64,000 bases of DNA from positions 26,764 to 90,763 of the forward strand of contig CAZHFF010000003.1 in NCBI GenBank assembly GCA_964531785.1, written 5' to 3'. The position numbers and the translations under genes are program-made. This DNA comes from an uncultured Candidatus Saccharibacteria bacterium (GTDB lineage Bacteria; Patescibacteriota; Minisyncoccia; Phycocordibacterales; UBA12088). Each line of letters opens with the position of its first letter. Position 1 is the stretch's first letter. This document shows positions 1 to 64,000 of this stretch, in pieces. The notes under the pieces were generated by a model. That model searched no databases, had not been told where the DNA came from, and worked only from the letters and a program-made list of their open reading frames with translations.

Positions 1-38
1 GTCAGTATCGTTATCGAGGGGGAGGCGCGTGGCGACGC

Positions 39-67
39 TTGACTGCTATTGACACACGTGCTATTTT
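39..67 (+). promoter_or_regulatory. sigma70-like promoter (TTGACT, 17 nt spacer, TATTTT)
   Basis: TTGACT at 39-44 and TATTTT at 62-67. This implies a TSS after the ATG at 71, which favours the ATG at 110 as the start of the next gene. Confidence 0.45.
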
Positions 68-109
68 CATATGCACCAGTCACAACGCTTATTAACCATC
101 AGCGCAAAC

Positions 110-1150
110 ATGGTAGACAAACTCTCGTTCAAGCCGAAACAAGTCACGAAGAAGCTACTCGCCACCCTGCCGGAACGTGCTCGTGATGTCCTCACGAGGC
201 GGTACGGGTTGGGTAAGGATACGGCACCGACAACCCTTGAGGCGATCGGCCAGGAGTACGGCATCACGCGTGAGCGGGTGCGGCAGATCGAGAACTACGC
301 GCTTGCGACCATACGCAAGTCGGATGCGTTCGCCGAGGAGGCAGCAGCATTCGATGAGCTTAAAACGATCATCCGGACCATGGGCGGTCTGGTCGCAGAG
401 GACGAGCTTCTTCAGTCGCTCGCCAAAGACGCGAGCACCCAGAACCACATCCACATCCTCCTCGTCCTTGGTGATGCGTTCACCAAAGAGAAGGAGAGCG
501 ACGAGTTCAAGCATCGGTGGCATATCGATCAGGAGCTCGCGGACAGTGTCCACGATTCGCTTCGTCGACTCTACGATAACCTTTCGGACGATGAGCTGGT
601 ACCCGAGTCCGAGCTTGTCGACACGTTCCTCACCGAACTGCGCGAGGTGAACCAGGAGTTCAAGAACGAACAGATACTCAAGCGATGGCTCTCGATGAGC
701 AAGAACATCGGCAAGAACCCGCTCGGTGAGTGGGGCAGGGCGCACAGCCCGAACGTTCGCGCCAAGGGCATGCGCGACTTCGCATACCTTGTGATCAAGC
801 GCCACGGCTCCCCCATGCACTTCCGCGAGGTCGCTCAGACCATCGCCGAGCTTTTCAAACGTAAGGCGCACGAGGCAACGTGTCACAATGAGCTCATCAA
901 GGACGAGCGTTTCGTGCTCGTTGGACGCGGCATCTACGCGCTCAAGGAGTGGGGCTACAGTGCCGGACCGGTCAAAGAGGTCATCACCGAGATACTCGCC
1001 CGCCAGGGTGGACTCACCCGGGAAGAGGTCATCGAGGCGGTCCGCAAGGAGCGCTATGTGAAGGACAACACGATCCTCATCAACCTCCAGGACTCCTCCC
1101 GTTTCGTTCGCGATGGCGCGACCGGGCGGTACTCGCTCCGTAAGGCGTAG
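110..1150 (+). CDS. sigma-70 region-4-like HTH DNA-binding protein
   Basis: The N-terminus LPERARDVLTRRYGL...TLEAIGQEYGITRERVRQIENYAL matches the sigma70 region 4 / LuxR-type HTH pattern. The ORF track starts at 71. I chose 110 because of the upstream -10 box. Confidence 0.6.
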   Translation: MVDKLSFKPKQVTKKLLATLPERARDVLTRRYGLGKDTAPTTLEAIGQEYGITRERVRQIENYALATIRKSDAFAEEAAAFDELKTIIRTMGGLVAEDELLQSLAKDASTQNHIHILLVLGDAFTKEKESDEFKHRWHIDQELADSVHDSLRRLYDNLSDDELVPESELVDTFLTELREVNQEFKNEQILKRWLSMSKNIGKNPLGEWGRAHSPNVRAKGMRDFAYLVIKRHGSPMHFREVAQTIAELFKRKAHEATCHNELIKDERFVLVGRGIYALKEWGYSAGPVKEVITEILARQGGLTREEVIEAVRKERYVKDNTILINLQDSSRFVRDGATGRYSLRKA

Positions 1151-1437
1151 TTTTTCTAGGTTACGAGAACAAATCCCGCGTTTCGTGGGCTTTGTTCTGC
1201 GCTTCGTGGATCGCGCACATTGGTCAAAATTCAAAGTTCAAAATGCAAAAGAACAGGTCAAAATTTATAAAGCGCGATACGCGCAGCAAGCACGTGATCG
1301 ATCCACGTGTCCTAGTTTCTGACCTTTGAATTTTGACCTTTACTTCTTGCTCAATGCCCCTTGCGCTCTGACTTTCCGACATCGGAGTAGTTACCAAGTA
1401 TTCTGGTCCCTTGGCATGCTGTATACTTACTGTGTGT

Positions 1438-2697
1438 ATGGGTACTGAACTGCTTGCGCAATCAGTGGGTGCGTTCGAAATGGTCGTTCGTGTCATCGAT
1501 GCGCTCTGGCTTTTGTTACGCTACTCACCATACTGGGCACCGCCCGTGCTTCTCGCAACGTTCTGGCGTGCATGGCTCCGGTACGTGCGGATGAAGTTCA
1601 TTACGGAACAGGACTACTGTCTGCTCGAGATACGCCTCCCCCAGGAGATCGATAAACCGCCGACCGCGATGCAGGCGGTGCTCGATGGATTAAATCTCAC
1701 CGGCGGTGAGAGCACCTTCATCGATCGCATCTGGCTCGGTAAGGTGCGCACGTGGTACTCGTTCGAGATCGTGTCACTCGAGGGGCAGGTGCACTTCTAT
1801 GTGTGGACGCGCAAGGCGTTCAAGCGTCATGTGGAGCGTAATTTCTATGCCCACTATCCGGGTATCGAGGTGATCGAGGTTCCTGATTACGCGCTCAACC
1901 TGGATATACGGCTCGATACCCACAACTGGTATGCGATAGACTACGAGCTCAAGAAGCATGACGCACTTCCCATCAAAACGTACGTGGATTACAAGCTCGA
2001 TCAAACACAGACCAAGGAAGAGCAGAAGGTCGACCCGATGGTGGGCTTGATCGAGTTCGCCGGGTCGATGGGTAAGGGCGAGTACCTGTGGATGCAGTTC
2101 TTAGCGCGGGGCCATAAGCCCGAGGACATCACCTGGGGATACCTTCGTAATGAAAGCGATGTCACTGAACAGGCAAAGGCGTACATAAGTAAATTGCGGA
2201 GCAACCCTGAAGAGACGATCCTCTACTCGGACGGTAAGGTGGGTAAGGTCTTGAGCCAGCTTCAGCTTGACCAGATCAAAGCGATACAGCGCACCGTGCT
2301 CACCGGCCACTCCTATGACGTCGGGGTGCGCTTGCTCTATGCTGCCGAGCACGAGCATTTTGATGGCACCACCATAGCCGCCATGATCCGCGCGTTCGTG
2401 CCATTCAACGCTCCCGGCCTGAACCAACTCATGCCAGATTACAACCGCTGGCTTATGAAGTTCGATTACCCGTGGCAGGACTTCAACGGCATACGTGAGA
2501 TGCGTACCAAGCTGCACGCGCTCAAAGCGTACCGGATGCGTTCATGGTTCCATGCACCGTATAAGTTCAAGCACTTCATCATGTCGAGCGAGGAGCTCGC
2601 GACGCTCTTTCATCTCCCCGGCTCGGTCGCGAAGACGCCGACAGTACAGCGCATAGCCTCGACACGAGCTGAGGCACCGCCCAACTTGCCCATATAG
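1438..2697 (+). CDS. membrane protein, paralog of the N-terminal module of the TraD/VirD4-like ATPase at 10793-13570 (DUF8128-like)
   Basis: It has an N-terminal hydrophobic helix. LLEIRLPQE...FEIVSLEGQVHFYVWT...YPGIEVIEVPDY and the C-terminal EELATLFHLPG...TP...APPNLP parallel motifs in the 934-aa ATPase. TATACT at 1422-1427 lies 10 nt before the ATG at 1438. Confidence 0.6.
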   Translation: MGTELLAQSVGAFEMVVRVIDALWLLLRYSPYWAPPVLLATFWRAWLRYVRMKFITEQDYCLLEIRLPQEIDKPPTAMQAVLDGLNLTGGESTFIDRIWLGKVRTWYSFEIVSLEGQVHFYVWTRKAFKRHVERNFYAHYPGIEVIEVPDYALNLDIRLDTHNWYAIDYELKKHDALPIKTYVDYKLDQTQTKEEQKVDPMVGLIEFAGSMGKGEYLWMQFLARGHKPEDITWGYLRNESDVTEQAKAYISKLRSNPEETILYSDGKVGKVLSQLQLDQIKAIQRTVLTGHSYDVGVRLLYAAEHEHFDGTTIAAMIRAFVPFNAPGLNQLMPDYNRWLMKFDYPWQDFNGIREMRTKLHALKAYRMRSWFHAPYKFKHFIMSSEELATLFHLPGSVAKTPTVQRIASTRAEAPPNLPI

Positions 2698-2716
2698 GGT
2701 ATACTTATACGTACGT

Positions 2717-3751
2717 ATGCAAGAGGATCCGTTCCCGCAGTTCCAGGTTCGCCTTGAACAGAAGCTGGTTACGGCCGAGCGCCGTTCTGCCAGGTTTCTT
2801 CGGCGCACCGCTCCGTTCTGGGGCATGGGTTTTGCCGTACTCCTTTTCCTTGGTGCCTGGGGATACTTTGGCGTGTACCAGCCCTCGGCATTCTTTCCGG
2901 TGCGAACGGTCGTCAATATTCCCCAGGGTGCGACGTTGGTCGAGATCGCAACGATGCTCGAGGATGCGCAGGTCGTTCGTTACGGCATAGCGTTCACCGC
3001 ATTCGTGCTTGCTGAGGGCGGTGCGAACCGCATACAAGCGGGGGACTACTACTTTGACAACAAGCTCACCCTTAGCGAGGTTGCCGATCGGTTGGTGAGC
3101 GGCAATTTCGGTCTCACACCGGTCACGGTGACCATTCCCGAAGGTGCCACGACCTACCAAATGGCCGAGATCTTTCGAACGAAGCTTGACCGGTTCGACC
3201 CGGTGACGTTCCTTGCGCTCGCAAGTGAAAAAGAAGGGTACCTGTTTCCGGACACCTACCAGTTCCTCCCGAACGCGACCGCAGACACGGTCATCGAACT
3301 TATGGAACGCACATTCTATGAGCGCATCTCTGAGCTCGAGGCAGACGTCGCTTCGTTCGGTAGACCACTCCACGAGATCATCACCATGGCGTCGCTCCTC
3401 GAAAAGGAGGCGTACCGACTCGACCATAAGCGCATGATCGCAGGCGTTTTGTGGAAGCGGCTGGAAATAGGTATGCCACTCCAGGTCGACGCGGTGTTCG
3501 GCTTCATCAAGGGTACCCATACGTTCAGCCCACGCTACTCTGATCTTGCGGTAGAGTCTCCCTATAATACGTACAAGTACGACGGGCTACCGCCGGGTCC
3601 GATCAGCAGTCCCGGTCTCGACTCGCTCAAAGCGGCCGTCCAGCCCATAGCAACGGACGCACTGTTCTATCTCCATGGCAGGGATGGGAAGCTGTACGCG
3701 AGCCGCACCTACCAGGAGCATCTCTCGAAAAAGCGGACCTACCTCGACTAG
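2717..3751 (+). CDS. mltG: endolytic murein transglycosylase MltG (YceG-like)
   Basis: N-terminal TM helix, then YYFD...LTLSEVADRL, TIPEG, EGYLFPDTYQF, ASLLEKEA, YNTYKYDGLPPGPISSPG and LFYLHGRDG. Confidence 0.9.
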   Translation: MQEDPFPQFQVRLEQKLVTAERRSARFLRRTAPFWGMGFAVLLFLGAWGYFGVYQPSAFFPVRTVVNIPQGATLVEIATMLEDAQVVRYGIAFTAFVLAEGGANRIQAGDYYFDNKLTLSEVADRLVSGNFGLTPVTVTIPEGATTYQMAEIFRTKLDRFDPVTFLALASEKEGYLFPDTYQFLPNATADTVIELMERTFYERISELEADVASFGRPLHEIITMASLLEKEAYRLDHKRMIAGVLWKRLEIGMPLQVDAVFGFIKGTHTFSPRYSDLAVESPYNTYKYDGLPPGPISSPGLDSLKAAVQPIATDALFYLHGRDGKLYASRTYQEHLSKKRTYLD

Positions 3752-3880
3752 GAGGTGTAAGAGCTGAGCATTTGTGCCGTCTTAGCACTTAGAACCAGTT
3801 CGCATATGTCCGTTCTCAGCATGTCCGGAGCCATTGCTCTGGGTTGAGATCGTATATTTGCTTTATAGAGGAGAGGAACA

Positions 3881-4327
3881 GTGAAACAAGCAAAGCGCCT
3901 ACCACCGATAATTGTCGTGGCTCAGCGTAGCCAGCCGCTTACGGCTACTGCGGCGTTGGAGCTGGTCAGCGAGTGCCGAGAGCACGGCTTGTCCGCCATG
4001 GCTGCGGTTCACGGAAATACCTGCGATCTGTCGGACGAGGATCATTTGTGCTGGGTTTCCGGTGATACGGACCCCGAGATCCGCCGCCGAGCGGTCGAGC
4101 TTGCGCGGCGAACATGGGACAGAGAACCCATTGTTGTGTTCGTGTATGAGCACGAGCCCCAGTACGAACCACGTCCCATAGAGGGTTGCGCTGGCGTGCA
4201 TCAGTTCTGGATCGGCAAGGATTGCGGATTCAGGTTACGGTCAATCAAGACCAGAAGGGTGCGTCGCGCCTGCCGGCTCACGGACCTTGTGTTGCCGCTT
4301 CTCCCCAACAAGTCATGTGTTGCCTAG
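3881..4327 (+). CDS. hypothetical protein (orphan)
   Basis: GTG start preceded by a strong SD (AGAGGAGAGG), and followed by an intrinsic terminator at 4338-4369. No recognisable motif. Confidence 0.4.
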   Translation: MKQAKRLPPIIVVAQRSQPLTATAALELVSECREHGLSAMAAVHGNTCDLSDEDHLCWVSGDTDPEIRRRAVELARRTWDREPIVVFVYEHEPQYEPRPIEGCAGVHQFWIGKDCGFRLRSIKTRRVRRACRLTDLVLPLLPNKSCVA

Positions 4328-4337
4328 CCTAGCGATC

Positions 4338-4369
4338 ATCAGGCGCCCCACGGGCGCCTGATCTCTTTT
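4338..4369 (+). terminator. rho-independent terminator
   Basis: 10-bp stem ATCAGGCGCC/GGCGCCTGAT with a 5-nt loop, followed by CTCTTTT. Confidence 0.7.
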
Positions 4370-4406
4370 GTACGTATGCGACGGTGCTGCACAGTACCGG
4401 GGCCGA

Positions 4407-4937
4407 TCATCGGCTGCTCCGTTCGTTTTCCCGACGCTCAACCTCCCAAACCTCGGTCGCCTTATCGACGAAAAGAGTTCCATCGAGGTGGTCGCACTCA
4501 TGCTGAAACGCCTGTGCCAAGAGACCACCTGCACCACGGACGAACTTCTTGCCGTGTTCGTCGTATGCTTCGACGGTTGCGTGGGTATGTCGGTGTATGG
4601 TGCCGTACCGGCCGCGCACCGATAGGCAGCCTTCGTCGAGCAGCTTCCTTCGTTTTGAACGTCGGACGATGCGGGGATTGATGAACACAAGGTGCGGGTC
4701 CTTGCTCGACTCAGGGTGGTCACTATCCGGACCGAACACGCGCTCAGCGATGACAAAGATACGAAGCGACACACCGATCTGGGGAGCGGCAAGCGCTGCG
4801 CCTTCCGGCTCGTTCCGCAGTGTTTCCTGCATCGCCCGGATCACCCCTTGTATATGGTCCGAACGTATCTCGCCGATCGGTACGGCCTCCGCTCGTTCCC
4901 TGAGGGTCGGGTTTCCTTGCTGTACTATGGTGTGCAT
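4407..4937 (-). CDS. def: peptide deformylase
   Basis: Three motifs are present: GAALAAPQIG, EGCLS and QHECDHLDG. The start at 4937 is supported by TATATT plus 6 nt plus ATG. Confidence 0.9.
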   Translation of the reverse strand: MHTIVQQGNPTLRERAEAVPIGEIRSDHIQGVIRAMQETLRNEPEGAALAAPQIGVSLRIFVIAERVFGPDSDHPESSKDPHLVFINPRIVRRSKRRKLLDEGCLSVRGRYGTIHRHTHATVEAYDEHGKKFVRGAGGLLAQAFQHECDHLDGTLFVDKATEVWEVERRENERSSR

Positions 4938-4943
4938 GTGCTG

Positions 4944-4972
4944 AATATACCGTGTTTTTTGCGAAAAGCGAA
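4944..4972 (-). promoter_or_regulatory. def promoter, leaderless geometry
   Basis: On the minus strand: TTCGCT (4972-4967), 17 nt spacer, TATATT (4949-4944), 6 nt, ATG at 4937. Confidence 0.55.
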
Positions 4973-4991
4973 CCGGTCGTCTTGAGATCAC

Positions 4992-6878
4992 TTAGAGCAC
5001 GTTCTCTGGGTCGATCTCGATCATGAGGGATGGTGGCAGTGCTCGGAGCCGTTCGAGCAGTGACGGCTCAGGCCACGTCTCTCGTCGTATCCGTACAAAG
5101 CCGTGGAGCATCAGGTTGCCTTTGGGTGCTCGCAAGAGCCGATGGAACGGTATCAGCTCGAACGGAGCAAGTACCTGTTGTGCCAGAGCAAGTTGTTCCG
5201 TCACTGTCTCCTCTGTGCCGATCGCGGTTACCTTGATGATCGTCGTGAAGGGCGGGTAACCGAACGACTTGCGTTCCTTGAGCTCGTTCTTGTAGAAGGT
5301 CGAGAAGTTACCCTCGAGCGCAAGTGCAAGGATCCCCGCTTCAGGGCGTCGGGTCTGGACTATGCATTCGTGCTCGGTCCACTCTCGTATCCTCGTGAGG
5401 GTCGACGCGATGCGTTCGTACATGCTCCACGTGGGGAGTGAGAGCAGGGCGTCGAGCGACACGACCGCTGAGAGCGGGACCTTTCGTGAAAGGTAGGGCA
5501 GGGCGAGCTCGGTACCGATAAGGAGCGCACCGGGCGTGTCCGCGAACGTCTGTGCGATGCGCGACGCAGCACGATGTGTCCGTGCCGTATCGCTCGAGAG
5601 CGTCAGTATGGTCGCGTCCGGCGCACGTTCACGGAGCTCGCGTTCCACGAGCTCGGTTCCGATACCGAACGCCTCGAGGCGCCAGCTTCGACAGACCACA
5701 CACCGTTCGCGCGCATGGCGTAGCGCGCCGCATGAGTGGCAGAGAAAGTAGTTCTCCTCGTTGCCTTTGTGGAGCACGACCGAGGCGTCGCAATCGTTGC
5801 AGACGACCGTCGTGCCACAGTCCCGACAGAGCGTAATAGGGGAGAGGCCTCGTCGGGCAACGTAGAGAAACGTGCTCTGGCCGGCACGGTAGTTGTCACG
5901 GAGCTTTTCCGTGAGTACGGGACCGAGCGCCGTGAATGGTTTGTTGCCGCGTTCCGCGTTCTTTGCGGTAACGAGCTCGGCTTTGCTTTCGAACACGGTC
6001 CGGTGGTGACCCGAAACCACCTCCTCGTACTCGCCCGTGTCACGCAGGTAGATGCTCTCGATCGAGAGCGGCAGGTCCGCTCGATAGAACTGGCCTCCGA
6101 GCGCCGCAGCAAGCTCGTGTGCAAGCGTGCGGGTGTCGATGTGGGGACGGGTGTGCATCCGGTAGAGGGGGGACGCTTCGCGTTCGAGGATCACGGTCGC
6201 AAGGTCATGGCGCGGCAGGGCAAGGAACGAAGGGGTCATGACCACCAGGACCGGATGCTCCTCATCAAGTAGGGTCGTGAGCGTGGTTCGCTGCTTGGTC
6301 TTGCTCATTCCGCTCGTGACCAGGTGAGCATAGCCCTCGATACCATGCGCGAGCGGTTCGTAGATACGTTCCGCTTCTGCTATGGTCGGAGCTAACAGGT
6401 ACACACTGCCGCCTGCAGCAAAGGCTTCACGCACCGCAGTTCGGTAAAATTCGACCCGCGTGTGGAACGGTGCTTGGAAGAGCCGGGGTATCACATAGCC
6501 CTGGAACTTCGGCTTCGTGGTAGGTCTGACGCGGGCGAGCACCTCCTCGTCCAAGAGCGCGTTCGGTGTGTACGAGAAAATGGTGGCGCCTGTCGTCGTT
6601 GCGTGCCGCTCGGCGGCCTTTGTAGCCGCTTGGATGAATGCCGCTGAAAAAAGGGGAAGTGCTCGCTGCTTACGGATCTTCTTGAGCGCGAACGTCTGTG
6701 ACCGGACCTCTTGGCGCGTGTTCGCTATAGGCTCACAGGAGACCACAAGCCCGCGGACGTCGCTCGATCGGAGCGAGATCGTCACGAGACTACCCTCGGG
6801 ATACGTACACACGCTCCAATAGGAAAGCTCCTCTTTCGTTATGCCGCGCGAGAGGGGGATCACTCGTATGAGGAACAT
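4992..6878 (-). CDS. priA: primosomal protein N' (PriA) homolog with degenerate ATPase motifs
   Basis: The Cys-rich zinc region CRDCG..CNDCD...CHSCG...CVVC and the overall PriA layout are present. Extended -10 TGGTATACT (6893-6885) plus 6 nt plus ATG at 6878. See the finding on the Walker motifs. Confidence 0.8.
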   Translation of the reverse strand: MFLIRVIPLSRGITKEELSYWSVCTYPEGSLVTISLRSSDVRGLVVSCEPIANTRQEVRSQTFALKKIRKQRALPLFSAAFIQAATKAAERHATTTGATIFSYTPNALLDEEVLARVRPTTKPKFQGYVIPRLFQAPFHTRVEFYRTAVREAFAAGGSVYLLAPTIAEAERIYEPLAHGIEGYAHLVTSGMSKTKQRTTLTTLLDEEHPVLVVMTPSFLALPRHDLATVILEREASPLYRMHTRPHIDTRTLAHELAAALGGQFYRADLPLSIESIYLRDTGEYEEVVSGHHRTVFESKAELVTAKNAERGNKPFTALGPVLTEKLRDNYRAGQSTFLYVARRGLSPITLCRDCGTTVVCNDCDASVVLHKGNEENYFLCHSCGALRHARERCVVCRSWRLEAFGIGTELVERELRERAPDATILTLSSDTARTHRAASRIAQTFADTPGALLIGTELALPYLSRKVPLSAVVSLDALLSLPTWSMYERIASTLTRIREWTEHECIVQTRRPEAGILALALEGNFSTFYKNELKERKSFGYPPFTTIIKVTAIGTEETVTEQLALAQQVLAPFELIPFHRLLRAPKGNLMLHGFVRIRRETWPEPSLLERLRALPPSLMIEIDPENVL

Positions 6879-6958
6879 GGTGAAAGTATACCACGAGCCA
6901 AGGGAGAAACTTGACAAAAGCAGTATCCGTTGTAAGACACCTCTCCTGTCCAGGTTGC

Positions 6959-8272
6959 TCAGTCGGTCGCTTCGACATGAGCACCGAGGCTTCGGAGCCT
7001 GCCGACGATATCTTCGTACCCGCGGTGGATCGAGTAGACGTTCCTGAGGACCGAGCGGCCGGGCGCTGCGAGCATTGCCACGAGGAGTATCGCAGCCGGA
7101 CGGAGCGCAGGCGGTGCGACGAGCTCCGCAGCCCGGAACTTGGTCGGACCTTCGATGTAGATACGGTGCGGATCTGCGAGCAGTGTCTCCGCGCCAAGGC
7201 GGTCAAGTTCAGTGAGGTAAATGGCCCGCTTCTCGTACATCCAGTCGTGGATCAGGGTCGTGCCCTTTGCCTGGGTCGCGATGACCGCAAAGAACGGGAG
7301 GTTGTCCATGTTGAGGCCCGGGTACGGCCGCGCATGTACCTTGTCTTCCGGCGCTCGAAGCACCGACGCGTGCGTTACAAGGTCAACGAGCAGCGTGCGC
7401 TTGTTCTTCGAACGATAGCGTTTCACGATGTCGTAGCGAAAACCCATCTTTTCTAGGACAAGGAGCTCCTGCTCGAGGAACTCGATCGGGGCCCGCTGTA
7501 TGGTGATCGAACTTTTGGTCGCGATCGCCGCAGCAAGGTAGAACATCGCGACGATAGGGTCCTCAGAGAGTTCATAGACCACAGGTTTGTCGATCTTCTT
7601 GATACCGTGGACCGTGAGCGTTGTTGTGCCGATACCCTCTATCTGTACGCCGCACTGCTCGAGAAAGAAGCAGACCTCCTGCACCTGGTAGTTCGCTGAC
7701 GCGTACTTGATCGTGGTCTTGCCTGGGATGAGTGCTGCAGCGAGGAGAGCGTTCTCTGTCGCCGTGTCGCTCGACTCGTACATGATGATCTCGGCGGGTC
7801 GGAGCTTTTCGCGCTTTACGTGCCACCAGCCGTTCTTTGTTGTGGTGATCGAAACGCCGAGCTTCTCGAGCGCGTAGAAATGAGGTCGCACGGTGCGGCT
7901 ACCCAGCTTGCAGCCGCCGGCATGGGGCAGGTGAAAATCAGCATTGTCATGGAGGAGCGGTCCGAGCAGCATGATGATCGAGCGCGTCTTGCGTGCCGAT
8001 CCTTCGTTGAGCGCACTGAGATCGTAGCGCTCGGGCGGTATGAGCGTCAGGTCCCTGCCTTCCCATACGACCTGCATACCGATCGACTCGAGCACCTCGA
8101 CCATGCGAAACACCTCCTCGATGCGGGGTACGTTGCAGAGCGTCGTCGGTGCCCGGTTGAGGAGCGAGGCGGCGAGCGTGCCCATCGCCCCGTTCTTCGA
8201 GGTGTCGACCGTTATCGAGCCGCGGAGCTTCTTGCCCCCCTCGATCGTTATGTTCGCTGCCATTGGTGCCAT
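6959..8272 (-). CDS. murA: UDP-N-acetylglucosamine 1-carboxyvinyltransferase
   Basis: ITIEGGKKLRGSITVDTSKNGA, PRIEEV and active-site GGCKLGSRTV. TATACT at 8287-8282 lies 9 nt before the ATG at 8272. Confidence 0.9.
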   Translation of the reverse strand: MAPMAANITIEGGKKLRGSITVDTSKNGAMGTLAASLLNRAPTTLCNVPRIEEVFRMVEVLESIGMQVVWEGRDLTLIPPERYDLSALNEGSARKTRSIIMLLGPLLHDNADFHLPHAGGCKLGSRTVRPHFYALEKLGVSITTTKNGWWHVKREKLRPAEIIMYESSDTATENALLAAALIPGKTTIKYASANYQVQEVCFFLEQCGVQIEGIGTTTLTVHGIKKIDKPVVYELSEDPIVAMFYLAAAIATKSSITIQRAPIEFLEQELLVLEKMGFRYDIVKRYRSKNKRTLLVDLVTHASVLRAPEDKVHARPYPGLNMDNLPFFAVIATQAKGTTLIHDWMYEKRAIYLTELDRLGAETLLADPHRIYIEGPTKFRAAELVAPPALRPAAILLVAMLAAPGRSVLRNVYSIHRGYEDIVGRLRSLGAHVEATD

Positions 8273-8408
8273 ATGGAGAGCAGTATATACGAGATAGTGC
8301 GCGAGGGGAACGAGGCCTGCAGAACGCCCAAAGGTAGTGTTTCTGTGTCTGGTTTGGGTGCGTTCCGTGTGGTATCGTGCGTCGAGTATAAAGAAAAGGA
8401 GAACGGTC

Positions 8409-8945
8409 ATGGTGCGGGTCATCGCGCTCGTGGGGATCATGGACTTACCAGGAAGCGGTGCGCGTTTGTGGGACGGGTTTGCTGATGCGTTCGCCGATTC
8501 ACTGCCCGAGCATGAGTGGACGGTGATGCACCGGTTCTATCTACCGTGGCAGTTCAGTCGTATGCAACGATATGCGAAAGACGTTCGGGCGCACATCGAT
8601 ACCGATGACCTGCGTCCCGTGGTACTCATCGGGTACAGCCTGGGCGGGGTCATCGCACGAGCTGTCGCGCCGACCTGTGTGAGCGGCGTCGTGCGTCTCG
8701 TTGTTACGATGCAGGCACCGCACGCTTGGGCGCACCGGTTCGGATTTCACTACGCACCATGGCCAGGCCGGACGCTCACCGTAGCCGGTGCGCATGATCG
8801 CGTGGTACCAGCGGAAGCAGCGGACCTTACCGGCAACGCACGCAAAGTCGTTCTGCCCATAGGGCACTACGTTGCTCTTGTTCGGGAGAAACGAGTACAG
8901 CGCCACATAGCAAGCTTGGTCAGAGAGGAGTATGCCGGGACGTGA
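8409..8945 (+). CDS. alpha/beta-hydrolase-fold protein (lipase/esterase-like)
   Basis: Nucleophile elbow GYSLGG. SD AAAGGAG lies 7 nt upstream of the ATG at 8409. Confidence 0.6.
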   Translation: MVRVIALVGIMDLPGSGARLWDGFADAFADSLPEHEWTVMHRFYLPWQFSRMQRYAKDVRAHIDTDDLRPVVLIGYSLGGVIARAVAPTCVSGVVRLVVTMQAPHAWAHRFGFHYAPWPGRTLTVAGAHDRVVPAEAADLTGNARKVVLPIGHYVALVREKRVQRHIASLVREEYAGT

Positions 8946-9035
8946 ATCGTGCGTCTAACGGGCCGGTCGTGTGCGAACGCGACCGGCCCGTTCTTGCGTG
9001 CCACCGAAAGCAGTTCGATGGTATACTGCACCCAC

Positions 9036-10049
9036 ATGACGCTGTTCTCGCCTAAGCTCGGTATCGACCTCGGGACTACCACGACCTTGGTATACGTGCC
9101 CGGGCGGGGCATCGTCCTCAACGAACCCTCGGTCGTCGCGATCTCCGTGGCCGACAAGCGCATTATGGCGGTCGGGCTCGAGGCAAAGGAAATGGTCGGG
9201 CGGACACCAGATTCGATCGTTGCGTATCGCCCGATGAAGGACGGGGTCATTGCCGACTATCGGGTGACCGAGGCGATGCTCTCCTACTACATGAAAAAAG
9301 CACTTGGGCGCTTTAGGCTCTTTAAGCCCGACGTCATGGTTTCGGTCCCGGCCGGCGTCACGTCGACCGAACGCCGCGCGGTCGTTGAGGCGGCGATAAA
9401 GGCGGGGGCAAAGAACGCATACGTGGTCAAGGAACCGGTCCTAGCAGCGATCGGCGCAGGCATACCGATCCATGAACCGCGCGGTCATATCATCGCCGAC
9501 ATCGGGGGCGGCACGATCGACGTCGCGGTCATCTCGCTCGGTGGCATCGTCGCTTCGACGAGTGTCAAGTGCGCAGGCAATCGTCTTGACCGGGCGATCC
9601 AGGATTACGTCAAAAAGACGTACAACCTCGCGATAGGCGAGAAGAGCGCAGAAAATCTTAAGATAGCGATCGGTTCGGCCCTGCCGCTCGAAGAAGAGCT
9701 GACCGCAGAGGTCAAGGGTCGTGACCTGGTCTCGGGGCTGCCGAAGATACAGGAGCTCAGCACGAACGAGATCGTCAAAGCCATACAGAAGGAGCTGCGT
9801 GAGATAGCCGAAGCGATCAAGTATGTGCTCCAGGAGACCCCGCCGGAACTATCTGCCGACATCATGGACAAGGGTATCATCCTGACCGGTGGCACCTCGC
9901 AGCTCAGGAACCTGGCAGAGCTCATCTTCCGAAGGACGGGCGTACGTGCGGTCCTTGCTGACCATGCACCCCTGTGCGTTGCTCGCGGAACCGGTATCGC
10001 GCTCTCGCACCTCGACACCTACAAGCGAAGCATGCTCTCGAAGCGATAG
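9036..10049 (+). CDS. mreB: rod-shape-determining actin homolog MreB
   Basis: GIDLGTTTTLVYV...NEPSVVA, VPAGVTSTERRAV, DIGGGTIDVAV and ILTGGTSQL. Extended -10 TGGTATACT (9019-9027) plus 8 nt plus ATG. Confidence 0.9.
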   Translation: MTLFSPKLGIDLGTTTTLVYVPGRGIVLNEPSVVAISVADKRIMAVGLEAKEMVGRTPDSIVAYRPMKDGVIADYRVTEAMLSYYMKKALGRFRLFKPDVMVSVPAGVTSTERRAVVEAAIKAGAKNAYVVKEPVLAAIGAGIPIHEPRGHIIADIGGGTIDVAVISLGGIVASTSVKCAGNRLDRAIQDYVKKTYNLAIGEKSAENLKIAIGSALPLEEELTAEVKGRDLVSGLPKIQELSTNEIVKAIQKELREIAEAIKYVLQETPPELSADIMDKGIILTGGTSQLRNLAELIFRRTGVRAVLADHAPLCVARGTGIALSHLDTYKRSMLSKR

Positions 10050-10075
10050 GGTCACCATGGTTTGAAGCCGGTCGC

Positions 10076-10729
10076 ATGAGGTTCATGAACACGCATATGA
10101 AAGAGTTCGCGGGCGGGGTGCTTCTCCTCGTGCTTTTCGCGGTGTCGCTTTTTGAGGCGAACCGGTTCGAGGAGTATGCGAGTTCCATCAGTGCGCTCAC
10201 GGGCTTGCCGGGCATGGTTGCGTACGTGTTGCTTGCGTTCGTCGCGACCGTTATCGCGCCGCTCTCGGCCATGCCGCTCTTGCCGCTCGCGAGCAGTCTC
10301 TGGGGTCCGCTTCTGACCGCACTCCTGTCGATCGTGGCCTGGACACTCGGCTCGATCGTCGCGTTCGTGCTCGCTCGTTCCTTGGCACGACCGTTCGTGG
10401 TGCGTTTCGTCGATCTTGCCTATGCTGAAAAAGTCACCGCAGGTCTCATGGGGGAGGCGACCTTCCTCCGGCTCGTGCTCCTCCGCATGATCGTTCCGGT
10501 TGACGTGCTCTCGTACGCGATCGGGCTCTTGGTCCCCATTTCGCTCGCTCGCTACACGCTCGCGACCGCAATAGGAGTGACGCCGTTCGCGTTCCTCTTT
10601 TCGTATGCGCACGTATTGCCGACCTGGCTCCAGGTCGCGAGCATAGGGGGTGCGTTCGTGGGTCTCCTATTGCTCTATCTGCGCACAGCAGCACGTCGGT
10701 CGCTATCGTCCGCTTCGAACACGATATAA
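10076..10729 (+). CDS. TVP38/TMEM64 (DedA-related) family membrane protein
   Basis: Polytopic hydrophobic protein with an ARPFV...VPVDVLSYAIGL pattern. Confidence 0.55.
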   Translation: MRFMNTHMKEFAGGVLLLVLFAVSLFEANRFEEYASSISALTGLPGMVAYVLLAFVATVIAPLSAMPLLPLASSLWGPLLTALLSIVAWTLGSIVAFVLARSLARPFVVRFVDLAYAEKVTAGLMGEATFLRLVLLRMIVPVDVLSYAIGLLVPISLARYTLATAIGVTPFAFLFSYAHVLPTWLQVASIGGAFVGLLLLYLRTAARRSLSSASNTI

Positions 10730-10792
10730 GCTGTCCACCGAACCGTTCCTCCCCCACGCTACATTTTGCAGCGTGGTTGCTATACTGTATGT

Positions 10793-13570
10793 ATGCCAGG
10801 TTCATTTTCCGAGACGCCCGCAACGCCTTTCCGCGGGGACCGCAGGTTCACCTCACCAGAAGAGGAGCTCCAGTACCTGCGTGCACAGGTCGCTGAGAAA
10901 GAGCGTCAACTCACGGAGCTCGGGCATCGGCCGGAGCGCGAGGCACTGGTCCATGATGAGCTCGTTCGATACCGGGAGCGTCCCCAGGCCGAGGTGCTCC
11001 ATGAGTCACACCAGCTCACCGACAGCGAGATCCGCGCGATCGTTCTCGATCTGCCACCCGATAAGGATGATGCGGTCATGGCGGAACTCTTGGGCGTCGT
11101 GACGGAGAAGGGTGTACGCAATGCGATCGCGGTCGCCGAGCGTCTCAATAATCCACACCTCGAGGATGACTTCCATCGGGTGCTCGTGCAGTACGTGGCG
11201 CGGGGCTATCCGGCACCGGACCTTGCTGAAAAGGCACCGCTCTTCAACGCGCTCCACATGACCCTGTTCGAGGTGACCTTGCCTGAAAAGACCGGGAGCC
11301 AGGAGGAGCGTCCGCTCAAGGAGGTGATCAGCGCTATGGAGCAGTTCTACCTCGGCATGTTCTCGATCGATGCCGAGTTCCAGGTCAAGGGCCACAAGCA
11401 CTTCGCGCTCGAGGTCGCGGTTTCCGGTGAACGCGAGGACATAGTCTTCTACCTCGCAGTACCGACCGATAAGACGGACCTGTTCGAGAAACAACTGCTC
11501 TCGGTCTTCCCAAAGGCGCGGGCACATGCGGTCGCTGAGGACTACAACATATTCCTTGAGGACGGCGAGACCGCCGTAGCGTATGCGGCGCTCAAGGAGG
11601 ATCCCATCCTTCCGCTCAAAGATTACCGTGAGTTCGATCACGACCCGCTCGCCGTTCTCATCAACACGTTCACCAAGCTTGCGCCGGTCGGCGAAGGAGC
11701 GGCGGTCCAGTACGTCGTAAACCCGACCGGTACGGATACGGTCAGGCGTTACCGGCGCGTGCTCGAGAAGCTCGAGAAGGGTATGAAGCTGCGCGACGCG
11801 CTCCGCGAGGTCCCGGAGACGATGACCGGCGAAGTAGTGAAGCTCTTCCGCGAGCTTGCATGGAACACAAAGAAGCAAGACGATACGGATGCTGCGAAGT
11901 ACGTGGACCAGGGGCTTGTCGAGGAGGTGCGCAAGAAAATGGAAACACCGGTCGCCCTCGTCAACATCCGCCTCGTTGCAAGCGCGCGGACGCCGGGCAG
12001 AGCGGACGCTATTTTGAACGACATCATCAGCTCGTTCAACCAGTTCTACAATACGCGGGGGAATCGATTGCGGTTCGAACGACCGAAGGGAAGTTCGATG
12101 CTCGAGCGGACACGACGGTTCTCGTTCCGGCATTTCGAGCCGAAGAGCGCGCTTCCGCTTTCCGTGCGCGAGCTCACGACACTTATGCATTTCCCGACCC
12201 ACGCGGTCGCCGCGACTCCGCAGCTTCGGACCGTACGCGCGGCACTTGCGCCTGTCCCTATCGGCATGCCGACGTCTGGCACGAAGGTCGGGATCAACAG
12301 CTATCGGGGCGTCGACACCGACATATTTCTCACCGACGAAGACCGGGTGCGTCACCTGTATGTCATCGGTCAGACGGGCACCGGTAAGTCCGGTTTCCTG
12401 CGCACGCTCATCAAGCAGGACATGGACCGTGGTGCCGGGCTCTGTTTCATCGATCCGCACGGCTCCGACGTGGAGGAGATCCTCGAGAACGTACCGCCGG
12501 AGCGCATGCGGGACGTGATCTATTTCGATCCGTCCGACACTGAACATGTCCTCGGCCTTAATATGCTCGAGTACGATCCAAAGAAGCCCGAACAGAAGAC
12601 CTTTGTCATCAATGAGCTGTTCTCCATATTCAAGAAGCTGTATAGCAATAGTCCTGAGAGCATGGGACCCGCGTTCGAGCAGTACTTTAGGAATGCGACC
12701 GCGCTTGTCATGGAGGATCCGGCAACCGGTAACACCATGCTCGACATTTCACGGGTGCTCGCCGATGCGCGCTACCGAGAGCTCAAGCTCACGCGGAGCA
12801 GGAACCCGATCGTGAATCAGTTCTGGCGCGAGATCGCGACCAAAGCACAGGGCGAGGCATCGCTCGCGAACATCGTCCCGTACATCACCAACAAGTTCGA
12901 CATCTTCACCGCGAACGACATCATGCGGCCGATCATCGCCCAGCAGAAGAGCGCGATACGCATGCGTGAGATCATGGACACACGCAAGATACTCCTGGTG
13001 AATCTGGCCAAGGGTAAGCTCGGCGACATCAATGCGAACCTGCTCGGCATGGTCCTTGTCGGCAAGATACTCATGGCCGCGCTCTCACGCGTCGATTCGC
13101 TCGGCAGCGATCTGCCGCAGTTCTACCTCTATATCGATGAGTTCCAGAACATAACCACCAACTCCATAAGCGCCATACTCTCTGAGGCGCGCAAGTACAA
13201 GCTATCGCTCAACATAGCGCACCAGTTCATCGCCCAGCTCGACGAGGGCATACGCGATGCGGTGTTCGGGAACGTCGGCAGTATGGCGGTCTTTCGTGTG
13301 GGGTATGAGGACGCGGAGTACCTCGAAAATCAGTTCAAGCCGATCTTTGAAACCCAGGACATCATGAACATCGAGAACCGCCATGCGTACGTGCGTCTCC
13401 TAGCGCGTGGCGTGCCCCAGCGTCCGTTCTCGATCAAGACCCTCAACTTCCCGAAGGGCAGTACCGAACGCGCGCTCGAGGTAAAGAACCTGTCTGCCCA
13501 GGTGTTCGGTCGTCCGCATGCGGAAGTCGAACGAGAGATCAACATGCGCTACGGGCTGGCGAGCCAATGA
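10793..13570 (+). CDS. TraD/VirD4-like (type IV coupling-protein-like) P-loop ATPase with DUF8128-like N-terminal module
   Basis: Walker A is GQTGTGKS (~12368-12391). Walker B-like is FYLYIDEFQN, followed by SEARKYKLSLNIAHQ. TATACT (10781-10786) plus 6 nt plus ATG at 10793. Confidence 0.75.
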   Translation: MPGSFSETPATPFRGDRRFTSPEEELQYLRAQVAEKERQLTELGHRPEREALVHDELVRYRERPQAEVLHESHQLTDSEIRAIVLDLPPDKDDAVMAELLGVVTEKGVRNAIAVAERLNNPHLEDDFHRVLVQYVARGYPAPDLAEKAPLFNALHMTLFEVTLPEKTGSQEERPLKEVISAMEQFYLGMFSIDAEFQVKGHKHFALEVAVSGEREDIVFYLAVPTDKTDLFEKQLLSVFPKARAHAVAEDYNIFLEDGETAVAYAALKEDPILPLKDYREFDHDPLAVLINTFTKLAPVGEGAAVQYVVNPTGTDTVRRYRRVLEKLEKGMKLRDALREVPETMTGEVVKLFRELAWNTKKQDDTDAAKYVDQGLVEEVRKKMETPVALVNIRLVASARTPGRADAILNDIISSFNQFYNTRGNRLRFERPKGSSMLERTRRFSFRHFEPKSALPLSVRELTTLMHFPTHAVAATPQLRTVRAALAPVPIGMPTSGTKVGINSYRGVDTDIFLTDEDRVRHLYVIGQTGTGKSGFLRTLIKQDMDRGAGLCFIDPHGSDVEEILENVPPERMRDVIYFDPSDTEHVLGLNMLEYDPKKPEQKTFVINELFSIFKKLYSNSPESMGPAFEQYFRNATALVMEDPATGNTMLDISRVLADARYRELKLTRSRNPIVNQFWREIATKAQGEASLANIVPYITNKFDIFTANDIMRPIIAQQKSAIRMREIMDTRKILLVNLAKGKLGDINANLLGMVLVGKILMAALSRVDSLGSDLPQFYLYIDEFQNITTNSISAILSEARKYKLSLNIAHQFIAQLDEGIRDAVFGNVGSMAVFRVGYEDAEYLENQFKPIFETQDIMNIENRHAYVRLLARGVPQRPFSIKTLNFPKGSTERALEVKNLSAQVFGRPHAEVEREINMRYGLASQ

Positions 13571-13678
13571 CCGCAAGCCATATGCGCACACCTCGCGCTG
13601 ACCTCGGGATAACCCGCTTTCATAACTGGTGAGCTGTCGTACACTACTACTAAGCTCCTTACCATAAGTGCATCGACC

Positions 13679-15016
13679 ATGCGTTCTTTGAACAAGTACG
13701 TACCGTACATCGTCCTCGTCACCATAGCACTGATCCTCTCGCTGGCGACGCACCAGTTCGCGTGGCTCGCGAGCATGTTCCATCACGGTGCCGAGGGCTT
13801 CTACCTCGCCCTGGCGCTTCTTTTTGCGGTCGGCTACGGATTGAACTACTTCTCGCCGAAGACCAGTGTACCCTCGTTCGTGTGGGCCATATTCTTCGGT
13901 ATGGCGCTCCAGATACCGCTCCTCAAGTTGACCGCGGACAAAGATGCGCTCCTTGTTGTGGTGGAGCTCCTAGCCGCGTTCGTGCTCTTTGCGGGCGGTG
14001 TCGAGGTGCCGGTCAAGAACTTTAAGAAGTACTTCGCCCCGATCGCCGCGCTCTCCGTCCTGGGTACCGTCATTACCGTGGTGCTGTTCGCGTACACGCT
14101 TGCCGGCCTGGTCGGGGTGTTTGACCTCAACGTGCCGGTCATGGCGCTCCTCGTGCTTGCTGCTATCCTTGCCTCGATCGATCCGACCGCTATCATTCCG
14201 ACACTGGGCCACCTCCACTTCAGAAAGCCGTTCCTTCGAGATATTGCCATCGCGGAGAGCGCAGTGAACGACGTCGTGGGAACGGTGATCACTCGTTTCT
14301 TCCTGGTTGCCGCGCTTTCGACCGCGAGCGCGGTCCTGGTCGTTTCGGACGGGTTGCGGCCGCTCTTCACGAGAAGCGTGCTCGATTCGTTCGCGCTCGA
14401 AGTCGTCTGGGGTGTTTTGGTCGGTCTCATCGGTGCCTGGGTCCTGCTCACGTGGGGTGAAAGCGTGCGCAAGACGCACTGGAGCGACCCCGCGCTCTTC
14501 TTTGCGGTGCCGATCTTCACGTTCGCGATGGGTTCGGTCGTCGGTGGCTCAGGGTTCCTTGCCGCATTCGTTGCAGGACTCCTGTTCGAGTCGACCGGAG
14601 ACACCAAAGCCGTACGGGTTTTCTTTGAACGCTTCGTGGATAATTTCATCAAGCCGATCATCTTCCTGCTTCTGGGTGCGCTCGTGCCTATGGGTCTGTT
14701 GATATCGACCATACCGATCGGATTCGCGGCCGCGATCATCTTCATGTTCGTCATCCGACCGTTCGTGGTCTTCTCGACCCTGGTGCCGTGGATGCTCGCG
14801 AAGCGCTCGCTCATTGACTGGCGCGAAGCCCTCTTCCTTTCGTTCATACGAGAAACGGGAGCTATCCCAGCGATCCTTATCCTTGCTGCGGTCGCGGCAG
14901 GTCTTGTTGGCGCTGACTTCGTGTTCGCTATCGGTATGTGGGTGATACTGCTCACGCTCCTCATAGAACCGCCTTTGACGCCGCTCGTGGCGAAGCGTCT
15001 TGAAGTTGCAAAGTAA
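13679..15016 (+). CDS. cation:proton antiporter (Na+/H+ exchanger family)
   Basis: About 12 hydrophobic segments and AESAVNDVVG (compare the ESLLND motif of CPA1). Confidence 0.75.
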   Translation: MRSLNKYVPYIVLVTIALILSLATHQFAWLASMFHHGAEGFYLALALLFAVGYGLNYFSPKTSVPSFVWAIFFGMALQIPLLKLTADKDALLVVVELLAAFVLFAGGVEVPVKNFKKYFAPIAALSVLGTVITVVLFAYTLAGLVGVFDLNVPVMALLVLAAILASIDPTAIIPTLGHLHFRKPFLRDIAIAESAVNDVVGTVITRFFLVAALSTASAVLVVSDGLRPLFTRSVLDSFALEVVWGVLVGLIGAWVLLTWGESVRKTHWSDPALFFAVPIFTFAMGSVVGGSGFLAAFVAGLLFESTGDTKAVRVFFERFVDNFIKPIIFLLLGALVPMGLLISTIPIGFAAAIIFMFVIRPFVVFSTLVPWMLAKRSLIDWREALFLSFIRETGAIPAILILAAVAAGLVGADFVFAIGMWVILLTLLIEPPLTPLVAKRLEVAK

Positions 15017-15168
15017 GGTCACAGGCGAATGTTCAAAGAAAGGGAACGGACCGTTCTGACGAACAGGGCCCGGCGGGCACTTCGATCTGCACCTCCCATG
15101 CACGTGTTTTTGTGGGGTACATGGAGGAGTGTACCTGAAGAAAGAGCACGACTGCCCGTTCGGATACA

Positions 15169-15198
15169 TTGACAATATAGCTAAATAAGTGCTATAAT
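15169..15198 (+). promoter_or_regulatory. consensus sigma70 promoter (TTGACA, 18 nt spacer, TATAAT)
   Basis: TTGACA at 15169-15174 and TATAAT at 15193-15198. The downstream SD GAAGGA precedes the ATG at 15233. Confidence 0.65.
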
Positions 15199-15232
15199 AT
15201 AAAAAGTAGTAGCACTGTGAAGGACACGATCC

Positions 15233-15673
15233 ATGAACCAGAGGTCATTGGTCCACCTGGCCGCGCTTGCAGGCATCGGCGTGGACTTTTTTATGCCACT
15301 GCTGTTCAGTGTGTGGTTTCCGCTTGCAATCTGGCAGCTTGGCAAAAAGAGCGAGGAGAACGACTGGCACGGACGTGAAGCCGTCAGATTCCAAGTGGTC
15401 ATGACCATCTATGCGGCCTCTTGTTTCGCGCTCATGTTCGTTGGGATTCTCAGTACGACCGGAACTATCCTGATGGTCGAAGATGTGCACTTGGGACAAC
15501 TCTTTGCACTGTCCGGCTGGTTCATCGTGCCGATGATCGGCATGGTTTCGGTAGCCGTACTGACCATCGTGCTGCCCATCGTTGCGGCAATTCGAGCTCA
15601 TGACGGGACACGCTACGTCTACCCGCTCGTCTTCTCGCCACGGCGCCGTGCACGCTGGGTCCCTGCGGACTGA
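15233..15673 (+). CDS. small membrane protein (DUF4870-like)
   Basis: Several TM helices and a HGREAVRFQ motif. The family assignment is from memory. Confidence 0.5.
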   Translation: MNQRSLVHLAALAGIGVDFFMPLLFSVWFPLAIWQLGKKSEENDWHGREAVRFQVVMTIYAASCFALMFVGILSTTGTILMVEDVHLGQLFALSGWFIVPMIGMVSVAVLTIVLPIVAAIRAHDGTRYVYPLVFSPRRRARWVPAD

Positions 15674-15736
15674 CCCTGCAATCACCCCGGAGCATTGTGC
15701 TTCGGGGTGTCCTGTACTCGCTACGCTCCTGTTGGG

Positions 15737-17233
15737 TTACGAGCCTTGCTCTCGCTCCTCTGTCCTTTGCGTCACGGCCGGTCCGTTCGGCGTGTCCTCG
15801 ATCGTGTAGCCGTGGGCAAGCACTTCCGCACGGAGACGGTCCGCGTCAGCATAGCGTTTCTCTTTGCGGGCTTGTTCGCGTGCCTCGACCGCTTCGCGCA
15901 CCTCTTTGGGTTGGTCGTTGTGACCCACGACTCGAAGCGTGATCTGTGACACAGCACCCTTCGTCAGCTCGAGCAGTCCCAGCCCGAGGAGCTTGTCGAA
16001 ATAGAGCAGGGTCGCTCGCTTGTCGCCCGGCGTAAGTGCGGTGCTCTTCACGACCGCGGCCAGAAGGGCCACGGCCTTCGGTGTATCAAGGTCATCATTG
16101 AGCGCGAGCACGAGCTGCTCCCGGTACGAGGGATCGATCGACCCGTTCTGATACTCCATGAGCTCCTCGACGAAAAGGCGATGGATACGCCGCAGCGCGG
16201 TCTCGGCTCCACTGAGCGCACCGAAACTGAACATGATAGGGCTTCGGTAGTGGCTGGTGAGGAGCCAGTAGCGGTAGCCGAGCGGATGACAGCCGTGCTC
16301 AACAAGTTGGCGCAAGCGTATCGCATTGCCTGCCGATTTTGCGATCCTGGCACCTTCGATCGAAAGGTGCTCGCTGTGGAGCCAGAAGCGCGCGAAGGGC
16401 TTCCCGGTCGCGGCCTCGCTCTGTGCTATTTCGTTGTTGTGATGCGTGCCGATGTGATCAACACCGCCAGTATGGATATCGAGCTCCTTGCCGAGATACT
16501 CCATACTCATTGCCGAGCACTCGATGTGCCAACCGGGGAACCCTTTCCCCCATGGGCTTTCCCACCCCAGGTCGTCGCCGCGCTTCCAGAGCGCGAAATC
16601 CGCCGGATGGCGTTTTTCCGGATTGGTCTCGACCCGTGCGCCCGGTTTTTGTGCGCTCGTGTCAATGCCGCCAAGCTTGCCGTAGCCGCTGAAGCGCGTC
16701 GTGTCGAAGTAGACACCGTCGCTCGTGCGGTATGCGTACTCCTTTTCTATGAGCGTACTGATGAGCGCGATCATGCCGTGAATGTGTTGGCTCGCTCGTG
16801 GCAGCTCACCGGGGCGTTTGATGAGGAGACTATCGAGGTCTTCGAGGAACGCCTCGGTGTAGCGGTCGGCAAGTGTCGTGAGGCCCTCGAGACTTATTGG
16901 CAGCCCCTCGCGCTTGAGGCCAACGGTCATCTTGTCTTCGCCCTGGTCTGCGTCCGACGTTAGGTGACCGACATCGGTGATGTTCATGACCTGCATGACC
17001 TTGTAGCCGTTCGCACGCAAGGTCCTGCGAAGAATGTCAACGAATACGTACGTGCGCAGGTTGCCGATATGGGCATAGTCATAGACCGTCGGTCCGCAGT
17101 TGTACATGCGGACGTAGTCGCTCTTCTGCGGGGTAAAGCGTTCCTTGGTACGGGTGAGCGTATTGTAGAGGTAGAGCGGCGGTCTGGCGCCTGCTGCGCC
17201 GTCCGCAGTACCGCCGAACATGAAGGGAAACAT
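15737..17233 (-). CDS. cysS: cysteine--tRNA ligase
   Basis: MYNCGPTVYDYAHIGNLRTY (HIGH), a class I core, and the KMSKS-equivalent AKSAGN. TATACT (17245-17240) plus 6 nt plus ATG. Confidence 0.9.
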   Translation of the reverse strand: MFPFMFGGTADGAAGARPPLYLYNTLTRTKERFTPQKSDYVRMYNCGPTVYDYAHIGNLRTYVFVDILRRTLRANGYKVMQVMNITDVGHLTSDADQGEDKMTVGLKREGLPISLEGLTTLADRYTEAFLEDLDSLLIKRPGELPRASQHIHGMIALISTLIEKEYAYRTSDGVYFDTTRFSGYGKLGGIDTSAQKPGARVETNPEKRHPADFALWKRGDDLGWESPWGKGFPGWHIECSAMSMEYLGKELDIHTGGVDHIGTHHNNEIAQSEAATGKPFARFWLHSEHLSIEGARIAKSAGNAIRLRQLVEHGCHPLGYRYWLLTSHYRSPIMFSFGALSGAETALRRIHRLFVEELMEYQNGSIDPSYREQLVLALNDDLDTPKAVALLAAVVKSTALTPGDKRATLLYFDKLLGLGLLELTKGAVSQITLRVVGHNDQPKEVREAVEAREQARKEKRYADADRLRAEVLAHGYTIEDTPNGPAVTQRTEEREQGS

Positions 17234-17464
17234 GAGGAAAGTATAAGGTAGAAAGTAGGAAGTAGGAAGTACAGACTAGTATGGGGGACGGGTATGAGCA
17301 CGAGGCAAAAAAAAGCACCAAAGTTACAAGTCACAAGTTCCAAATAGAGGATACATTCAAGCATGGCAAAGAAGGTAAACAACGCTCACCTTCTATGCTC
17401 GTTTGGTATGTAGTTTGGGAATTGGTACTTTTTGGAACTTGTAGTTTGTGATTTGTAATTTTGG

Positions 17465-18382
17465 TTACAACCACTTGCGGTGCTTGAAGTAGGCAAAGAA
17501 CGCGATGGTAGCAGCTGCCATGACCCCGACGATGATGTAAAAATCGTACGGGTGTCCGACGATGGGCAGGTATTCCGTGTTCATGCCGAAGAGCGAGGTA
17601 AAGAGCGAGAGCGGAAAGGTGACGAACGCCAGGATCGTGAACACCTTCATGACCTCGTTCTGTTTGCTCGTGAGCAACGAATCGTTGGTGGCGCGCAGTT
17701 CAAGGAGCGATGCGCGGTGACCCTGTATCGCACTGTCGAGTCGTTCATATTCACCTATCGCGCTTCTCAGGTACCGAGCGTATTCATAGCCGAAGAGAGC
17801 GACCCCCGGGCGCTCGGTGCTCTTCAGCATCTCGTAGTGCGACCGAAGCGCCTGGGTGAAGTTGAGAATGTCGCGAGCTATATGCGAGAGCTCGATGACC
17901 ATCTCTTTCTCATGCCCCAGGAAGATACGTTCCTCGGCTTCTTCAAGGCGGATGTTGAGATGTGACAGCTCGCTGCCAAGGCCCTGGTAGAGCTCCATGA
18001 GCATGAAATAGAACACAAAGCCCGCGTGCTCGCTCATGCGGCTCTTGTCGAGCACGGACTCCATCTCAAAGAGCGTACTGAACTGGAGCAGAGGGTCGAC
18101 TGCGGCGTAGCGGGTCGTGATGATCCAGCTGTCTCCTACGATGAAATCGAGCTCAAGCGTGCTGCCGGCCAGGCCGTGCATGTGCTTGAAGGTCGGGAAG
18201 TGAAGGACGACGTAGAAGTATCCGTCCCGCACCTCGACGTGGTTCTTGACCGACGGGACCAGGAGCTCATCCGCGACGAGCGGGTCGAGGTCATATTCAT
18301 CAACGAGCGAACGCACCTCCTCAGTCGTCGGTTTGCTGACATCGATCCACGTGACCGCGCCGTGTTTGTGCCGAGCGAGCAT
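17465..18382 (-). CDS. corA: magnesium/cobalt transporter CorA
   Basis: GMNTEYLP (the GMN motif) before the last TM helix. TATACT (18394-18389) plus 6 nt plus ATG. Confidence 0.9.
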   Translation of the reverse strand: MLARHKHGAVTWIDVSKPTTEEVRSLVDEYDLDPLVADELLVPSVKNHVEVRDGYFYVVLHFPTFKHMHGLAGSTLELDFIVGDSWIITTRYAAVDPLLQFSTLFEMESVLDKSRMSEHAGFVFYFMLMELYQGLGSELSHLNIRLEEAEERIFLGHEKEMVIELSHIARDILNFTQALRSHYEMLKSTERPGVALFGYEYARYLRSAIGEYERLDSAIQGHRASLLELRATNDSLLTSKQNEVMKVFTILAFVTFPLSLFTSLFGMNTEYLPIVGHPYDFYIIVGVMAAATIAFFAYFKHRKWL

Positions 18383-18501
18383 GTATCCAGTATAGCAACC
18401 CGCGAGCGAGAAACGAGCACTCCGGAGCGCGAACCGTGGAGATCGTTCGCGTGCAGTCCCGTGCGCTTCTCAAGGCCCCTTCGTCTTGGTACGATGGTGG
18501 T

Positions 18502-19761
18502 ATGCGAAGCAAGTTCTCTCTCTTGGCCCTGACCGCACTCATCGCTTTTTCTGGAGGGCTCCTCCTCGGGAGCCAGGGTGTTACCCAGGCAACCTGGGTG
18601 CTCTCCGGACCGGAGCGCGCCCCGGAACAGCTCGACCTGGCCCCCGTCTACAAAGCGTGGCGGTTGCTCGAGGAAAAGTACGTTCCCGCCACGACGACCG
18701 ATCCCTTGAGTGCTGAGGACCGCGTGTGGGGGATCATCAAAGGCCTGGCCGCAAGCTACGACGACCCGTACACGACGTTCCTCCCCCCCCAGCAGGCAAC
18801 GAGCTTCGAACAGGACATCAGCGGGGAATTTGGCGGTGTCGGGTTTGAGATCGGTATGCGGCAGGGTATTCTCACGGTCATTGCCCCGCTCAAGGGAACA
18901 CCGGCCGATCGGGCAGGAATACTCGCGGGTGACCTCATTGTGGAGATCGATGGGAAGGGAACGCAGAACATGAGCATCGACGAGGCGATCACCCATTTGC
19001 GCGGGGAGGTCGGCACCGAGGTGGTGCTCACTTTGGCGCGCGAAGGCGAGCGTGAGTTCCTTGAGGTGCCGATCATACGTGACACGATCGTTGTGCCGAC
19101 CCTGGATGCCGAGGTGATCGACGGCGTGTACGTCATCTCGCTCTACAACTTTGGCGGCACGGCGATGCGGGAGATGCGAGGTGCGCTCAGGACGTTCGTT
19201 GCGAGCGGTAACAACAAGTTGATCATAGATCTGCGCGGGAACCCCGGCGGCTACCTCGATGCTGCGGTCGATATGGCGAGCTGGTTCTTGCCGCTCGGCA
19301 AAGCGGTCGTGATCGAGGACTATGGTCCGGGAAAGACCGCACGCACCCATCGTTCGAAGGGGTACGACATCACCAAGACGGATTGGCGCATCGCGGTCCT
19401 TATTGACGGAGGTTCAGCCTCGGCATCCGAGATCCTCGCAGGCGCGCTCGGTGAGCACAAAAAAGCAGTGCTCATCGGGGAGAAGACATTTGGCAAGGGT
19501 TCGGTTCAGGAGCTCGTAGACGTCACACCGGACACGTTCCTGAAGATAACCGTTGCGCGGTGGCTCACGCCGCTCGGGCACTCGATCTCCGAGGCTGGGC
19601 TCATTCCTGATCTGGTCGTTCCGATGACGAGTGAGGATATGGAGCAGGACCGCGACCCGCAGCTTGCGGCAGCGCTCACGTACGTCCGAAACGGCGTGCT
19701 ACCGGAACCCGAGACCACCCCCGAGTCAAATGATGCGGCCGAGGTTGATACTCCGCGATAA
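18502..19761 (+). CDS. S41 family C-terminal processing peptidase
   Basis: Signal/TM segment, a PDZ domain (GTPADRAGILAGDLIVEIDG), DLRGNPGGYL and GGSASASEILAGAL...GEKTFGKG. Extended -10 TGGTACGAT (18487-18495) plus 6 nt plus ATG. Confidence 0.85.
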   Translation: MRSKFSLLALTALIAFSGGLLLGSQGVTQATWVLSGPERAPEQLDLAPVYKAWRLLEEKYVPATTTDPLSAEDRVWGIIKGLAASYDDPYTTFLPPQQATSFEQDISGEFGGVGFEIGMRQGILTVIAPLKGTPADRAGILAGDLIVEIDGKGTQNMSIDEAITHLRGEVGTEVVLTLAREGEREFLEVPIIRDTIVVPTLDAEVIDGVYVISLYNFGGTAMREMRGALRTFVASGNNKLIIDLRGNPGGYLDAAVDMASWFLPLGKAVVIEDYGPGKTARTHRSKGYDITKTDWRIAVLIDGGSASASEILAGALGEHKKAVLIGEKTFGKGSVQELVDVTPDTFLKITVARWLTPLGHSISEAGLIPDLVVPMTSEDMEQDRDPQLAAALTYVRNGVLPEPETTPESNDAAEVDTPR

Positions 19762-19791
19762 GTGCGCTAGTATGGGCTCTACCCAAACGAT

Positions 19792-20235
19792 ATGAAGGTG
19801 ATACTACTCAAGGACGTACCGAAGGTCGGCAGGAAGCTCACTGCCGTGGAAGTTGCTGATGGCTACGCGGCCAACTTCCTGTTCCCAAAGAGGCTCGCTG
19901 AACCTGCGACCGCAACGAAGCTTGCAGAACTGGCCAAGCGACAAGAATCCGCACGTGCCGCTGAGGACGCGCGTCTGGAAGACCTTCGCGAGAAGCTTGC
20001 TGCGCTCGCTGAGGACACGGTCACGCTCGCGGTGAAGGCCGATGATAAGGGGCACCTCTTCAAAAAGGTTCGCGCTTCGGATATCGTCGCGCTCCTTGCG
20101 GATGAGCACGGCATCGTGCTCGATGAAGAGGCGGTCCTGCTTGAGGAGCCGATCAACGAGGTCGGCGAGTACGAGATTCCCCTTGAGGTAGCGGGTGCGA
20201 AGACTGCGCTCACGCTTACGCTGGTCGCTGAGTAG
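19792..20235 (+). CDS. rplI: 50S ribosomal protein L9
   Basis: MKVILLKDVPKVGRK...VADGYAANFLFPKRLA. Confidence 0.9.
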   Translation: MKVILLKDVPKVGRKLTAVEVADGYAANFLFPKRLAEPATATKLAELAKRQESARAAEDARLEDLREKLAALAEDTVTLAVKADDKGHLFKKVRASDIVALLADEHGIVLDEEAVLLEEPINEVGEYEIPLEVAGAKTALTLTLVAE

Positions 20236-20257
20236 CGGTGTAGCGAGGGGAAAGTTG

Positions 20258-20277
20258 AACCGGCGCGCCGGTTTTTT
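20258..20277 (+). terminator. rho-independent terminator after rplI
   Basis: AACCGGCGCGCCGGTT followed by a run of six T. Confidence 0.7.
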
Positions 20278-20355
20278 GGTTCACGGTCGACACTTGTGCA
20301 CCGAGCGTGTCTTCTTTCCATGGTCAACGAACGGTAGTTGCGGTACGCTCTGATC

Positions 20356-21003
20356 ATGTCGTTACTGCAGCTCGTGTCTGTTCGCGAGGCTTCTCCGAGC
20401 ATGATCTTCCTTGTTGGTGCGAACCTGGTGCCGCTCTTCGGTGTGCTCGTGCTCGGGTGGTCCCTCTTTGCGGTCGTCTTTCTCTACTGGGCCGAGAACG
20501 TGGTGATCGGTGTCTTCAATGCGATCCGTATGGGGCAGGCAGCCGGCCCGCCTCCCAAAGAGCAGGCGACGCTGAACGGCAGGTCGTATACACGAGGAGC
20601 TCGTGCTGCGCTCATCGCGTTCTTCGGTGTCCATTACGGGATCTTTACCATCGTGCACGGCGCTTTCATTGTGGCACTGTTCGGTCCGTTCGATCTTGAT
20701 ATGCGTTCGTTCCTCGCTGCCGTTCTCATGCTCGTGCTGAGCCACGGCATATCGTATCGAAAGAACTTCATAGAGGGGGGTGAGTTTCGGCGCGCTCATG
20801 AGACCACGCTCTTCATGCAGCCATACCGGAGGGTCATCCTCTTGCACGTGACCATTCTCTTCGGTGCGGTCCTCGTGGTGCTCCTTGGCGCGCCGCTCGG
20901 TGCGCTTGCGCTGTTCGTCGTACTGAAGACACTGGTCGACCTCTACGCCCATAAGCGCGAACGTGAGCGATTTGGCCGCGTGCGTACGCATCGCTCACCG
21001 TAA
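20356..21003 (+). CDS. polytopic membrane protein (DUF6498-like)
   Basis: FLYWAENVVIGVFN motif and multiple TM helices. TACGCT (20344-20349) plus 6 nt plus ATG at 20356. Confidence 0.5.
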   Translation: MSLLQLVSVREASPSMIFLVGANLVPLFGVLVLGWSLFAVVFLYWAENVVIGVFNAIRMGQAAGPPPKEQATLNGRSYTRGARAALIAFFGVHYGIFTIVHGAFIVALFGPFDLDMRSFLAAVLMLVLSHGISYRKNFIEGGEFRRAHETTLFMQPYRRVILLHVTILFGAVLVVLLGAPLGALALFVVLKTLVDLYAHKRERERFGRVRTHRSP

Positions 21004-21039
21004 GGTCGTTGTGCGCGCACACCGGTCACCTTCCGCATG

Positions 21040-21065
21040 AAAAAGACCTCGCTCGAGGTCTTTTT
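21040..21065. terminator. bidirectional terminator between convergent genes
   Basis: A5, then GACCTC, a 4-nt loop, GAGGTC, then T5. Confidence 0.75.
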
Positions 21066-21073
21066 CGATCGTT

Positions 21074-21346
21074 CTAATTGACATCAACGAGTTTTCTGCG
21101 CTTTACGGTACCGTCGTACTTACTCTTGCGCACCTCGCGGAACGAAACAGTGCCCGGTGCCACCGCGTAGAGGGTGTGGTCTTTGCCCACGCGCACGTTC
21201 TTCCCGGCGAGTATCTTGGTGCCGCGCTGTCGCACAATGACGCTGCCCGGCTGGGCTTTCTCGCCAGCGTACAGCTTGGTGCCCAGGTACTTCGGGTTCG
21301 AGTCGGTGAGGTTTTTTGCTGACCCCCCAGCTTTTCTATGTGCCAT
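21074..21346 (-). CDS. rpmA: 50S ribosomal protein L27
   Basis: [12 protein letters not shown]...GTKLYAGE...IVRQRGTK. Confidence 0.9.
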
Positions 21347-21445
21347 AGGATGAAACGATTGCTAAAAAATAAAGCAAAAAGCAGATCTAGAGTACCACCT
21401 CGACGCTTTCTCGGGCACCGGTGTGCCTGCTATACTGAAGGTACC

Positions 21446-21820
21446 GTGGAACACAGGATACCAGACTTATTGCGCACACGCAAGGCTCGCGACGGAGCCA
21501 CAGTTGTCGTGATCTTGCTCCTCGCCGGTGTGTCGTTCTGCCTCGGCAGGCTCTCGGTCGGAAGTGTTGTGAATGCCACTGCCGTGTACGCGCCCCCTGC
21601 GGCTTCTATGCTCGTTACGAGGGCCGACGTCCGCGGGGAAGCGGTACCCGGGTCTCTCACAGGGGGTGCCTATGTCGGGTCGAAGAACGGCACTGCGTAC
21701 CACTTGCCCTGGTGTAGCGGCGCGGCGCGGATCAAAGATGAGAACAAGGTATGGTTCGCAAGTAAAGCTGAGGCGGAGGCGAAGGGGTACCGGCCGGCCG
21801 CGAACTGTAAGGGGATCTGA
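21446..21820 (+). CDS. membrane-anchored protein with C-terminal YHxPxC...GYRP metal-binding-like ('sunset'/Ada-type) domain
   Basis: TM helix, then GTAYHLPWCSGAARIKDENKVWFASKAEAEAKGYRPAANC. GTG start chosen because extended -10 TGCTATACT (21428-21436) lies 9 nt upstream. The ORF track starts at 21338. Confidence 0.45.
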   Translation: MEHRIPDLLRTRKARDGATVVVILLLAGVSFCLGRLSVGSVVNATAVYAPPAASMLVTRADVRGEAVPGSLTGGAYVGSKNGTAYHLPWCSGAARIKDENKVWFASKAEAEAKGYRPAANCKGI

Positions 21821-21827
21821 ACCTGTC

Positions 21828-22883
21828 ATGCGCACGACCATGCATCCCGAATACCTCGCGCGCCGCCGCCGCGCACGTGTCATCGGCTTCACGCTGCTTG
21901 CGCTCGGTGTGCTGGGTTCGCTCCTGCCGTTCATTCAAGGCTTCGTGCTCATTCTCGCGGGGCTTACCGTTCTGTCGCCCTTCGTGAGCTTCGTGAAAGG
22001 TATTCGCACCGTGTTCGCGCTCGCGTTTCCCGGTGTCGTCACCAGGCTGCTTCGGTATGAGACCAAACTGCTCAACCTGCTGCGCCTTGTACCGTACAAG
22101 CGCACCTATGCCACTGAGAAGAACCGTCACGGGCTCGACCTTTCGCTCATACTGGAGCCGTCCGAGATCGGTGCCGGTGTCGCGGTCCTGCTCCACGGCG
22201 CGAGCGGTACCAAGGATACGCACCTCCTCGATACGCTCGCGATGCGCTGTCAGGAACGGGGCTTGTCCGTGGTTCGGTTTGATGCTTCGCATGGCCTGGG
22301 AGAGAGCGCCGGAACGTATGCTCAGTTCACTCCCTCGAACTACCTCGAGGATCTCGAGGATGTGCTCGCGTGGGTCGCCGAGCAAGAATGGTACACGGGT
22401 AACCTCGTCCTCGTCGGTCACAGTGTCGGTGGCACGGTCGCGTCGCTCTTTGCAGCGGATCATCCGGAACGGGTCACCGAGCTCGTTCTGGTCGCCCCCA
22501 CGGTCTCCGGTGCTCGCTATGAAGCCGCATGTAAACGGCACGATCCCGATGGCTTCGTGCGTTGGCGTGAACAGGGTTTCCGTACCGTCAAGGATCCTCA
22601 GACGGGAGCGAAGAAAGAGCTCTCGTTCGACTTCGTCCGAGACTTGGCACACTATGACCTGGTACCGATCGCGGAAAAGCTCACCATGCCGGTAACTATA
22701 CTCCACGGCGACAATGACCGGACGACCTTGCGCGAAGATGTCGAGGCGCTTACCGAAGGTCTATCGCATGCGCTCGTGATTCCCGTTCAGGGTATGCGCC
22801 ATACGCCTACGACTCCGCGCGAGTACCACGAGCTTCGCGAGGGGCTCGAGCGGTGGGGAGCGAACGAAACCCAAGGAGAGTAG
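21828..22883 (+). CDS. alpha/beta hydrolase with N-terminal membrane segment
   Basis: N-terminal TM pair, LLHGASGTKD and nucleophile elbow GHSVGG. Confidence 0.65.
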   Translation: MRTTMHPEYLARRRRARVIGFTLLALGVLGSLLPFIQGFVLILAGLTVLSPFVSFVKGIRTVFALAFPGVVTRLLRYETKLLNLLRLVPYKRTYATEKNRHGLDLSLILEPSEIGAGVAVLLHGASGTKDTHLLDTLAMRCQERGLSVVRFDASHGLGESAGTYAQFTPSNYLEDLEDVLAWVAEQEWYTGNLVLVGHSVGGTVASLFAADHPERVTELVLVAPTVSGARYEAACKRHDPDGFVRWREQGFRTVKDPQTGAKKELSFDFVRDLAHYDLVPIAEKLTMPVTILHGDNDRTTLREDVEALTEGLSHALVIPVQGMRHTPTTPREYHELREGLERWGANETQGE

Positions 22884-22931
22884 CACACGCTCAAGTGTGG
22901 TATGCTCGTGGGAGAAACGGAGCATGACCTC

Positions 22932-24029
22932 ATGGAACAGCAGCGTGTGCGGCCTCGCCGGCCGAGCGTTTCGCGTGTCGACCTCGGCACGCTCATTGTC
23001 TTGCGGCAACCTCGAAAGTCCTTTGACGGGATCGAGGAGCTTGCGGAGGATATCTACCTGAAAGGCGGCATGCTCATGCTGCCGATCGTGGCTTCTTTTG
23101 GAGAGCAAAGGTTCGTGGAGTATCTTGAGACCGTTAACCACGTGTATGGTACGGAATATGCGATCGTCGACCACCACACTAACCGTGCAAGTGACGGGCG
23201 TTTCCAGGTGCTCCTGGCGGGCGAGCGTCGAACACGTGCATACCGGCTGCTCATCGAGGAGGGCAGAGCGGAGTCATGGTACTGGGCCGATGTGCGGCGA
23301 TCGATAGAACCGCGTGCCGCACTCGAGATCCAGCTTGCAGAGAATACCCACCGACAGGTGCCGCCTCATGAGGAAGCGGACGCGATCGACCGGCTCTTTC
23401 GGTACGAACGGACCTGTCATGGTACGACACTCACTTTGTTCGCAAAACGGATCGGCCGGTCGAGTTCGTGGGTGCGGAACGCTCTGCGATACATCGAGCT
23501 GCCGGAGCAGGTGCAGGTGTTGGTAAGACAGGGGTACTTGCCATATGGCGGTGCAGTGCAGATCGCACGGCTCCGACGTGTGCAGAGCGACGACGAGACG
23601 CTCCTGAACTGGGCTACGTCCTGTCTTGCTGCGCGCCTCAGCGTTGCGGAGCTGCGCGCGCGAGTGGACCGTTACCTGCTTGAAAAAGAGGAGGGCCAGA
23701 CATCGCTCCTGTCGCTCTTCGAAGGGGAGCGTGATCATATCGGAGCACGGCTCGCGCGAAGGAAGACCGTCGAGGGTCACGTGGTCCGCATCCATTGGCA
23801 GAATGAGGCGTACCTTCGCCTGGTGCTCGACCTTCTTGAACGAGGGCTACTCCTCCGTGAGGACAGTCCCTACGCGAGCGGAAGTCCGCGTCGCTTGGCT
23901 CGTTCGCAGCTCGGTACGCTCATCGCAGTCGCTCAACATCTGGTGCGCGGAGCGCGTGGCGTAACCGAAGAGCTCCGCGAGCTGGTCGCTTTGCTTGACC
24001 GACTTGAGCAGACTGAAGGCCTGTTGTGA
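22932..24029 (+). CDS. ParB/Srx-like nuclease-domain protein with HTH
   Basis: LLAGERRTRA (the ParB GERR box) and RIGRSSSWVRNALRYIELP (HTH). No parA is adjacent. The start could instead be 22902 or 22908. Confidence 0.6.
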   Translation: MEQQRVRPRRPSVSRVDLGTLIVLRQPRKSFDGIEELAEDIYLKGGMLMLPIVASFGEQRFVEYLETVNHVYGTEYAIVDHHTNRASDGRFQVLLAGERRTRAYRLLIEEGRAESWYWADVRRSIEPRAALEIQLAENTHRQVPPHEEADAIDRLFRYERTCHGTTLTLFAKRIGRSSSWVRNALRYIELPEQVQVLVRQGYLPYGGAVQIARLRRVQSDDETLLNWATSCLAARLSVAELRARVDRYLLEKEEGQTSLLSLFEGERDHIGARLARRKTVEGHVVRIHWQNEAYLRLVLDLLERGLLLREDSPYASGSPRRLARSQLGTLIAVAQHLVRGARGVTEELRELVALLDRLEQTEGLL

Positions 24030-24040
24030 GACAGGCCTTC
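24015..24040 (+). terminator. hairpin overlapping the ParB-like stop codon (weak terminator)
   Basis: 10-bp stem GAAGGCCTGT/ACAGGCCTTC. No clear T-tract follows. Confidence 0.35.
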
Positions 24041-24069
24041 GTTCCGTAAAATAGCTATCATATCGCACC

Positions 24070-24672
24070 ATGATCATCGTCGACGTCGAAGCATCCGGAG
24101 TTAACTACGAAAAGCACTCGATCCTCTCGGTCGGTGCGCTGGACCTTGAGCAGCCGGAGCTTCGGTTCTATCGGGAGTGCCGGGTTTGGGACGGCGCCCA
24201 CATCGATGACGAAGCGCTCGCCGTATGCGGCTTCACACGGGAAGAGGCGACCGACAGCGCGAAGGATACTGAGGCGCAGCTCGTAGCACAGTTCCTGACC
24301 TGGGCTGACGGCGCTGAAGATCAAACGCTCGCGGGTCAGAACGTTTCCTTCGATCGCGATTTCCTTCGTGCTGCTGCGGAGCGGGCAGGGTACAACTGGC
24401 CGTTCGCGTACCGCACGCTCGACACGCACTCGCTCGCTTACCTGCATATGGTGGAGCGGGGAATACCGGTGCCCCAGAAGAACCGGCACAGCGGACTCGA
24501 CCTGGACGCGGTGCTCGTGTACGTCGGCATACCCCAGGAACCGCAACCGCACAATGCGCTGACCGGCGCACTCTGTCATGCGGAAGTGATCTCACGACTA
24601 CTTTTCGGCAAAAAGCTCCTTCAGGAATTCGTGCAGTACGACCTGCCTGACCCGATACAAAAACGGTACTAA
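24070..24672 (+). CDS. DEDDh 3'-5' exonuclease (DnaQ-like)
   Basis: IIVDVEASG (Exo I), GQNVSFDRDFL (Exo II) and HNALTGALCHAEV (Exo III). TATCAT (24056-24061) plus 8 nt plus ATG. Confidence 0.8.
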   Translation: MIIVDVEASGVNYEKHSILSVGALDLEQPELRFYRECRVWDGAHIDDEALAVCGFTREEATDSAKDTEAQLVAQFLTWADGAEDQTLAGQNVSFDRDFLRAAAERAGYNWPFAYRTLDTHSLAYLHMVERGIPVPQKNRHSGLDLDAVLVYVGIPQEPQPHNALTGALCHAEVISRLLFGKKLLQEFVQYDLPDPIQKRY

Positions 24673-24686
24673 GTACCTTTTCTTGT
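24656..24686. repeat. palindromic element, copy a (core GGTACTAAGTACC at 24665-24677)
   Basis: ACAAAAACGGTACTAAGTACCTTTTCTTGT. It contains the exonuclease stop codon and is imperfect, with a 1-nt bulge. Confidence 0.8.
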
Positions 24687-24757
24687 CGTCGATACATGAC
24701 CATCGCCTGGGCAGCTGTTGAGGTAACAGCCTAGGTACAGGGAGTATAGTACAGAGC

Positions 24758-24794
24758 TTCCCATAAAAAGGTACTTAGTACCTTTTTATGGGAA
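24758..24794. repeat. palindromic element, copy b (inverted core GGTACTTAGTACC at 24770-24782)
   Basis: Perfect 17-bp stem TTCCCATAAAAAGGTAC / GTACCTTTTTATGGGAA with a 3-nt loop. Confidence 0.85.
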
Positions 24795-24795
24795 A

Positions 24796-24820
24796 GGGCC
24801 TGTTCAGTACGAACAGGCCC
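24796..24820 (-). terminator. hairpin downstream of the 24832-25509 gene
   Basis: 10-bp stem GGGCCTGTTC/GAACAGGCCC. On the minus strand it is followed by a short TTT. Confidence 0.5.
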
Positions 24821-24831
24821 CGTTTGTGCGG

Positions 24832-25509
24832 CTATCCGATCCGCAACTTTCTCCTTTTGAACGCTTTTGGTCTAGGCACGTCCTTGTAGATGCGCCGCCC
24901 ATTTTTTTCCTTGGTCACTTTCCAGTAGGTCGCCGTTTCTTCGGCGAGCTGCCAACCTCCTTCCACCCAGCGCTGGAGTATTGGCTCGACGGTTGGTGTG
25001 ACGGGCTCTTTCAGCTGTGGCTCGTAGAAACCTAGATCCCTGGTGAACTTGATCGATTCCGGTGTGATCACGACTGCTGCGTTTGCTTGGCAGACGTCAT
25101 AGTGGAACCAGCGGTTCTGGCCGGCTTGTTCCTGCAGTCCGGGCAGGGGCTCGACGACGAACAGCCGGTGGAGACTGTCCTCTTCGCGTGGATGCCGCAC
25201 GTAGACCACATCCACATAGTCTTCCTGTGCCCCGTCTTTGCGCCGGCGTTTCAGGATTGAAACACGGGCGACGATGGTCCGACCACGGAGCGTCGCGACA
25301 TCCGGGCCGTGCACATAGACCCACACACGCCCCCCACCCTGGAAGTGGAACGGGACGGAGAGGTATGGCGCAAGGCCGACCTCAGGTCGCCCGGCATGCC
25401 AGGTCGCGCCCTTGGGCACACTATACCTTATTGCATGCTCGGCCGTGGCTGTAAGCCTGCGGGATTCGACCGGGTTTTCAACGGGTCGTTTCTCAGCATG
25501 TTCGGTCAT
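24832..25509 (-). CDS. hypothetical protein (orphan, basic C-terminus)
   Basis: SD GGGAG lies 7 nt upstream of the ATG at 25509. No recognisable motif. The C-terminus is KAFKRRKLRIG. Confidence 0.5.
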   Translation of the reverse strand: MTEHAEKRPVENPVESRRLTATAEHAIRYSVPKGATWHAGRPEVGLAPYLSVPFHFQGGGRVWVYVHGPDVATLRGRTIVARVSILKRRRKDGAQEDYVDVVYVRHPREEDSLHRLFVVEPLPGLQEQAGQNRWFHYDVCQANAAVVITPESIKFTRDLGFYEPQLKEPVTPTVEPILQRWVEGGWQLAEETATYWKVTKEKNGRRIYKDVPRPKAFKRRKLRIG

Positions 25510-25658
25510 TTCGGACTCCCGTACCTCCGTACCTCGTGTTGATATATCTCGCATATTGATAACATATACGGAGCGAAAAGTCAAGTACCCTGTATCGCCC
25601 CCCGCTCCAGTTGTTGATTGCCGGCTCCACAACGTACGGCCGTGCTATACTGTTTCGT

Positions 25659-26405
25659 ATGGAGCAGATGTCCGTACCCAAACGCCCACCGGTCGAGCAC
25701 GAGCTGTTCCAGCAAGGCGACGAGGACATATCGCTCACCTCATGGCGGATATTCCGCATCATGGCAGAGTTCGTGTCCGGTTTTGAACTCTTGCGCCGGT
25801 ACCGGCTCGCTGCTTCGGTGTTCGGTTCGGCACGAGTGCTCCCGGACAACCACTGGTACCAGGAGTCACAGAAGCTCGGCCGGCTCTTGGCACAGGACGG
25901 GTTCGCGATCATTACCGGTGGAGGCGGCGGCATCATGGGTGCAGCGAACAAGGGAGCCTATGAAGCAGGCGGTGATTCGGTCGGACTCAATATCAAGCTG
26001 CCGCACGAACAGAAGCTTAATGGGTACGTCACCGATTCGGAGACATTCCATTACTTCTTTCCCCGCAAGGTGATGCTCTCGTTCGCGAGCGAGGTGTACG
26101 TGTACTTTCCCGGCGGCTTCGGGACCCTCGACGAGTTCTTCGAAATTCTCACCCTGGTACAGACGAAAAAGATCGCCCAGATCCCGATCATTCTTGTCGG
26201 CCGGGCGTTCTGGGAGCCGCTCACCGTATGGTTCAGGAAGAGCCTTCTCGAGCAGGAAGGCGCTATCTCACCCCAGGACCTCGACCTGTTCTACCTGGTG
26301 GACAGCGCGGACGAAGCCCATGCACTCATCTGTAAGCTCGACGGTACGTCGAGGGAACGAACGGTACGTAGCGAGCTCGGCGTTCCTGAACAGGATCGCG
26401 GCTAA
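25659..26405 (+). CDS. LOG family (TIGR00730) nucleotide phosphoribohydrolase
   Basis: VFGSAR, ITGGGGGIMGAANKGA and PGGFGTLDEFFE. TATACT (25646-25651) plus 7 nt plus ATG. Confidence 0.85.
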   Translation: MEQMSVPKRPPVEHELFQQGDEDISLTSWRIFRIMAEFVSGFELLRRYRLAASVFGSARVLPDNHWYQESQKLGRLLAQDGFAIITGGGGGIMGAANKGAYEAGGDSVGLNIKLPHEQKLNGYVTDSETFHYFFPRKVMLSFASEVYVYFPGGFGTLDEFFEILTLVQTKKIAQIPIILVGRAFWEPLTVWFRKSLLEQEGAISPQDLDLFYLVDSADEAHALICKLDGTSRERTVRSELGVPEQDRG

Positions 26406-26428
26406 CGGCGCATGTCTTGGTAAATCTT

Positions 26429-27286
26429 ATGTACGCATACTTTGACATCGGTGGCACAAAGACACGTATCGCGGTCTCTGAGGACGGCGACCGCCTGAGC
26501 GACGTTGTAAAGTTTGACACCCCTCAGGATTTCGACGAGGGCATCGCTCTCATACTCCGTGCTGTCGCTGAGCTTTCGCAAGGAGCAACGGTCAGAGCGA
26601 TCGGGGGAGGTCTAGCCGGACCTCTCGACCGGGAGCATACTATGCTGGTCAATGCACCCCATCTACCCGGATGGATCAGGAAACCTTTCTCCGAGCGCCT
26701 CAAAGCAGAACTAGCCTGTCCCGTATTCCTCGAGAACGATAGCGCTATCGTCGCTCTCGGCGAAGCGCACCATGGTGCGGGAAAGGGGGACGATATCATG
26801 GCATACCTGACCGTTTCGACCGGTATGGGAGGCGCACGTATCGTTCATGGTGCTATTGACGTGAATGTCTTCGGGTTCGAGCCTGGCCATCAGTACATAG
26901 ATTTCGATACATCTGCCTACGGAGGAGCACTGTCAGGGCTTGCGCAAGACTACCTCTCCGGTACGGCGACCGCGCGTCGGTTCAACAAGAAGGCGTATGA
27001 GGTCGACGATCCGGCCGTTTGGGAGGAACTAGCCCGTTGGCTGGCCTATGCCCTGAACAACACGATCGTGCACTGGTCACCCCAGAGCGTTGTGCTGGGC
27101 GGTTCGATGATCGTAGGTGATCCGGCGATCCCGCTTGAGCGTGTGGAATACCATATGAACGAGGTGTGTCAGATCTTTTCCTCTCGACCTGTACTCAAGC
27201 AGGCTCTTTTGAAGGACCGTGGTGGCATTTACGGTGCCATGACCTACGTTGCTCAGCAGATAGCTCGCGGAGGCCTGTCTGTTTAG
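26429..27286 (+). CDS. ROK family sugar kinase (glucokinase-like)
   Basis: FDIGGTKTRIAV and LENDSAIVALGE. Confidence 0.8.
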   Translation: MYAYFDIGGTKTRIAVSEDGDRLSDVVKFDTPQDFDEGIALILRAVAELSQGATVRAIGGGLAGPLDREHTMLVNAPHLPGWIRKPFSERLKAELACPVFLENDSAIVALGEAHHGAGKGDDIMAYLTVSTGMGGARIVHGAIDVNVFGFEPGHQYIDFDTSAYGGALSGLAQDYLSGTATARRFNKKAYEVDDPAVWEELARWLAYALNNTIVHWSPQSVVLGGSMIVGDPAIPLERVEYHMNEVCQIFSSRPVLKQALLKDRGGIYGAMTYVAQQIARGGLSV

Positions 27287-27413
27287 TCGGCAACGCTGAC
27301 GCTGCTGCAAGTTTCGTATTGCGGCTTGAAATAAGGGTTATTCTGGCCCGCTGGTGTTGCGTGGTTGGCCGTGCCAGAGGCTCCGACAGCTAAGATAAGA
27401 ACACAAAAAAAGC

Positions 27414-27442
27414 TTGCGTGTCAATAGCTTCTGTGCTATACT
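27414..27442 (+). promoter_or_regulatory. sigma70-like promoter (TTGCGT, 17 nt spacer, TATACT)
   Basis: TTGCGT at 27414-27419 and TATACT at 27437-27442. Confidence 0.5.
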
Positions 27443-27455
27443 GCCTGCCTTGCCC

Positions 27456-27481
27456 CCTACAGAGATGCTGTAGGCTTTTTT
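27456..27481 (+). terminator. intrinsic terminator hairpin about 14 nt after the promoter -10
   Basis: 7-bp stem CCTACAG/CTGTAGG, 5-nt loop, then C plus T6. Confidence 0.6.
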
Positions 27482-27487
27482 GTTCCA

Positions 27488-28063
27488 GTGCAACGCCCCG
27501 GAAGGGTTGTGGAACAGGAAGGGTATGACCACGCCTCAGGCTTGAGGCCGGCGGCCGGGTTTATCATTAAGAAGCGGCTTATTTTAGGAACGATCATTGC
27601 GTTGTCGATCGCCCTGGGGACACACTTCGTGACAATACCCATCGTGGCGGTAGAGACAACGTCCGTACGCCAGAGCGCCTTGCCGGTCGCCGAAGCGCAC
27701 GAACCGGAGCGAACGAGCACCTTGGAACAAACGAACAGTATCGCCCGTACCGAGCAAACGGTCCGTGCGTACTGGGCTGACATACCGCTCATGGCAGAGG
27801 TGGCGTGGTGCGAGTCGCGCTTCGTCCACATCGACCCAGCGACCGGTGGGGTCAAACGAGGCCATCTGAACGCGAGCGATTTGGGTGTCATGCAGATCAA
27901 CGAGTACTACCATGGCGCGACCGCGCGTCGCATGGGACTCGACCTGCATGAGCTCAAAGATAACCTTGCCTATGCTCGGTTCCTGTATGATCAGCAGGGC
28001 ACCCGTCCTTGGAATGCTTCCAAGAACTGCTGGGGGCCTCACGCACACCTCGCACTTCGCTAA
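27488..28063 (+). CDS. membrane-anchored lysozyme-like / transglycosylase-like domain protein
   Basis: TM helix, then AEVAWCESRF...DLGVMQINEYYH...ARFLYDQQGTRPWNASKNCW. The start is uncertain. The GTG at 27509 with GGAAGGG upstream is an alternative. Confidence 0.55.
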   Translation: MQRPGRVVEQEGYDHASGLRPAAGFIIKKRLILGTIIALSIALGTHFVTIPIVAVETTSVRQSALPVAEAHEPERTSTLEQTNSIARTEQTVRAYWADIPLMAEVAWCESRFVHIDPATGGVKRGHLNASDLGVMQINEYYHGATARRMGLDLHELKDNLAYARFLYDQQGTRPWNASKNCWGPHAHLALR

Positions 28064-28092
28064 GTGCTAGGGATCCACACAAGCATTCAGAT

Positions 28093-28123
28093 CACAGGGC
28101 GCCACAGAGCGCCCTGTGCGTTT
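28093..28123 (+). terminator. terminator-like hairpin
   Basis: 10-bp stem CACAGGGCGC/GCGCCCTGTG, followed by CGTTTCG. Confidence 0.55.
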
Positions 28124-28157
28124 CGCATGTATCCTTACTCGCGTATACTGGAGGAAC

Positions 28158-29270
28158 ATGCGTGAAAGGTTCGAACAGACGATGCGGAGTATGAACGAGG
28201 TGGCGAAACGCGACCTCGCTGCGCTTCCCGAACAGGACGATGATGCAGGTCCAGACCCTGAGGTACAGCTCCTCGGCGACAGACGACAGGTGATAGAAGA
28301 TGCGGTGCGTGCGTACGGCACGCACAAGACCATCCAGGAGTCCGTGTACGATCTACAGAAGTTCAAGGCGAAGCTCATGGAGCAGCTCCACCGCGACCTC
28401 AAGGTGCTTGATCGGACAGGTGTTGCGGTGGGGTACACCCTGGAATCCGTGCATCCGCGCTCGGTCAAGTGGCACGACGGCGAGCTCCGCCTGTATGGAA
28501 AGAAAGGAGCAAGCGCCGGTGTGCTCACGGCAGGTGATCTGGCGGTCGCTCCGCTCTGGGGTACCGCCTACCGTTTGGACACGAGCGTGCCCTATAGCCT
28601 CAAAAAGCAGTACCTGGTCGATTCCATGCGTCATGTCCTTGCACGCTGGGCAGACAAGCAGATTTTGCTCATACAGGCGTATGGCGAGGAACACGAGCAC
28701 ACAGCCACAGGTGATGCGTATCGCCGCATGGTCGACGAATCCATAGAGGGTACCGACGCGGCTCACGAGTACGCGGGTCTCATCGCAGAACGGTTGGTGA
28801 AGAGCTTCATGACGCGGATCAGTGTCGATCACGACCTTCCGTTTTCGGTCGAGGACGTATCCGTTGATGCGGATGTCGAACAGAAGATCGATTTCATCGT
28901 CCACATAAAGGATCATGCACGTGGGGTGCACACGGAGCTTGCCGACGTGGGTGTGCAGTTCACTATCAAGGGCGACACAGAGCTGCTGCGAACGAAACAA
29001 GACCAGATAGAACGCGCGGTGGCACGAGAGCGGAGAGAAGGTGAAGTGACCATTTCGGACCGTGTGCTCGTGAGTATCCCGCTCGCGAACGTGAAGGGTG
29101 TTGTAGAGGCATGGCAGAAGGACCAGGTGGCGAAGGGCGGTAGTCCCGATGGACTCTGGTCAAAGGAGCTCAAGGAAACGGTATTCAGGCGCGTGCTCTC
29201 ACAACTGCCCCAGCATCTCCATATCGACGTTGACGCGCTCTGGAACCAGGTGTATGCGAAAGGGGTCTAG
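28158..29270 (+). CDS. hypothetical protein
   Basis: TATACT (28144-28149) plus 8 nt plus ATG. The C-terminal part contains D...EQK and VGVQFTIKG, which are weakly reminiscent of the PD-(D/E)xK fold. This is speculative. Confidence 0.5.
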   Translation: MRERFEQTMRSMNEVAKRDLAALPEQDDDAGPDPEVQLLGDRRQVIEDAVRAYGTHKTIQESVYDLQKFKAKLMEQLHRDLKVLDRTGVAVGYTLESVHPRSVKWHDGELRLYGKKGASAGVLTAGDLAVAPLWGTAYRLDTSVPYSLKKQYLVDSMRHVLARWADKQILLIQAYGEEHEHTATGDAYRRMVDESIEGTDAAHEYAGLIAERLVKSFMTRISVDHDLPFSVEDVSVDADVEQKIDFIVHIKDHARGVHTELADVGVQFTIKGDTELLRTKQDQIERAVARERREGEVTISDRVLVSIPLANVKGVVEAWQKDQVAKGGSPDGLWSKELKETVFRRVLSQLPQHLHIDVDALWNQVYAKGV

Positions 29271-29814
29271 CGGCGATCCTCCAGAAGCGTGCACGTACGT
29301 ACTGCGTAAACGTGCCGGGCAAAAGCGGATGACGCTCTCGGTCCATTCGAGCGGACGGGTGACGATGACGATACCGAAGTGGGTGTCGCGTCGTGAGGCG
29401 GACCGCTTTTTCACTGAGCAGCGCGATTGGGTGGCACAAGCGCGTGCGCGTCTCGTCGTGGTCGATGGTCCAGGTAGAGAAGCGGAGCAGGCAGCATACC
29501 TCTCACGTAAAGAGGAGGCGCGTCGTTTCGTGACCATGCGGCTCAGCGTCTTGAACGAGCAGTACGGGTATGCGTACAACCGTATCGCAATACGTCGAAA
29601 CGTGTCACGGTGGGGAAGCTGTTCGGCCCGAGGCAATCTTAATTTCGATTATCGGATACTGTTCCTGCCGCCCTCCCTACAGGATTACCTGCTCGTACAT
29701 GAGCTCTGTCACCTTAAGGAATTGAACCACTCACCTGAGTTTTGGGCGCTCGTGGCGCGCATGGTGCCCGATCATGAGCTGCGCCGAAGTGAGCTCCGGA
29801 GGTACAAACTGTGA
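29254..29814 (+). CDS. DUF45 / YgjP-like (M48-type) zinc metallopeptidase
   Basis: HELCHLKELNHSPEFW (HExxH...H). It overlaps the upstream gene by 17 nt. Confidence 0.7.
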   Translation: MRKGSSGDPPEACTYVLRKRAGQKRMTLSVHSSGRVTMTIPKWVSRREADRFFTEQRDWVAQARARLVVVDGPGREAEQAAYLSRKEEARRFVTMRLSVLNEQYGYAYNRIAIRRNVSRWGSCSARGNLNFDYRILFLPPSLQDYLLVHELCHLKELNHSPEFWALVARMVPDHELRRSELRRYKL

Positions 29815-29915
29815 CACGGGTGATGTTCGCTTAGCTTCCGGGTCCCTAAGTCGAGCAGTGCGCTCGTGTTCCGATGCGTGGTAGTATAGGCTCCATATCC
29901 GTAACGCCACACACC

Positions 29916-30560
29916 ATGAACAAACCTATCATGCTCATCACCGTGCTCGTGCTCGTAGGTGCCGGTGCCGCATTCTTTGTGCTCCGCGCTCCAACCGATC
30001 CCCAGGGCGAGGACAAGAGTGCCGACACGGGAAGAGAAGATGCTCGTGTGAGCGGATCCGGTTCGCTCAAGAGCCTGCTTGCGCTCGGACAGGACCTGAT
30101 CTGCGACGTCGCGTACCAGGACCCTCAGTCCGATAATCGGACCGAGGGTACGACCTACCTCGCTGGCGAACGTGTGCGGGGGGATTTCACCATCGAGCAG
30201 CAGGGTGCGGTGTACCGCATGAGCACGATACATGATGGCAGCTACGTCTATACCTGGGGCCAGGGCCCGTCCGGTGAGATGGCCATGAAATTCGCGATCG
30301 ATGAGCGCTCACAAGCTACCGTCGATGAGTCGAACGATCTCTTCGAGTCCGACGATGCGGTCGAGTACGCCTGCGCTCCATGGGTTGTCGACCCGGGCCG
30401 GTTCGTGCCGCCGAGCGATATCGAGTTCCAGGACATGAGCGATATCCTCGGGCAGATGCGGACCGATGCGGGTGACCTTGAGTCGGTGCAGTGTGCCGCG
30501 TGCGACCAAGCGCCTGCCGAGGCCCGGGCACAGTGCCGTACCGCGCTCCAGTGCGAGTAG
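29916..30560 (+). CDS. hypothetical secreted/membrane-anchored protein
   Basis: N-terminal hydrophobic helix and four Cys in the C-terminal half. Extended -10 TGGTAGTAT lies upstream. Confidence 0.5.
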   Translation: MNKPIMLITVLVLVGAGAAFFVLRAPTDPQGEDKSADTGREDARVSGSGSLKSLLALGQDLICDVAYQDPQSDNRTEGTTYLAGERVRGDFTIEQQGAVYRMSTIHDGSYVYTWGQGPSGEMAMKFAIDERSQATVDESNDLFESDDAVEYACAPWVVDPGRFVPPSDIEFQDMSDILGQMRTDAGDLESVQCAACDQAPAEARAQCRTALQCE

Positions 30561-30582
30561 CGCCGCCTCATCAGCGCACAGC

Positions 30583-30611
30583 AAAAAAGCGACTGGTGCC
30601 TGTCGCTTTTT
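30583..30611. terminator. bidirectional terminator
   Basis: A6, then AGCGAC, a loop, GTCGCT, then T5, between convergent genes. Confidence 0.7.
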
Positions 30612-30638
30612 GCGTTCCAAAGGCTTGGTGCGTTTACG

Positions 30639-31637
30639 TTACAGTTTGGTTGCGCGGTAGTCCTCGGGGGCGTTCCGCAGATGCTCCTCGATCGCGTCGC
30701 GCGAGAGGAGGCCCTTCTGTGCCCCGATGTGCTGGACCACGGACATGCTGTTGATCGGTGCTCGGGCAAGCGCTTCAGGTACCGAAAGTCCCGCCGCAAG
30801 AAAGCCGGTCAGGGTCGAGCTGAACGCATCCCCGGCACCGGTTCGGTCGACCGGAGGGCTAGGGTCCGGGTACATGGGCATGTGCCAGACCTCATCGTTC
30901 GTATCGAGTATGTAGCTACCGCGCGGACCATCGGTGATGACCGGCATGCGGGGGCCGAGCTCGCGGAAACGGCGCAGCAGGATCGGCATATCCTTCTCGT
31001 CCGTAGCAAGGATCGTCTGCGCCTCCTCTTTATTGCAGAAGAACAGCGTGCATGCCTGGTAGACGTCCTTGAGGGTTTCTGAGCCAAGCTGGATCTGGAA
31101 GCTTCCCGGCTGGAACGCGAGCTTGGTCTCGGGGTGCTCATGCACGTACGTCGCGATATCGTGGTGGTACTGGAGCGAGTGCTCGCCGACGCTCGAGAAG
31201 TAGAGCCATTTCGGGTTGCCCATGTCTGGCACGACGTACTCATACGTTTCGTGTTTGATGAGTATCGTTCGCTCAGGTCCATACCGCAGTACGTAGTGAT
31301 GGTTCGTTTCTTTGCCGCTCTGAATGTCAACGAACCGAGTATCGACACCCTCGTTCTTGAGCCAATCGAGTATCTCCGTTCCGCCTTCGTCATCGCCGAT
31401 GTCGCAGACGAGCGCCGTCCTGAGTCCCAGACGTTTTGCTGAAACTGCCGCGTTCGGGCTGTTACCAACAGCAGGCACGTTGACGGCCCCGATGAACTCG
31501 AGCTTGTCGCCAAAGTACATGGAAAGCACCTCACGGCCTGACAGGTCTTTGTTCACCACCGCTCGGTCGGTCCTGAGCTCGATGAACTCGTCGGTCGTTA
31601 TGTCGCCAATGGCTACGAAGTCTAACTCGTCTTGCAT
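30639..31637 (-). CDS. PfkB-family carbohydrate kinase
   Basis: C-terminal DRTGAGDAFSSTLTGFL (PfkB signature 2). Confidence 0.8.
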   Translation of the reverse strand: MQDELDFVAIGDITTDEFIELRTDRAVVNKDLSGREVLSMYFGDKLEFIGAVNVPAVGNSPNAAVSAKRLGLRTALVCDIGDDEGGTEILDWLKNEGVDTRFVDIQSGKETNHHYVLRYGPERTILIKHETYEYVVPDMGNPKWLYFSSVGEHSLQYHHDIATYVHEHPETKLAFQPGSFQIQLGSETLKDVYQACTLFFCNKEEAQTILATDEKDMPILLRRFRELGPRMPVITDGPRGSYILDTNDEVWHMPMYPDPSPPVDRTGAGDAFSSTLTGFLAAGLSVPEALARAPINSMSVVQHIGAQKGLLSRDAIEEHLRNAPEDYRATKL

Positions 31638-31682
31638 AGGGGTACGATTACCTGTCTGACAATAGGGTCATAGTACCAGTAC

Positions 31683-31710
31683 TTGCCATATAAAAAAAAC
31701 ACGGTATACT
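31683..31710 (+). promoter_or_regulatory. rplY promoter (TTGCCA, 16 nt spacer, TATACT)
   Basis: TTGCCA at 31683-31688 and TATACT at 31705-31710. The ATG lies 12 nt downstream. Confidence 0.55.
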
Positions 31711-31722
31711 CGTTACTTACAT

Positions 31723-32355
31723 ATGAGCGTCGAGCTTTTGGCACAGGTACGGACAGAGACAGGCAGCAAAGCGGCACGCAAGCTGCGCGCCCTGAAGCGT
31801 ATCCCCGCTGTGCTCTATGGCGCGGGCGAGGCTCCCACCAACCTCACGATTGACCTCAAAGAGTTCGAAAAGGTGTGGATGGACGCCGGTGAGTCGAGCA
31901 TCGTTTCCCTCCGTGGGCTCTCGAGCGACAAGGATGTCCTCATTCAGGAGGTGAGCGTTGATCCTATCTACGGGGTGCCCACCCACGTTGATCTCTATGC
32001 CGTTCGCAAGGATGTCAAGGTCGAGGTGGATGTCGAGATCATGTGGACCGGTACCGCACCGGCCGAGAAAGAACTTGGCGGTACGCTCATCAAGGTCATG
32101 CACGAGATCACGATCGAAGCGCTTCCGAAGGACCTTCCGCACGAGATCGAGGTCGACATAGCGAACCTCAAGACCTTTGACGACCAGATCCGTATCGCTG
32201 ATATCAAGCTCCCGAGCGGCGTCACTGCGGTTGCTGACCCTGAGGAGGTCGTGGCGCTCGTCCAGGCGGCAAGCGAAGAGGAGGCGGAGACCGGTCCGAC
32301 CGACGTCGCTTCGATCGAGGTGGAAAAGAAGGGTAAGGAAGAAAAGGCCGAGTAG
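31723..32355 (+). CDS. rplY: 50S ribosomal protein L25 / general stress protein Ctc
   Basis: RTETGSKAARKLRALKRIPAVLYG and an acidic C-terminal tail. Confidence 0.85.
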   Translation: MSVELLAQVRTETGSKAARKLRALKRIPAVLYGAGEAPTNLTIDLKEFEKVWMDAGESSIVSLRGLSSDKDVLIQEVSVDPIYGVPTHVDLYAVRKDVKVEVDVEIMWTGTAPAEKELGGTLIKVMHEITIEALPKDLPHEIEVDIANLKTFDDQIRIADIKLPSGVTAVADPEEVVALVQAASEEEAETGPTDVASIEVEKKGKEEKAE

Positions 32356-32499
32356 TCGTTGTGCTCGGGAAACGCAGACACGGAGCGCATCCGCGCTTTT
32401 TGTTGCTCGGTTGTTGGTTCAGGTCCGCATAAACCCAGGGCAGTACTCCACACCAAGCAGGCACTTCACCGTGCCGCCGCTCCGCGGTATACTTGCTGT

Positions 32500-33921
32500 A
32501 TGCGTACTCGATACGGAATCGCGCTCATTCTAGCACTCACGATCGGCGTCCTATCGTTTTCGACGGCGCTCGATATCGGCCATGCCCAAACAGGCGAACA
32601 GTTGGTCGCTAAGCGGCGTGCCGAACTTGAAGCGCAGCTCGCAGAGCTTGAGAAACTGATCCAGCAGCAACAGACCCTGCTGTCGAGCAAACAAGGGGAA
32701 CGCGTGTCGCTCGAGCGCGACCTCGGCATCATCGATACGAAGATAGCAAAAGCGCGGCTCGACATTCGTGCCCGCGAACTGGCGCTGTCGAAGCTCCAGG
32801 ACGAAATATTTGATAAGGAGGTCACCATTATAGAGCTTACCGACCGGCTCGACCGCGAGAAAGAGTCCCTGGCAGAGCTCGTGCGTAGGACCGCGGAAAT
32901 AGACGACATGTCGCTCGTCGAAATCGTCCTCTCTGGCAAGAGCTTCTCAGAGTTCTTCGAGGAGTTCGACGATTTCGAGGCGGTCAAGATCGCGCTGCAG
33001 CACTCGTTCGAGGAGATCGAAACGCTGCGCGACCAGAACCATCAGGTGAAGAGCGCTCTCGAGAACAAACATTCGAGCGAAGTTGACCTGAAGCAGCTCC
33101 AGTTGCTACAGAAACAGAAGCTCGATGAAGAGGAGCAGGAAAAGGCACGCATCCTCAAGGCGACGAAGGGTCAAGAGGTGCAATACCAGCAAATGCTTGC
33201 CACCTCGCAGCGTACCGCAGCACAGATACGGAGCGAGCTTTTCGAATTGCGAGGCTCCGCTGCGATCAACCTCGGGGAGGCTATCGAGTACGCGAACTTC
33301 GCGAGCGCCAAGACGGGCGTTCGCCCGGCCCTGATCCTGGGTATCCTCAAGCAGGAGACCCGACTCGGCGAGTTCCTTGGGAACGGTAACTGGCAGAGCG
33401 ACATGCACCCGACCCGTGACCGGCCGCTCTTCCAGGTCATAGCCGCGACCCTAGGCGTCGATCCCAACCGCATGCCGGTCTCGGCAAAGCCCGGGTATGG
33501 GTGGGGAGGTGCTATGGGTCCCGCACAGTTCATACCTTCGACCTGGGCGTGCTATGGCGGGTATATCAATCAGAAGAGCGGTGATTGTAACAATAGCGCC
33601 CGCAGCTTCGACTGGGACACGTTCTGGGCAGGACCCTGGGCCTACAATCCGAACGCTGACCGGTTACGTGCCGTGCGGGGTAAGCAGAGCCCCTCGAACC
33701 CGTGGGATAATCAGGATGCGTTCATCGCCGCAGGTATCCTCATGAAAGATAACGGCGCCGACCGGGGTGGGTATGAGGCCGAGCGGCTTGCGGCGCTTCG
33801 CTACTTCGCCGGGTGGGGAAATGCCTCGAACCCGAGCTATGCGTTCTATGGCGACGGAGTCATGGAGCACGCCGCGTACTACCAAAAGCAGATCGACGCC
33901 CTAAAACAGCTCGGACAGTAA
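32500..33921 (+). CDS. secreted coiled-coil protein with C-terminal lytic murein transglycosylase (SLT_2/MltB-like) domain
   Basis: Signal/TM segment, a long heptad-rich region, then GILKQETRLG...GAMGPAQFIPSTW. Confidence 0.7.
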   Translation: MRTRYGIALILALTIGVLSFSTALDIGHAQTGEQLVAKRRAELEAQLAELEKLIQQQQTLLSSKQGERVSLERDLGIIDTKIAKARLDIRARELALSKLQDEIFDKEVTIIELTDRLDREKESLAELVRRTAEIDDMSLVEIVLSGKSFSEFFEEFDDFEAVKIALQHSFEEIETLRDQNHQVKSALENKHSSEVDLKQLQLLQKQKLDEEEQEKARILKATKGQEVQYQQMLATSQRTAAQIRSELFELRGSAAINLGEAIEYANFASAKTGVRPALILGILKQETRLGEFLGNGNWQSDMHPTRDRPLFQVIAATLGVDPNRMPVSAKPGYGWGGAMGPAQFIPSTWACYGGYINQKSGDCNNSARSFDWDTFWAGPWAYNPNADRLRAVRGKQSPSNPWDNQDAFIAAGILMKDNGADRGGYEAERLAALRYFAGWGNASNPSYAFYGDGVMEHAAYYQKQIDALKQLGQ

Positions 33922-33979
33922 GGCTTGCAGCGCGTCGTAACTCGTGTACTATCTCGGCCAGGAAATGAGAGAGGATTCG

Positions 33980-34381
33980 GTGAGTACACGAACACAAGCG
34001 GTCACAAGCCCTTTTTGGCGCAACACCCCGTTCATCGGCGAGCGGCCGGTAGTCATCGTGTGCGGTGTCTACTGGGCGGTCCACTTTGACACACTGACCC
34101 AGGACGAGTACCCGGAGTTCTATGCCGCAGACGACGGCAGGAGCTACCACCCGAGCCTGGCGGTCGCGCGTGTGGTCGCAGGCATGGCCGATCTCCTTGA
34201 TCTGCCCCGGGACGTAAAGCAAAGGCTTCTCGCCGACGGATTCCTGTTCCTGGAACAGGGGCCACGTCCACGGTTCTTTTGGATGCCCGTCGGGGCAAAC
34301 CAAGCGCAACCGCTCCAAACGGCCGATGGCCGGGCACGTCGGGGCCAAATCGTGCTTCGGGCGTACCCGGTGGGTATCTGA
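33980..34381 (+). CDS. hypothetical protein (orphan)
   Basis: GTG start with SD GAGAGAGGA, and a terminator downstream. No motif found. The ORF track starts at 33944. Confidence 0.4.
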   Translation: MSTRTQAVTSPFWRNTPFIGERPVVIVCGVYWAVHFDTLTQDEYPEFYAADDGRSYHPSLAVARVVAGMADLLDLPRDVKQRLLADGFLFLEQGPRPRFFWMPVGANQAQPLQTADGRARRGQIVLRAYPVGI

Positions 34382-34419
34382 CAGAACGCAACAGCAAACG
34401 AATACAATATGAGACTGCG

Positions 34420-34443
34420 AGCGGCCCCGTGCCGCTTTTTTTT
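34420..34443 (+). terminator. rho-independent terminator
   Basis: Stem AGCGGC/GCCGCT, 5-nt loop, then a run of eight T. Confidence 0.75.
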
Positions 34444-34502
34444 ACACGAAGAACACGTGCCGCCCCGCGTCGGGGCACCTGGCCTGACCCGGTTCGGCCG
34501 TG

Positions 34503-34531
34503 TTGCACATCGGATAGAGTTCTGGTACAAT
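34503..34531 (+). promoter_or_regulatory. rpmE promoter (TTGCAC, 17 nt spacer, TACAAT)
   Basis: TTGCAC at 34503-34508 and TACAAT at 34526-34531. The ATG lies 9 nt downstream. Confidence 0.55.
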
Positions 34532-34540
34532 TCGCCACGT

Positions 34541-34792
34541 ATGAAAAAGGGCATCCATCCAAAAAACTACCGCAAGGTCATTTTCGAGGACGTCACGAGC
34601 GGCGAGCGATTTCTCCTGGGATCGACGATCGAGACCAAGCTGGTAGGTGAGTGGGAAGGGAAAGAATACCCACTCATCAAGATCGAGATCTCGAGCGCAT
34701 CCCACCCGTTCTATACGGGCAAGGAGACGGTGGTCGACACCGCAGGTCGGGTCGAGAAGTTCAAGAAGCGCGCAGCTGCCGCAGGAAAATAG
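34541..34792 (+). CDS. rpmE: 50S ribosomal protein L31 (Cys-less type B)
   Basis: [10 protein letters not shown]...[10 protein letters not shown] with no CxxC motif. Confidence 0.9.
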
Positions 34793-34996
34793 CGACCCTG
34801 TTCGAACGTAAGGCCGCCCCTTGGCGGTTTTGACGTATAATGGTCGAAGCACAAAATAACAAATTACAGAAGACAAATAAGGTACAAACCCAGATACTCA
34901 AAAAGTGCGCAAAGGTGTTGGTGGATGTAATAGTTCAGCCTGGGATCGGTGAATCTTATTTGGAACGTGTAATTTGGTGCTCGTAGCTTACCTTTT

Positions 34997-35953
34997 ATGG
35001 ACATATCAAAATACAAGGACAACCCAAAAACAGCGTACCTCGCAGGCGAGTGTGAGCGGCTCGGGCATAAGGTTGAAGAACTGCAAGCGCTCGCGCGTGC
35101 TGATCCTGCTATGGCCGAGCTTGCGGACGCTGAACGAGTCGAGCTTGTGGCGGCGCAGGAAGCCCTTGCGGCACAGATGGACGATATCCTCAAGCAGGAT
35201 GAAGAGGAGGAACGCTATCCGAACGAGGTCATTCTCGAGATCCGTGCCGGGGCAGGAGGCGACGAAGCGGCGCTTTTTGCGGCCGATCTTGCGAACATGT
35301 ATCGCGGATACGCGGAAACGGTAGGGTGGGGCGTGCGCACCGTCTCGGAATCGATCAGCGACCTGGGTGGTTATAAGGAAGCGACGTTCGAGATTCGCGG
35401 CAAAGACGTCTATCGGATGCTACGCTTTGAGACAGGTGTCCATCGAGTTCAACGCATACCGGAGACCGAAAAGATGGGCCGTATCCACACGTCAACAGCG
35501 TCGGTTGCGGTGCTCCCTATAAGAAAGAAGGTCCAGTTCGAGATCGACCCGGCTGACCTCGACATGGAGTTCTCCCGTTCCGGGGGCGCAGGGGGACAGA
35601 ACGTGAACAAGGTGGAGACCGCGGTGCGGCTCATACACAAGCCGACGGGGATAGATGTTCGGTCGACCTCGGAACGTAGCCAGAACGCGAATCGTGAAAA
35701 AGCACTCATGATCCTCACGGCAAAACTCCTGGAGCTCAAGGAAGAAGAGGAGGCCAAGAAGTACGCCGCAGAACGTAAAGGCCAGATCGGTACCGGAGAC
35801 CGGAGCGAGAAGATACGGACGTACAACGTGCTCCAGGACCGCATCACCGATCATCGGATCAAGGAATCATGGCACAACATCGAGACCATCCTGGCCGGTA
35901 ACCTGGGACCGATCCTGGCGAAACTTGAAGAAAAGGCGGCGCTCCTCATATAG
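34997..35953 (+). CDS. prfA: peptide chain release factor 1 (short N-terminus)
   Basis: PET tripeptide ([14 protein letters not shown]) and GGQ ([18 protein letters not shown]). It is 318 aa. Confidence 0.85.
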
Positions 35954-36015
35954 CTAGGCGCCGGCCCAGACAGAGCCCGGGCGCGGAGCATGTGCGCGTT
36001 CCCGGGGTCCTGGTC

Positions 36016-36043
36016 TTGCGTATAAATCGTTCTATGGTACACT
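36016..36043 (+). promoter_or_regulatory. rpsB promoter (TTGCGT, 16 nt spacer, TACACT)
   Basis: TTGCGT at 36016-36021 and TACACT at 36038-36043. The ATG lies 10 nt downstream. Confidence 0.5.
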
Positions 36044-36053
36044 CTTCGTCACT

Positions 36054-36791
36054 ATGACCAGTACTGAGAACGCGCAAACGAACCCAGCGCTCGAGGCGCT
36101 CTTCAATGCGGGGGCGCATTTTGGCTACCCGAAGAGCCGCCGACATCCGTCGACCGGCAGGTTCATATTCGGCAGGAAGAGCAATGTCGAGATCTTTGAC
36201 CTTGAGAAGACCGCCGTGATGCTCGAGGAAGCAAAGACCTATGTTCGCGAGCTGGCCCGTGAGCGCAAGCAGCTCCTTTTTGTTGCGGGGAAGCCCGAGG
36301 CATACTCCGCCATTCGTGCTGCAGCCTCAAAGCATGCATTGCCGTTCGTGGCAGGCAGGTGGATCGGGGGAACGCTGACGAATTTCAGCGAGATACGCAA
36401 GCGCATCATGCGACTTGAGGAGCTTTCGAGCGGTAGGGATAAGAACGAGTTCAGTAAGTACACGAAGTTCGAACGGCTGCGTATCGATCGTGAGATCGAG
36501 AAGCTGGATACGGTATATGGAGGGCTCGTTTCGATGAAGGAACGTGTTCCTGATGCGCTGTTCGTCGTGGATCCGAAAAAGGAGCAGAGCGCTGTGAAGG
36601 AGGCCGTAGCGCTCGGTATCCCGGTGATCGCCCTTGCATCCTCAGACTGCGACCTCAACCAGGTGACCTATCCGATACCGGGAAACGACAGTGCACAGAA
36701 GTCTATTGCGTACTTCGTCAATGAAATAGCCGTTGCGTACGGTGAAGGACTCAAAGAGAAGCCTGCCGGTTCGCTCTCCGAAACGGCCTAG
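36054..36791 (+). CDS. rpsB: 30S ribosomal protein S2
   Basis: LFNAGAHFGYPKSRRHP...IFDLEKT. Confidence 0.95.
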   Translation: MTSTENAQTNPALEALFNAGAHFGYPKSRRHPSTGRFIFGRKSNVEIFDLEKTAVMLEEAKTYVRELARERKQLLFVAGKPEAYSAIRAAASKHALPFVAGRWIGGTLTNFSEIRKRIMRLEELSSGRDKNEFSKYTKFERLRIDREIEKLDTVYGGLVSMKERVPDALFVVDPKKEQSAVKEAVALGIPVIALASSDCDLNQVTYPIPGNDSAQKSIAYFVNEIAVAYGEGLKEKPAGSLSETA

Positions 36792-36844
36792 GTACCTCGG
36801 TCCTTACGTTCGTTGTTTATTGGTCATTAGCGCTTGAGCACACT

Positions 36845-37429
36845 ATGGCGATAACACCTGCAGATATCAAGGAACTACGCGATCGGACCGGACTCTCGGT
36901 CATGGATTGCAAGAAGGCGCTCGAGGAGACTGACGGCGATCAGGAAAAAGCGCTCATCGTCCTTCGCAAGAAATCAAGCGCGGCCGCTGCGAAAAAGTCG
37001 GACCGGAGCCTCGGTGCAGGCGTCGTCCAGTCGTATATTCATGCGTCGAAGGATGTAGGCGCCCTTGTGTTGCTTTCGTGTGAAACGGACTTCGTTGCGA
37101 AGAACACGGAGTTCCTCGCGCTTGCGTATGACATAGCGATGCATGCGACCGCGACATCTCCCGAGTTCATCAAGCGCGAGGATGTCAAAGAGGCGGACAT
37201 CACCAAGGCGCGTGAGCTGTTCGAGAAGGAAGCGGCGGACAAGCCGGAGAACAAGCGCCTCAGCATCGTGCAGGGTAAGGTGGACAGTTTCCTCAAGGAC
37301 AAGGTGCTCTTGGAGCAGTCATTCGTCAAGGATCCATCGAGGACGATCAAGGACCTCATCGACGGAGCGGTGCAGAAGTTCGGAGAGCGTATCGAGGTCT
37401 CCGAGTGCGTCCGTTTTTCCGTCCGTTAA
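36845..37429 (+). CDS. tsf: elongation factor Ts (short form)
   Basis: IKELRDRTGLSVMDCKKALEETDGD (UBA-like N-terminus). Confidence 0.9.
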   Translation: MAITPADIKELRDRTGLSVMDCKKALEETDGDQEKALIVLRKKSSAAAAKKSDRSLGAGVVQSYIHASKDVGALVLLSCETDFVAKNTEFLALAYDIAMHATATSPEFIKREDVKEADITKARELFEKEAADKPENKRLSIVQGKVDSFLKDKVLLEQSFVKDPSRTIKDLIDGAVQKFGERIEVSECVRFSVR

Positions 37430-37432
37430 TGC

Positions 37433-37759
37433 ATGGAGTACGTGTTCGGCATAGCAGCGACGCTGCTCCTCGGCCTGGTCGGGTTCCGCAAGTTCGAGCA
37501 TGCGCGCGCACACGAGGTGTTCGCTGATCGGCGCGATGCGCTCGATCGCGGCGTGCTTCGGCTCGGACACCTGATCGGCACGGTGGCGGGACGGACGCTC
37601 GACTTCGTTCGGCGCGATGTGCTGGTACGGACGTTGCACCTCATGACGTACCTCGTGCTGCTGTTCGTCCGATGGCTCGAACGCCGGCTCGTGAGAACAG
37701 CAGCGTTCTTTAGAAGGACCGCCCGGAACAAGCGGGTTCGCGAGGATGCGGACGCATAA
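37433..37759 (+). CDS. hypothetical small membrane protein
   Basis: Begins 4 nt after the tsf stop and has an N-terminal hydrophobic helix. Confidence 0.4.
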   Translation: MEYVFGIAATLLLGLVGFRKFEHARAHEVFADRRDALDRGVLRLGHLIGTVAGRTLDFVRRDVLVRTLHLMTYLVLLFVRWLERRLVRTAAFFRRTARNKRVREDADA

Positions 37760-37941
37760 GTGAAGCGCTTTGCACGGCGTGCAGGCAGTGCACTATTCTT
37801 TCGCCACGTGTGAGCGGGTACGGTATGATGTCGTTGGTAGAGAGCAGATACAACGGCGCGCTCGTTCGAACCGTGTCGAGGCAGCGCTCTAGCGAACCCA
37901 GGCATTTTGAGTCCCTGACGTACCTGTCGGAGCCTCAAGAC

Positions 37942-38014
37942 GCCGGAGTAGCTCAGATGGTAGAGCGGCGCTTTTGTAAAGCGTTGGTCGGAGGTTCGAG
38001 TCCTCTCTCCGGCT
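37942..38014 (+). tRNA. tRNA-Thr (anticodon UGU), no encoded CCA
   Basis: Acceptor GCCGGAG/CTCCGGC, D-arm AGCTCAGATGGTAGAGC, anticodon arm GCGCT-TTTGTAA-AGCGT and T-arm GGAGGTTCGAGTCCTCT. Confidence 0.85.
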
Positions 38015-38015
38015 C

Positions 38016-39572
38016 ATGAAAGAAGGGTATGCACAGACGTCGTATTTTCAGGTAGCGCACGCGCGTGATCTTTCAGGACGGGACTACGTGGTGTACCGTG
38101 CGCTCGAGATCATTCCCGGAGCGCTCTCGTTCGGCACGCTCGCCCTGGTCGTCGTGCTCTCGTTCGCAGCACCGACCTCGGCCGCGTACTTCATCATTGC
38201 GTTCGACCTATACTGGCTCCTCAAGACCATATACCTGGGCGTACACCAGCGTCACAACTGGCGCAGGCTCAAGCACAACATGAAGGTCAATTGGCGCGAG
38301 AAGATCGCTACGCTCAAGTATGAACACCTCTACCACATGGTGATCATGCCGTTCTACAAAGAAGGGGAAGAGATCGTCGATCAGGCACTTGCCGCGCTCG
38401 AGGTTGCGGAGTACGACCGAAAGCGGATCATTCTGGTCCTTGCGGCCGAAGAACGCGCCGGGGAAGAAGCGCGAGAGATCGGTGTGCGCATGGAAGAGAA
38501 GTACAAGAACACGTTCGGTCACGTGCTTCTCACCACGCATCCCGATGGTCTGCCGGGTGAGATCAGGGGCAAGGGACCGAACATCACCTACGCTGCCGAA
38601 GAGGCACGCACCAAGGTGCTCGATACTCACGCGATACCATATGACGACGTGATCGTTTCCGCGTTCGATATCGACACCGTTGTGCTCCCGCAGTACTTCC
38701 TGTGCCTTTCGTGGCACTTCCTCACGACGGAACGACCACACCATGCGTCGTTCCAACCCGTTCCGGTCTACAACAACAATATCTGGGACGCGCCCGCGGT
38801 TTCTCGGGTCGCGGCATTCTCGAGCACGTTCTGGCAGATGATCCAGCAGGAACGGCCGGAGAAGCTGACCACCTTCTCGAGCCATGCGGTTTCGTTCCGC
38901 GCCCTCTACGAGGTCGGGTACTGGCAGAAGAACATGATCAGTGACGACAGCCGCATATTCTGGAACCTCTACCTGGCGAACAATGGGGATTATCGTTCGA
39001 TACCTATCAGCTATCCGGTGTCCATGGATGCGAACCTCGCGTCCTCTTTGCCGCGCACGCTTGCGAACATCTACCGCCAGCACCTCCGCTGGATGTGGGG
39101 CGTCGAGAACATCCCCTACATGATGTTCGGTTTCATCAAGAACGCGCACATACCGCTCAAGAAGAAGATCCACCACACCTTCGTGCAGCTCGAAGGCTTC
39201 TGGTCGCTCGCCACAAGCCCGCTCATCATCTTGCTCCTCGGGTGGCTGCCGCTCATCCTCGGCGGCGATGCGTTCCGTGAGACCGTGCTCTCCTATAACC
39301 TGCCGTATGTGACCCGTAACCTCATGGTGATCGCGATGCTTGGACTTGTCCTTGCTGCGGTGATCTCGTTCTCGCTCATGCCCGGCCTACCGCCTCACCG
39401 GCGTAAACACCCGCGGCTCACGTACGCGATCGCAGCGCTCCAGTGGCTTTTGGTACCGTTCACGATCATCGTCTTCGGCGCACTCCCCGGGCTCCATGCA
39501 CAGGCCAGGCTCATGTTCGGAAGGTACATCGGTGCGTTCTGGGTGACCCCGAAACACCGGAAGGCACGGTAG
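38016..39572 (+). CDS. membrane-embedded family-2 glycosyltransferase (processive, QxxRW type)
   Basis: N-terminal TM helices, a GT-A core (MPFYKE..., SAFDIDTV), RQHLRWMWG and C-terminal TM helices. The ATG starts 2 nt after the tRNA. Confidence 0.7.
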   Translation: MKEGYAQTSYFQVAHARDLSGRDYVVYRALEIIPGALSFGTLALVVVLSFAAPTSAAYFIIAFDLYWLLKTIYLGVHQRHNWRRLKHNMKVNWREKIATLKYEHLYHMVIMPFYKEGEEIVDQALAALEVAEYDRKRIILVLAAEERAGEEAREIGVRMEEKYKNTFGHVLLTTHPDGLPGEIRGKGPNITYAAEEARTKVLDTHAIPYDDVIVSAFDIDTVVLPQYFLCLSWHFLTTERPHHASFQPVPVYNNNIWDAPAVSRVAAFSSTFWQMIQQERPEKLTTFSSHAVSFRALYEVGYWQKNMISDDSRIFWNLYLANNGDYRSIPISYPVSMDANLASSLPRTLANIYRQHLRWMWGVENIPYMMFGFIKNAHIPLKKKIHHTFVQLEGFWSLATSPLIILLLGWLPLILGGDAFRETVLSYNLPYVTRNLMVIAMLGLVLAAVISFSLMPGLPPHRRKHPRLTYAIAALQWLLVPFTIIVFGALPGLHAQARLMFGRYIGAFWVTPKHRKAR

Positions 39573-39764
39573 AATATATGTAGAATATATAAGGTAGAAA
39601 GCAGAAAGCGTGCAAGGCGCAACTATGGAAACCACACAGAAAACAGTTGACGAGGTAGTGTATCAAGCTACAGCAGAGCGGGAAGCATCACCTGTTTTCA
39701 AGTTGCTGGTTTTCCTTTTTCCTATCCTTTCTACCGTCTACTTTCTTCTTTCAACTTACGTACG

Positions 39765-40745
39765 ATGACCCCACTTTCTCACCGGCTTCGTCTCGGTCTC
39801 CTAGCCACGATGGTGGTCGCGTTCGTGATCGGTGCGCCGCTCCTTATCGGGTACTCACAAGGGTACCGCATCGATGATGCGCTTGGCCTTATTCAGACCG
39901 GCGGTATCTACATACATTCTGACGTCGGGCGCACTAACGTCTTCCTTGAGGGTGAGTTCCTGGAGAGCAGGGGACAGTTCCTGCGCAATACCTTCGTACA
40001 GACGCTCTTCCCGGGAAGGACCTACAGCATACTGGTCGAGCGTGATGGGTACCATAGCTGGATGAAGGACCTGCCGGTGTATCGTAAGGTCGTCACCGAG
40101 GCGCGGGTCATGATGCTGCCGATCGAGTATGTCTGGAGTTCGACGACGGCGACCGCAACGGTGGAAACGCGGTCAGTGCGAGGTGTCATGAGTACGACGA
40201 CGGTTCCGAATCCCGAGTACCAAGAGCTCCAAGTGCTGTTCGCCAACACCAAGGATCAGTTCGCGGTGGAGGTTGCCACCTCGACCACGGTCATGGTGCG
40301 TGGACAGCTGGTTGCCACTACCACGAGCACCGTGGAGCTGGTTTTCCCCGCTTGGGCGGAACGCATCGCGACGTCCAGCGGGTTTGCTGACGGGACGATG
40401 GTGCGTGAGCGTGAGGGTGTGGTAGCCTGGCTCAGGAACGGTGACCTCTATGCGACCTGGGTACGGGATACCGACCGTCCACCGTTCTACTTCTGTATGG
40501 CGACCTGTACGCCAATGCTTAAAATAGACTGGGAGGAGCCTATCGAGCGCTATGCGTTCTTCCCGAATCGGAACGACGTGGTCATTGTTGGTTCCAGCCG
40601 TGGCATATATGCGGTGGAACTCGACGACCGGAGCCAGCGGAACATACAGCCGATACGAGTCGGGCGTGGGCTTTCGTTCCGGATGACCGCCGAGGGCGAG
40701 ATTATCGTCTTCGATGGGGAGGTCTACTGGAAGACCCGATTGTAA
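39765..40745 (+). CDS. PEGA-domain membrane-anchored protein
   Basis: TM helix, then VFLEGEF...PGRTYSILVERDGYHSW (PEGA-like). Confidence 0.55.
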   Translation: MTPLSHRLRLGLLATMVVAFVIGAPLLIGYSQGYRIDDALGLIQTGGIYIHSDVGRTNVFLEGEFLESRGQFLRNTFVQTLFPGRTYSILVERDGYHSWMKDLPVYRKVVTEARVMMLPIEYVWSSTTATATVETRSVRGVMSTTTVPNPEYQELQVLFANTKDQFAVEVATSTTVMVRGQLVATTTSTVELVFPAWAERIATSSGFADGTMVREREGVVAWLRNGDLYATWVRDTDRPPFYFCMATCTPMLKIDWEEPIERYAFFPNRNDVVIVGSSRGIYAVELDDRSQRNIQPIRVGRGLSFRMTAEGEIIVFDGEVYWKTRL

Positions 40746-40767
40746 TGAGCCGGGTCCACGTAGGGGA

Positions 40768-40795
40768 AACCGCGCCTCAAAGGAGAGGCGCGGTT
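40768..40795. terminator. bidirectional terminator hairpin
   Basis: 11-bp stem AACCGCGCCTC/GAGGCGCGGTT between convergent genes. Confidence 0.65.
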
Positions 40796-40799
40796 GTTG

Positions 40800-41036
40800 T
40801 TAGTGGAGCGCGTATGCGGTTACCAGCGTGCCGATAGCCACGGCGGCACCGCCGGTCGCAAACGCGAGCAAGGGCCGGTTCGTAAGTTCGACCAAGATAT
40901 GCGTGGCCGTGAGGCAACTGAGCCCCACGAACACGCCGAGCGCGATCGCGTCCCAGGGACTGATCGCCGCCTCAACAAGCCCGACCGCTGCGATCGCGAG
41001 CGACCCTGCCATGACGACATATCGCTTTTTGAACAT
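40800..41036 (-). CDS. small hydrophobic membrane protein
   Basis: 78 aa with 2-3 TM helices. SD AAAGGAAA lies 6 nt upstream. Confidence 0.45.
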   Translation of the reverse strand: MFKKRYVVMAGSLAIAAVGLVEAAISPWDAIALGVFVGLSCLTATHILVELTNRPLLAFATGGAAVAIGTLVTAYALH

Positions 41037-41050
41037 CGATCGTTTCCTTT

Positions 41051-41359
41051 CTAAAGGGCGCTGCCGTAACAGATCCCGGCCGCGAGGTAGCCGACCCGCG
41101 GCAGAAAGCGGAGCGAGCAGGCCGTGATCCGCATCGTCATAATAGAGAAGGGAAATGGTTCCCAGTAGACGAGCTCCCGGTCCAGATTACGTTCGATCTG
41201 ACTATCCGCGAGGATAGACAGCCCTAGAATCGCGAGCGCAAGAAGCATAACCAATCTCCACGTGGTGCAAACTGCAGATACCATACAGTACCAATGATTG
41301 TATGTCAACTCTGTGCACGTAGCCTTTCCCAACGCTCCAATATTCCGTATACTGCTCAC
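41051..41359 (-). CDS. hypothetical membrane protein
   Basis: Hydrophobic core LVMLLALAILGLSIL. The start is uncertain; 41284 is possible. Confidence 0.35.
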   Translation of the reverse strand: MSSIRNIGALGKATCTELTYNHWYCMVSAVCTTWRLVMLLALAILGLSILADSQIERNLDRELVYWEPFPFSIMTMRITACSLRFLPRVGYLAAGICYGSAL

Positions 41360-41438
41360 ATACGCTGCGTTGCTCAGTTCGTGCGTTCGCGTGGCCTACT
41401 TTTGCCTTCCGATCTCTGCCTTTTGAATTACAGTTCCC

Positions 41439-42131
41439 ATGTCCCTACACCCGCTCTCGACCGCCATATCCCGCATCAACGCCATCTTTTATGACCTTGG
41501 TTTTGAGCTTGCCGACGGGCCGATCATCGAGAGCGAGTGGTACAATTTTGATGCGCTCAATGTGCCACGGGACCACCCCGCACGGGACATGCAGGACACG
41601 TTCTGGGTCAAAGGCAAAGAGGAGACGGTGCTCCGTACCCACACCTCACCCGTGCAGATCCGCTACATGGAGCAGCACGCGCCACCCATACGCATCATTG
41701 CGCCCGGGCGCTGCTACCGGGCCGAAGCGACCGACGCGACGCACGAAGCCCAGTTCTATCAGTTTGAAGGGCTGTACATCGACCAGGACGTTTCGCTCGC
41801 GCACCTCAAGGGTACGCTTGAGCATTTCTTTACGAAGTTCTACGAGCGCAATATCACGGTGCGGTTCAGGCCGGGCTATTTTCCGTTCGTCGAGCCGGGG
41901 GTCGAGGTCGATATGCTTTTCAAAAAAAAGGACGGCACCGAGAAATGGGTCGAGATCATGGGTGCCGGCATGGTACATCCGAACGTACTGCGTGCAGGTG
42001 GCATTGATCCTGATACCTATTCAGGGTTCGCGTTTGGTGTCGGTATCGAGCGCCTGGTCGCGATAGCCGCGGAAGTTGACGACGTGCGCCATTTTCACAC
42101 GGGCGATCTGCGTTTCGTACAGCAATTCTAA
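41439..42131 (+). CDS. pheS: phenylalanine--tRNA ligase alpha subunit (catalytic core only, 230 aa)
   Basis: PRDHPARDMQDTFW, LRTHTSPVQIR and GRCYRAEATDATHEAQFYQFEG. Confidence 0.9.
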   Translation: MSLHPLSTAISRINAIFYDLGFELADGPIIESEWYNFDALNVPRDHPARDMQDTFWVKGKEETVLRTHTSPVQIRYMEQHAPPIRIIAPGRCYRAEATDATHEAQFYQFEGLYIDQDVSLAHLKGTLEHFFTKFYERNITVRFRPGYFPFVEPGVEVDMLFKKKDGTEKWVEIMGAGMVHPNVLRAGGIDPDTYSGFAFGVGIERLVAIAAEVDDVRHFHTGDLRFVQQF

Positions 42132-42132
42132 T

Positions 42133-44034
42133 ATGAAGGTATCGTACCGTTGGCTTCAGACCTATTTCAATGAACCGCTCCCGGAGGCGGAGGCGCTTGC
42201 CGAGCTCCTCACGTTCCATGCGTTCGAGGTCGAGGGTGTCGAGCAGGTCGGCGACGACTCGGTTATCGATATCGATGTCCTTGCGAATCGTTCGAGCGAC
42301 TGCCTTTCGCACCGCGGTATCGCACGAGAACTTGCGACCCTGCTCGGGCGACCGTTCGAGAACGATCCGTTCGACGAGCCGCTTCCGAACTGGCCAGATG
42401 CTCCGCACTTTGAGGCACGGGTCGATGATCATGATCAGTGCACAAGGCACATGGCCGCGATCGTGCGGGGGGTCACGGTGGGGCCTTCGCCCGCATGGCT
42501 CAAGCAAAAGCTCGAAAGCATAGGACAGCGTAGCATCAACAACATCGTGGATGTCACGAATTTCGTCATGCACGATCTTGGTCAACCGGTCCACGTCTTC
42601 GATCTCGACAAGATCGAGATGCACGAAGGCACCCGGGCCATAGCCGTTACGAATGCCGTGCCGGGAGAGGTCGTCTCACTGCTCGGTGGCGAGACACGCA
42701 CGCTGGACGAACGCGACCTTGTGATACGGGATACCGTGAGCGGTTCAGCGCTCGATATCGCGGGCATCAAAGGTGGTACCATTGCCGAGCTCACCGATGC
42801 GACGACCGACATCGTGATCGATTGCGCGAACTTCAACTACATTTCGATACGCAAGACATCGCGCAGGCTCGGTCTGTCGACGGACGCATCTGTGCGTTTC
42901 CAGAATGAACCGTCCGCACACCTGCCCGCGTTTGCGCTGCGTGATACGATCAAGCACATCCTCGACCTTGCGGGCGGCGAACTGCTCGGAGTGTCTGACA
43001 CGTTCCGTGTGCCGGCACGATCCGAGCCGGTCACGGTGAGCCTTTCTGAGATAAACGGTCTCCTGGGGACTGCGCTTACAGTGGCGGAGATCGAGGCGAT
43101 CTTCGTACGTTTCGAGTTCGAGTTCTCCCTGAACGGCGAGGTTTTCACGGTTTCACCGCCATGGGAACGTACGGACCTGCGGATCTCCGCCGACCTTATC
43201 GAAGAGATCGGGCGCGTCTACGGGTACGGGACGCTTGCAGGTGTCCTGCCTGAAAAGACCGAACGGCCTGCGCTCAACAAGCGTTTCTACTATGAAGAGA
43301 AGCTCCGCCACACGCTCGTGGACCTCGGGTATAGCGAAGTGTACACGTACACGCTGCGTGACCGCGGTGACGTTGAGCTCCTGAACCCGCTCGCTTCCGA
43401 CAAAGGTTTTTTGCGCAGCACGCTTGCGCTCGGGGTACGGGAAGCGCTGGAACGGAACACAGTGCAGGCACCCTTGCTCGGGCTCGAGTCAGTGAAGCTC
43501 TTTGAGCTTGGGACCGTGTTCACCAAGGATGGCGAGTACACGGCGCTCGCGCTCGGCATGCGCAGCGGCGGGAAGGCATCGGTGCAAGCGATGCTCGAAC
43601 GCGACATCGAGACGCTCGCCGGTGTGCTCGGCGCGTCCCTTACGGGTACTGTCGAGGACGGGATATATGAGACACCGATCGGTAAGCTCCTACCTACGCT
43701 GCCGGAACCGTCCGGTTACCTGCCTCCGTTGCCATACGACGCCGGAGCGCGGTTCTCGCCGTGGTCGGTGTATCCGTTCGTGTTGCGCGACGTGGCTGTG
43801 TGGGTGCCGGAGGGGGTACCGGCCGCTGAGGTTGCGGCAGTCATCGTGTCGACCGCGTCGGACCTCTTGGTGCGGTACGATCCGTTCGATGAGTTCACGA
43901 AGGACGGCAGAACAAGTCGCGCGTTCCACCTGGTGTTCCAATCATATGACCGCACGCTGAACGACGCTGAGGTAGGGAAGGAGATGGCCGCGATCGAACA
44001 GGCGCTGCGTGACCGTGGGTTCGAAGTGCGCTAG
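42133..44034 (+). CDS. pheT: phenylalanine--tRNA ligase beta subunit
   Basis: MKVSYRWLQTYF... (the typical PheT N-terminus), with B3/4, B5 and C-terminal anticodon-binding-like regions. It starts 2 nt after pheS. Confidence 0.9.
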   Translation: MKVSYRWLQTYFNEPLPEAEALAELLTFHAFEVEGVEQVGDDSVIDIDVLANRSSDCLSHRGIARELATLLGRPFENDPFDEPLPNWPDAPHFEARVDDHDQCTRHMAAIVRGVTVGPSPAWLKQKLESIGQRSINNIVDVTNFVMHDLGQPVHVFDLDKIEMHEGTRAIAVTNAVPGEVVSLLGGETRTLDERDLVIRDTVSGSALDIAGIKGGTIAELTDATTDIVIDCANFNYISIRKTSRRLGLSTDASVRFQNEPSAHLPAFALRDTIKHILDLAGGELLGVSDTFRVPARSEPVTVSLSEINGLLGTALTVAEIEAIFVRFEFEFSLNGEVFTVSPPWERTDLRISADLIEEIGRVYGYGTLAGVLPEKTERPALNKRFYYEEKLRHTLVDLGYSEVYTYTLRDRGDVELLNPLASDKGFLRSTLALGVREALERNTVQAPLLGLESVKLFELGTVFTKDGEYTALALGMRSGGKASVQAMLERDIETLAGVLGASLTGTVEDGIYETPIGKLLPTLPEPSGYLPPLPYDAGARFSPWSVYPFVLRDVAVWVPEGVPAAEVAAVIVSTASDLLVRYDPFDEFTKDGRTSRAFHLVFQSYDRTLNDAEVGKEMAAIEQALRDRGFEVR

Positions 44035-44063
44035 CGTAGCGTCTTTGGAGCATACCGCTAGGC

Positions 44064-44101
44064 AAAAAGAAGCGACGGCGCAGAGAACGTGTGCGCCGTC
44101 G
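44064..44101 (-). terminator. terminator of the minus-strand Nudix pair
   Basis: 10-bp stem CGACGGCGCA/TGCGCCGTCG. On the minus strand it is followed by CTTCTTTTT. Confidence 0.65.
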
Positions 44102-44106
44102 AAGGG

Positions 44107-44532
44107 TTAGGGATACAGGATGGTATGAAGCCACCCCGCATCCCGTGCGAAAATGAGCCGTTCAGCATCATCCGTCTCTTGGATGATCTTGTACAGCTGC
44201 ACCATGCACATGGCGAAAAAATAGTGCGACCGTTCCTTTTGCAGGCACAAGAGATCCGACGGCTCGACCTGGACGTCGAAGATCGGCACCCAGGGTACCG
44301 AACGTAGCTCAAGATCGACCCCCTCGTGCACCAGGTCGATCGCGACCGGCCGTACCCCATAGAGCGTGTAAAGGACTGCCTCGACCCCCTCTGCGCCAGG
44401 TGCGTCTCCGGGCAGCAACGTGCGTGGCAGGCGCAGCCAGTCCTGCTTGCGCGCGAGGAGCACCGTCGACCGGATGTAGAGGTCGTTCGCGCTCCGGAGG
44501 AGCAGGTACGCCCTTCTTTTGGGATTGTGCAT
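44107..44532 (-). CDS. hypothetical protein (possibly a degenerate Nudix-fold paralog)
   Basis: Its ATG overlaps the upstream stop codon (TAATG). No intact Nudix box. Confidence 0.4.
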   Translation of the reverse strand: MHNPKRRAYLLLRSANDLYIRSTVLLARKQDWLRLPRTLLPGDAPGAEGVEAVLYTLYGVRPVAIDLVHEGVDLELRSVPWVPIFDVQVEPSDLLCLQKERSHYFFAMCMVQLYKIIQETDDAERLIFARDAGWLHTILYP

Positions 44533-45035
44533 TAACCGAAGATCTCCTCGTAAAGGTCCGGCGCGGCCCAGGAGAGGAGCTGTTTGTACCAAGGGTGAAA
44601 AGCATGCCGTCGTATTTGGCCGATCGGCACCTCGAGTACGGCTTCGACGTAGTCCGTTTCGTCGGTCTCCGTGTTAAGGGCCACCGGACCCTCGAACGTA
44701 AGCGCGTAGAAGTACATCGGCACAAGCTCCCCACCAAGCCTGACCAATAACTCGTCGTACGCGACCACCTGTGTTGCATGGTCGAGTTGCAGTCCGGTTT
44801 CGTGCCAGAGCTCTCGTCGGAGCGCCTCATGCGGCGTCTCGGGACGCACGACCTTCCCTGTGTCGTTCACGAGGTAGCGGATACGCCCCTTAGGGAAGGC
44901 GCGAGCACCTCCCTCGCATACGACGAGTGGTATGGTGTTGCCAGCGTAGCTATCCTGGATCGTGATCACCATGACCACGAGCCCATTGGCATCGTCACCG
45001 GTGGTGAGGTGATCAGTGCACGTTACAGTTCCCAT
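44532..45035 (-). CDS. Nudix hydrolase
   Basis: Nudix box GKVVRPETPHEALRRELWHETGL. The start at 45035 was chosen because the promoter -10 lies downstream of the ATG at 45089. Confidence 0.7.
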   Translation of the reverse strand: MGTVTCTDHLTTGDDANGLVVMVITIQDSYAGNTIPLVVCEGGARAFPKGRIRYLVNDTGKVVRPETPHEALRRELWHETGLQLDHATQVVAYDELLVRLGGELVPMYFYALTFEGPVALNTETDETDYVEAVLEVPIGQIRRHAFHPWYKQLLSWAAPDLYEEIFG

Positions 45036-45080
45036 CGAACAGTCTCCCAAAATGCGCGGCAAGATCGCCGTCTGGGGGAT

Positions 45081-45108
45081 AGTATACATAATAACGGAAA
45101 AATGTCAA
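45081..45108 (-). promoter_or_regulatory. promoter of the Nudix pair (TTGACA, 16 nt spacer, TATACT)
   Basis: On the minus strand: TTGACA (45108-45103) and TATACT (45086-45081). Confidence 0.55.
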
Positions 45109-45209
45109 TGGTACTGTGCGGCAGCCTTCGCCAGATCGCCGCACGGCGGTACAGCACAAGTACCATGCTCCAAGGGAGCATGGTACTGCATGCCGGGCTG
45201 CTTCTGGCG

Positions 45210-48027
<2,818 letters not shown>

Positions 48028-48138
48028 ACCGCTCTGTTCGACCGATGGCGCTGCTCGCATGTTCGTTCATAGGTCAACGAAAAACGCCCTGATCATACGT
48101 TGTGGTGAGCAGGGCGTTTTCTGTATCCGATCCGATTA

Positions 48139-49266
48139 TTAATGCTTGATCTTGATCGCGACCTGGTCGATGTTGTTCGCACGGGGGTCGGTCGTTTTGG
48201 TAGGGACGAGCTCGATCTTGATCGTGCCGGTCGAACGCTTGAGGACCTCATCGAAACCGAGCGTGAACTCGACCTCGGCACCTGCCGGCAGGGAGTCTTG
48301 AGCAGGTGAGGTGTAGCGGTAGGTCGGGTTACCTTCGATCGGGAGGTATGCAATGAACGCCCAAGCACCCGATGGCTCGCCACCCTTATTGGTGACCGTG
48401 AACGATACCCCGGCGGTCTTGTCGGCCGGAATGGTGGGGAGCGGGAACAGGACGTTCTTGCCCTGGACCGGTGCCATGATACCGGTCTCGAGAATATTGA
48501 CCGCAAGGTCGCTCGGGCCAGGCGTGACCGTGGGGCGGATCGGGGTCACGACCGTGGGCCGTGCGACCGGTGCTTGTGTTGCTGCACCGCTCGTTGCCCC
48601 GGTGTCGCTTCCGCCGCGATCGGCGTCCGAGGCCGCACCGTTCGTTGCTCCGCCGGTTGCGCCGTTTTGACCTTCCTGGTCAGTGTCGCGCGGGGTCGTT
48701 GTGCCAAGGAGCGTGCTCCGGCTGTCGGCGATCCGGTCGTTCACAATGGTGACGAGCGTCGTGTCCGAGAGCATCCCCTCACGTGCAGCGATGGTCAGGT
48801 TGACATCCACGAACCTGTTGCTGTCAGACTGGGGAATGATCGAGAATGAACGTTCGCGCAAGGGTACCGAGACCTCACACGCAAGGTTCTCCCAACCATT
48901 TCCGGTCTCCACCTCGAGCCGGACGTTATCCGCGCATGAGTACGAGAAGAGATACTCTTCTGGGGCAGCTTCGCCGGTGTACTCGAACGTGACACGGTAC
49001 TCCTCGTTTGCCGGCACGTTGCGGTTGTCGATGGCGAATGCAAGCGACTCGCGCGGGGTCTCTCGGAACATGCTCTGCACCGCGACTACTGCTCCCTGCA
49101 GGCGTGCGCCAGCGTTCGGTATGGTGCGTACGAGCTGTACCGCCAGCCATGCCGCGAGCGTGAGCGCAGCAATAAGACCAATGATGGCCAGGCTCTTCAT
49201 GATCCCCGATGCAATACGCTCACCGCGCGGGTTGGTCGGTGTCTCCTGTGTGTTCTTATCGTTCAT
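48139..49266 (-). CDS. secreted protein with TM anchor, Gly/Thr/Ala-rich linker and Ig-like (CARDB-like?) C-terminal domain
   Basis: TM helix, low-complexity region GQNGATGGATNGAASD..., and a beta-rich C-terminus. Confidence 0.45.
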   Translation of the reverse strand: MNDKNTQETPTNPRGERIASGIMKSLAIIGLIAALTLAAWLAVQLVRTIPNAGARLQGAVVAVQSMFRETPRESLAFAIDNRNVPANEEYRVTFEYTGEAAPEEYLFSYSCADNVRLEVETGNGWENLACEVSVPLRERSFSIIPQSDSNRFVDVNLTIAAREGMLSDTTLVTIVNDRIADSRSTLLGTTTPRDTDQEGQNGATGGATNGAASDADRGGSDTGATSGAATQAPVARPTVVTPIRPTVTPGPSDLAVNILETGIMAPVQGKNVLFPLPTIPADKTAGVSFTVTNKGGEPSGAWAFIAYLPIEGNPTYRYTSPAQDSLPAGAEVEFTLGFDEVLKRSTGTIKIELVPTKTTDPRANNIDQVAIKIKH

Positions 49267-49402
49267 GGTAGTAGTAGTGGTGCTGGCGACCCGAGGAAGG
49301 GTGTGCCTGCGCGAGTAAAGTAATGCGAATAGTGATCTTATAATGATGCTTTCTATATATCACGAAACACTTGATATGTCAACTGCTTCGTGAACCGACA
49401 AA

Positions 49403-49431
49403 TTGACAATATCGTTCATACATGCTATATT
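49403..49431 (+). promoter_or_regulatory. near-consensus promoter (TTGACA, 17 nt spacer, TATATT)
   Basis: TTGACA at 49403-49408 and TATATT at 49426-49431. Confidence 0.6.
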
Positions 49432-49599
49432 TGATACACCGTAGTACTTTCCCGTTCTGTCCAAAATGCCCTACCGATGCGCACTCGGCTGTCCTTACCG
49501 AGGTTACGTGCAATAGGCACCAGGCGAGATCTGTACGACTAACGCACAGTGTCCACATACTGGGGGCTTTGTCAACAAACTCTGACCGAGCGCACGATC

Positions 49600-50232
49600 A
49601 TGAATACCTACACACAAACCAATACCACCATTGATGAACTCCATGCACGAGCGCAGCTGGAGATCGACCGTATCGTTTCGGAGTGCGGTCGTGTGTTCGT
49701 GTACGACGCGCACGAGTCACCGAGTCATGATGCGCTCCTCGATCCGGAAATGACCACCTACGGCGTGCTTGTCCATGCGGGCACTGTTGATGATGTTCGG
49801 ATCATGGAGCGCAGGAATACGCCTCGGCCATTGCTCACTGACGCAGATATTGCGCGCATGCGCAGCAACGTGGACGCGCTCATCTCGAACGTGCGTTCGT
49901 ATGGCGAACGGCTGCTCGCCTGGGGCCGGTCGGTCATGGCCGAGCTCGTGCTCGAGTACGAGGCATACGTTAGAGAGCAAGAGGTGCGTCGCAGGGAACG
50001 GATTGCAAAACGCGAAGCAAAGCGGGCAGCACGTACAGCTGCGCAAAGAGCAGAGGAAGAGCTACAAGCACTACGTGTCCTGCCGACCGTTCTGGTGACC
50101 AGGACTGGGCAGGTGACTCCGGTACACGAGAGCGTGACCCCGTCTGCGGGGGAGATATCCCTTGCGCGCTACGTAGTGCGTGCGGTCATGCGTGACCTTT
50201 GCAATTTCAGTACGCCAATTGACAAACGCTAG
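49600..50232 (+). CDS. hypothetical protein (Arg/Glu-rich helical C-terminal half)
   Basis: ORF with the ATG at 49600. No motif found. It lies upstream of the sortase. Confidence 0.45.
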   Translation: MNTYTQTNTTIDELHARAQLEIDRIVSECGRVFVYDAHESPSHDALLDPEMTTYGVLVHAGTVDDVRIMERRNTPRPLLTDADIARMRSNVDALISNVRSYGERLLAWGRSVMAELVLEYEAYVREQEVRRRERIAKREAKRAARTAAQRAEEELQALRVLPTVLVTRTGQVTPVHESVTPSAGEISLARYVVRAVMRDLCNFSTPIDKR

Positions 50233-50246
50233 AAAAATGGTAATAT
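50219..50246 (+). promoter_or_regulatory. promoter (TTGACA, 16 nt spacer, TGgTAATAT extended -10) in front of the sortase
   Basis: TTGACA at 50219-50224 and TAATAT at 50241-50246, with TG at 50238-50239. Confidence 0.6.
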
Positions 50247-50313
50247 ATTAAGTACCACACGAGCAGCCAACCTTTACAGACGGTCAATTCTGTGTAGAGT
50301 GTGGCCACAGCCT

Positions 50314-50958
50314 ATGCAGGGAACGACAACGATCAGAGCGACACAGACAAGCGTACACGGCCTATTCTTTCGTACCGGTCTGACCTTCAGTGTCCTTGCG
50401 ATCGCGCTCTTTGTAATAGACTTTGTGCCCGTACCGCGTGCGACCGTGGCGACCGACGAGTCGCTGGTCCTTGCTACCGCGGCAAGTGCGCTGCCTGTCG
50501 TCCCGGAGGTCCGCGAGGAGGTGCTCCCGGTTCGTATCACGATCGAAGCTATCGGGGTGGATACGCCGATCATTGCCCCCGAATCGACCGAAGCAGGGGT
50601 CCTTGACCGAGCCCTCCTTACGGGAGCGGTCCACTACCCGGCGTCGGCGAAGCTTTCAGAGAGCGGCAACGTGCTCATCTTCGGACACTCGAGCTACCTG
50701 CCGATCGTTAAGAACAAGGCGTACCAGGCCTTCAACGACCTTGGCAAGCTCAAACCCGGTGCGAAGATCTCGGTCTACTCCGCGACCCATGTCCACGAGT
50801 ACCAGGTCAAGCAGGTTCGACTGGTCAAAGCCGATGAGGCACAGATAGCTTTCCACACCGACACACCGATCCTCACCTTGGCAACGTGCAATACGTTCGG
50901 GGCGAAGGAAGATCGGTACGTGGTCACTGCGCTGTGGGTAGGCAAAACACCGCTTTGA
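50314..50958 (+). CDS. sortase family transpeptidase
   Basis: TM anchor, catalytic His (LIFGHSS), Cys (LTLATCN) and Arg (EDRYVV). The GTG at 50299 is an alternative start. Confidence 0.8.
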   Translation: MQGTTTIRATQTSVHGLFFRTGLTFSVLAIALFVIDFVPVPRATVATDESLVLATAASALPVVPEVREEVLPVRITIEAIGVDTPIIAPESTEAGVLDRALLTGAVHYPASAKLSESGNVLIFGHSSYLPIVKNKAYQAFNDLGKLKPGAKISVYSATHVHEYQVKQVRLVKADEAQIAFHTDTPILTLATCNTFGAKEDRYVVTALWVGKTPL

Positions 50959-51020
50959 TCTCAATTTGGAACCATAACTTTACGAACCATTACCAGTGTT
51001 AGCAGCACTAACGAAACACC

Positions 51021-53993
51021 ATGAACAACAGCATCTCACAGAACATACGACGGTACAGCCACTACCTCATGGGTGGCATGGCTCTTTCGATACTGGTCCT
51101 CGGATCGCTCTATGCGTTCGAGGGTCTTGGCGCACGATCTGCTACGCCCGAGGCGGATGCGTGGAGCTGTGCGTGGATGAAGGCAACGCCCTCGACCGTA
51201 GAGAAAGGTGGTTCGACCACGCTGTCGTGGAGTTTCGGCAAGGCCGAAGACGGCGTCTTTGTCACCATCAAGGAGCTCGGCAGCCAGCAGTACCTCGGTA
51301 CGACCGGGAGCACGTACGTTACGCCTCCGGCGACCATGACCTATACGGCGATCGCCCACAAGGTCGGTACGACCAAAACCTACACCTGCAGCACCAAGGT
51401 GACCGTGACTGAGCCGGTCGCCGACAAGTGCGACGCTGTGGAGTTTTCTATACAGGGCAACAGCTTTACCTGGGGCGGCCCGCCGGCACTCTCCCACTAC
51501 ACCGCTACCTTCTGTGACGGTACGACCTCAGGCAAGGTCGAGACGGACCATGCTCCTGATCGTATGACCGTGACCCTCGATCGTCCTATCGCCAAGGTGA
51601 ACGGGAAGGGTGGCCTCTGTCACAAAGAGGTGACCGCAGCCTGTGCACCAAAGCCTGAGCCGAAGCCGGCATCGTGTGAGCTTACGGCAGATCCGACCAC
51701 TGTTGTAAAGGGTGGGAATAGTTCACTGACCCTCACCTCAAAGTATGCGGTATCGGCAACGATCGACCAGGGGATCGGTCAGGTGAGCACGACGACGGGT
51801 ATCTCGATCGCGTCGCTCGCTAACACGACGACCTACACCGCGACGGTCACTGGCCAGGATGGCAAGACCGCCACCTGTAAGGCGACGGTGACGGTTACCG
51901 AGCCGCAACCGGAGTGGCCGGCATGTCCTTTGACCGAAGGGGTCATCGTGAACTTCAACGGCAAAGGCTTGCGCAGCAACGGTACCGAGGCTGAAGCCAC
52001 GAGCGATGTGTATCCGGTGCAGCTTACTGCGGGGACTTATACGATCAAGAGCGCATCATGGGACGGATACCCGGCCCGGGTTCATGCGACGCAACCGAAC
52101 GAACAGTGGAAGCTTGTGCTCAAGCACGAGGGTGCCGTCGTACATACGACCGGGGCCACGACCGATCTTGCTGACTATGTCGTATCTTCACTGGTAACCG
52201 ATACGCTCGAGAACGCGGTCGTGCTTCCGAAGGGTGTCGACCTGTTCTATGCGCGCCACGCGGTCTATCCCGACAAGACGTCACCGAACAGTGTTCAGCC
52301 GATCTGTGTATCGTTCGTGCGGCACGCCGACCCGACGCCGGACCCGGAACCTAAGTGTGATATTTCTGCAAGCCCGCTCCTGATCGAGAAGGGTGCATCG
52401 TCAACGATCACCTGGACCTCCAAAGACGCAACGAGCGTTTCGTGGACGGGCGGGGTGAGCTCGAGCGACCTGAACGGTACGACGGTAGTAAGTCCGACCG
52501 CAAAGACCACCTATACGGGCACCTTTGCCGACAAAAAGGGAAAGACCGCGATCTGTAGCGTGACCGTGGACGTAAAGGCGCCATCGGCAGCACCTTCCTG
52601 TGACATGAACGTATCTGCGAGCAGTGTCGTGCGTGGATCGAGCGTGACCCTCAGCTGGGATTCGACCAATACGAAGAGCGTGACGATCGATCAGGGTATC
52701 GGATCGGTCGCGACCAGTGGCTCGAAAGAGATCGTGGTCCAGGGGAACACGACGTTCACCGGAACGTTCACTGGCGACAAAGGTGCAACCCAGACCTGCA
52801 GCGCGAGCGTGTCCGTGCGCACGACCGGCGGCGGTGGTCCGTGCCTCAACTGCGATGATGACGATGATGACGACGAACCGCGAGGCGGCGGCGGTGGTGG
52901 TGGCGGTGGTGGTGGTAGCGAACCGGATCCCAAGAAGCCCACGATCGTGCTCTCGAAGCAGGTCACAAATCCGGGCGGCTACATCACGCTTGATCAGGTG
53001 CCGTACACCGGTTTTGAGGCGGGTCCTGTTCTGACGGTTGCCTTCTGGCTTGGCGTCCTCGCTGTGAGCGCGGCACTTGCCTACGTTCTCACGCTTGTGC
53101 AACCGCTGTCCCTGGTCGGTGCTCTGGGTGCCCTGAACAAGGAGCGTGCGATAGAACAGGCTCGCATCACTGAACTGCGTACCAAGCCGGCACGCGTGAC
53201 CAAGCCGTCGGTGTTCTCGCAAGCGCCTGCACACGGCTATGCGATCGGAGATCGGGATGACAGCAACACGTTCATTGAGAACGCGGCACACAAGGAGAAC
53301 ATACTTCTTTCGCCTGAAGCATTGCGTGTGATCGCGACCGAGATCGAGAGGACCGGGGCAGACCGCACCGCGTTCCTTACCGGATTCTTCGACAAAGCTA
53401 AGGCAGAGTTCGCTCGCGAGGACGGGTGGATCCTCCTTTCGAAGGAGCGCACCGCCACGCTCGTGGGAACGTCAGGCGCAGCTCATGCCTACACCGCACC
53501 CGCGGTACGTGAGGACCCTGGCTCGGCTGTCGCCGTGCAGACCCCTGCACCCGCGCCGCAGGCAGCAGCACCGAGCGCATCGGTTCGCGCGGAGGTCTCT
53601 GCACCAGCAGCTCCTCTAACGAGCGAGCGTCCGACGCACAGCTTCACGAAGGCGGCCCCCGTTTCTATTGCGACATTCGTTGGGTGGCTCGTTGCGAAGG
53701 AGGAGCAGAAGGTCTTCGAGCATCTCCGGAGCGCGTCCGCACAGGGAGGTATCGAACACTTCATCGGTGAAGTGGTGCGTGCGCTCGATGATGTCTACAA
53801 GCATCGCCTTGAGGGGAACCATAACCCTGACGCAGAGCTGGCACGCCTCACCGCCACGTGGAGCAACGGAGACTTTGAACAGGTGCTCGGCATACTTGTT
53901 GAGTGCATTGACTTCAGTTATTCGAGCAATCGGATCGGAGCGAAGGTCGCACTGGCGAAGGCGTTCGAGTACTTCCGTTCAAAGACAGCGTAA
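51021..53993 (+). CDS. large surface protein: signal/TM, 4 Cys-bracketed Ig-like repeats, poly-D/poly-G hinge, VPYTG motif, TM helix, ~300-aa tail
   Basis: See the findings. The motif VPYTG is at 52998-53012, followed by the hydrophobic segment FEAGPVLTVAFWLGVLAVSAALAYVL. Confidence 0.7.
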   Translation: MNNSISQNIRRYSHYLMGGMALSILVLGSLYAFEGLGARSATPEADAWSCAWMKATPSTVEKGGSTTLSWSFGKAEDGVFVTIKELGSQQYLGTTGSTYVTPPATMTYTAIAHKVGTTKTYTCSTKVTVTEPVADKCDAVEFSIQGNSFTWGGPPALSHYTATFCDGTTSGKVETDHAPDRMTVTLDRPIAKVNGKGGLCHKEVTAACAPKPEPKPASCELTADPTTVVKGGNSSLTLTSKYAVSATIDQGIGQVSTTTGISIASLANTTTYTATVTGQDGKTATCKATVTVTEPQPEWPACPLTEGVIVNFNGKGLRSNGTEAEATSDVYPVQLTAGTYTIKSASWDGYPARVHATQPNEQWKLVLKHEGAVVHTTGATTDLADYVVSSLVTDTLENAVVLPKGVDLFYARHAVYPDKTSPNSVQPICVSFVRHADPTPDPEPKCDISASPLLIEKGASSTITWTSKDATSVSWTGGVSSSDLNGTTVVSPTAKTTYTGTFADKKGKTAICSVTVDVKAPSAAPSCDMNVSASSVVRGSSVTLSWDSTNTKSVTIDQGIGSVATSGSKEIVVQGNTTFTGTFTGDKGATQTCSASVSVRTTGGGGPCLNCDDDDDDDEPRGGGGGGGGGGGSEPDPKKPTIVLSKQVTNPGGYITLDQVPYTGFEAGPVLTVAFWLGVLAVSAALAYVLTLVQPLSLVGALGALNKERAIEQARITELRTKPARVTKPSVFSQAPAHGYAIGDRDDSNTFIENAAHKENILLSPEALRVIATEIERTGADRTAFLTGFFDKAKAEFAREDGWILLSKERTATLVGTSGAAHAYTAPAVREDPGSAVAVQTPAPAPQAAAPSASVRAEVSAPAAPLTSERPTHSFTKAAPVSIATFVGWLVAKEEQKVFEHLRSASAQGGIEHFIGEVVRALDDVYKHRLEGNHNPDAELARLTATWSNGDFEQVLGILVECIDFSYSSNRIGAKVALAKAFEYFRSKTA

Positions 53994-54063
53994 GCGGCAT
54001 AACGCCGGTGCATATCCAAATGACCAAAGAACCCCGCCTCACGCGGGGCTCTTTGGTCATGCC

Positions 54064-55851
54064 CTACGATGTCGCACGGTCGATGTCGAGCTGTACCAGG
54101 GTCTCGACCACTGTGTCTTTGGGTAGGGACTGCGAGCTGCCATCGCGACTCTCAAGCGTCACATTCTCTTCGGCGACCTCTTTGTCGCCGATCACGGCAA
54201 AGTAGGGTAGTTTTTCCAGTTTAGCGGCACGTATCCTTTTGCCGAGGGACTCGTCCGACTGATCGAGCTCGGCACGGATACCCGCTGCTTTGAGCTGTGC
54301 GAAGAGGTCTGCTGCATAGGTACGGTGCGCCTCTCCTATCGGCAGGATACGCACCTGGACCGGCGCGAGCCAGAACGGGAACGCGCCGGCATAGTGCTCG
54401 ATCAGGAACGCGAAGGTGCGTTCCAGGCAGCCGATGGCGCTCCGGTGTATCATGACAGGCCGCTTCTTTTTGCCGTCCGCATCGGTATAGGTGATGTCGA
54501 ACTTCTCAGGCAACAGAAAGTCCATTTGCGCGGTGAAGAGCGTGTCTTCTTTGCCGTTAACGTTACGTGCCTGGACATCGAGCTTCGGTCCGTAGAATGC
54601 CGCTTCGTCCTCGGCCTCCGTGTAGGTGAAGCCAAGCTCATCGAGCGCCTCCTTCATCGTTCCTTCGGCCTTGTTCCACAGCTCGTCGTCCGGGTAATAC
54701 TTTTCCTTGTTCGCGCGGTCCCGTTTTGAGAAGCGGTACGTGACGCTCGCGTCGAGCCCCAAGCCACGCATGCCCTCCTCGATGAGGCGACAGACGTTCT
54801 TGAACTCGTCCTTCAGTCCTTCGGGGCTCACGAACAGGTGCGCATCGGTGAGCTGGAACTTCCGCACCCGTATCATGCCCATGAGCTCGCCCGACTTCTC
54901 GTACCGGTTGTAATCCGCTATTTCCGCATAGCGTACGGGGAGGTCCTTGTAGCTCAGTGGTTTACGCAGGAGGAGGCGTATGTGGTGGGGGCATGCCATA
55001 GGGCGGAGGTAGAACACCTCGCCGTCCATGTCGATGGGTGCGTACATGTTGTCCTTGTAATGCGCCAGGTGTCCAGAGGTATGGTAGAGCTTCTCGTGCG
55101 CGAGATAGGGGGTTGAGACATGGTCGTACCCGTACTTTCGCTCGAGGTCCCGGGTGAACTGCTCGAGCGCGAACTTCATCGCGGTTCCCTTAGGGGTCCA
55201 CATGGGGAGGCCCTTGCCCACCTCCTCATCGATATAGAACAGGTCAAGCTCACGCCCGAGCTTTTTGTGGTCGCGCTTCTTTGCCTCCTCGAGTTGCGTC
55301 TGGTACGCCGCCAGGGCTTCTTTGCTCTCAAATGCAAGGCCGTAGATGCGGGTGAGCATCGCGTTCTTCTCGCTTCCGCGCCAGTACGCGCCTGCCATGT
55401 GGGAAAGGGTGTACCCCATGCCCGGGATGTCTTTGCTCGGGTGTTCTGCATGACCCCCGCGACAGAGGTCGTGGAATTGTGCGCTGTCGAGCGTGCAGTG
55501 CTCGTTCTCACAGGACTTGTAGATGGTGAGCTTCTCGCCCCGGGCGGCGATCTCCTCGATGAGCTCGAGCTTGTATTCGTTCTTTGCGAATACGCCCTGT
55601 GCCTGCGCTCGGTCGACCTCCTCACCCTCGATAGTGTGCCACTTTTTCACGATCTCGCGCATCTTTTGTTCGATCGTCTTTAGGTCATGATCGCCTGGCT
55701 TCTCGCCTTGGCCAAAGTCGAAGTCATAGTAGAATCCGGTATCGATCGCCGGACCCAAGGTCGGCTTGGCGTGTGGGTAGAGCTCATGCACTGCGGCTGC
55801 GAGCACATGGGCGAGCGTGTGGCGTCTGGCTTGTAGTTCTTCAGGGTTCAT
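54064..55851 (-). CDS. thrS: threonine--tRNA ligase (no N-terminal TGS domain)
   Basis: HTLAHVLAAAV (editing/SAD domain), class II motifs and a C-terminal anticodon-binding domain. Confidence 0.9.
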   Translation of the reverse strand: MNPEELQARRHTLAHVLAAAVHELYPHAKPTLGPAIDTGFYYDFDFGQGEKPGDHDLKTIEQKMREIVKKWHTIEGEEVDRAQAQGVFAKNEYKLELIEEIAARGEKLTIYKSCENEHCTLDSAQFHDLCRGGHAEHPSKDIPGMGYTLSHMAGAYWRGSEKNAMLTRIYGLAFESKEALAAYQTQLEEAKKRDHKKLGRELDLFYIDEEVGKGLPMWTPKGTAMKFALEQFTRDLERKYGYDHVSTPYLAHEKLYHTSGHLAHYKDNMYAPIDMDGEVFYLRPMACPHHIRLLLRKPLSYKDLPVRYAEIADYNRYEKSGELMGMIRVRKFQLTDAHLFVSPEGLKDEFKNVCRLIEEGMRGLGLDASVTYRFSKRDRANKEKYYPDDELWNKAEGTMKEALDELGFTYTEAEDEAAFYGPKLDVQARNVNGKEDTLFTAQMDFLLPEKFDITYTDADGKKKRPVMIHRSAIGCLERTFAFLIEHYAGAFPFWLAPVQVRILPIGEAHRTYAADLFAQLKAAGIRAELDQSDESLGKRIRAAKLEKLPYFAVIGDKEVAEENVTLESRDGSSQSLPKDTVVETLVQLDIDRATS

Positions 55852-55879
55852 AGGACGATGGGTTACTACTTAAGTGTAT

Positions 55880-56013
55880 AGGACTTAGGCATTTGGATGA
55901 AGTTCGAGGCGCCGAGAAGCGAAGATCCGATGCGTACTGGCAGTACGGAGAGGATCTGAGCGCCGATGGTAGCAATGACCAAAGATTACTTTTGTGCCAA
56001 ATGCGTAGGTCCT
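55880..56013. ncRNA. unassigned, strongly structured ~134-nt element between the attenuator-like U-tract and thrS
   Basis: Nested helices: 55880-84/56009-13, 55889-96/55997-56004, 55908-12/55960-64, 55923-28/55952-57 and 55933-38/55942-47. Confidence 0.3.
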
Positions 56014-56020
56014 CTGTAAT

Positions 56021-56040
56021 AAAAAACCTCCGCGGGGGAG
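56021..56040 (-). terminator. weak terminator of the putative thrS leader
   Basis: On the minus strand: CUCC-CCCGC-GGAG, then G, then U6 (56026-56021). The stem is only 4 bp. Confidence 0.35.
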
Positions 56041-56075
56041 TGTGTAGCGTTACGACAACCCCGCTCCTGTCGGTC

Positions 56076-56108
56076 TCAGGTCGCGGTTGTGGTCGTTGCT
56101 CGGATCAT
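56076..56108 (-). CDS. putative leaderless Thr-rich leader peptide MIRATTTTAT
   Basis: ATG ATC CGA GCA ACG ACC ACA ACC GCG ACC TGA. The ATG lies 6 nt after a -10-like TAGGAT. Confidence 0.4.
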   Translation of the reverse strand: MIRATTTTAT

Positions 56109-56114
56109 GGGGTA

Positions 56115-56143
56115 ATCCTAGCGCGGGGTGGGGGAGTTGTAAA
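56115..56143 (-). promoter_or_regulatory. putative promoter of the thrS leader (TTTACA, 17 nt spacer, TAGGAT)
   Basis: On the minus strand: TTTACA (56143-56138) and TAGGAT (56120-56115). Confidence 0.4.
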
Positions 56144-56550
56144 GCACTCGGTTGACCGCACACGTAGGCGTAGCACATGAACCTTTTTCACGAGCGTTTT
56201 GGTGCATGCGCCCAGGTTTGAAAGGTAGCTCACACATGGTTTATGTGGCGATCACATTAGGTCAGCCGTATCGCGTTATCTTGCAGCGTGAAAGGACCTC
56301 AGGCATGTTCCACGTCTGCTGATGGCCTTATCCGTCTGTTCGACAATGTGTCCGACCACTTGCGACCTCAGCGTCTGTTCTGCGATGTACGGTGCCCTCC
56401 GTACCAGTGTAGTTAGATGTGCCAATAGCGCATCCAGCACATCATGCGTGTGACTACTTGTATGAAAAAACGTGAAAGGTGTTGCCTCGCACGTGATGGT
56501 TTAGAGTACGTGACTGGAAATGTGCGCTGTTTCGGGGTACGCTAGCGTCT

Positions 56551-58509
56551 ATGGACCTGCATACCGTTCGAACCAAATACATTGAGTTTTTTAAAGCACG
56601 GGGACACGCGGAGATCCCGTCTGACAAGCTGGTGCCGGAAAACGACCCCACGACGCTCTTTACCGGCTCGGGCATGCAGCCCCTGGTACCGTATCTTTTG
56701 GGTGAGAGTCACCCCAAAGGTACGCGACTGGTCGACAGTCAGAAGTGTTTTCGCTCGATGGATATCGAGGAGGTTGGTGACAACAGACACACGACCTTCT
56801 TTGAGATGCTCGGCAACTGGTCCTTGGGTGACTACTATAAAAAGGAGCAGATCCCGTGGATGTTCAGCTTTCTCGTTGACGAGCTCGGACTCAATGCTGA
56901 GCGCCTCTACATCACCTGTTTTATCGGTGCACCTGAGTACGATATCCCGAAGGATGAAGAAGCTGCCGAACTGTGGCAAAAGTTGTTTCAAGAAAAGGGA
57001 ATTCGTGCAGACATCGTTGACATCAATACAGAAGCCGATGGCTATAAGCGCGGCATGAAGGACGGCGAACGTATCTTTTATTACGAAGGAAAGAAGAACT
57101 GGTGGAACCGAGGCAAGACAGGCCCGGAGACGACTCCGATCGGTGACCCGTGCGGACCCGATTCAGAGATGTTCTATGAGTTTACCGATGTGGAACATGA
57201 CACGGCGTTCGGTGAGCGTTGCCACCCCAACTGTGACTGCGGGCGTTTTATGGAAATAGGGAACAACGTGTTCATGGCGTACCGGAAGGTTTCGGAAGAC
57301 ACATTCACGCCGCTCGAAAAGCCGAATGTCGATCAGGGTTCAGGCTTGGAGCGTATCGCCGCTGCAGTAGCGAACAGCTCGGATATCTTTCCTATAACGC
57401 ACGGTTCTATTATCGAGTACCTGGAAAAAGTCTCAGGGAAAGCATATGCGGATGATAAGCGTAGCTTCCGCATCATCGCCGACCATATGAAGGGAGCGGT
57501 GTTCCTCATTGGTGATGGTGTGTATCCCTCGAACACCGATCAGGGCTACTTTGTACGGCGCCTCCTTCGTCGTGCGGTGCGATACGCAGACAAGCTCGGC
57601 ATGAAAGAGAGCGGCCTTTCGGGTGTGGTGGATGCGGTCGTGGAGATGTACGAGAAACAGTACCCGGTACTGCGAGATAAGAGAGAAGATATAAGAAATA
57701 AGATAGATGAGGAAGAGAAGAAGTTTAGGACAACTTTAAGACGAGGTTTAAAGGTGTTTGAAAAAACGTTTAGGCTTCATTCGGGATCATACTCAAAACA
57801 CGAAAAACCTACAGACGCGGAGATCAACACCATTCTCAGATCGCAACCAGAAGAAATTTCGCCACAGGATATATTTGAGTTGATTTCGACGTACGGTTTC
57901 CCAATGGAGCTAATTAAGGAAATCGCTACAGAAAAGCAGATCTTCATTTCTGAGCAAACTCTTGCTCATGTTGACATGCTGATTGAAAATCATCGGCAGC
58001 TTTCCCGAGCAGGAGCAGAGCAAAAGTTCAAGGGCGGTCTTGCGGATGCGGGTGAGGTGACGACGATGCTCCACACCTGCACCCACCTCATGTTGGCGGG
58101 ACTGCGTAAATACCTTGGGCCTGATGTGCACCAGGCAGGGAGCAACATCACCGCAGAGCGCACACGCTTCGACTTTACGTACCCGGAGAAAGTGCCCCGT
58201 GAGATTCTCGACAAGGTAGAGGCGTATGTGAACGAAGCGATACAGAAGAAATGTCCGATGACCAAGACCCTTATGAAAAAGGAGGACGCCAAAGCTGCTG
58301 GAGTGGAAGGGAGCTTCTGGGAGAAGTACCCGGATGAGGTAAACGTCTACGCGGTCACTTGTGACGATGGGACAGTATACAGCGCAGAGCTCTGTGGCGG
58401 CCCGCATGTCGCAAGCACCGCCGATATTAAAGGTACGTTCAAGATCATCAAAGAAGAAGCCTCGAGCGCGGGCGTGCGGAGGGTGAAAGCGGTACTTGTC
58501 GATGCCTAG
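56551..58509 (+). CDS. alaS: alanine--tRNA ligase (652 aa, lacks C-Ala domain)
   Basis: RTKYIEFFKARGH...FTGSGMQP...FEMLGNWSLGDYYK, the editing domain HTCTHLM and CGGPHV. TACGCT (56538-56543) plus 7 nt plus ATG. Confidence 0.9.
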   Translation: MDLHTVRTKYIEFFKARGHAEIPSDKLVPENDPTTLFTGSGMQPLVPYLLGESHPKGTRLVDSQKCFRSMDIEEVGDNRHTTFFEMLGNWSLGDYYKKEQIPWMFSFLVDELGLNAERLYITCFIGAPEYDIPKDEEAAELWQKLFQEKGIRADIVDINTEADGYKRGMKDGERIFYYEGKKNWWNRGKTGPETTPIGDPCGPDSEMFYEFTDVEHDTAFGERCHPNCDCGRFMEIGNNVFMAYRKVSEDTFTPLEKPNVDQGSGLERIAAAVANSSDIFPITHGSIIEYLEKVSGKAYADDKRSFRIIADHMKGAVFLIGDGVYPSNTDQGYFVRRLLRRAVRYADKLGMKESGLSGVVDAVVEMYEKQYPVLRDKREDIRNKIDEEEKKFRTTLRRGLKVFEKTFRLHSGSYSKHEKPTDAEINTILRSQPEEISPQDIFELISTYGFPMELIKEIATEKQIFISEQTLAHVDMLIENHRQLSRAGAEQKFKGGLADAGEVTTMLHTCTHLMLAGLRKYLGPDVHQAGSNITAERTRFDFTYPEKVPREILDKVEAYVNEAIQKKCPMTKTLMKKEDAKAAGVEGSFWEKYPDEVNVYAVTCDDGTVYSAELCGGPHVASTADIKGTFKIIKEEASSAGVRRVKAVLVDA

Positions 58510-58514
58510 CACCC

Positions 58515-58541
58515 ACAAAAAGGTACTAAGTACCTTTTTGT
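58515..58541. repeat. palindromic element, copy c (core GGTACTAAGTACC at 58522-58534)
   Basis: Perfect 12-bp stem ACAAAAAGGTAC/GTACCTTTTTGT, 6 nt after the alaS stop codon. Confidence 0.85.
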
Positions 58542-58675
58542 CAGTAGCAAGAAACAATGGTTGACACGGCACCATGTACATATAGTAGTATGGCACCCCG
58601 ACGCACGCATTGACCCGTCGACCTAGAGGTGCTTTGCTGAGGACAGTATTGTATTGTCGGAGCGTGGAGTTTCTC

Positions 58676-58939
58676 ATGAAGAACCAAGTATTGGACTTTG
58701 AGCTTGCAGTTGGGGATGTTGTCGAGTTGTACGAGTGGGATACTGGCAGACACATCGGCTTTGGAATGTGTAGCGAACGCGTCTCGGTCGCACAAGCCTC
58801 GGGCGTTGTGGATCGAGATGGAAGGGACCCTGGCGTAACAACGTTTCGTGTTCCGCTCGTCGGAACAGGAGAAACTGTTCTGACGTGCGACTATCGCTGT
58901 GAACGCTCTCAGACCCTGCCGACCCGGGTAGCTTCATAG
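58676..58939 (+). CDS. hypothetical 87-aa protein bracketed by palindromic elements c and d
   Basis: SD GGAG lies 7 nt upstream of the ATG at 58676. No motif found. Confidence 0.4.
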   Translation: MKNQVLDFELAVGDVVELYEWDTGRHIGFGMCSERVSVAQASGVVDRDGRDPGVTTFRVPLVGTGETVLTCDYRCERSQTLPTRVAS

Positions 58940-58981
58940 GCGTGTGGTCCTGATCCAGTATCGGGACCGTTTTCGGTTCCG

Positions 58982-59022
58982 CCCACACCAGAAAAGGTAC
59001 TAAGTACCTTTTCTGGTGTGGG
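58982..59022. repeat. palindromic element, copy d (core GGTACTAAGTACC at 58996-59008)
   Basis: Perfect 19-bp stem CCCACACCAGAAAAGGTAC/GTACCTTTTCTGGTGTGGG. Confidence 0.85.
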
Positions 59023-59117
59023 GTACGTGTGCGGGTGGTGCTTGCTGTACGTTCGGTTTTCCACTGCTCAGCCCTTCTGTGGCGCCGCTCTCCGCTGTCG
59101 AGCGGTATACTTACCCC

Positions 59118-60308
59118 ATGGGTATACCCTTTGGGCATGGTAAGGAACCAGGTGCGGTGGCCCTTTTTGACGTGGGAAGCGCGAGCGTCGGTGTGGGCAT
59201 CGCGGTCCACACACATGAGGGTGTGCGGCTCCTGTGGGACATGCGCTTGTCGTACGCGTACCAGCGCGATCTCGACTACTTACGGTTCGAACGGTCGATG
59301 CTTGCCACCTTGCTCGAAGCGGGCATGCGGCTCACAACTGAAGGTGTACAGGCGGCACAACAAAAACACTCGTTTCCTATCTCGAGCCTTCGACCGGTCT
59401 GCATTCTGTCAGAGCCCTGGTTCATTGGCGGGGTGCGCGAGAGTACGGTCACCAAAGAACAGGGGGTCACGGTGACCCCTGCGGTCCTCGAGGACCTTGA
59501 ACGCAGGGCCCGGCAGGAGTTCGAGACCAGCAAACAGATGAGCACCTGGCATGATGTCATGGGTACCGACACGACACTTCTGGATACGCGTGCACTCCAG
59601 GTTTCGCTCGATGGGTATCCGGTGACCAAGTACCTCGGCCGCAAGGCGTGCCAGCTGCGTATGGTGGTCTATGCGGCGCACGCACCAAAGACCGTGCTTG
59701 CGGAAGTCGAGGACGTGCTTCTGAAGACGTTGCCGAGCCAACGGGTCGAATTCCGGACGAGCACCGAAGTGGCGTACGGTGCGCTCGAAGTTCAGGGTCT
59801 GACGCATGGGAACCTGCTCCTGGTCGAGCTCGGCGGTGAGATCACCTCGGTCGCGCTCATCCGTAAAAGCGCGCTCCGTGCGGTCCGCGTGTTCCCGCTC
59901 GGCACGAACCATGTGCTTCGGGAAGGGTTTCCCCAGGTGGCGAGCTACGCTGAAGCCCGGGGGAAGCTCGAGCTCCTCAAGCCGGAACCCGCTAAACAGG
60001 GCGATACACCGCCTTTACCGAAGGGGGTGGTGCACAGCTTAAAGGAGTGGCACGAGAGCTTGATCAAAGCCGTGACGGAGCTCAGCGAGGGCATTACGCC
60101 GCCACGCAACGCGGTCCTTATCGCGAACGAACTCTGGAAACCATGGTTCATACCTGCCCTCCGGAGTCCGTGGAAACAGCCCGGCGTACGGACCGAGCTC
60201 GGATTCTCGGTGGTCGAGCAGCAAGGAGTACTGGGTACCGGGTCTGCGGCAGCACGTGCCGCAGACGGAAGGATCGCGTCTATGCTGCGAGGGATATTGA
60301 CACGCTAG
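59118..60308 (+). CDS. hypothetical protein with actin-like (ASKHA: FtsA/PilM/MreB-type) ATPase motifs
   Basis: ALFDVGSASVGVGI (phosphate-1-like) and LLLVELGGEITSVALI (phosphate-2-like). TATACT (59106-59111) plus 6 nt plus ATG. Confidence 0.45.
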   Translation: MGIPFGHGKEPGAVALFDVGSASVGVGIAVHTHEGVRLLWDMRLSYAYQRDLDYLRFERSMLATLLEAGMRLTTEGVQAAQQKHSFPISSLRPVCILSEPWFIGGVRESTVTKEQGVTVTPAVLEDLERRARQEFETSKQMSTWHDVMGTDTTLLDTRALQVSLDGYPVTKYLGRKACQLRMVVYAAHAPKTVLAEVEDVLLKTLPSQRVEFRTSTEVAYGALEVQGLTHGNLLLVELGGEITSVALIRKSALRAVRVFPLGTNHVLREGFPQVASYAEARGKLELLKPEPAKQGDTPPLPKGVVHSLKEWHESLIKAVTELSEGITPPRNAVLIANELWKPWFIPALRSPWKQPGVRTELGFSVVEQQGVLGTGSAAARAADGRIASMLRGILTR

Positions 60309-60383
60309 TCGTGCACGCACCTGTCGTGCCATGGTATAGTTTCTGTATACGAACCTGATCTTAGTTATTGTTACTCACACAGT

Positions 60384-61760
60384 ATGCCCAAGCCCCCCTT
60401 GCACGACGTCATCGTCAAGCCTGTCCGGAGAGCTGCGACGCAGGAAAGCACGCCGCCGAGGTCGTACACCCCGCCACCGTCACAGGACCTGCCTCCGCGA
60501 ATGCCCGAACGTCCTCGCCCCTACCTACCCGCTGAGGACTCGTATCACGAGTCCGACCCGTTCACACCGACCAGGGAGCCGCGTAGCTCGTTCCCCTGGC
60601 TCTTTGTGGCACTTGGGCTGGGAGCGGTCATTTTAGGGGTCTCGTTCGTGCTTTCGCTCCTGTTCGCGGGGGCAACCGTGACCGTGTACCCGAAGCAGGA
60701 GACGGTTTCGGTCACTGCGGACCTGTCTGCCACGTTGAGTTCCGGTGTCTTGCCGTTCGAACGCATGAGCCTTGACCGCAGTACCGAGACCATGCTCGTT
60801 GCTTTGAAGGAAGAGCGGGTGGAGGAACGGGCAAGCGGTCGTATCACCATATACAATGATCACTCTGAAACACCCCAGCGCTTGATCAAGAACACCCGGT
60901 TCGCGAGCCCTGACGGCCGTATTTACCGCATTCGTGAGTCGGTCGAGGTGCCGGGAAAGAAAGCTTCTGGTCCGGGGACGATCGAGGTCGCCGTCTACGC
61001 GGAAGAACCGGGCGAGGAGTATAATCGGGGGCCGACCGAGTTCACGGTACCCGGGTTCGTCGGTATGCCTCAGGAAGGGAAGGTGTACGGCCGCTCGACC
61101 GGCGACATAACCGGAGGTTTCGATGGAACGCGGCGTACGCTTGATGAGCAGGAACGCAATGTTGCCCTCTCGCAAATGGAAACCAAATTACGCGACGAGC
61201 TCCTTGCTGCGGCGTTCGGCGATGCCGCGAAACCAGACGGGTATGTACTCTACAAGGACGCGGTCTACTTTGATTTCCAGCCCGCACCTGACCGCTACGA
61301 GGGCAGTGACAAGGTGATAGTATCGCTTAAGGGCACGCTCCATGGCATACTGTTGCGTGAGGATGCGCTCGCCAAGGAGATCGCTCGGGTGACCATTGCG
61401 GGCTATACCGGTGACCCGGTACGTATCGACAACCCGGATGATCTGGTCGTTCGTATGGTGCGCTCGGGAGAGCCTGAAGAGCCGGGAACCACTGACACGA
61501 CCGTGGCCCCCTGGACCGCAGACAACCTCACGGCCGCAGTCTCAGGAAAGGCCCGTCTTATATGGCTTTTTGACGCAGAGCAGCTCGCGGGAGACTTGGC
61601 CGGACGAGACAAGGAGGCCATGTATGCCACGGGTCCTGGGGGTATTCTCGCGGGGTACCCGGGGATAGATCGCGCCGAGGCGACCGTACGTCCGTTCTGG
61701 AAAAAGGCGTTCCCCGAGGAGGTCGCGGATATCAAGATCGTGACCGTACTTGACTCGTAA
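60384..61760 (+). CDS. single-pass membrane protein, Pro-rich N-terminus, large extracytoplasmic domain
   Basis: One TM helix ([25 protein letters not shown]). No recognised motif. Confidence 0.5.
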
Positions 61761-61792
61761 AATCGACTCTGGTAGTATGCACCCCACGCTCA

Positions 61793-62008
61793 ATGCAGTC
61801 AGATAACGCGAAACAAACCGTGCAGGGTGTCGTTGAGGAGGCTCTGCCGAACACCATGTTCCGCGTTCTGCTCGAGGACGGAACGTTGGTGCTTGCATAT
61901 GTGGCCGGGAGGATGCGGAAGCATCGCATCAAGGTGCTCATCGGGGATACGGTTCGGCTTGAACTGGATCCATACGGAGGAAAGGCACGGATCGTACGTC
62001 GCGGATAG
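61793..62008 (+). CDS. infA: translation initiation factor IF-1
   Basis: [19 protein letters not shown]...[23 protein letters not shown]. Confidence 0.9.
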
Positions 62009-62043
62009 CAATGCTCTACTGATTGAGTTGCGATAAGCATTAC

Positions 62044-62160
62044 ATGAAGGTTCGATCGTCAATAAAAAAGCGGAGTCCGGATGACAAGATCGTGCGTAGG
62101 CGCGGTCGTTTGTATGTTATCAATAAGACCAAGCCGCGGAACAAGCAGCGGCAAGGCTGA
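62044..62160 (+). CDS. rpmJ: 50S ribosomal protein L36
   Basis: Translated by hand as [38 protein letters not shown], ending in TGA. It is below the ORF-track size cutoff. Confidence 0.85.
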
Positions 62161-62218
62161 TCGATGAGACCGATCATTTTTCACAGCGACACCTAAGACA
62201 CTAAGAATACTACACTAT

Positions 62219-62602
62219 ATGCGTATTGCAGGCATCACTATTCCGGACAACAAGAGGCTTGAGATAGGACTTACCGCAGTCTATGGCATAGGGCGGCCGC
62301 AGGCGCAACGCATTCTTGCGGACGCGAAGGTCGACCCTGGCGCACGTGCAAAGAATCTCAGTACGGAACAGGAGTCAGCGATCCGTGCGGTCATCGAAGA
62401 GAGCGGCATGTTGGTCGAGGGCGAGCTGCGCCGCGAGGTGGGGAGCCATATCAAGCGGCTCAAGGATATCGGCAGCTATCGGGGCAGCCGGCACACGAAG
62501 CATCTTCCGGCTCGCGGCCAGCGCACGAAGACCAATGCCCGCACCCATAAGGGGGTAAAGAAGACCATGGGCAGCGGTCGCCGCAAGGTCGAGAAGAAGT
62601 AG
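62219..62602 (+). CDS. rpsM: 30S ribosomal protein S13
   Basis: [25 protein letters not shown]. Confidence 0.95.
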
Positions 62603-62626
62603 TGCTTTAAACTCTGTTAATACACC

Positions 62627-63061
62627 ATGGGAAAGAAACGGATCGTCAAGAAATCAGGAGGTAGCGTCAACCAGGGCCTCAAAGCTCGTGCACTTGCTCG
62701 TGCTAACCGAAAGCGCGCTGACCGCGGCATTTTGAACGTCCAGGCAACGTACAACAATACGCTCGTGACCCTTTCCGATCCGAACGGCAACGTGCTCATG
62801 GCAAGCTCGAGCGGCGCGCTCGGCTTCAAGGGCGCAAAGAAGAGCACACCCTTTGCAGCGGCAAAGGTGGGTGAGCTTGTTGCAGAGAAGGCACTCCAGA
62901 TGGGAATGAAAGAGGCGCAGGTGGTCATCCGCGGCGTGGGTTCCGGCAGGGAGGCGGCGATGCGTGCGTTCGTTGGCAAGGGTATAGCCCTTGCCGGTGT
63001 TCGTGACGAAACCCCGGTCCCGTTCAACGGACCACGCCCAAAGAAGCCACGACGCATCTAA
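62627..63061 (+). CDS. rpsK: 30S ribosomal protein S11
   Basis: ATYNNTLVTLSDPNGNVL...GFKGAKKSTPFAA. Confidence 0.95.
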   Translation: MGKKRIVKKSGGSVNQGLKARALARANRKRADRGILNVQATYNNTLVTLSDPNGNVLMASSSGALGFKGAKKSTPFAAAKVGELVAEKALQMGMKEAQVVIRGVGSGREAAMRAFVGKGIALAGVRDETPVPFNGPRPKKPRRI

Positions 63062-63094
63062 TAGTTTCATTCATAATCCTTTACTTACCAAGAT

Positions 63095-63715
63095 ATGATA
63101 GCGCAACCTACCTACAAAGTATGCCGACGCCTGGGAGCGGGTGTGTACGATAAGTGCCAGACCCAGAAGTTCGTGCTGTCCGAGGCAAAGCATGCGAAGA
63201 ACCAGAAGCGTGGGAAGCGTGGCACGGTAACCGACTTCGCTCGCCAGCTCCTGGAGAAGCAGAAGATCCGTTTTGCGTATGGTATCCACGAGCGACAGCT
63301 CCGTCGGTATGTCGAGGAGGCACAGCGGGTAGGGCAGCTTGGCTCAGATCCAACCGTGCGGCTGCTAGAGCAGCTTGAGCTGCGTCTCGACAATGTGGTG
63401 TACCGCTCAGGCCTCGCAGCCTCGCGTCGTGCTGCTCGCCAGATGGTTTCGCACGGACATATAGCGGTCAAAGGTCGTCGCGTCACCGTGCCCTCGTTCA
63501 TGCTCTCGGTCGGCGATACGTTCGAAGTAAGGGAACGCACGAAGCAGAAGCCCATCATGGAACTTGCCAAGCAGAGCGTGGAGTCGGTGAGCGTGCCCGT
63601 CTGGTTCACTTTTGATACGAAACAGCTTGCAGGAAAGGTCCTTGCAAAGCCGAACCCGGAAACGGTCGAGATGGTCGGCAGCGTCGGAGCCATACTTGAG
63701 TACTACAGCCGGTAG
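63095..63715 (+). CDS. rpsD: 30S ribosomal protein S4
   Basis: KVCRRLG...[16 protein letters not shown]...[12 protein letters not shown]4 domain. Confidence 0.95.
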
Positions 63716-63757
63716 CCCCCTTGGATCCCTTTTACTTACCAGTATAAACCTTTCTCT

Positions 63758-64000
63758 ATGGAGTATAACGTAGCACTGCCTTCGAAGCCTCGCATCGTGA
63801 AGGAGGAGGAGAACTCCGGTATTTTCGAGATCGACGGCCTATTTCCGGGGTACGGTCATACGCTGGGCAATTCGCTTCGCCGTATCATCCTGAGCTCGCT
63901 CACTGGTGCTGCGATCACCACGGTCAAGATCGACGGTGTGCCGCACGAGTTCGCGACGATGGAGGGTGTCCAGGAAGATGTGATCACCATTCTGCTCAAC
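63758..64000 (+). CDS. rpoA: DNA-directed RNA polymerase alpha subunit (5' fragment, runs off the window)
   Basis: [25 protein letters not shown]-type N-terminal domain, in the expected position after rpsD. Confidence 0.9.

Follow-up and report, generated by a model that had tools for sequence, protein, structure and literature searches.

What controls the expression of thrS, the threonyl-tRNA synthetase gene, in an ultra-small, Kaiserbacteria-like Patescibacterium, and is the threonine-rich micro-ORF that lies upstream of this gene part of a ribosome-mediated attenuator or merely a coincidental arrangement of AC-rich sequence? The question was raised by a preliminary description of a 64,000-nucleotide stretch of DNA from this organism (the window), which placed a leaderless threonine-rich micro-ORF, a chain of mutually exclusive helices and a U6 tract on the minus strand upstream of thrS, and which proposed a leader-peptide attenuator of the kind found in E. 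coli. Every element of that description was found exactly where it had been placed, so that the observation itself is confirmed. The features of the region, all on the minus strand, are the following.

56138 to 56143, minus strand: the -35-like hexamer TTTACA of the leader promoter.
56115 to 56120, minus strand: the -10-like hexamer TAGGAT, 17 nt after the -35-like hexamer and, across TACCCC, 6 nt before the ATG.
56076 to 56108, minus strand: the leader micro-ORF, MIRATTTTAT, with its ATG at 56108-56106 and its TGA stop at 56078-56076.
56085 to 56096, minus strand: a run of four Thr codons, ACG ACC ACA ACC, the presumed stalling site; a fifth Thr codon, ACC, lies at 56081-56079.
56077 to 56100, minus strand: segment 1, the 5' arm of the 1:2 hairpin, covering most of the ORF including the Thr codons.
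56046 to 56069, minus strand: segment 2, the 3' arm of the 1:2 hairpin, whose core GCGGGG (56064-56059) alternatively pairs with segment 3.
56032 to 56040, minus strand: segment 3, CUCCCCCGC, either the 3' partner of the antiterminator (CCCCGC, 56037-56032) or the 5' arm of the putative terminator (CUCC, 56040-56037).
56021 to 56031, minus strand: segment 4, GGAG (56031-56028) and a following G, plus the U6 tract (56026-56021), the 3' arm and tail of a putative weak intrinsic terminator.
55863 to 56022, minus strand: a structured spacer domain of about 160 nt between the attenuator and thrS, which includes a hairpin at 55923-55957.
54064 to 55851, minus strand: thrS, the presumed regulated gene, with its ATG at 55851, encoding a 595-aa class II synthetase with tRNA-synt_2b and HGTP_anticodon domains.

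The first step in evaluating the proposal is to determine whether these elements exceed what chance would produce within the window. A promoter scan of 55700-56700 selected exactly this promoter-like site as its only sigma-70-like match on the minus strand, although a match of this kind is not significant on its own (2 found against 0.7 expected). The scan found no other sigma-70-like site between the leader and thrS, and there is no co-oriented upstream gene to which the putative terminator could belong, because alaS is divergent. The distance from the -10-like hexamer to the ATG corresponds to a leaderless geometry which is common in this organism: nine genes in the window have the exact hexamer TATACT 6-8 nt before an ATG, and Shine-Dalgarno motifs are almost absent, so that the organism appears to initiate translation mostly without leaders, and the leader ORF likewise has no Shine-Dalgarno motif. 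Five of the ten codons of the ORF are Thr codons, and it is the only ORF of 4-30 codons in the window with a Thr run of at least four, as well as the only intergenic homopolymer-run ORF with a -10-like hexamer at leaderless distance. A search of the window for leaderless ORFs with runs of Ala or of other amino acids, for example before the divergent alaS, found none.

The second step is to determine whether the helices are compatible with an attenuation switch. The pairing of ACAACC (56090-56085), inside the Thr codons, with GGUUGU (56060-56055) is the core of a much longer imperfect hairpin, 56100-56046, which folds at -21.6 kcal/mol, was also recovered as an inverted repeat, and has a complementarity that exceeds dinucleotide shuffles of the spacer (p = 0.002). 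The alternative 2:3 pairing, GCGGGG with CCCCGC, which competes for the 5' arm of the putative terminator, lies within a structure of -15.1 kcal/mol (p = 0.044). When the leader was folded with a ribosome mask, the window sequence gave the 1:2 hairpin plus the 3:4 hairpin when the RNA was free, and the 2:3 helix without a terminator when the ribosome was stalled. The 3:4 stem, CUCC with GGAG followed by U6, has only 4 bp, at -3.2 to -5.0 kcal/mol, and was missed by a terminator scan with a 5-bp threshold; it is the weakest of the five such hairpins described here, the hairpins in relatives having energies of -5.8 to -10 kcal/mol or more, with U tracts. The small size of this stem, which the preliminary description had itself given as a caveat, may be less damaging than it looks, because genuine intergenic terminators in this genome are equally small, for example GGUACUUAGUACC followed by U5, at -3.6 kcal/mol, which occurs at two gene ends. 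The second caveat in that description, the distance of about 170 nt between the U tract and thrS, is also real.

The third step is comparison with relatives, since the absence of the micro-ORF or of its Thr codons from related genomes had been named beforehand as a result that would count against the proposal; the comparison came out in its favour. A scan of a genome collection with full-length ThrRS was swamped by the generic motif GFYYDFDF and gave only two close relatives, whereas an alignment search of metagenomes with a clade-specific fragment of 35 aa gave 45 loci. Four other species, identified here by the labels of their loci, have ThrRS 63-74% identical and carry the same co-linear layout upstream of thrS: a sigma-70-like promoter, a -10 hexamer 6-8 nt before an ATG, an ORF of 9-13 codons ending in 4-7 consecutive Thr codons, and, within 83-106 nt of the ATG, a hairpin and U-rich tract in which the 5' arm of the terminator can alternatively pair with an upstream segment. 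The layouts are TTTACA-N17-TACCAT-N7-ATG with the peptide MVTTTTTTT in L082/83/84/115; TTGACA-N17-TATAGT-N7-ATG with the peptide MVHIFFNGTTTTA in L087; TTTACA-N17-TAGGAT-N8-ATG with the peptide MVPVTTTTTP in L092; and TTGACA-N16-TATTCT-N6-ATG with the peptide MLISLNTTTTTTP in L137. In the alignment of the five species the -35 hexamer of the window is matched by TTTACA in L092 and L082 and by TTGACA in L087 and L137, the -10 hexamer is identical in L092, and the core ACCAC-AC of the Thr run is invariant, but the sequences are otherwise unrelated. The five leaders are too divergent for an alignment in helix register, and complementarity was consequently evaluated by shuffle tests, in which the complementarity of the antiterminator to the 5' arm of the terminator exceeded shuffles in all five species (p = 0.044 in the window, and 0.001, 0.013, 0.02 and <0.001 in the four relatives); a Fisher combination, calculated by hand, gives about 1e-6 or lower. 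Ribosome-mask folding of L137 gave a clean switch, with the terminator formed when the RNA was free or the ribosome was at the stop codon and the antiterminator formed when the ribosome was stalled on the Thr codons. In L082, L087 and L092, however, the 2:3 helix can be extended by an outer helix that also abuts the U tract, and thermodynamic folding therefore does not give a clean off/on picture there.

The signal is specific to threonine. In 118 non-redundant thrS upstream regions, ATG ORFs of 4-30 codons with a run of at least four identical residues number five on the sense strand, which are those of the five species and are all Thr, and one, Leu, on the antisense strand; a looser Thr-rich criterion finds the same five only, and over 1.7 Mb of fetched loci the run ORFs with leaderless geometry are dominated by these. 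However, only 5 of 39 loci with at least 60% ThrRS identity have the leader, and all of the sequences are metagenome assemblies. Of the five species, four of nine lie in the immediate ThrRS subclade of the window and one is in a distant subclade, while the nearest branch in the NJ tree, L081, uses the same promoter directly on a leaderless thrS. A sister species, L089/90/125, carries a different attenuation device at the same place, a T-box-like antiterminator/terminator; such switching of sensors is documented for aminoacyl-tRNA synthetase (aaRS) genes (PMC2965389). Searches with Rfam of 19 relatives' loci and of the L089 leader made no T-box call, although the L089 antiterminator looks canonical.

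Taken together, these results support the interpretation given in the preliminary description, and its assignment of the organism to the Parcubacteria/CPR is also right. The explanation which we consider likely, though not certain, is that the region is a ribosome-mediated, threonine-responsive transcription attenuator of thrS built on a leaderless leader peptide. In this view, transcription starts at, or 1 nt from, the A of the ATG at 56108, driven by TTTACA-N17-TAGGAT, and a ribosome loads on the 5'-terminal AUG and translates MIRATTTTAT. When Thr-tRNA(Thr) is plentiful, the ribosome would finish and leave, segment 1 would pair with segment 2, and segment 3 would be left free to form the small CUCC/GGAG hairpin in front of U6, so that part of the polymerases would terminate near 56021. 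A ribosome paused at the stop codon would not reach segment 2, so that termination would depend on fast release of the ribosome. When charged tRNA(Thr) is scarce, the ribosome would stall on ACG ACC ACA ACC and keep segment 1 covered, segment 2 would pair with segment 3, the terminator could not form, and transcription would continue through the 160-nt spacer into thrS, raising ThrRS. The Thr codons are mixed (ACG/ACC/ACA/ACU across species), and the sensor would in this view report overall tRNA(Thr) charging, that is, ThrRS activity or threonine supply, rather than one isoacceptor. The analysis directly establishes the sequence elements, their energies, their statistical excess and their recurrence in five species, while the start of transcription, the translation of the ORF, termination at U6 and the response to threonine, including increased read-through when threonine or charged tRNA is short, are inferred from sequence alone.

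The mechanism itself is textbook, and its closest counterparts are best compared one at a time. The E. coli thr operon leader (thrL) and the trpL, hisL and pheL leaders combine a short ORF carrying a run of regulatory codons with mutually exclusive 1:2, 2:3 and 3:4 helices, as seen here, and with an intrinsic terminator with a U tract and read-through on ribosome stalling, as proposed here, but they have a Shine-Dalgarno-led ORF, a leader of about 140-160 nt and strong terminators, and they control biosynthetic operons, while the present region is leaderless and compact (88 nt from the AUG to the end of U6), has a putative terminator of 4 bp, would control the synthetase, belongs to a lineage generally lacking amino-acid biosynthesis, and has no sequence homology to them. 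In E. coli pheM-pheST, and in the His-codon leader peptides upstream of hisS paralogues in bacilli (Naville and Gautheret 2010, PMC2965389), leader-peptide attenuation is applied to an aaRS gene for the cognate amino acid and is interchangeable with T-boxes in evolution, but the amino acid and the phyla are different and the leader ORFs are SD-dependent. Leaderless leader peptides upstream of aaRS genes have been proposed in Streptomyces lividans TK24, including thrL-thrS, alaL-alaS, trpL2-trpS and leuL2-leuS (Droste et al. 2021, PMC8079986), where a leaderless transcript whose first codon starts a short ORF upstream of thrS was proposed to be a threonine-dependent attenuator. The Streptomyces peptide (MKRVRPFLETTPGFVPAR) has only two Thr, no U-rich terminator was found, and the evidence is a mapped TSS in one species, whereas the present evidence, which is of sequence alone, consists of runs of 4-7 Thr, explicit terminator/antiterminator pairs and recurrence in five species of an unrelated phylum, with no detectable homology. 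What is new is therefore the lineage, in which no such device had been reported.

Two further systems act on the same gene. T-box riboswitches on thrS (Firmicutes thrS/thrZ; Rfam RF00230) would share with the proposed attenuator the regulated gene, the signal (tRNA(Thr) charging) and the output (antitermination), but the T-box sequence GGGUGGNACCGCG, which is present in L089, is absent from the window leader, and Rfam searches of 55700-56700 gave no hit at the gathering score or at E<=10, the only Rfam match in the window being a tRNA-Thr gene elsewhere; sensing here would be through the translating ribosome and not by direct tRNA binding. In the E. coli thrS translational operator, ThrRS binds anticodon-arm mimics in its own leader, and autogenous-type control of this kind by RNA structure next to the start codon is conceivable for the 160-nt spacer, but that system has no leader ORF and no terminator, and inspection by eye of the MFE fold of 55849-56022 showed the loops CAUUGCU, GCC and others, none of which is a 7-nt xGU loop with a Thr anticodon in tRNA-like context.

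The spacer domain of the window copy is unexplained and significantly structured. It folds at -44 kcal/mol (z = -3.63, with 0 of 200 shuffles as good), contains three inverted repeats, has no Rfam hit, and has no second copy in the window or in any fetched locus, so that the idea of a mobile element is unsupported. It might carry its own control, or it might reflect an insertion that uncoupled the device. The best surviving rival, which we nevertheless consider unlikely, is that the device is real in the clade, but the copy in the window is a decaying or uncoupled relic, its terminator having eroded to 4 bp and a structured element having been inserted, so that it acts only as a long 5' UTR with little threonine response. 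This reading is favoured by the weakness of the terminator, by the fact that only here does a spacer with about 25-nt terminal inverted complementarity and no relatives separate the U tract from thrS, while in the other four species the terminator lies 20-45 nt from the ATG, and by the evident loss of the leader in sister species. Against it, the ORF, the Thr run, the promoter hexamers (identical to L092) and both alternative helices are intact, the 1:2 hairpin is the most significant of all five, equally small hairpins serve as gene-end terminators in this genome, and no alternative promoter for thrS was found downstream.

A less likely rival is that the main regulator of thrS is the structured domain next to the start codon, for example a ThrRS-binding operator of the E. 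coli thrS kind or an unknown riboswitch, and that the upstream unit is mainly a short independent transcript, a small RNA ending at U6. The strength of the spacer fold, whose closing stem ends about 10 nt before the thrS ATG, is consistent with this, a promoter, hairpin and U6 would make an RNA of about 88 nt, and attenuator-derived small RNAs acting in trans exist (rnTrpL, PMC6614838). However, no Rfam family matches, no anticodon-like loops were seen by inspection, the domain is not found in any relative whereas the micro-ORF unit is, and the Thr codons are left unexplained; this reading is also not exclusive with the main explanation. Coincidence, in which unrelated features of a long divergent intergenic region are combined and the Thr run is a by-product of one arm of a GU/AC-rich hairpin, can appeal to the non-significant promoter match, to a fold z-score of only -1.9 for the leader alone and to the fact that ACN repeats are what an arm complementary to GGUUGU-type sequence looks like, but it is strongly disfavoured by the recurrence in five species with different sequences, always in frame with a leaderless ATG, always upstream of thrS and with no other amino acid, and by the conservation of the promoter hexamers with L092.

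Patescibacteria/CPR are uncultivated and have tiny genomes, and almost nothing is known about their gene regulation. If the attenuator operates as proposed, it would show that these cells tune a synthetase to amino-acid supply with the classical ribosome-stalling logic, and that leaderless initiation is fast enough to be coupled to a polymerase only about 90 nt ahead. The occurrence of a leader peptide, a T-box-like element and a bare leaderless thrS in sister species would give a clean natural example of sensor switching. In practical terms, short Thr-run ORFs of this kind are missed by gene callers and by Rfam, and the five examples give a template for annotating them. A bolder and distinctly speculative proposal is that Kaiserbacteria-like Patescibacteria regulate thrS by at least three interchangeable 5' devices within one family-level clade: a leaderless Thr leader peptide, a T-box-like element that escapes the Rfam model, and no leader at all. 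The leaderless peptide would then imply tight coupling between RNA polymerase and a ribosome that loads on a 5'-terminal AUG only about 85-105 nt ahead of the termination point, which would be the first attenuation system, and indirect evidence for transcription-translation coupling, in the candidate phyla radiation, and in the window the spacer domain would be a second, unknown sensor, such as a ThrRS-binding operator, making this a two-stage control region.

The surroundings of the element were also examined. The possibility that the 699-nt intergenic region hides a remnant of the gene of 139-188 aa which precedes thrS in relatives was tested with tblastn, which found nothing. A second Thr-run ORF is present in L137, but the fragment of the gene behind it was too short and had no homologue, and tblastn against the fetched loci and the window found nothing. 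The organism itself is present in SRR9016294, and its only other assembly, L142, is identical to the window over 4.2 kb.

The minus strand between 56500 and 55700 was read directly in order to establish whether the elements proposed in the preliminary description, namely a promoter, a threonine-rich micro-ORF, three mutually exclusive helices and a U tract upstream of thrS, are present, and every one of them was found where it had been placed, so that the observation itself is confirmed. The elements of the region and its flanking genes are as follows.

56143-56138, minus strand: hexamer TTTACA of the sigma-70-like promoter, followed by 17 nt
56120-56115, minus strand: hexamer TAGGAT of the same promoter, followed by TACCCC
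56108, minus strand: ATG of the micro-ORF ATG ATC CGA GCA ACG ACC ACA ACC GCG ACC TGA, which reads MIRATTTTAT and a stop
56100-56077, minus strand: 5' arm of a long imperfect hairpin (1:2), lying within the ORF
56069-56046, minus strand: 3' arm of the same hairpin
56027 and 56026-56021, minus strand: the G and the U6 tract that follow the small CUCC/GGAG hairpin (3:4)
56022-55863, minus strand: structured domain of 160 nt
55957-55923, minus strand: inner palindromic hairpin of that domain
55851-54064, minus strand: thrS, an ORF of 595 aa with tRNA-synt_2b and HGTP_anticodon domains
56551-58509, plus strand: alaS, divergent from thrS

Because alaS is divergent, the leader lies in a 699-nt divergent intergenic region and cannot be the terminator of a co-oriented upstream gene. 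A promoter scan returned the TTTACA/TAGGAT site as the only minus-strand sigma-70-like match in the kilobase, but it found no terminator meeting its criterion of a 5-bp stem. A search against Rfam returned nothing in the region even at E<=10, and the only RNA gene found in the window is a tRNA-Thr(UGU) at 37942.

The free leader is predicted to fold into the long hairpin between the ORF and 56069-56046, at -21.6 kcal/mol, of which the shorter helix given in the preliminary description is the core, followed by the small CUCC/GGAG hairpin and U6. The alternative structure, in which GCGGGG pairs with CCCCGC (2:3), has an energy of -15.1 kcal/mol, while the terminator hairpin reaches only -3.2 to -5.0 kcal/mol. 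When compared to dinucleotide shuffles of the spacer, the 1:2 complementarity has p = 0.002 and the 2:3 complementarity p = 0.044. If the nucleotides that would be covered by a ribosome with a Thr codon in its A site are forced to be single-stranded, the minimum-energy fold switches from 1:2 plus 3:4 to 2:3 with no terminator hairpin. A ribosome sitting on the stop codon, however, does not reach segment 2, and termination in the window would therefore require the ribosome to leave, as in the "no ribosome" branch of the classical model.

The ThrRS proteins closest to that of the window are annotated as Patescibacteria, Paceibacterota or Kaiserbacteria, and, apart from an identical copy (P0001) from another assembly of this organism, the nearest is 74% identical. 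Nine genes in the window carry the exact hexamer TATACT 6-8 nt before an ATG (for example 15737-17233(-), 17465-18382(-), 10766-13570(+), 32359-33921(+) and 59016-60308(+)), alaS has TACGCT-N7-ATG, and only 4 of 60 long ORFs have even a loose Shine-Dalgarno match. The leaderless geometry claimed in the preliminary description is thus confirmed; a 5'-terminal AUG is a normal start signal here, and the organism appears to use mostly leaderless mRNAs. For several of these ORFs the leaderless ATG lies 27-141 nt inside the longest ORF, so that automatic start calls would be too long. Among all ORFs of 4-30 codons in the window with a homopolymeric run of at least 4 residues, the thrS leader is the only one with a Thr run, and it is also the only intergenic one with a -10-like hexamer at leaderless distance.

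Loci containing thrS in related organisms (designated by L numbers) were collected by a genome scan, by look-ups of the closest proteins, and by a metagenome scan with an alignment of a clade-specific 35-aa fragment. Four further species have the same arrangement upstream of thrS.

Table. Thr leaders upstream of thrS in four related species. Given in order are the locus, the ThrRS identity, the promoter and start, the peptide (each followed by a stop codon) and the downstream elements.
L082/83/84/115; 73%; TTTACA-N17-TACCAT-N7-ATG; MVTTTTTTT; ACAACGACA/UGUCGUUGU, GGCGGG/CCCGCC, GACCCCG-CCA-CGGGGUC, then a U-rich tail
L087; 74%; TTGACA-N17-TATAGT-N7-ATG; MVHIFFNGTTTTA; GCGGGCGG/CCGUCCGC, a small hairpin, U7
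L092; 71%; TTTACA-N17-TAGGAT-N8-ATG; MVPVTTTTTP; AACACCC/GGGUGUU, GCGGG/CCCGC, CCCGC-ACGGC-GCGGG, U6
L137 (low G+C); 63%; TTGACA-N16-TATTCT-N6-ATG; MLISLNTTTTTTP; GGGGAGCU/AGCUCCCC, an 11-bp terminator

A MAFFT alignment of the five leaders places the -35, the -10, the ATG, the Thr run (with an invariant ACCAC-AC), the stop, the GC-rich segments and the T tract in register, although the mean identity is only 55%. The distance from the AUG to the end of the U tract is 83-106 nt in all five, the Thr run always ends 0-2 codons before the stop, and the Thr codons are mixed (ACA/ACC/ACG/ACU).

As a control for specificity, ATG ORFs of 4-30 codons with a run of at least 4 identical residues were counted in 118 non-redundant thrS upstream regions of 300 nt each. 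The sense strand has five, all of them Thr, while the antisense strand has one, which is Leu. A looser criterion (at least 3 Thr and at least 25% Thr, with any start codon) adds no further locus among the listed loci with at least 58% ThrRS identity. Over all 1.7 Mb of fetched loci, on both strands, ORFs that combine a TANNNT hexamer 5-8 nt before the ATG with a run of at least 4 residues are almost exclusively these, the exceptions being two chance-looking ones and a second Thr-run ORF in L137. The latter (L137 1-330, minus strand) is leaderless and divergent from the thrS leader, with the layout TTGACA-N16-TATTAT-N6-ATG and the peptide MISSKNYILTTTTTSPFWRVSVVM, and it is followed by a strong terminator, a GAAGGAGG Shine-Dalgarno and a gene cut by the contig end; ribosome-mask folding predicts no switch for it, and no homologue of the 36-aa fragment of the gene was found. 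The 2:3 complementarity exceeds that of shuffles in all five thrS leaders (p = 0.044, 0.001, 0.013, 0.02 and <0.001), and combination of these values by Fisher's method, calculated by hand, gives about 1e-6 or lower, whereas the 1:2 pairing is individually significant in two (0.002, 0.035) and weak in three.

Under ribosome masks L137 behaves as a textbook attenuator, in that the terminator forms when the RNA is free or the ribosome is at the stop, and the antiterminator forms when the ribosome is stalled on Thr codons 1-5. The window behaves consistently, but with a weak terminator. In L082, L087 and L092 the 2:3 helix can be prolonged by an outer helix that also ends next to the U tract, and equilibrium folding therefore cannot by itself show an "open" state, the outcome being a matter of kinetics. 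The weakness of the terminator in the window is mitigated by the form of the gene-end terminators in this genome: a recurrent palindromic, bidirectional mini-terminator, AAAAAGGTACTAAGTACCTTTTT (5-bp stem, -3.6 kcal/mol), occurs at two intergenic gene ends (24663-24783 and 58521-58535), one of them just after alaS, and a related GGTACTAAGTACCTTTT lies just before 59016.

In a neighbour-joining tree of ThrRS, the subclade of the window holds nine species, of which four have the Thr leader (the window, L087/88, L092 and L082/115), one has a T-box-like leader (L089/90/125), and four have neither (L081, L091, L003 and L085/86); L137 lies in a distant subclade. The promoter itself is conserved across the window's subclade. 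L081, the nearest branch, has TTTACA-N17-TAGATT-N7-ATG directly on thrS (2927-3001), which is a leaderless thrS with no attenuator, while L003 and L085 have TTTACA-N17-TACCAT with a 45-nt UTR. This suggests that the leader module has been gained or lost between a fixed promoter and the gene. ThrRS homologues in L123 (1018-1935) and L098 (2452-3672), which are 81% and 75% identical to the enzyme of the window, begin at about residue 190 and so lack the N-terminal editing domain, and neither has a Thr leader.

The leader of the sister species L089 (1700-2030; also L090 and L125) folds into helix A1 (GCCGGG/CCCGGC), a 7-nt bulge UGGAACC and helix A2, and this structure overlaps a terminator of -39.6 kcal/mol followed by U5, which is the canonical design of a T-box antiterminator. 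The loop of an upstream hairpin, CCACCGA, contains ACC. The T-box model of Rfam does not detect this leader, even at E<=10. Switching between T-box and leader-peptide sensors on the same aaRS gene is a documented pattern (PMC2965389).

The logic of the element is that of the classical leader-peptide attenuators (thrL, trpL, hisL) and, for a synthetase, of pheM-pheST. Leaderless leader peptides upstream of aaRS genes, including a "thrL" before thrS, were proposed from TSS mapping in Streptomyces lividans, where the peptide has two Thr and no U-rich terminator (PMC8079986). No report of a thrS leader peptide in the Patescibacteria or candidate phyla radiation was found in literature searches, which covered open-access papers only. 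The interpretation offered in the preliminary description, that of a ribosome-mediated attenuator of thrS, is supported. The analysis shows the sequence elements, their predicted energies, their excess over shuffles and their recurrence in relatives, while the transcription start, the translation of the ORF, the termination at U6 and the response to threonine are inferred; the element is well supported by comparative evidence but as yet has no experimental support. It is considered likely, though not certain, that the window element is a functional Thr-responsive leader-peptide attenuator of thrS; that it is a decaying copy which recently was one is possible but unlikely. What would be added to current knowledge is the extension of a textbook mechanism into the CPR, with a leaderless start and an example of sensor switching, rather than a new principle.

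One feature of the window that remains odd is the 160-nt stretch between U6 and the thrS ATG (56022-55863), which folds into one closed domain at -44 kcal/mol (z = -3.63, with 0 of 200 shuffles as good). The domain has an interrupted closing stem of roughly 25 nt and an inner palindromic hairpin containing GTACTG-C-CAGTAC. It has no Rfam match, no second copy and no counterpart in relatives, and it is unique to this genome among all the sequences fetched. It may be an insertion, a second sensor or a stabilizing structure; the other assembly of this organism is identical and so offers no polymorphism to exploit. Further upstream, within the approximately 350 nt of the intergenic region that are unassigned (56144-56500), a hairpin, CGUGCGAGGCAACACCUUUCACG, followed by U6 lies at 56465-56493 on the minus strand, about 320 nt upstream of the leader promoter on the same strand and just inside the alaS promoter region, where it may be an insulator terminator or the end of an unannotated small transcript.

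Follow-up and report, generated by a model that had tools for sequence, protein, structure and literature searches.

A recurrent palindrome in a Patescibacteria-like genome is probably a REP element linked to a domesticated Y1/HUH transposase

Four palindromes in a 64-kb window (the window being the whole stretch of DNA analysed here) are likely to be REP elements, linked to a single-copy domesticated Y1/HUH transposase (RAYT/TnpA_REP). Exact matches to GGTACTAAGTACC occur at 24665 (+), 24770 (−), 58522 (+) and 58996 (+). The pattern GGTACT[A/T]AGTACC is thus observed four times against 0.00 expected from shuffled sequence, which bears out the claim of an earlier note on this DNA that four copies of the 13-mer in 64 kb exceed chance. 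No further copies, degenerate ones included, were found in the window with 2–3 mismatches allowed, and the half-site AGTACCTTTT, searched across the window, was absent outside the four palindromes:

24657–24686: copy a, imperfect palindrome ACAAAAACGGTACTAAGTACCTTTTCTTGT
24758–24794: copy b, perfect palindrome TTCCCATAAAAAGGTACT-T-AGTACCTTTTTATGGGAA with 18-nt arms
58515–58541: copy c, perfect palindrome ACAAAAAGGTACT-A-AGTACCTTTTTGT with 13-nt arms and a 1-nt centre
58982–59022: copy d, perfect palindrome CCCACACCAGAAAAGGTACT-A-AGTACCTTTTCTGGTGTGGG with 20-nt arms

The arms of copies b, c and d are 100% complementary. The stems previously described for c and d were recovered, the 13-nt arms and 1-nt centre of c corresponding to a stem of 12 bp closed by a 3-nt loop and the 20-nt arms of d to a fully complementary 19-bp stem, and the common core AAAAGGTAC-TAA-GTACCTTTT is present in both. 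The CCCACA-type left flank noticed earlier beside c and d is found as CCCA(C/T)A beside b as well as c and d, a point in favour of common descent. Across the repeat family, the constant apex is 19–21 nt long, AAA(A)GGTACT-W-AGTACC(T)TTT, and the palindrome (a shared unit of 21–28 nt) is the sole sequence common to the a/b and c/d loci. A sequencing-adapter or assembly artefact was rejected because the motif is embedded in-frame in genes, its loop supplying the stop codon both of RAYT genes and of an RNase T-like gene in the window. In addition, an independent assembly, contig L021 of run SRR9016294, is 100% identical to window positions 52043–61034, copies c and d included, and to our knowledge the motif matches no known adapter.

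The link to a transposase comes from other contigs. In four of Patescibacteria type, a gene for a 224-aa Y1/HUH transposase of RAYT type is flanked on both sides by the exact palindrome:

L049: copy at 1396; RAYT gene 1458–2132, minus strand; copies at 2187 and 2252
L052: copies at 10263 and 10330; RAYT gene 10370–11050; copies at 11061 and 11145
L077: copies at 9873 and 9935; RAYT gene 10001–10675, ending with a TAG stop inside the loop of a third copy (10667)
L079: copies at 2789 and 2846; RAYT gene 2934–3608, likewise ending with a TAG stop inside the loop of a third copy (3600)

Several observations support the assignment of these proteins. The RAYTs P0142 and P0138 and the products of the L052 and L049 genes match Pfam Y1_Tnp above its cut-off (E about 1e-11), and the sole NCBIfam match is REP_Tyr_transpos, at 54–63 bits and hence under the 80-bit equivalog cut-off. 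The best PDB match of the RAYT profile is 4ER8 (TnpA_REP; E 4e-5), to which both the HUH motif (HWH) and the catalytic tyrosine (RYVERN) align, followed by 2XM3, 2XMA and 2XO6 from the IS200/IS605 TnpA fold family. H60-W-H62 and R121-Y122-V-E-R-N are invariant among the RAYTs, which carry a C-terminal extension of ~80 aa ending in a conserved RGRPKKG. Palindrome and protein also vary together: sister RAYTs are accompanied by the variants AAAGGTAC-YSR-GTACCTTT (L074), GAAGGTACC-W-GGTACCTTC (L078) and AAAGGTACCTGACACCTTT (L076), and remoter RAYTs by different palindromes. The RAYT gene lies upstream of rplJ–rplL in L073, L074, L077 and L078, a conserved position, in keeping with descriptions of RAYTs as single-copy genes passed on vertically. 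The RAYT clade numbers 5842 hits at E below 1e-10. Named homologues are mostly from Patescibacteria, Minisyncoccia or Parcubacteria, and the window itself is Patescibacteria/Parcubacteria-like in lineage.

The earlier note had suggested looking for a cognate recombinase or RAYT elsewhere in the genome. Among the 56 genes of the window there is no RAYT, recombinase or integrase, and tblastn with 113 RAYT homologues returned nothing significant for a RAYT or a remnant of one in the window or in the segment between c and d. A candidate is available outside it, in L079, contig 296004 of SRR9016294, the same run that yields L021. L079 has a GC content of 0.563 and GC3 of 0.64–0.73, its genes score 0.16–0.24 per codon under a model trained on the window, and its tetranucleotide correlation with the window is 0.88, compared with 0.78–0.96 among chunks of the window itself and at most 0.775 for any other locus. 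The L079 gene is therefore probably the window organism's own RAYT, an assignment based on common sample and composition rather than physical linkage.

The arrangement is closest to known REP systems. REPtrons with a RAYT occur in E. coli, Pseudomonas and Stenotrophomonas (PMC2817692; PMC3116915; PMC6006769), and the REPtron arrangement, the pairing of one REP family with each tnpA_REP and atypical classes lacking GTAG have been described (PMC6006769, PMC5581495, PMC2817692). As in those systems, the repeats here are short (21–41 nt), hairpin-forming, extragenic and located at gene 3′ ends, and the Y1/HUH gene is flanked by its own REP type, whose sequence co-varies with the RAYT lineage. They differ in lacking the canonical 5′ GT[AG]G foot, there being no GTAG or GTGG at the stem base of any copy, and in having an A:T tract within the stem; REP classes without the foot are known, namely TnpA_Y1 subclass 2.6 and class 3 (PMC6006769). 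CCCA was tried as a foot and rejected, as only 10 of the 76 copies surveyed carry it, making it a subfamily feature at most; in copy c the left flank CCCAC is unpaired. Further, whereas well-studied REPs are imperfect hairpins, these are perfect palindromes whose orientation is given by the central base alone, so that the two strands are nearly equivalent, and whose stem base is specific to each copy but complementary. The ~80-aa extension ending in RGRPKKG and the streamlined Patescibacteria host also set the system apart from known RAYT systems.

Two related element types share some of these features. As in REPINs and BIMEs, copies are often paired, 57–67 nt apart beside the RAYT genes of L049, L052, L077 and L079 and 44–56 nt apart in high-GC contigs. 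Unlike them, orientation is set by one base, 'inverted' and 'direct' pairs both occur, and each copy folds alone. Copies a and b, 105 nt apart, fold separately with the intervening spacer unpaired, and a REPIN formed by the two was rejected on this ground, there being no single long hairpin. With IS200/IS605 elements (ISDra2, IS608) the system shares the protein fold family and, by analogy, would share recognition of hairpins on single-stranded DNA. It is distinguished from them by a RAYT gene that is not multi-copy and has no tnpB partner, by hairpins dispersed without the gene and by the use of the same palindrome left and right instead of distinct LE and RE ends. The earlier proposal of a REP/MITE-like element of common descent accordingly stands in its REP part, the palindrome flanking RAYTs in several genomes. 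A MITE was rejected, since the shared unit is only the 21–28-nt palindrome and flanking direct repeats are lacking.

The four copies occupy two intergenic regions 34 kb apart, and all lie in gene 3′ regions. Their immediate surroundings are:

24070–24672, plus strand: gene for a DEDD/RNase T-like exonuclease, with its stop codon (TAA, 24670–24672) forming the loop of copy a
24796–24820, minus strand: separate GC-rich hairpin GGGCCTGTTC-N5-GAACAGGCCC, abutting copy b and immediately proximal to it
56551–58509, plus strand: alaS (AlaRS, 652 aa), whose 3′ end carries copy c
58676–58939, plus strand: ORFan of 87 aa, situated between c and d, whose codon usage is non-native
58944–58970, plus strand: separate terminator-like hairpin GTGGTCCTGATCCAGTATCGGGACCGT, followed by (T)TTTCGG, immediately proximal to copy d

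Copy c starts 6 nt past the alaS stop codon, and copy d, 474 nt from c and in the same orientation, lies ~95 nt upstream of a gene for a 396-aa protein (start 59118). Copies b and d each sit just distal to a separate GC-rich terminator-like hairpin. The first of these is the terminator-like structure of a minus-strand gene (24832–25632; 266 aa), and the second is the small hairpin that had been placed at about 58947–58969, after the 87-aa ORF. In other multi-copy genomes the palindrome likewise falls 0–26 nt past the 3′ ends of ORFs, often between convergent genes, and in one other metagenome-assembled genome (MAG) at least 14 copies are dispersed over separate contigs. In relatives whose AlaRS is 76%, 74% and 65% identical, the ~20 kb surrounding alaS lacked the motif; the first of these is the best AlaRS relative in the collections searched, which yielded no close strain. 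A literature search for the motif string returned nothing relevant. Rfam gave only a tRNA-Thr for the whole window at gathering thresholds and, for both loci at E values up to 10, only sub-threshold matches to generic hairpins (miRNA).

Because a palindromic 19-mer, once a hairpin is assumed, holds only ~11 nt of information, chance single matches are expected in unrelated low-GC contigs (for example L031, L034, L043 and L050). The evidence used here was limited to multi-copy genomes and RAYT-flanking copies, with single-match contigs left out. Among viral contigs, the 19-mer was found only in two related jumbo-phage contigs, upstream of a tRNA gene, where it looks like a chance hairpin of terminator type.

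The positions raise a rival explanation, that the palindromes are only intrinsic two-way terminators, alike by convergent selection and neither mobile nor linked to RAYTs. All four copies are at gene 3′ ends, the motif in other genomes is often between convergent genes, and the A-tract, stem and T-tract layout is that of bidirectional terminators. Copy a was flagged as terminator-like on both strands, the sole copy to pass the scan, and unrelated palindromes of the same layout stand at other convergent gene pairs of the window, such as at 21039–21066, between 29874–30560 (+) and 30639–31637 (−) and between 45751–48027 (+) and 48139–49266 (−). Convergence, however, leaves the identical 19–21-nt apex and the CCCA flank unexplained, and the other terminators of the window have unrelated, stronger stems. 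The conserved stem is just 5 bp, with 3 G:C pairs, followed by T4–5; in the minimum-energy full fold this T-tract pairs with the A-tract, and no free T-run follows c or d. Copies b and d lie beyond hairpins that already look like terminators, and the palindrome also occurs on the 5′ sides of RAYT genes. We therefore regard a terminator-only origin as unlikely. A terminator role is in itself compatible with REP identity, and it is plausible that the palindromes act as bidirectional terminators or 3′ stabilisers.

As single-stranded DNA, copies c, d and b form hairpins of −10.9, −22.4 and −16.5 kcal/mol, with z-scores of −6 to −8, and copy a forms a weaker one (−6.3 kcal/mol; z −1.8). Over the 76 copies surveyed, the outer arms vary from copy to copy yet stay complementary, with a mean of 2.6 extra pairs beyond the apex against 0.33 expected and at least six extra stem pairs in 18 copies. 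These copy-specific complementary bases could result from insertion of new copies into the loops of terminator hairpins already present or, alternatively, from cleavage followed by a snap-back synthesis in which one flank is copied onto the other.

Such covarying arms point to a hairpin rather than to a duplex site, and they bear on the possibility that the palindromes are double-stranded sites for a dimeric protein, either an operator or else a site of parS type recognised by the ParB/Noc-like product of the gene at 22902–24029. A perfect 21-bp dyad is typical of operators bound by dimeric helix-turn-helix proteins, the gene for the ParB-HTH protein lies ~640 nt upstream of copy a, and some copies in L052, L055, L064 and L065 have extra direct half-sites beside them. 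Against this, the copies are at 3′ ends and not at promoters, and the motif is consistently associated with RAYT genes. True parS sites are few, origin-proximal 16-bp dyads; this palindrome is unrelated to them in sequence and dispersed, as the copies spread across the contigs of a single MAG illustrate. The canonical parS TGTTNCACGTGAAACA was not found in the window with up to 3 mismatches, which neither helps nor hurts the ParB version. On balance a duplex binding site is highly improbable.

Yet smaller is the chance that the palindromes represent DNA-uptake sequences in inverted pairs, as found in Neisseria or Haemophilus terminators. The motif is over-represented, forms hairpins and sits at 3′ ends, and CPR bacteria are thought to depend on DNA uptake. 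Known uptake sequences, however, number about one per kb and are for the most part single copies inside genes, whereas here the density is ~1 per 16 kb over the 64-kb window with no single half-sites outside the palindromes, and the RAYT association is a sufficient explanation.

The remaining alternative is the one that the earlier note had offered alongside common descent, a protein-binding or recombination site that delimits insertable cassettes. Here the palindromes would be recombination sites akin to integron attC, with c and d bordering a cassette that carries the 87-aa gene. Like attC, the palindrome can fold as a single-stranded hairpin and can flank an ORF, and RAYT genes are themselves arranged as REP–gene–REP. 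Copies c and d bracket a 440-nt segment with a GC content of 0.539 (versus 0.58) and one Shine–Dalgarno-led ORF of non-native codon usage, and the slot between alaS and a conserved 391/396-aa gene is filled differently in a relative, where it holds Vut_1.

Against this, the window encodes no integrase, recombinase or RAYT, the a/b pair brackets ~70 nt without any ORF, and beyond the palindrome the two loci share no sequence. The attC features are missing: there are no R/L boxes, extrahelical bases or cassette array, no integrase accompanies the sites, and the element is far shorter. Copies in other genomes are mostly single or in doublets 44–84 nt apart, without cargo. The comparison of gene order that had been proposed did show a difference after alaS, and no remnant of the relative's Vut_1 gene matched anywhere in the window; but that relative is only 76% identical in AlaRS, with neighbouring proteins at 27–37%, a distance at which such a difference in gene content is unremarkable. 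Delimitation of cassettes by the palindromes is therefore very unlikely.

The 87-aa ORF itself gives no sign of movement, having no homologue anywhere. As the earlier note had it, the ORF is led by a Shine–Dalgarno sequence (GGAG, 6 nt upstream of the ATG) and is an orphan, its only match among 5.8 billion proteins being itself; Pfam, NCBIfam and PHROGs assigned it to no family, and no matches came from running them on its neighbours. The coding status of the ORF is doubtful, with a per-codon score of −0.10 (true frames have their 5th percentile at +0.10), GC3 of 0.53 compared with about 0.71 and an uninformative predicted structure (mean pLDDT 47). The promoter-like region reported between c and d contains a TTGACA at 58561–58566; it is weak, the nearest −10-like hexamers being 14 or 19 nt away, and the scan found no plus-strand promoter. 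Most simply, the c and d bracket represents two independent REP copies within one long intergenic region.

There is a slim chance that a REP pair could instead serve as the ends of a unit mobilised by a RAYT in trans, in which case the stretch from c through the 87-aa ORF to d (58515–59022) would be REP-bounded foreign cargo. The suggestion is by analogy, drawing on the REP–gene–REP arrangement of RAYT genes and on the excision of IS200/IS605 elements between two hairpins. If true, the stretch would be a cassette-like vehicle in a streamlined CPR genome.

For the REP reading of the palindromes, a working mechanism can be borrowed from E. coli TnpA_REP and IS200/IS605. At the replication fork, the RAYT would bind the hairpin folded from single-stranded DNA and would then cleave and rejoin it, seeding new copies. 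The RGRPKKG tail of the RAYT is similar to an AT-hook and might touch the stem at its A:T tract. Hairpins established at 3′ ends would probably act as 3′ mRNA stabilisers or weak two-way terminators, as REPs do elsewhere.

REP/RAYT systems have, as far as we know, been studied almost only in Proteobacteria. There they are viewed as intragenomic replicators that are long-lived, pass on vertically and play secondary parts in mRNA stability and termination, and no paper in the literature searched ties REPs or RAYTs in functional detail to Patescibacteria. The palindrome described here would define a REP class in this group, marked by an apex of GGTAC-N-GTACC, an A:T tract built into the stem and the lack of a GTAG foot. 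The REP reading explains why several genes end inside a hairpin, and it offers a rule for annotating a palindrome that recurs in CPR MAGs and also breaks their assemblies, at contig ends. For biochemistry, a 224-aa RAYT and a 21-nt hairpin would make a compact pair in which to study recognition without a guide tetranucleotide. Together with a RAYT gene kept beside rplJ, such a REP class would mean that even ultra-small, streamlined genomes maintain a system of this kind.

The window covers a housekeeping region in a Parcubacteria-type Patescibacteria (candidate phyla radiation, CPR) genome: among its 56 gene calls, Pfam picked out aminoacyl-tRNA synthetases, ribosomal proteins, gyrB, mreB and others of that kind, and no transposase, integrase or recombinase, and the closest relatives of its AlaRS are 76% identical, named matches including Adlerbacteria, Kaiserbacteria and Minisyncoccia. 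Within it, the 13-mer GGTACTAAGTACC has four exact matches, against 0.00 from dinucleotide-preserving shuffles, which bears out the claim that a four-fold identical core exceeds chance. Each match lies in a palindrome:

24657–24686, copy a: imperfect palindrome, 13-mer at 24665 (+)
24758–24794, copy b: 18-nt arms, 13-mer at 24770 (−)
58515–58541, copy c: 13-nt arms, 13-mer at 58522 (+)
58982–59022, copy d: 20-nt arms, 13-mer at 58996 (+)

In b, c and d, fully complementary arms flank a single central base, and as single-stranded DNA they fold with −16.5, −10.9 and −22.4 kcal/mol, respectively (z-scores −6 to −8); copy a folds more weakly (−6.3 kcal/mol, z −1.8). Only the 21–28-nt palindrome is common to both window loci. 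Scanning the window at 2–3 mismatches, or for the half-site AGTACCTTTT, gave no copies besides these four, and an Rfam search found no family for them. Contig L021, assembled independently from run SRR9016294, matches window positions 52043–61034 at 100% identity. The earlier note has the coordinates and stem lengths right, as well as the shared core, the CCCACA-type flank, the ORF and the small hairpin; its promoter-like region between c and d is weak, with TTGACA at 58561 lying 14 or 19 nt from the closest −10-like hexamers and no + strand promoter listed by a promoter scan there. A separate perfect palindrome, AGTACCATGCTCC-AAG-GGAGCATGGTACT (45159–45187, 16 nt past a minus-strand gene), carries both half-cores at its outer ends in swapped order (AGTACC...GGTACT), a likeness that may be chance.

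All four copies occupy 3′ regions. A DEDD/RNase T-like gene (24070–24672) ends at the TAA loop of copy a, which serves as its stop codon; copy b lies just past a GC-rich hairpin (24796–24820), itself 3′ of a convergent 266-aa gene; the alaS stop precedes copy c by 6 nt; and copy d lies just past a T-tailed hairpin (58944–58970), with the next gene about 95 nt downstream. Elsewhere in the window, convergent gene pairs have palindromes of the same A-tract/stem/T-tract layout with unrelated, stronger stems, so the organism has ordinary two-way terminators, from which the GGTAC repeat family is distinct despite its shared layout. A gene for a 375-aa ParB-HTH/Noc-like protein (22902–24029) lies just upstream of the a/b cluster, and canonical parS is absent from the entire window. 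Relative to its three closest homologues, the window AlaRS has a 24-aa insertion (residues 408–431; 57772–57843) and three further inserted residues (472–474); GC is 0.42 in the 201 nt across both insertions (57772–57972) and 0.507 in the surrounding 2 kb (56001–58000), versus 0.58 for the window.

The ordinary terminators of this and related CPR genomes have an unusual general style: each is a long, perfect palindrome that contains an A:T tract and pairs further on its outer side (GCAACAAAAACACCCC-ATGC-GGGGTGTTTTTGTTGC, for instance). They occur at 21039–21066, in intergenic regions 30561–30638, 40746–40799 and 48028–48138, and on contigs L073, L074, L077 and L078. Among 76 distinct copies of the repeat, perfect pairing extends past the conserved apex and A:T tract by a mean of 2.6 pairs versus 0.33 expected, reaching at least 6 in 18, with outer sequences that differ copy by copy. 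Because non-repeat terminators of these CPR loci likewise form long, perfect palindromes that include A:T tracts, this outer pairing may come from insertion of the repeat into terminator hairpins already present, or from some general process that perfects palindromes.

The earlier note had offered, as an alternative, that the palindromes are protein-binding or recombination sites delimiting insertable cassettes, c and d bracketing an 87-aa ORF (58676–58939, +); the analysis does not support the cassette or recombination-site reading. Such REP-bounded cargo is thinkable because REP-associated tyrosine transposase (RAYT) genes themselves stand between REP copies, yet we found no positive evidence of mobile cargo. 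Among 5.8 billion proteins, the ORF matches only its own copy in L021, and it has no match in a family search and an uninformative predicted structure; its GC3 is 0.53 versus about 0.71 in window genes, its codon score (−0.10) falls under the 5th percentile of true frames, and the a/b pair brackets no ORF. The slot does differ in the 76% relative, where Vut_1 sits between alaS and a conserved 391/396-aa gene, but this says little at that evolutionary distance. The region holding c and d spans 608 nt, and the relative's gaps are 17 and 40 nt. A c–ORF–d cargo unit is quite improbable; most simply, two REP copies lie in a single intergenic region that has expanded.

Neither the species-representative genome set nor the JGI metagenome set contains the window genome. 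Other assemblies nevertheless have the 19-mer AAAGGTACTAAGTACCTTT, which occurs at no fewer than 14 loci in one MAG labelled Deltaproteobacteria, at 4 in a Pseudobdellovibrionaceae MAG and on 42 metagenome contigs (GC 0.25 to 0.65), frequently paired 44–84 nt apart. With a hairpin assumed, this palindrome holds only about 11 nt of information, so isolated matches are expected by chance and were discounted; the multi-copy genomes are not, and in those MAGs the motif sits 0–26 nt beyond the 3′ ends of ORFs, in many cases where two genes converge. Several contigs end exactly at the palindrome (L002 and L014 at their ends, L007 and L035 at their starts; Deltaproteobacteria MAG JAYVQZ01 and metagenome contigs), so the repeat appears to break short-read assemblies. 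Related jumbo-phage contigs (358–378 kb) carry the 19-mer hairpin immediately before a tRNA gene (L028, 6792–6810; L029, 2550–2568; L067, about 1515), where it is probably unrelated and terminator-type. High-GC rhizosphere contigs (GC 0.59–0.64) have clusters of several related palindromes, AAAAAGGTACTWAGTACCTTTTT and AAATGTACTWAGTACATTT, set apart by conserved spacers about 20 nt long (L044, 1–1250; L045, L055, L056, L059); the roughly 0.9-kb interval between two L044 clusters holds what we take, by eye, to be a putative IS5-family transposase gene, its inverted repeats starting with TACTTAGAG. Downstream of some copies, by 0–6 nt, the right arm (AGTACCTTT plus flank) is tandemly duplicated (L052, 11061–11100; L055, about 1667–1700; L064, about 100–140; L065, about 221–260).

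The REP-like reading is supported by the constant-apex family and by the same palindrome flanking RAYT genes. On contig L052, a 226-aa gene has two palindrome copies before it and two after it, with the tandem right-arm repeat, here AGTACCTTTGAGAGAGG, present twice straight after the gene; a 54% identical gene on L049 is flanked likewise. Both match Y1_Tnp (Pfam, above cut-off), and their sole NCBIfam match is 'REP-associated tyrosine transposase', below the equivalog cut-off. The best solved structure for a 30-homologue profile is E. coli TnpA_REP (4ER8), with the HUH motif (HWH) and catalytic tyrosine (RYVERN) aligned. The clade has 5842 members at E < 1e-10, the named ones mostly Patescibacteria, Minisyncoccia or Parcubacteria. 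The L077 gene has the exact motif on both sides, its TAG stop forming the hairpin loop; the flanking palindromes are AAAGGTAC-YSR-GTACCTTT at L074, GAAGGTACC-W-GGTACCTTC at L078 and AAAGGTACCTGACACCTTT at L076, and more distant RAYTs (L072, L073, L075) have other palindromes. These loci have the REPtron arrangement, with REP–RAYT co-variation, already described (PMC6006769, PMC2817692, PMC5581495).

In the Patescibacteria contigs L073, L074, L077 and L078, the RAYT occupies an identical position upstream of rplJ–rplL, which suggests vertical inheritance of a domesticated transposase and agrees with RAYTs being single-copy genes passed on vertically. A large PG_binding_1-type protein precedes the RAYT, with rplJ–rplL downstream, on these contigs and on L079. 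Nearly all homologues P0122–P0241 end in an AT-hook-like (P)RGRP(K/R)K(G)x, and in P0127, P0138, P0140 and P0142 the last codons, AAA AAA GGT ACT plus stop, themselves make up the REP's left arm and its loop.

The window itself contains no RAYT or RAYT remnant. Among the homologues we picked P0142 for its high-GC-type amino-acid composition and KKGT C terminus; its gene is carried by L079, a contig of 4.2 kb assembled from SRR9016294, the run that also yielded the window-identical contig:

L079 2789 and 2846: GGTACTAAGTACC
L079 2934–3608: RAYT gene
L079 3600: GGTACTTAGTACC, whose loop is the TAG stop of the RAYT gene

L079 has a GC of 0.563 and GC3 of 0.64–0.73; its genes score 0.16–0.24 per codon in a model trained on the codon usage of window genes, in which true window frames average 0.27 (5th percentile 0.10). 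In tetranucleotide profile it correlates with the window at 0.88, versus 0.78–0.96 for chunks of the window itself and at most 0.775 for all other loci. Given the shared run and composition, L079 probably carries the cognate REPtron of the window organism.

The copies are a repeat family with a constant apex, hairpin potential and 3′ location, whose palindrome is associated with RAYT genes. On the paradigms of E. coli TnpA_REP and IS200/IS605, the RAYT would recognize the folded hairpin on single-stranded DNA, cleave and rejoin it and so seed new copies, and resident copies might act as 3′ stabilizers or weak two-way terminators; more speculatively, the conserved AT-hook-like RGRPKKG terminus could contact the A:T tract. 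The evidence supports a REP class that lacks the GTAG foot and goes with a CPR-typical RAYT.
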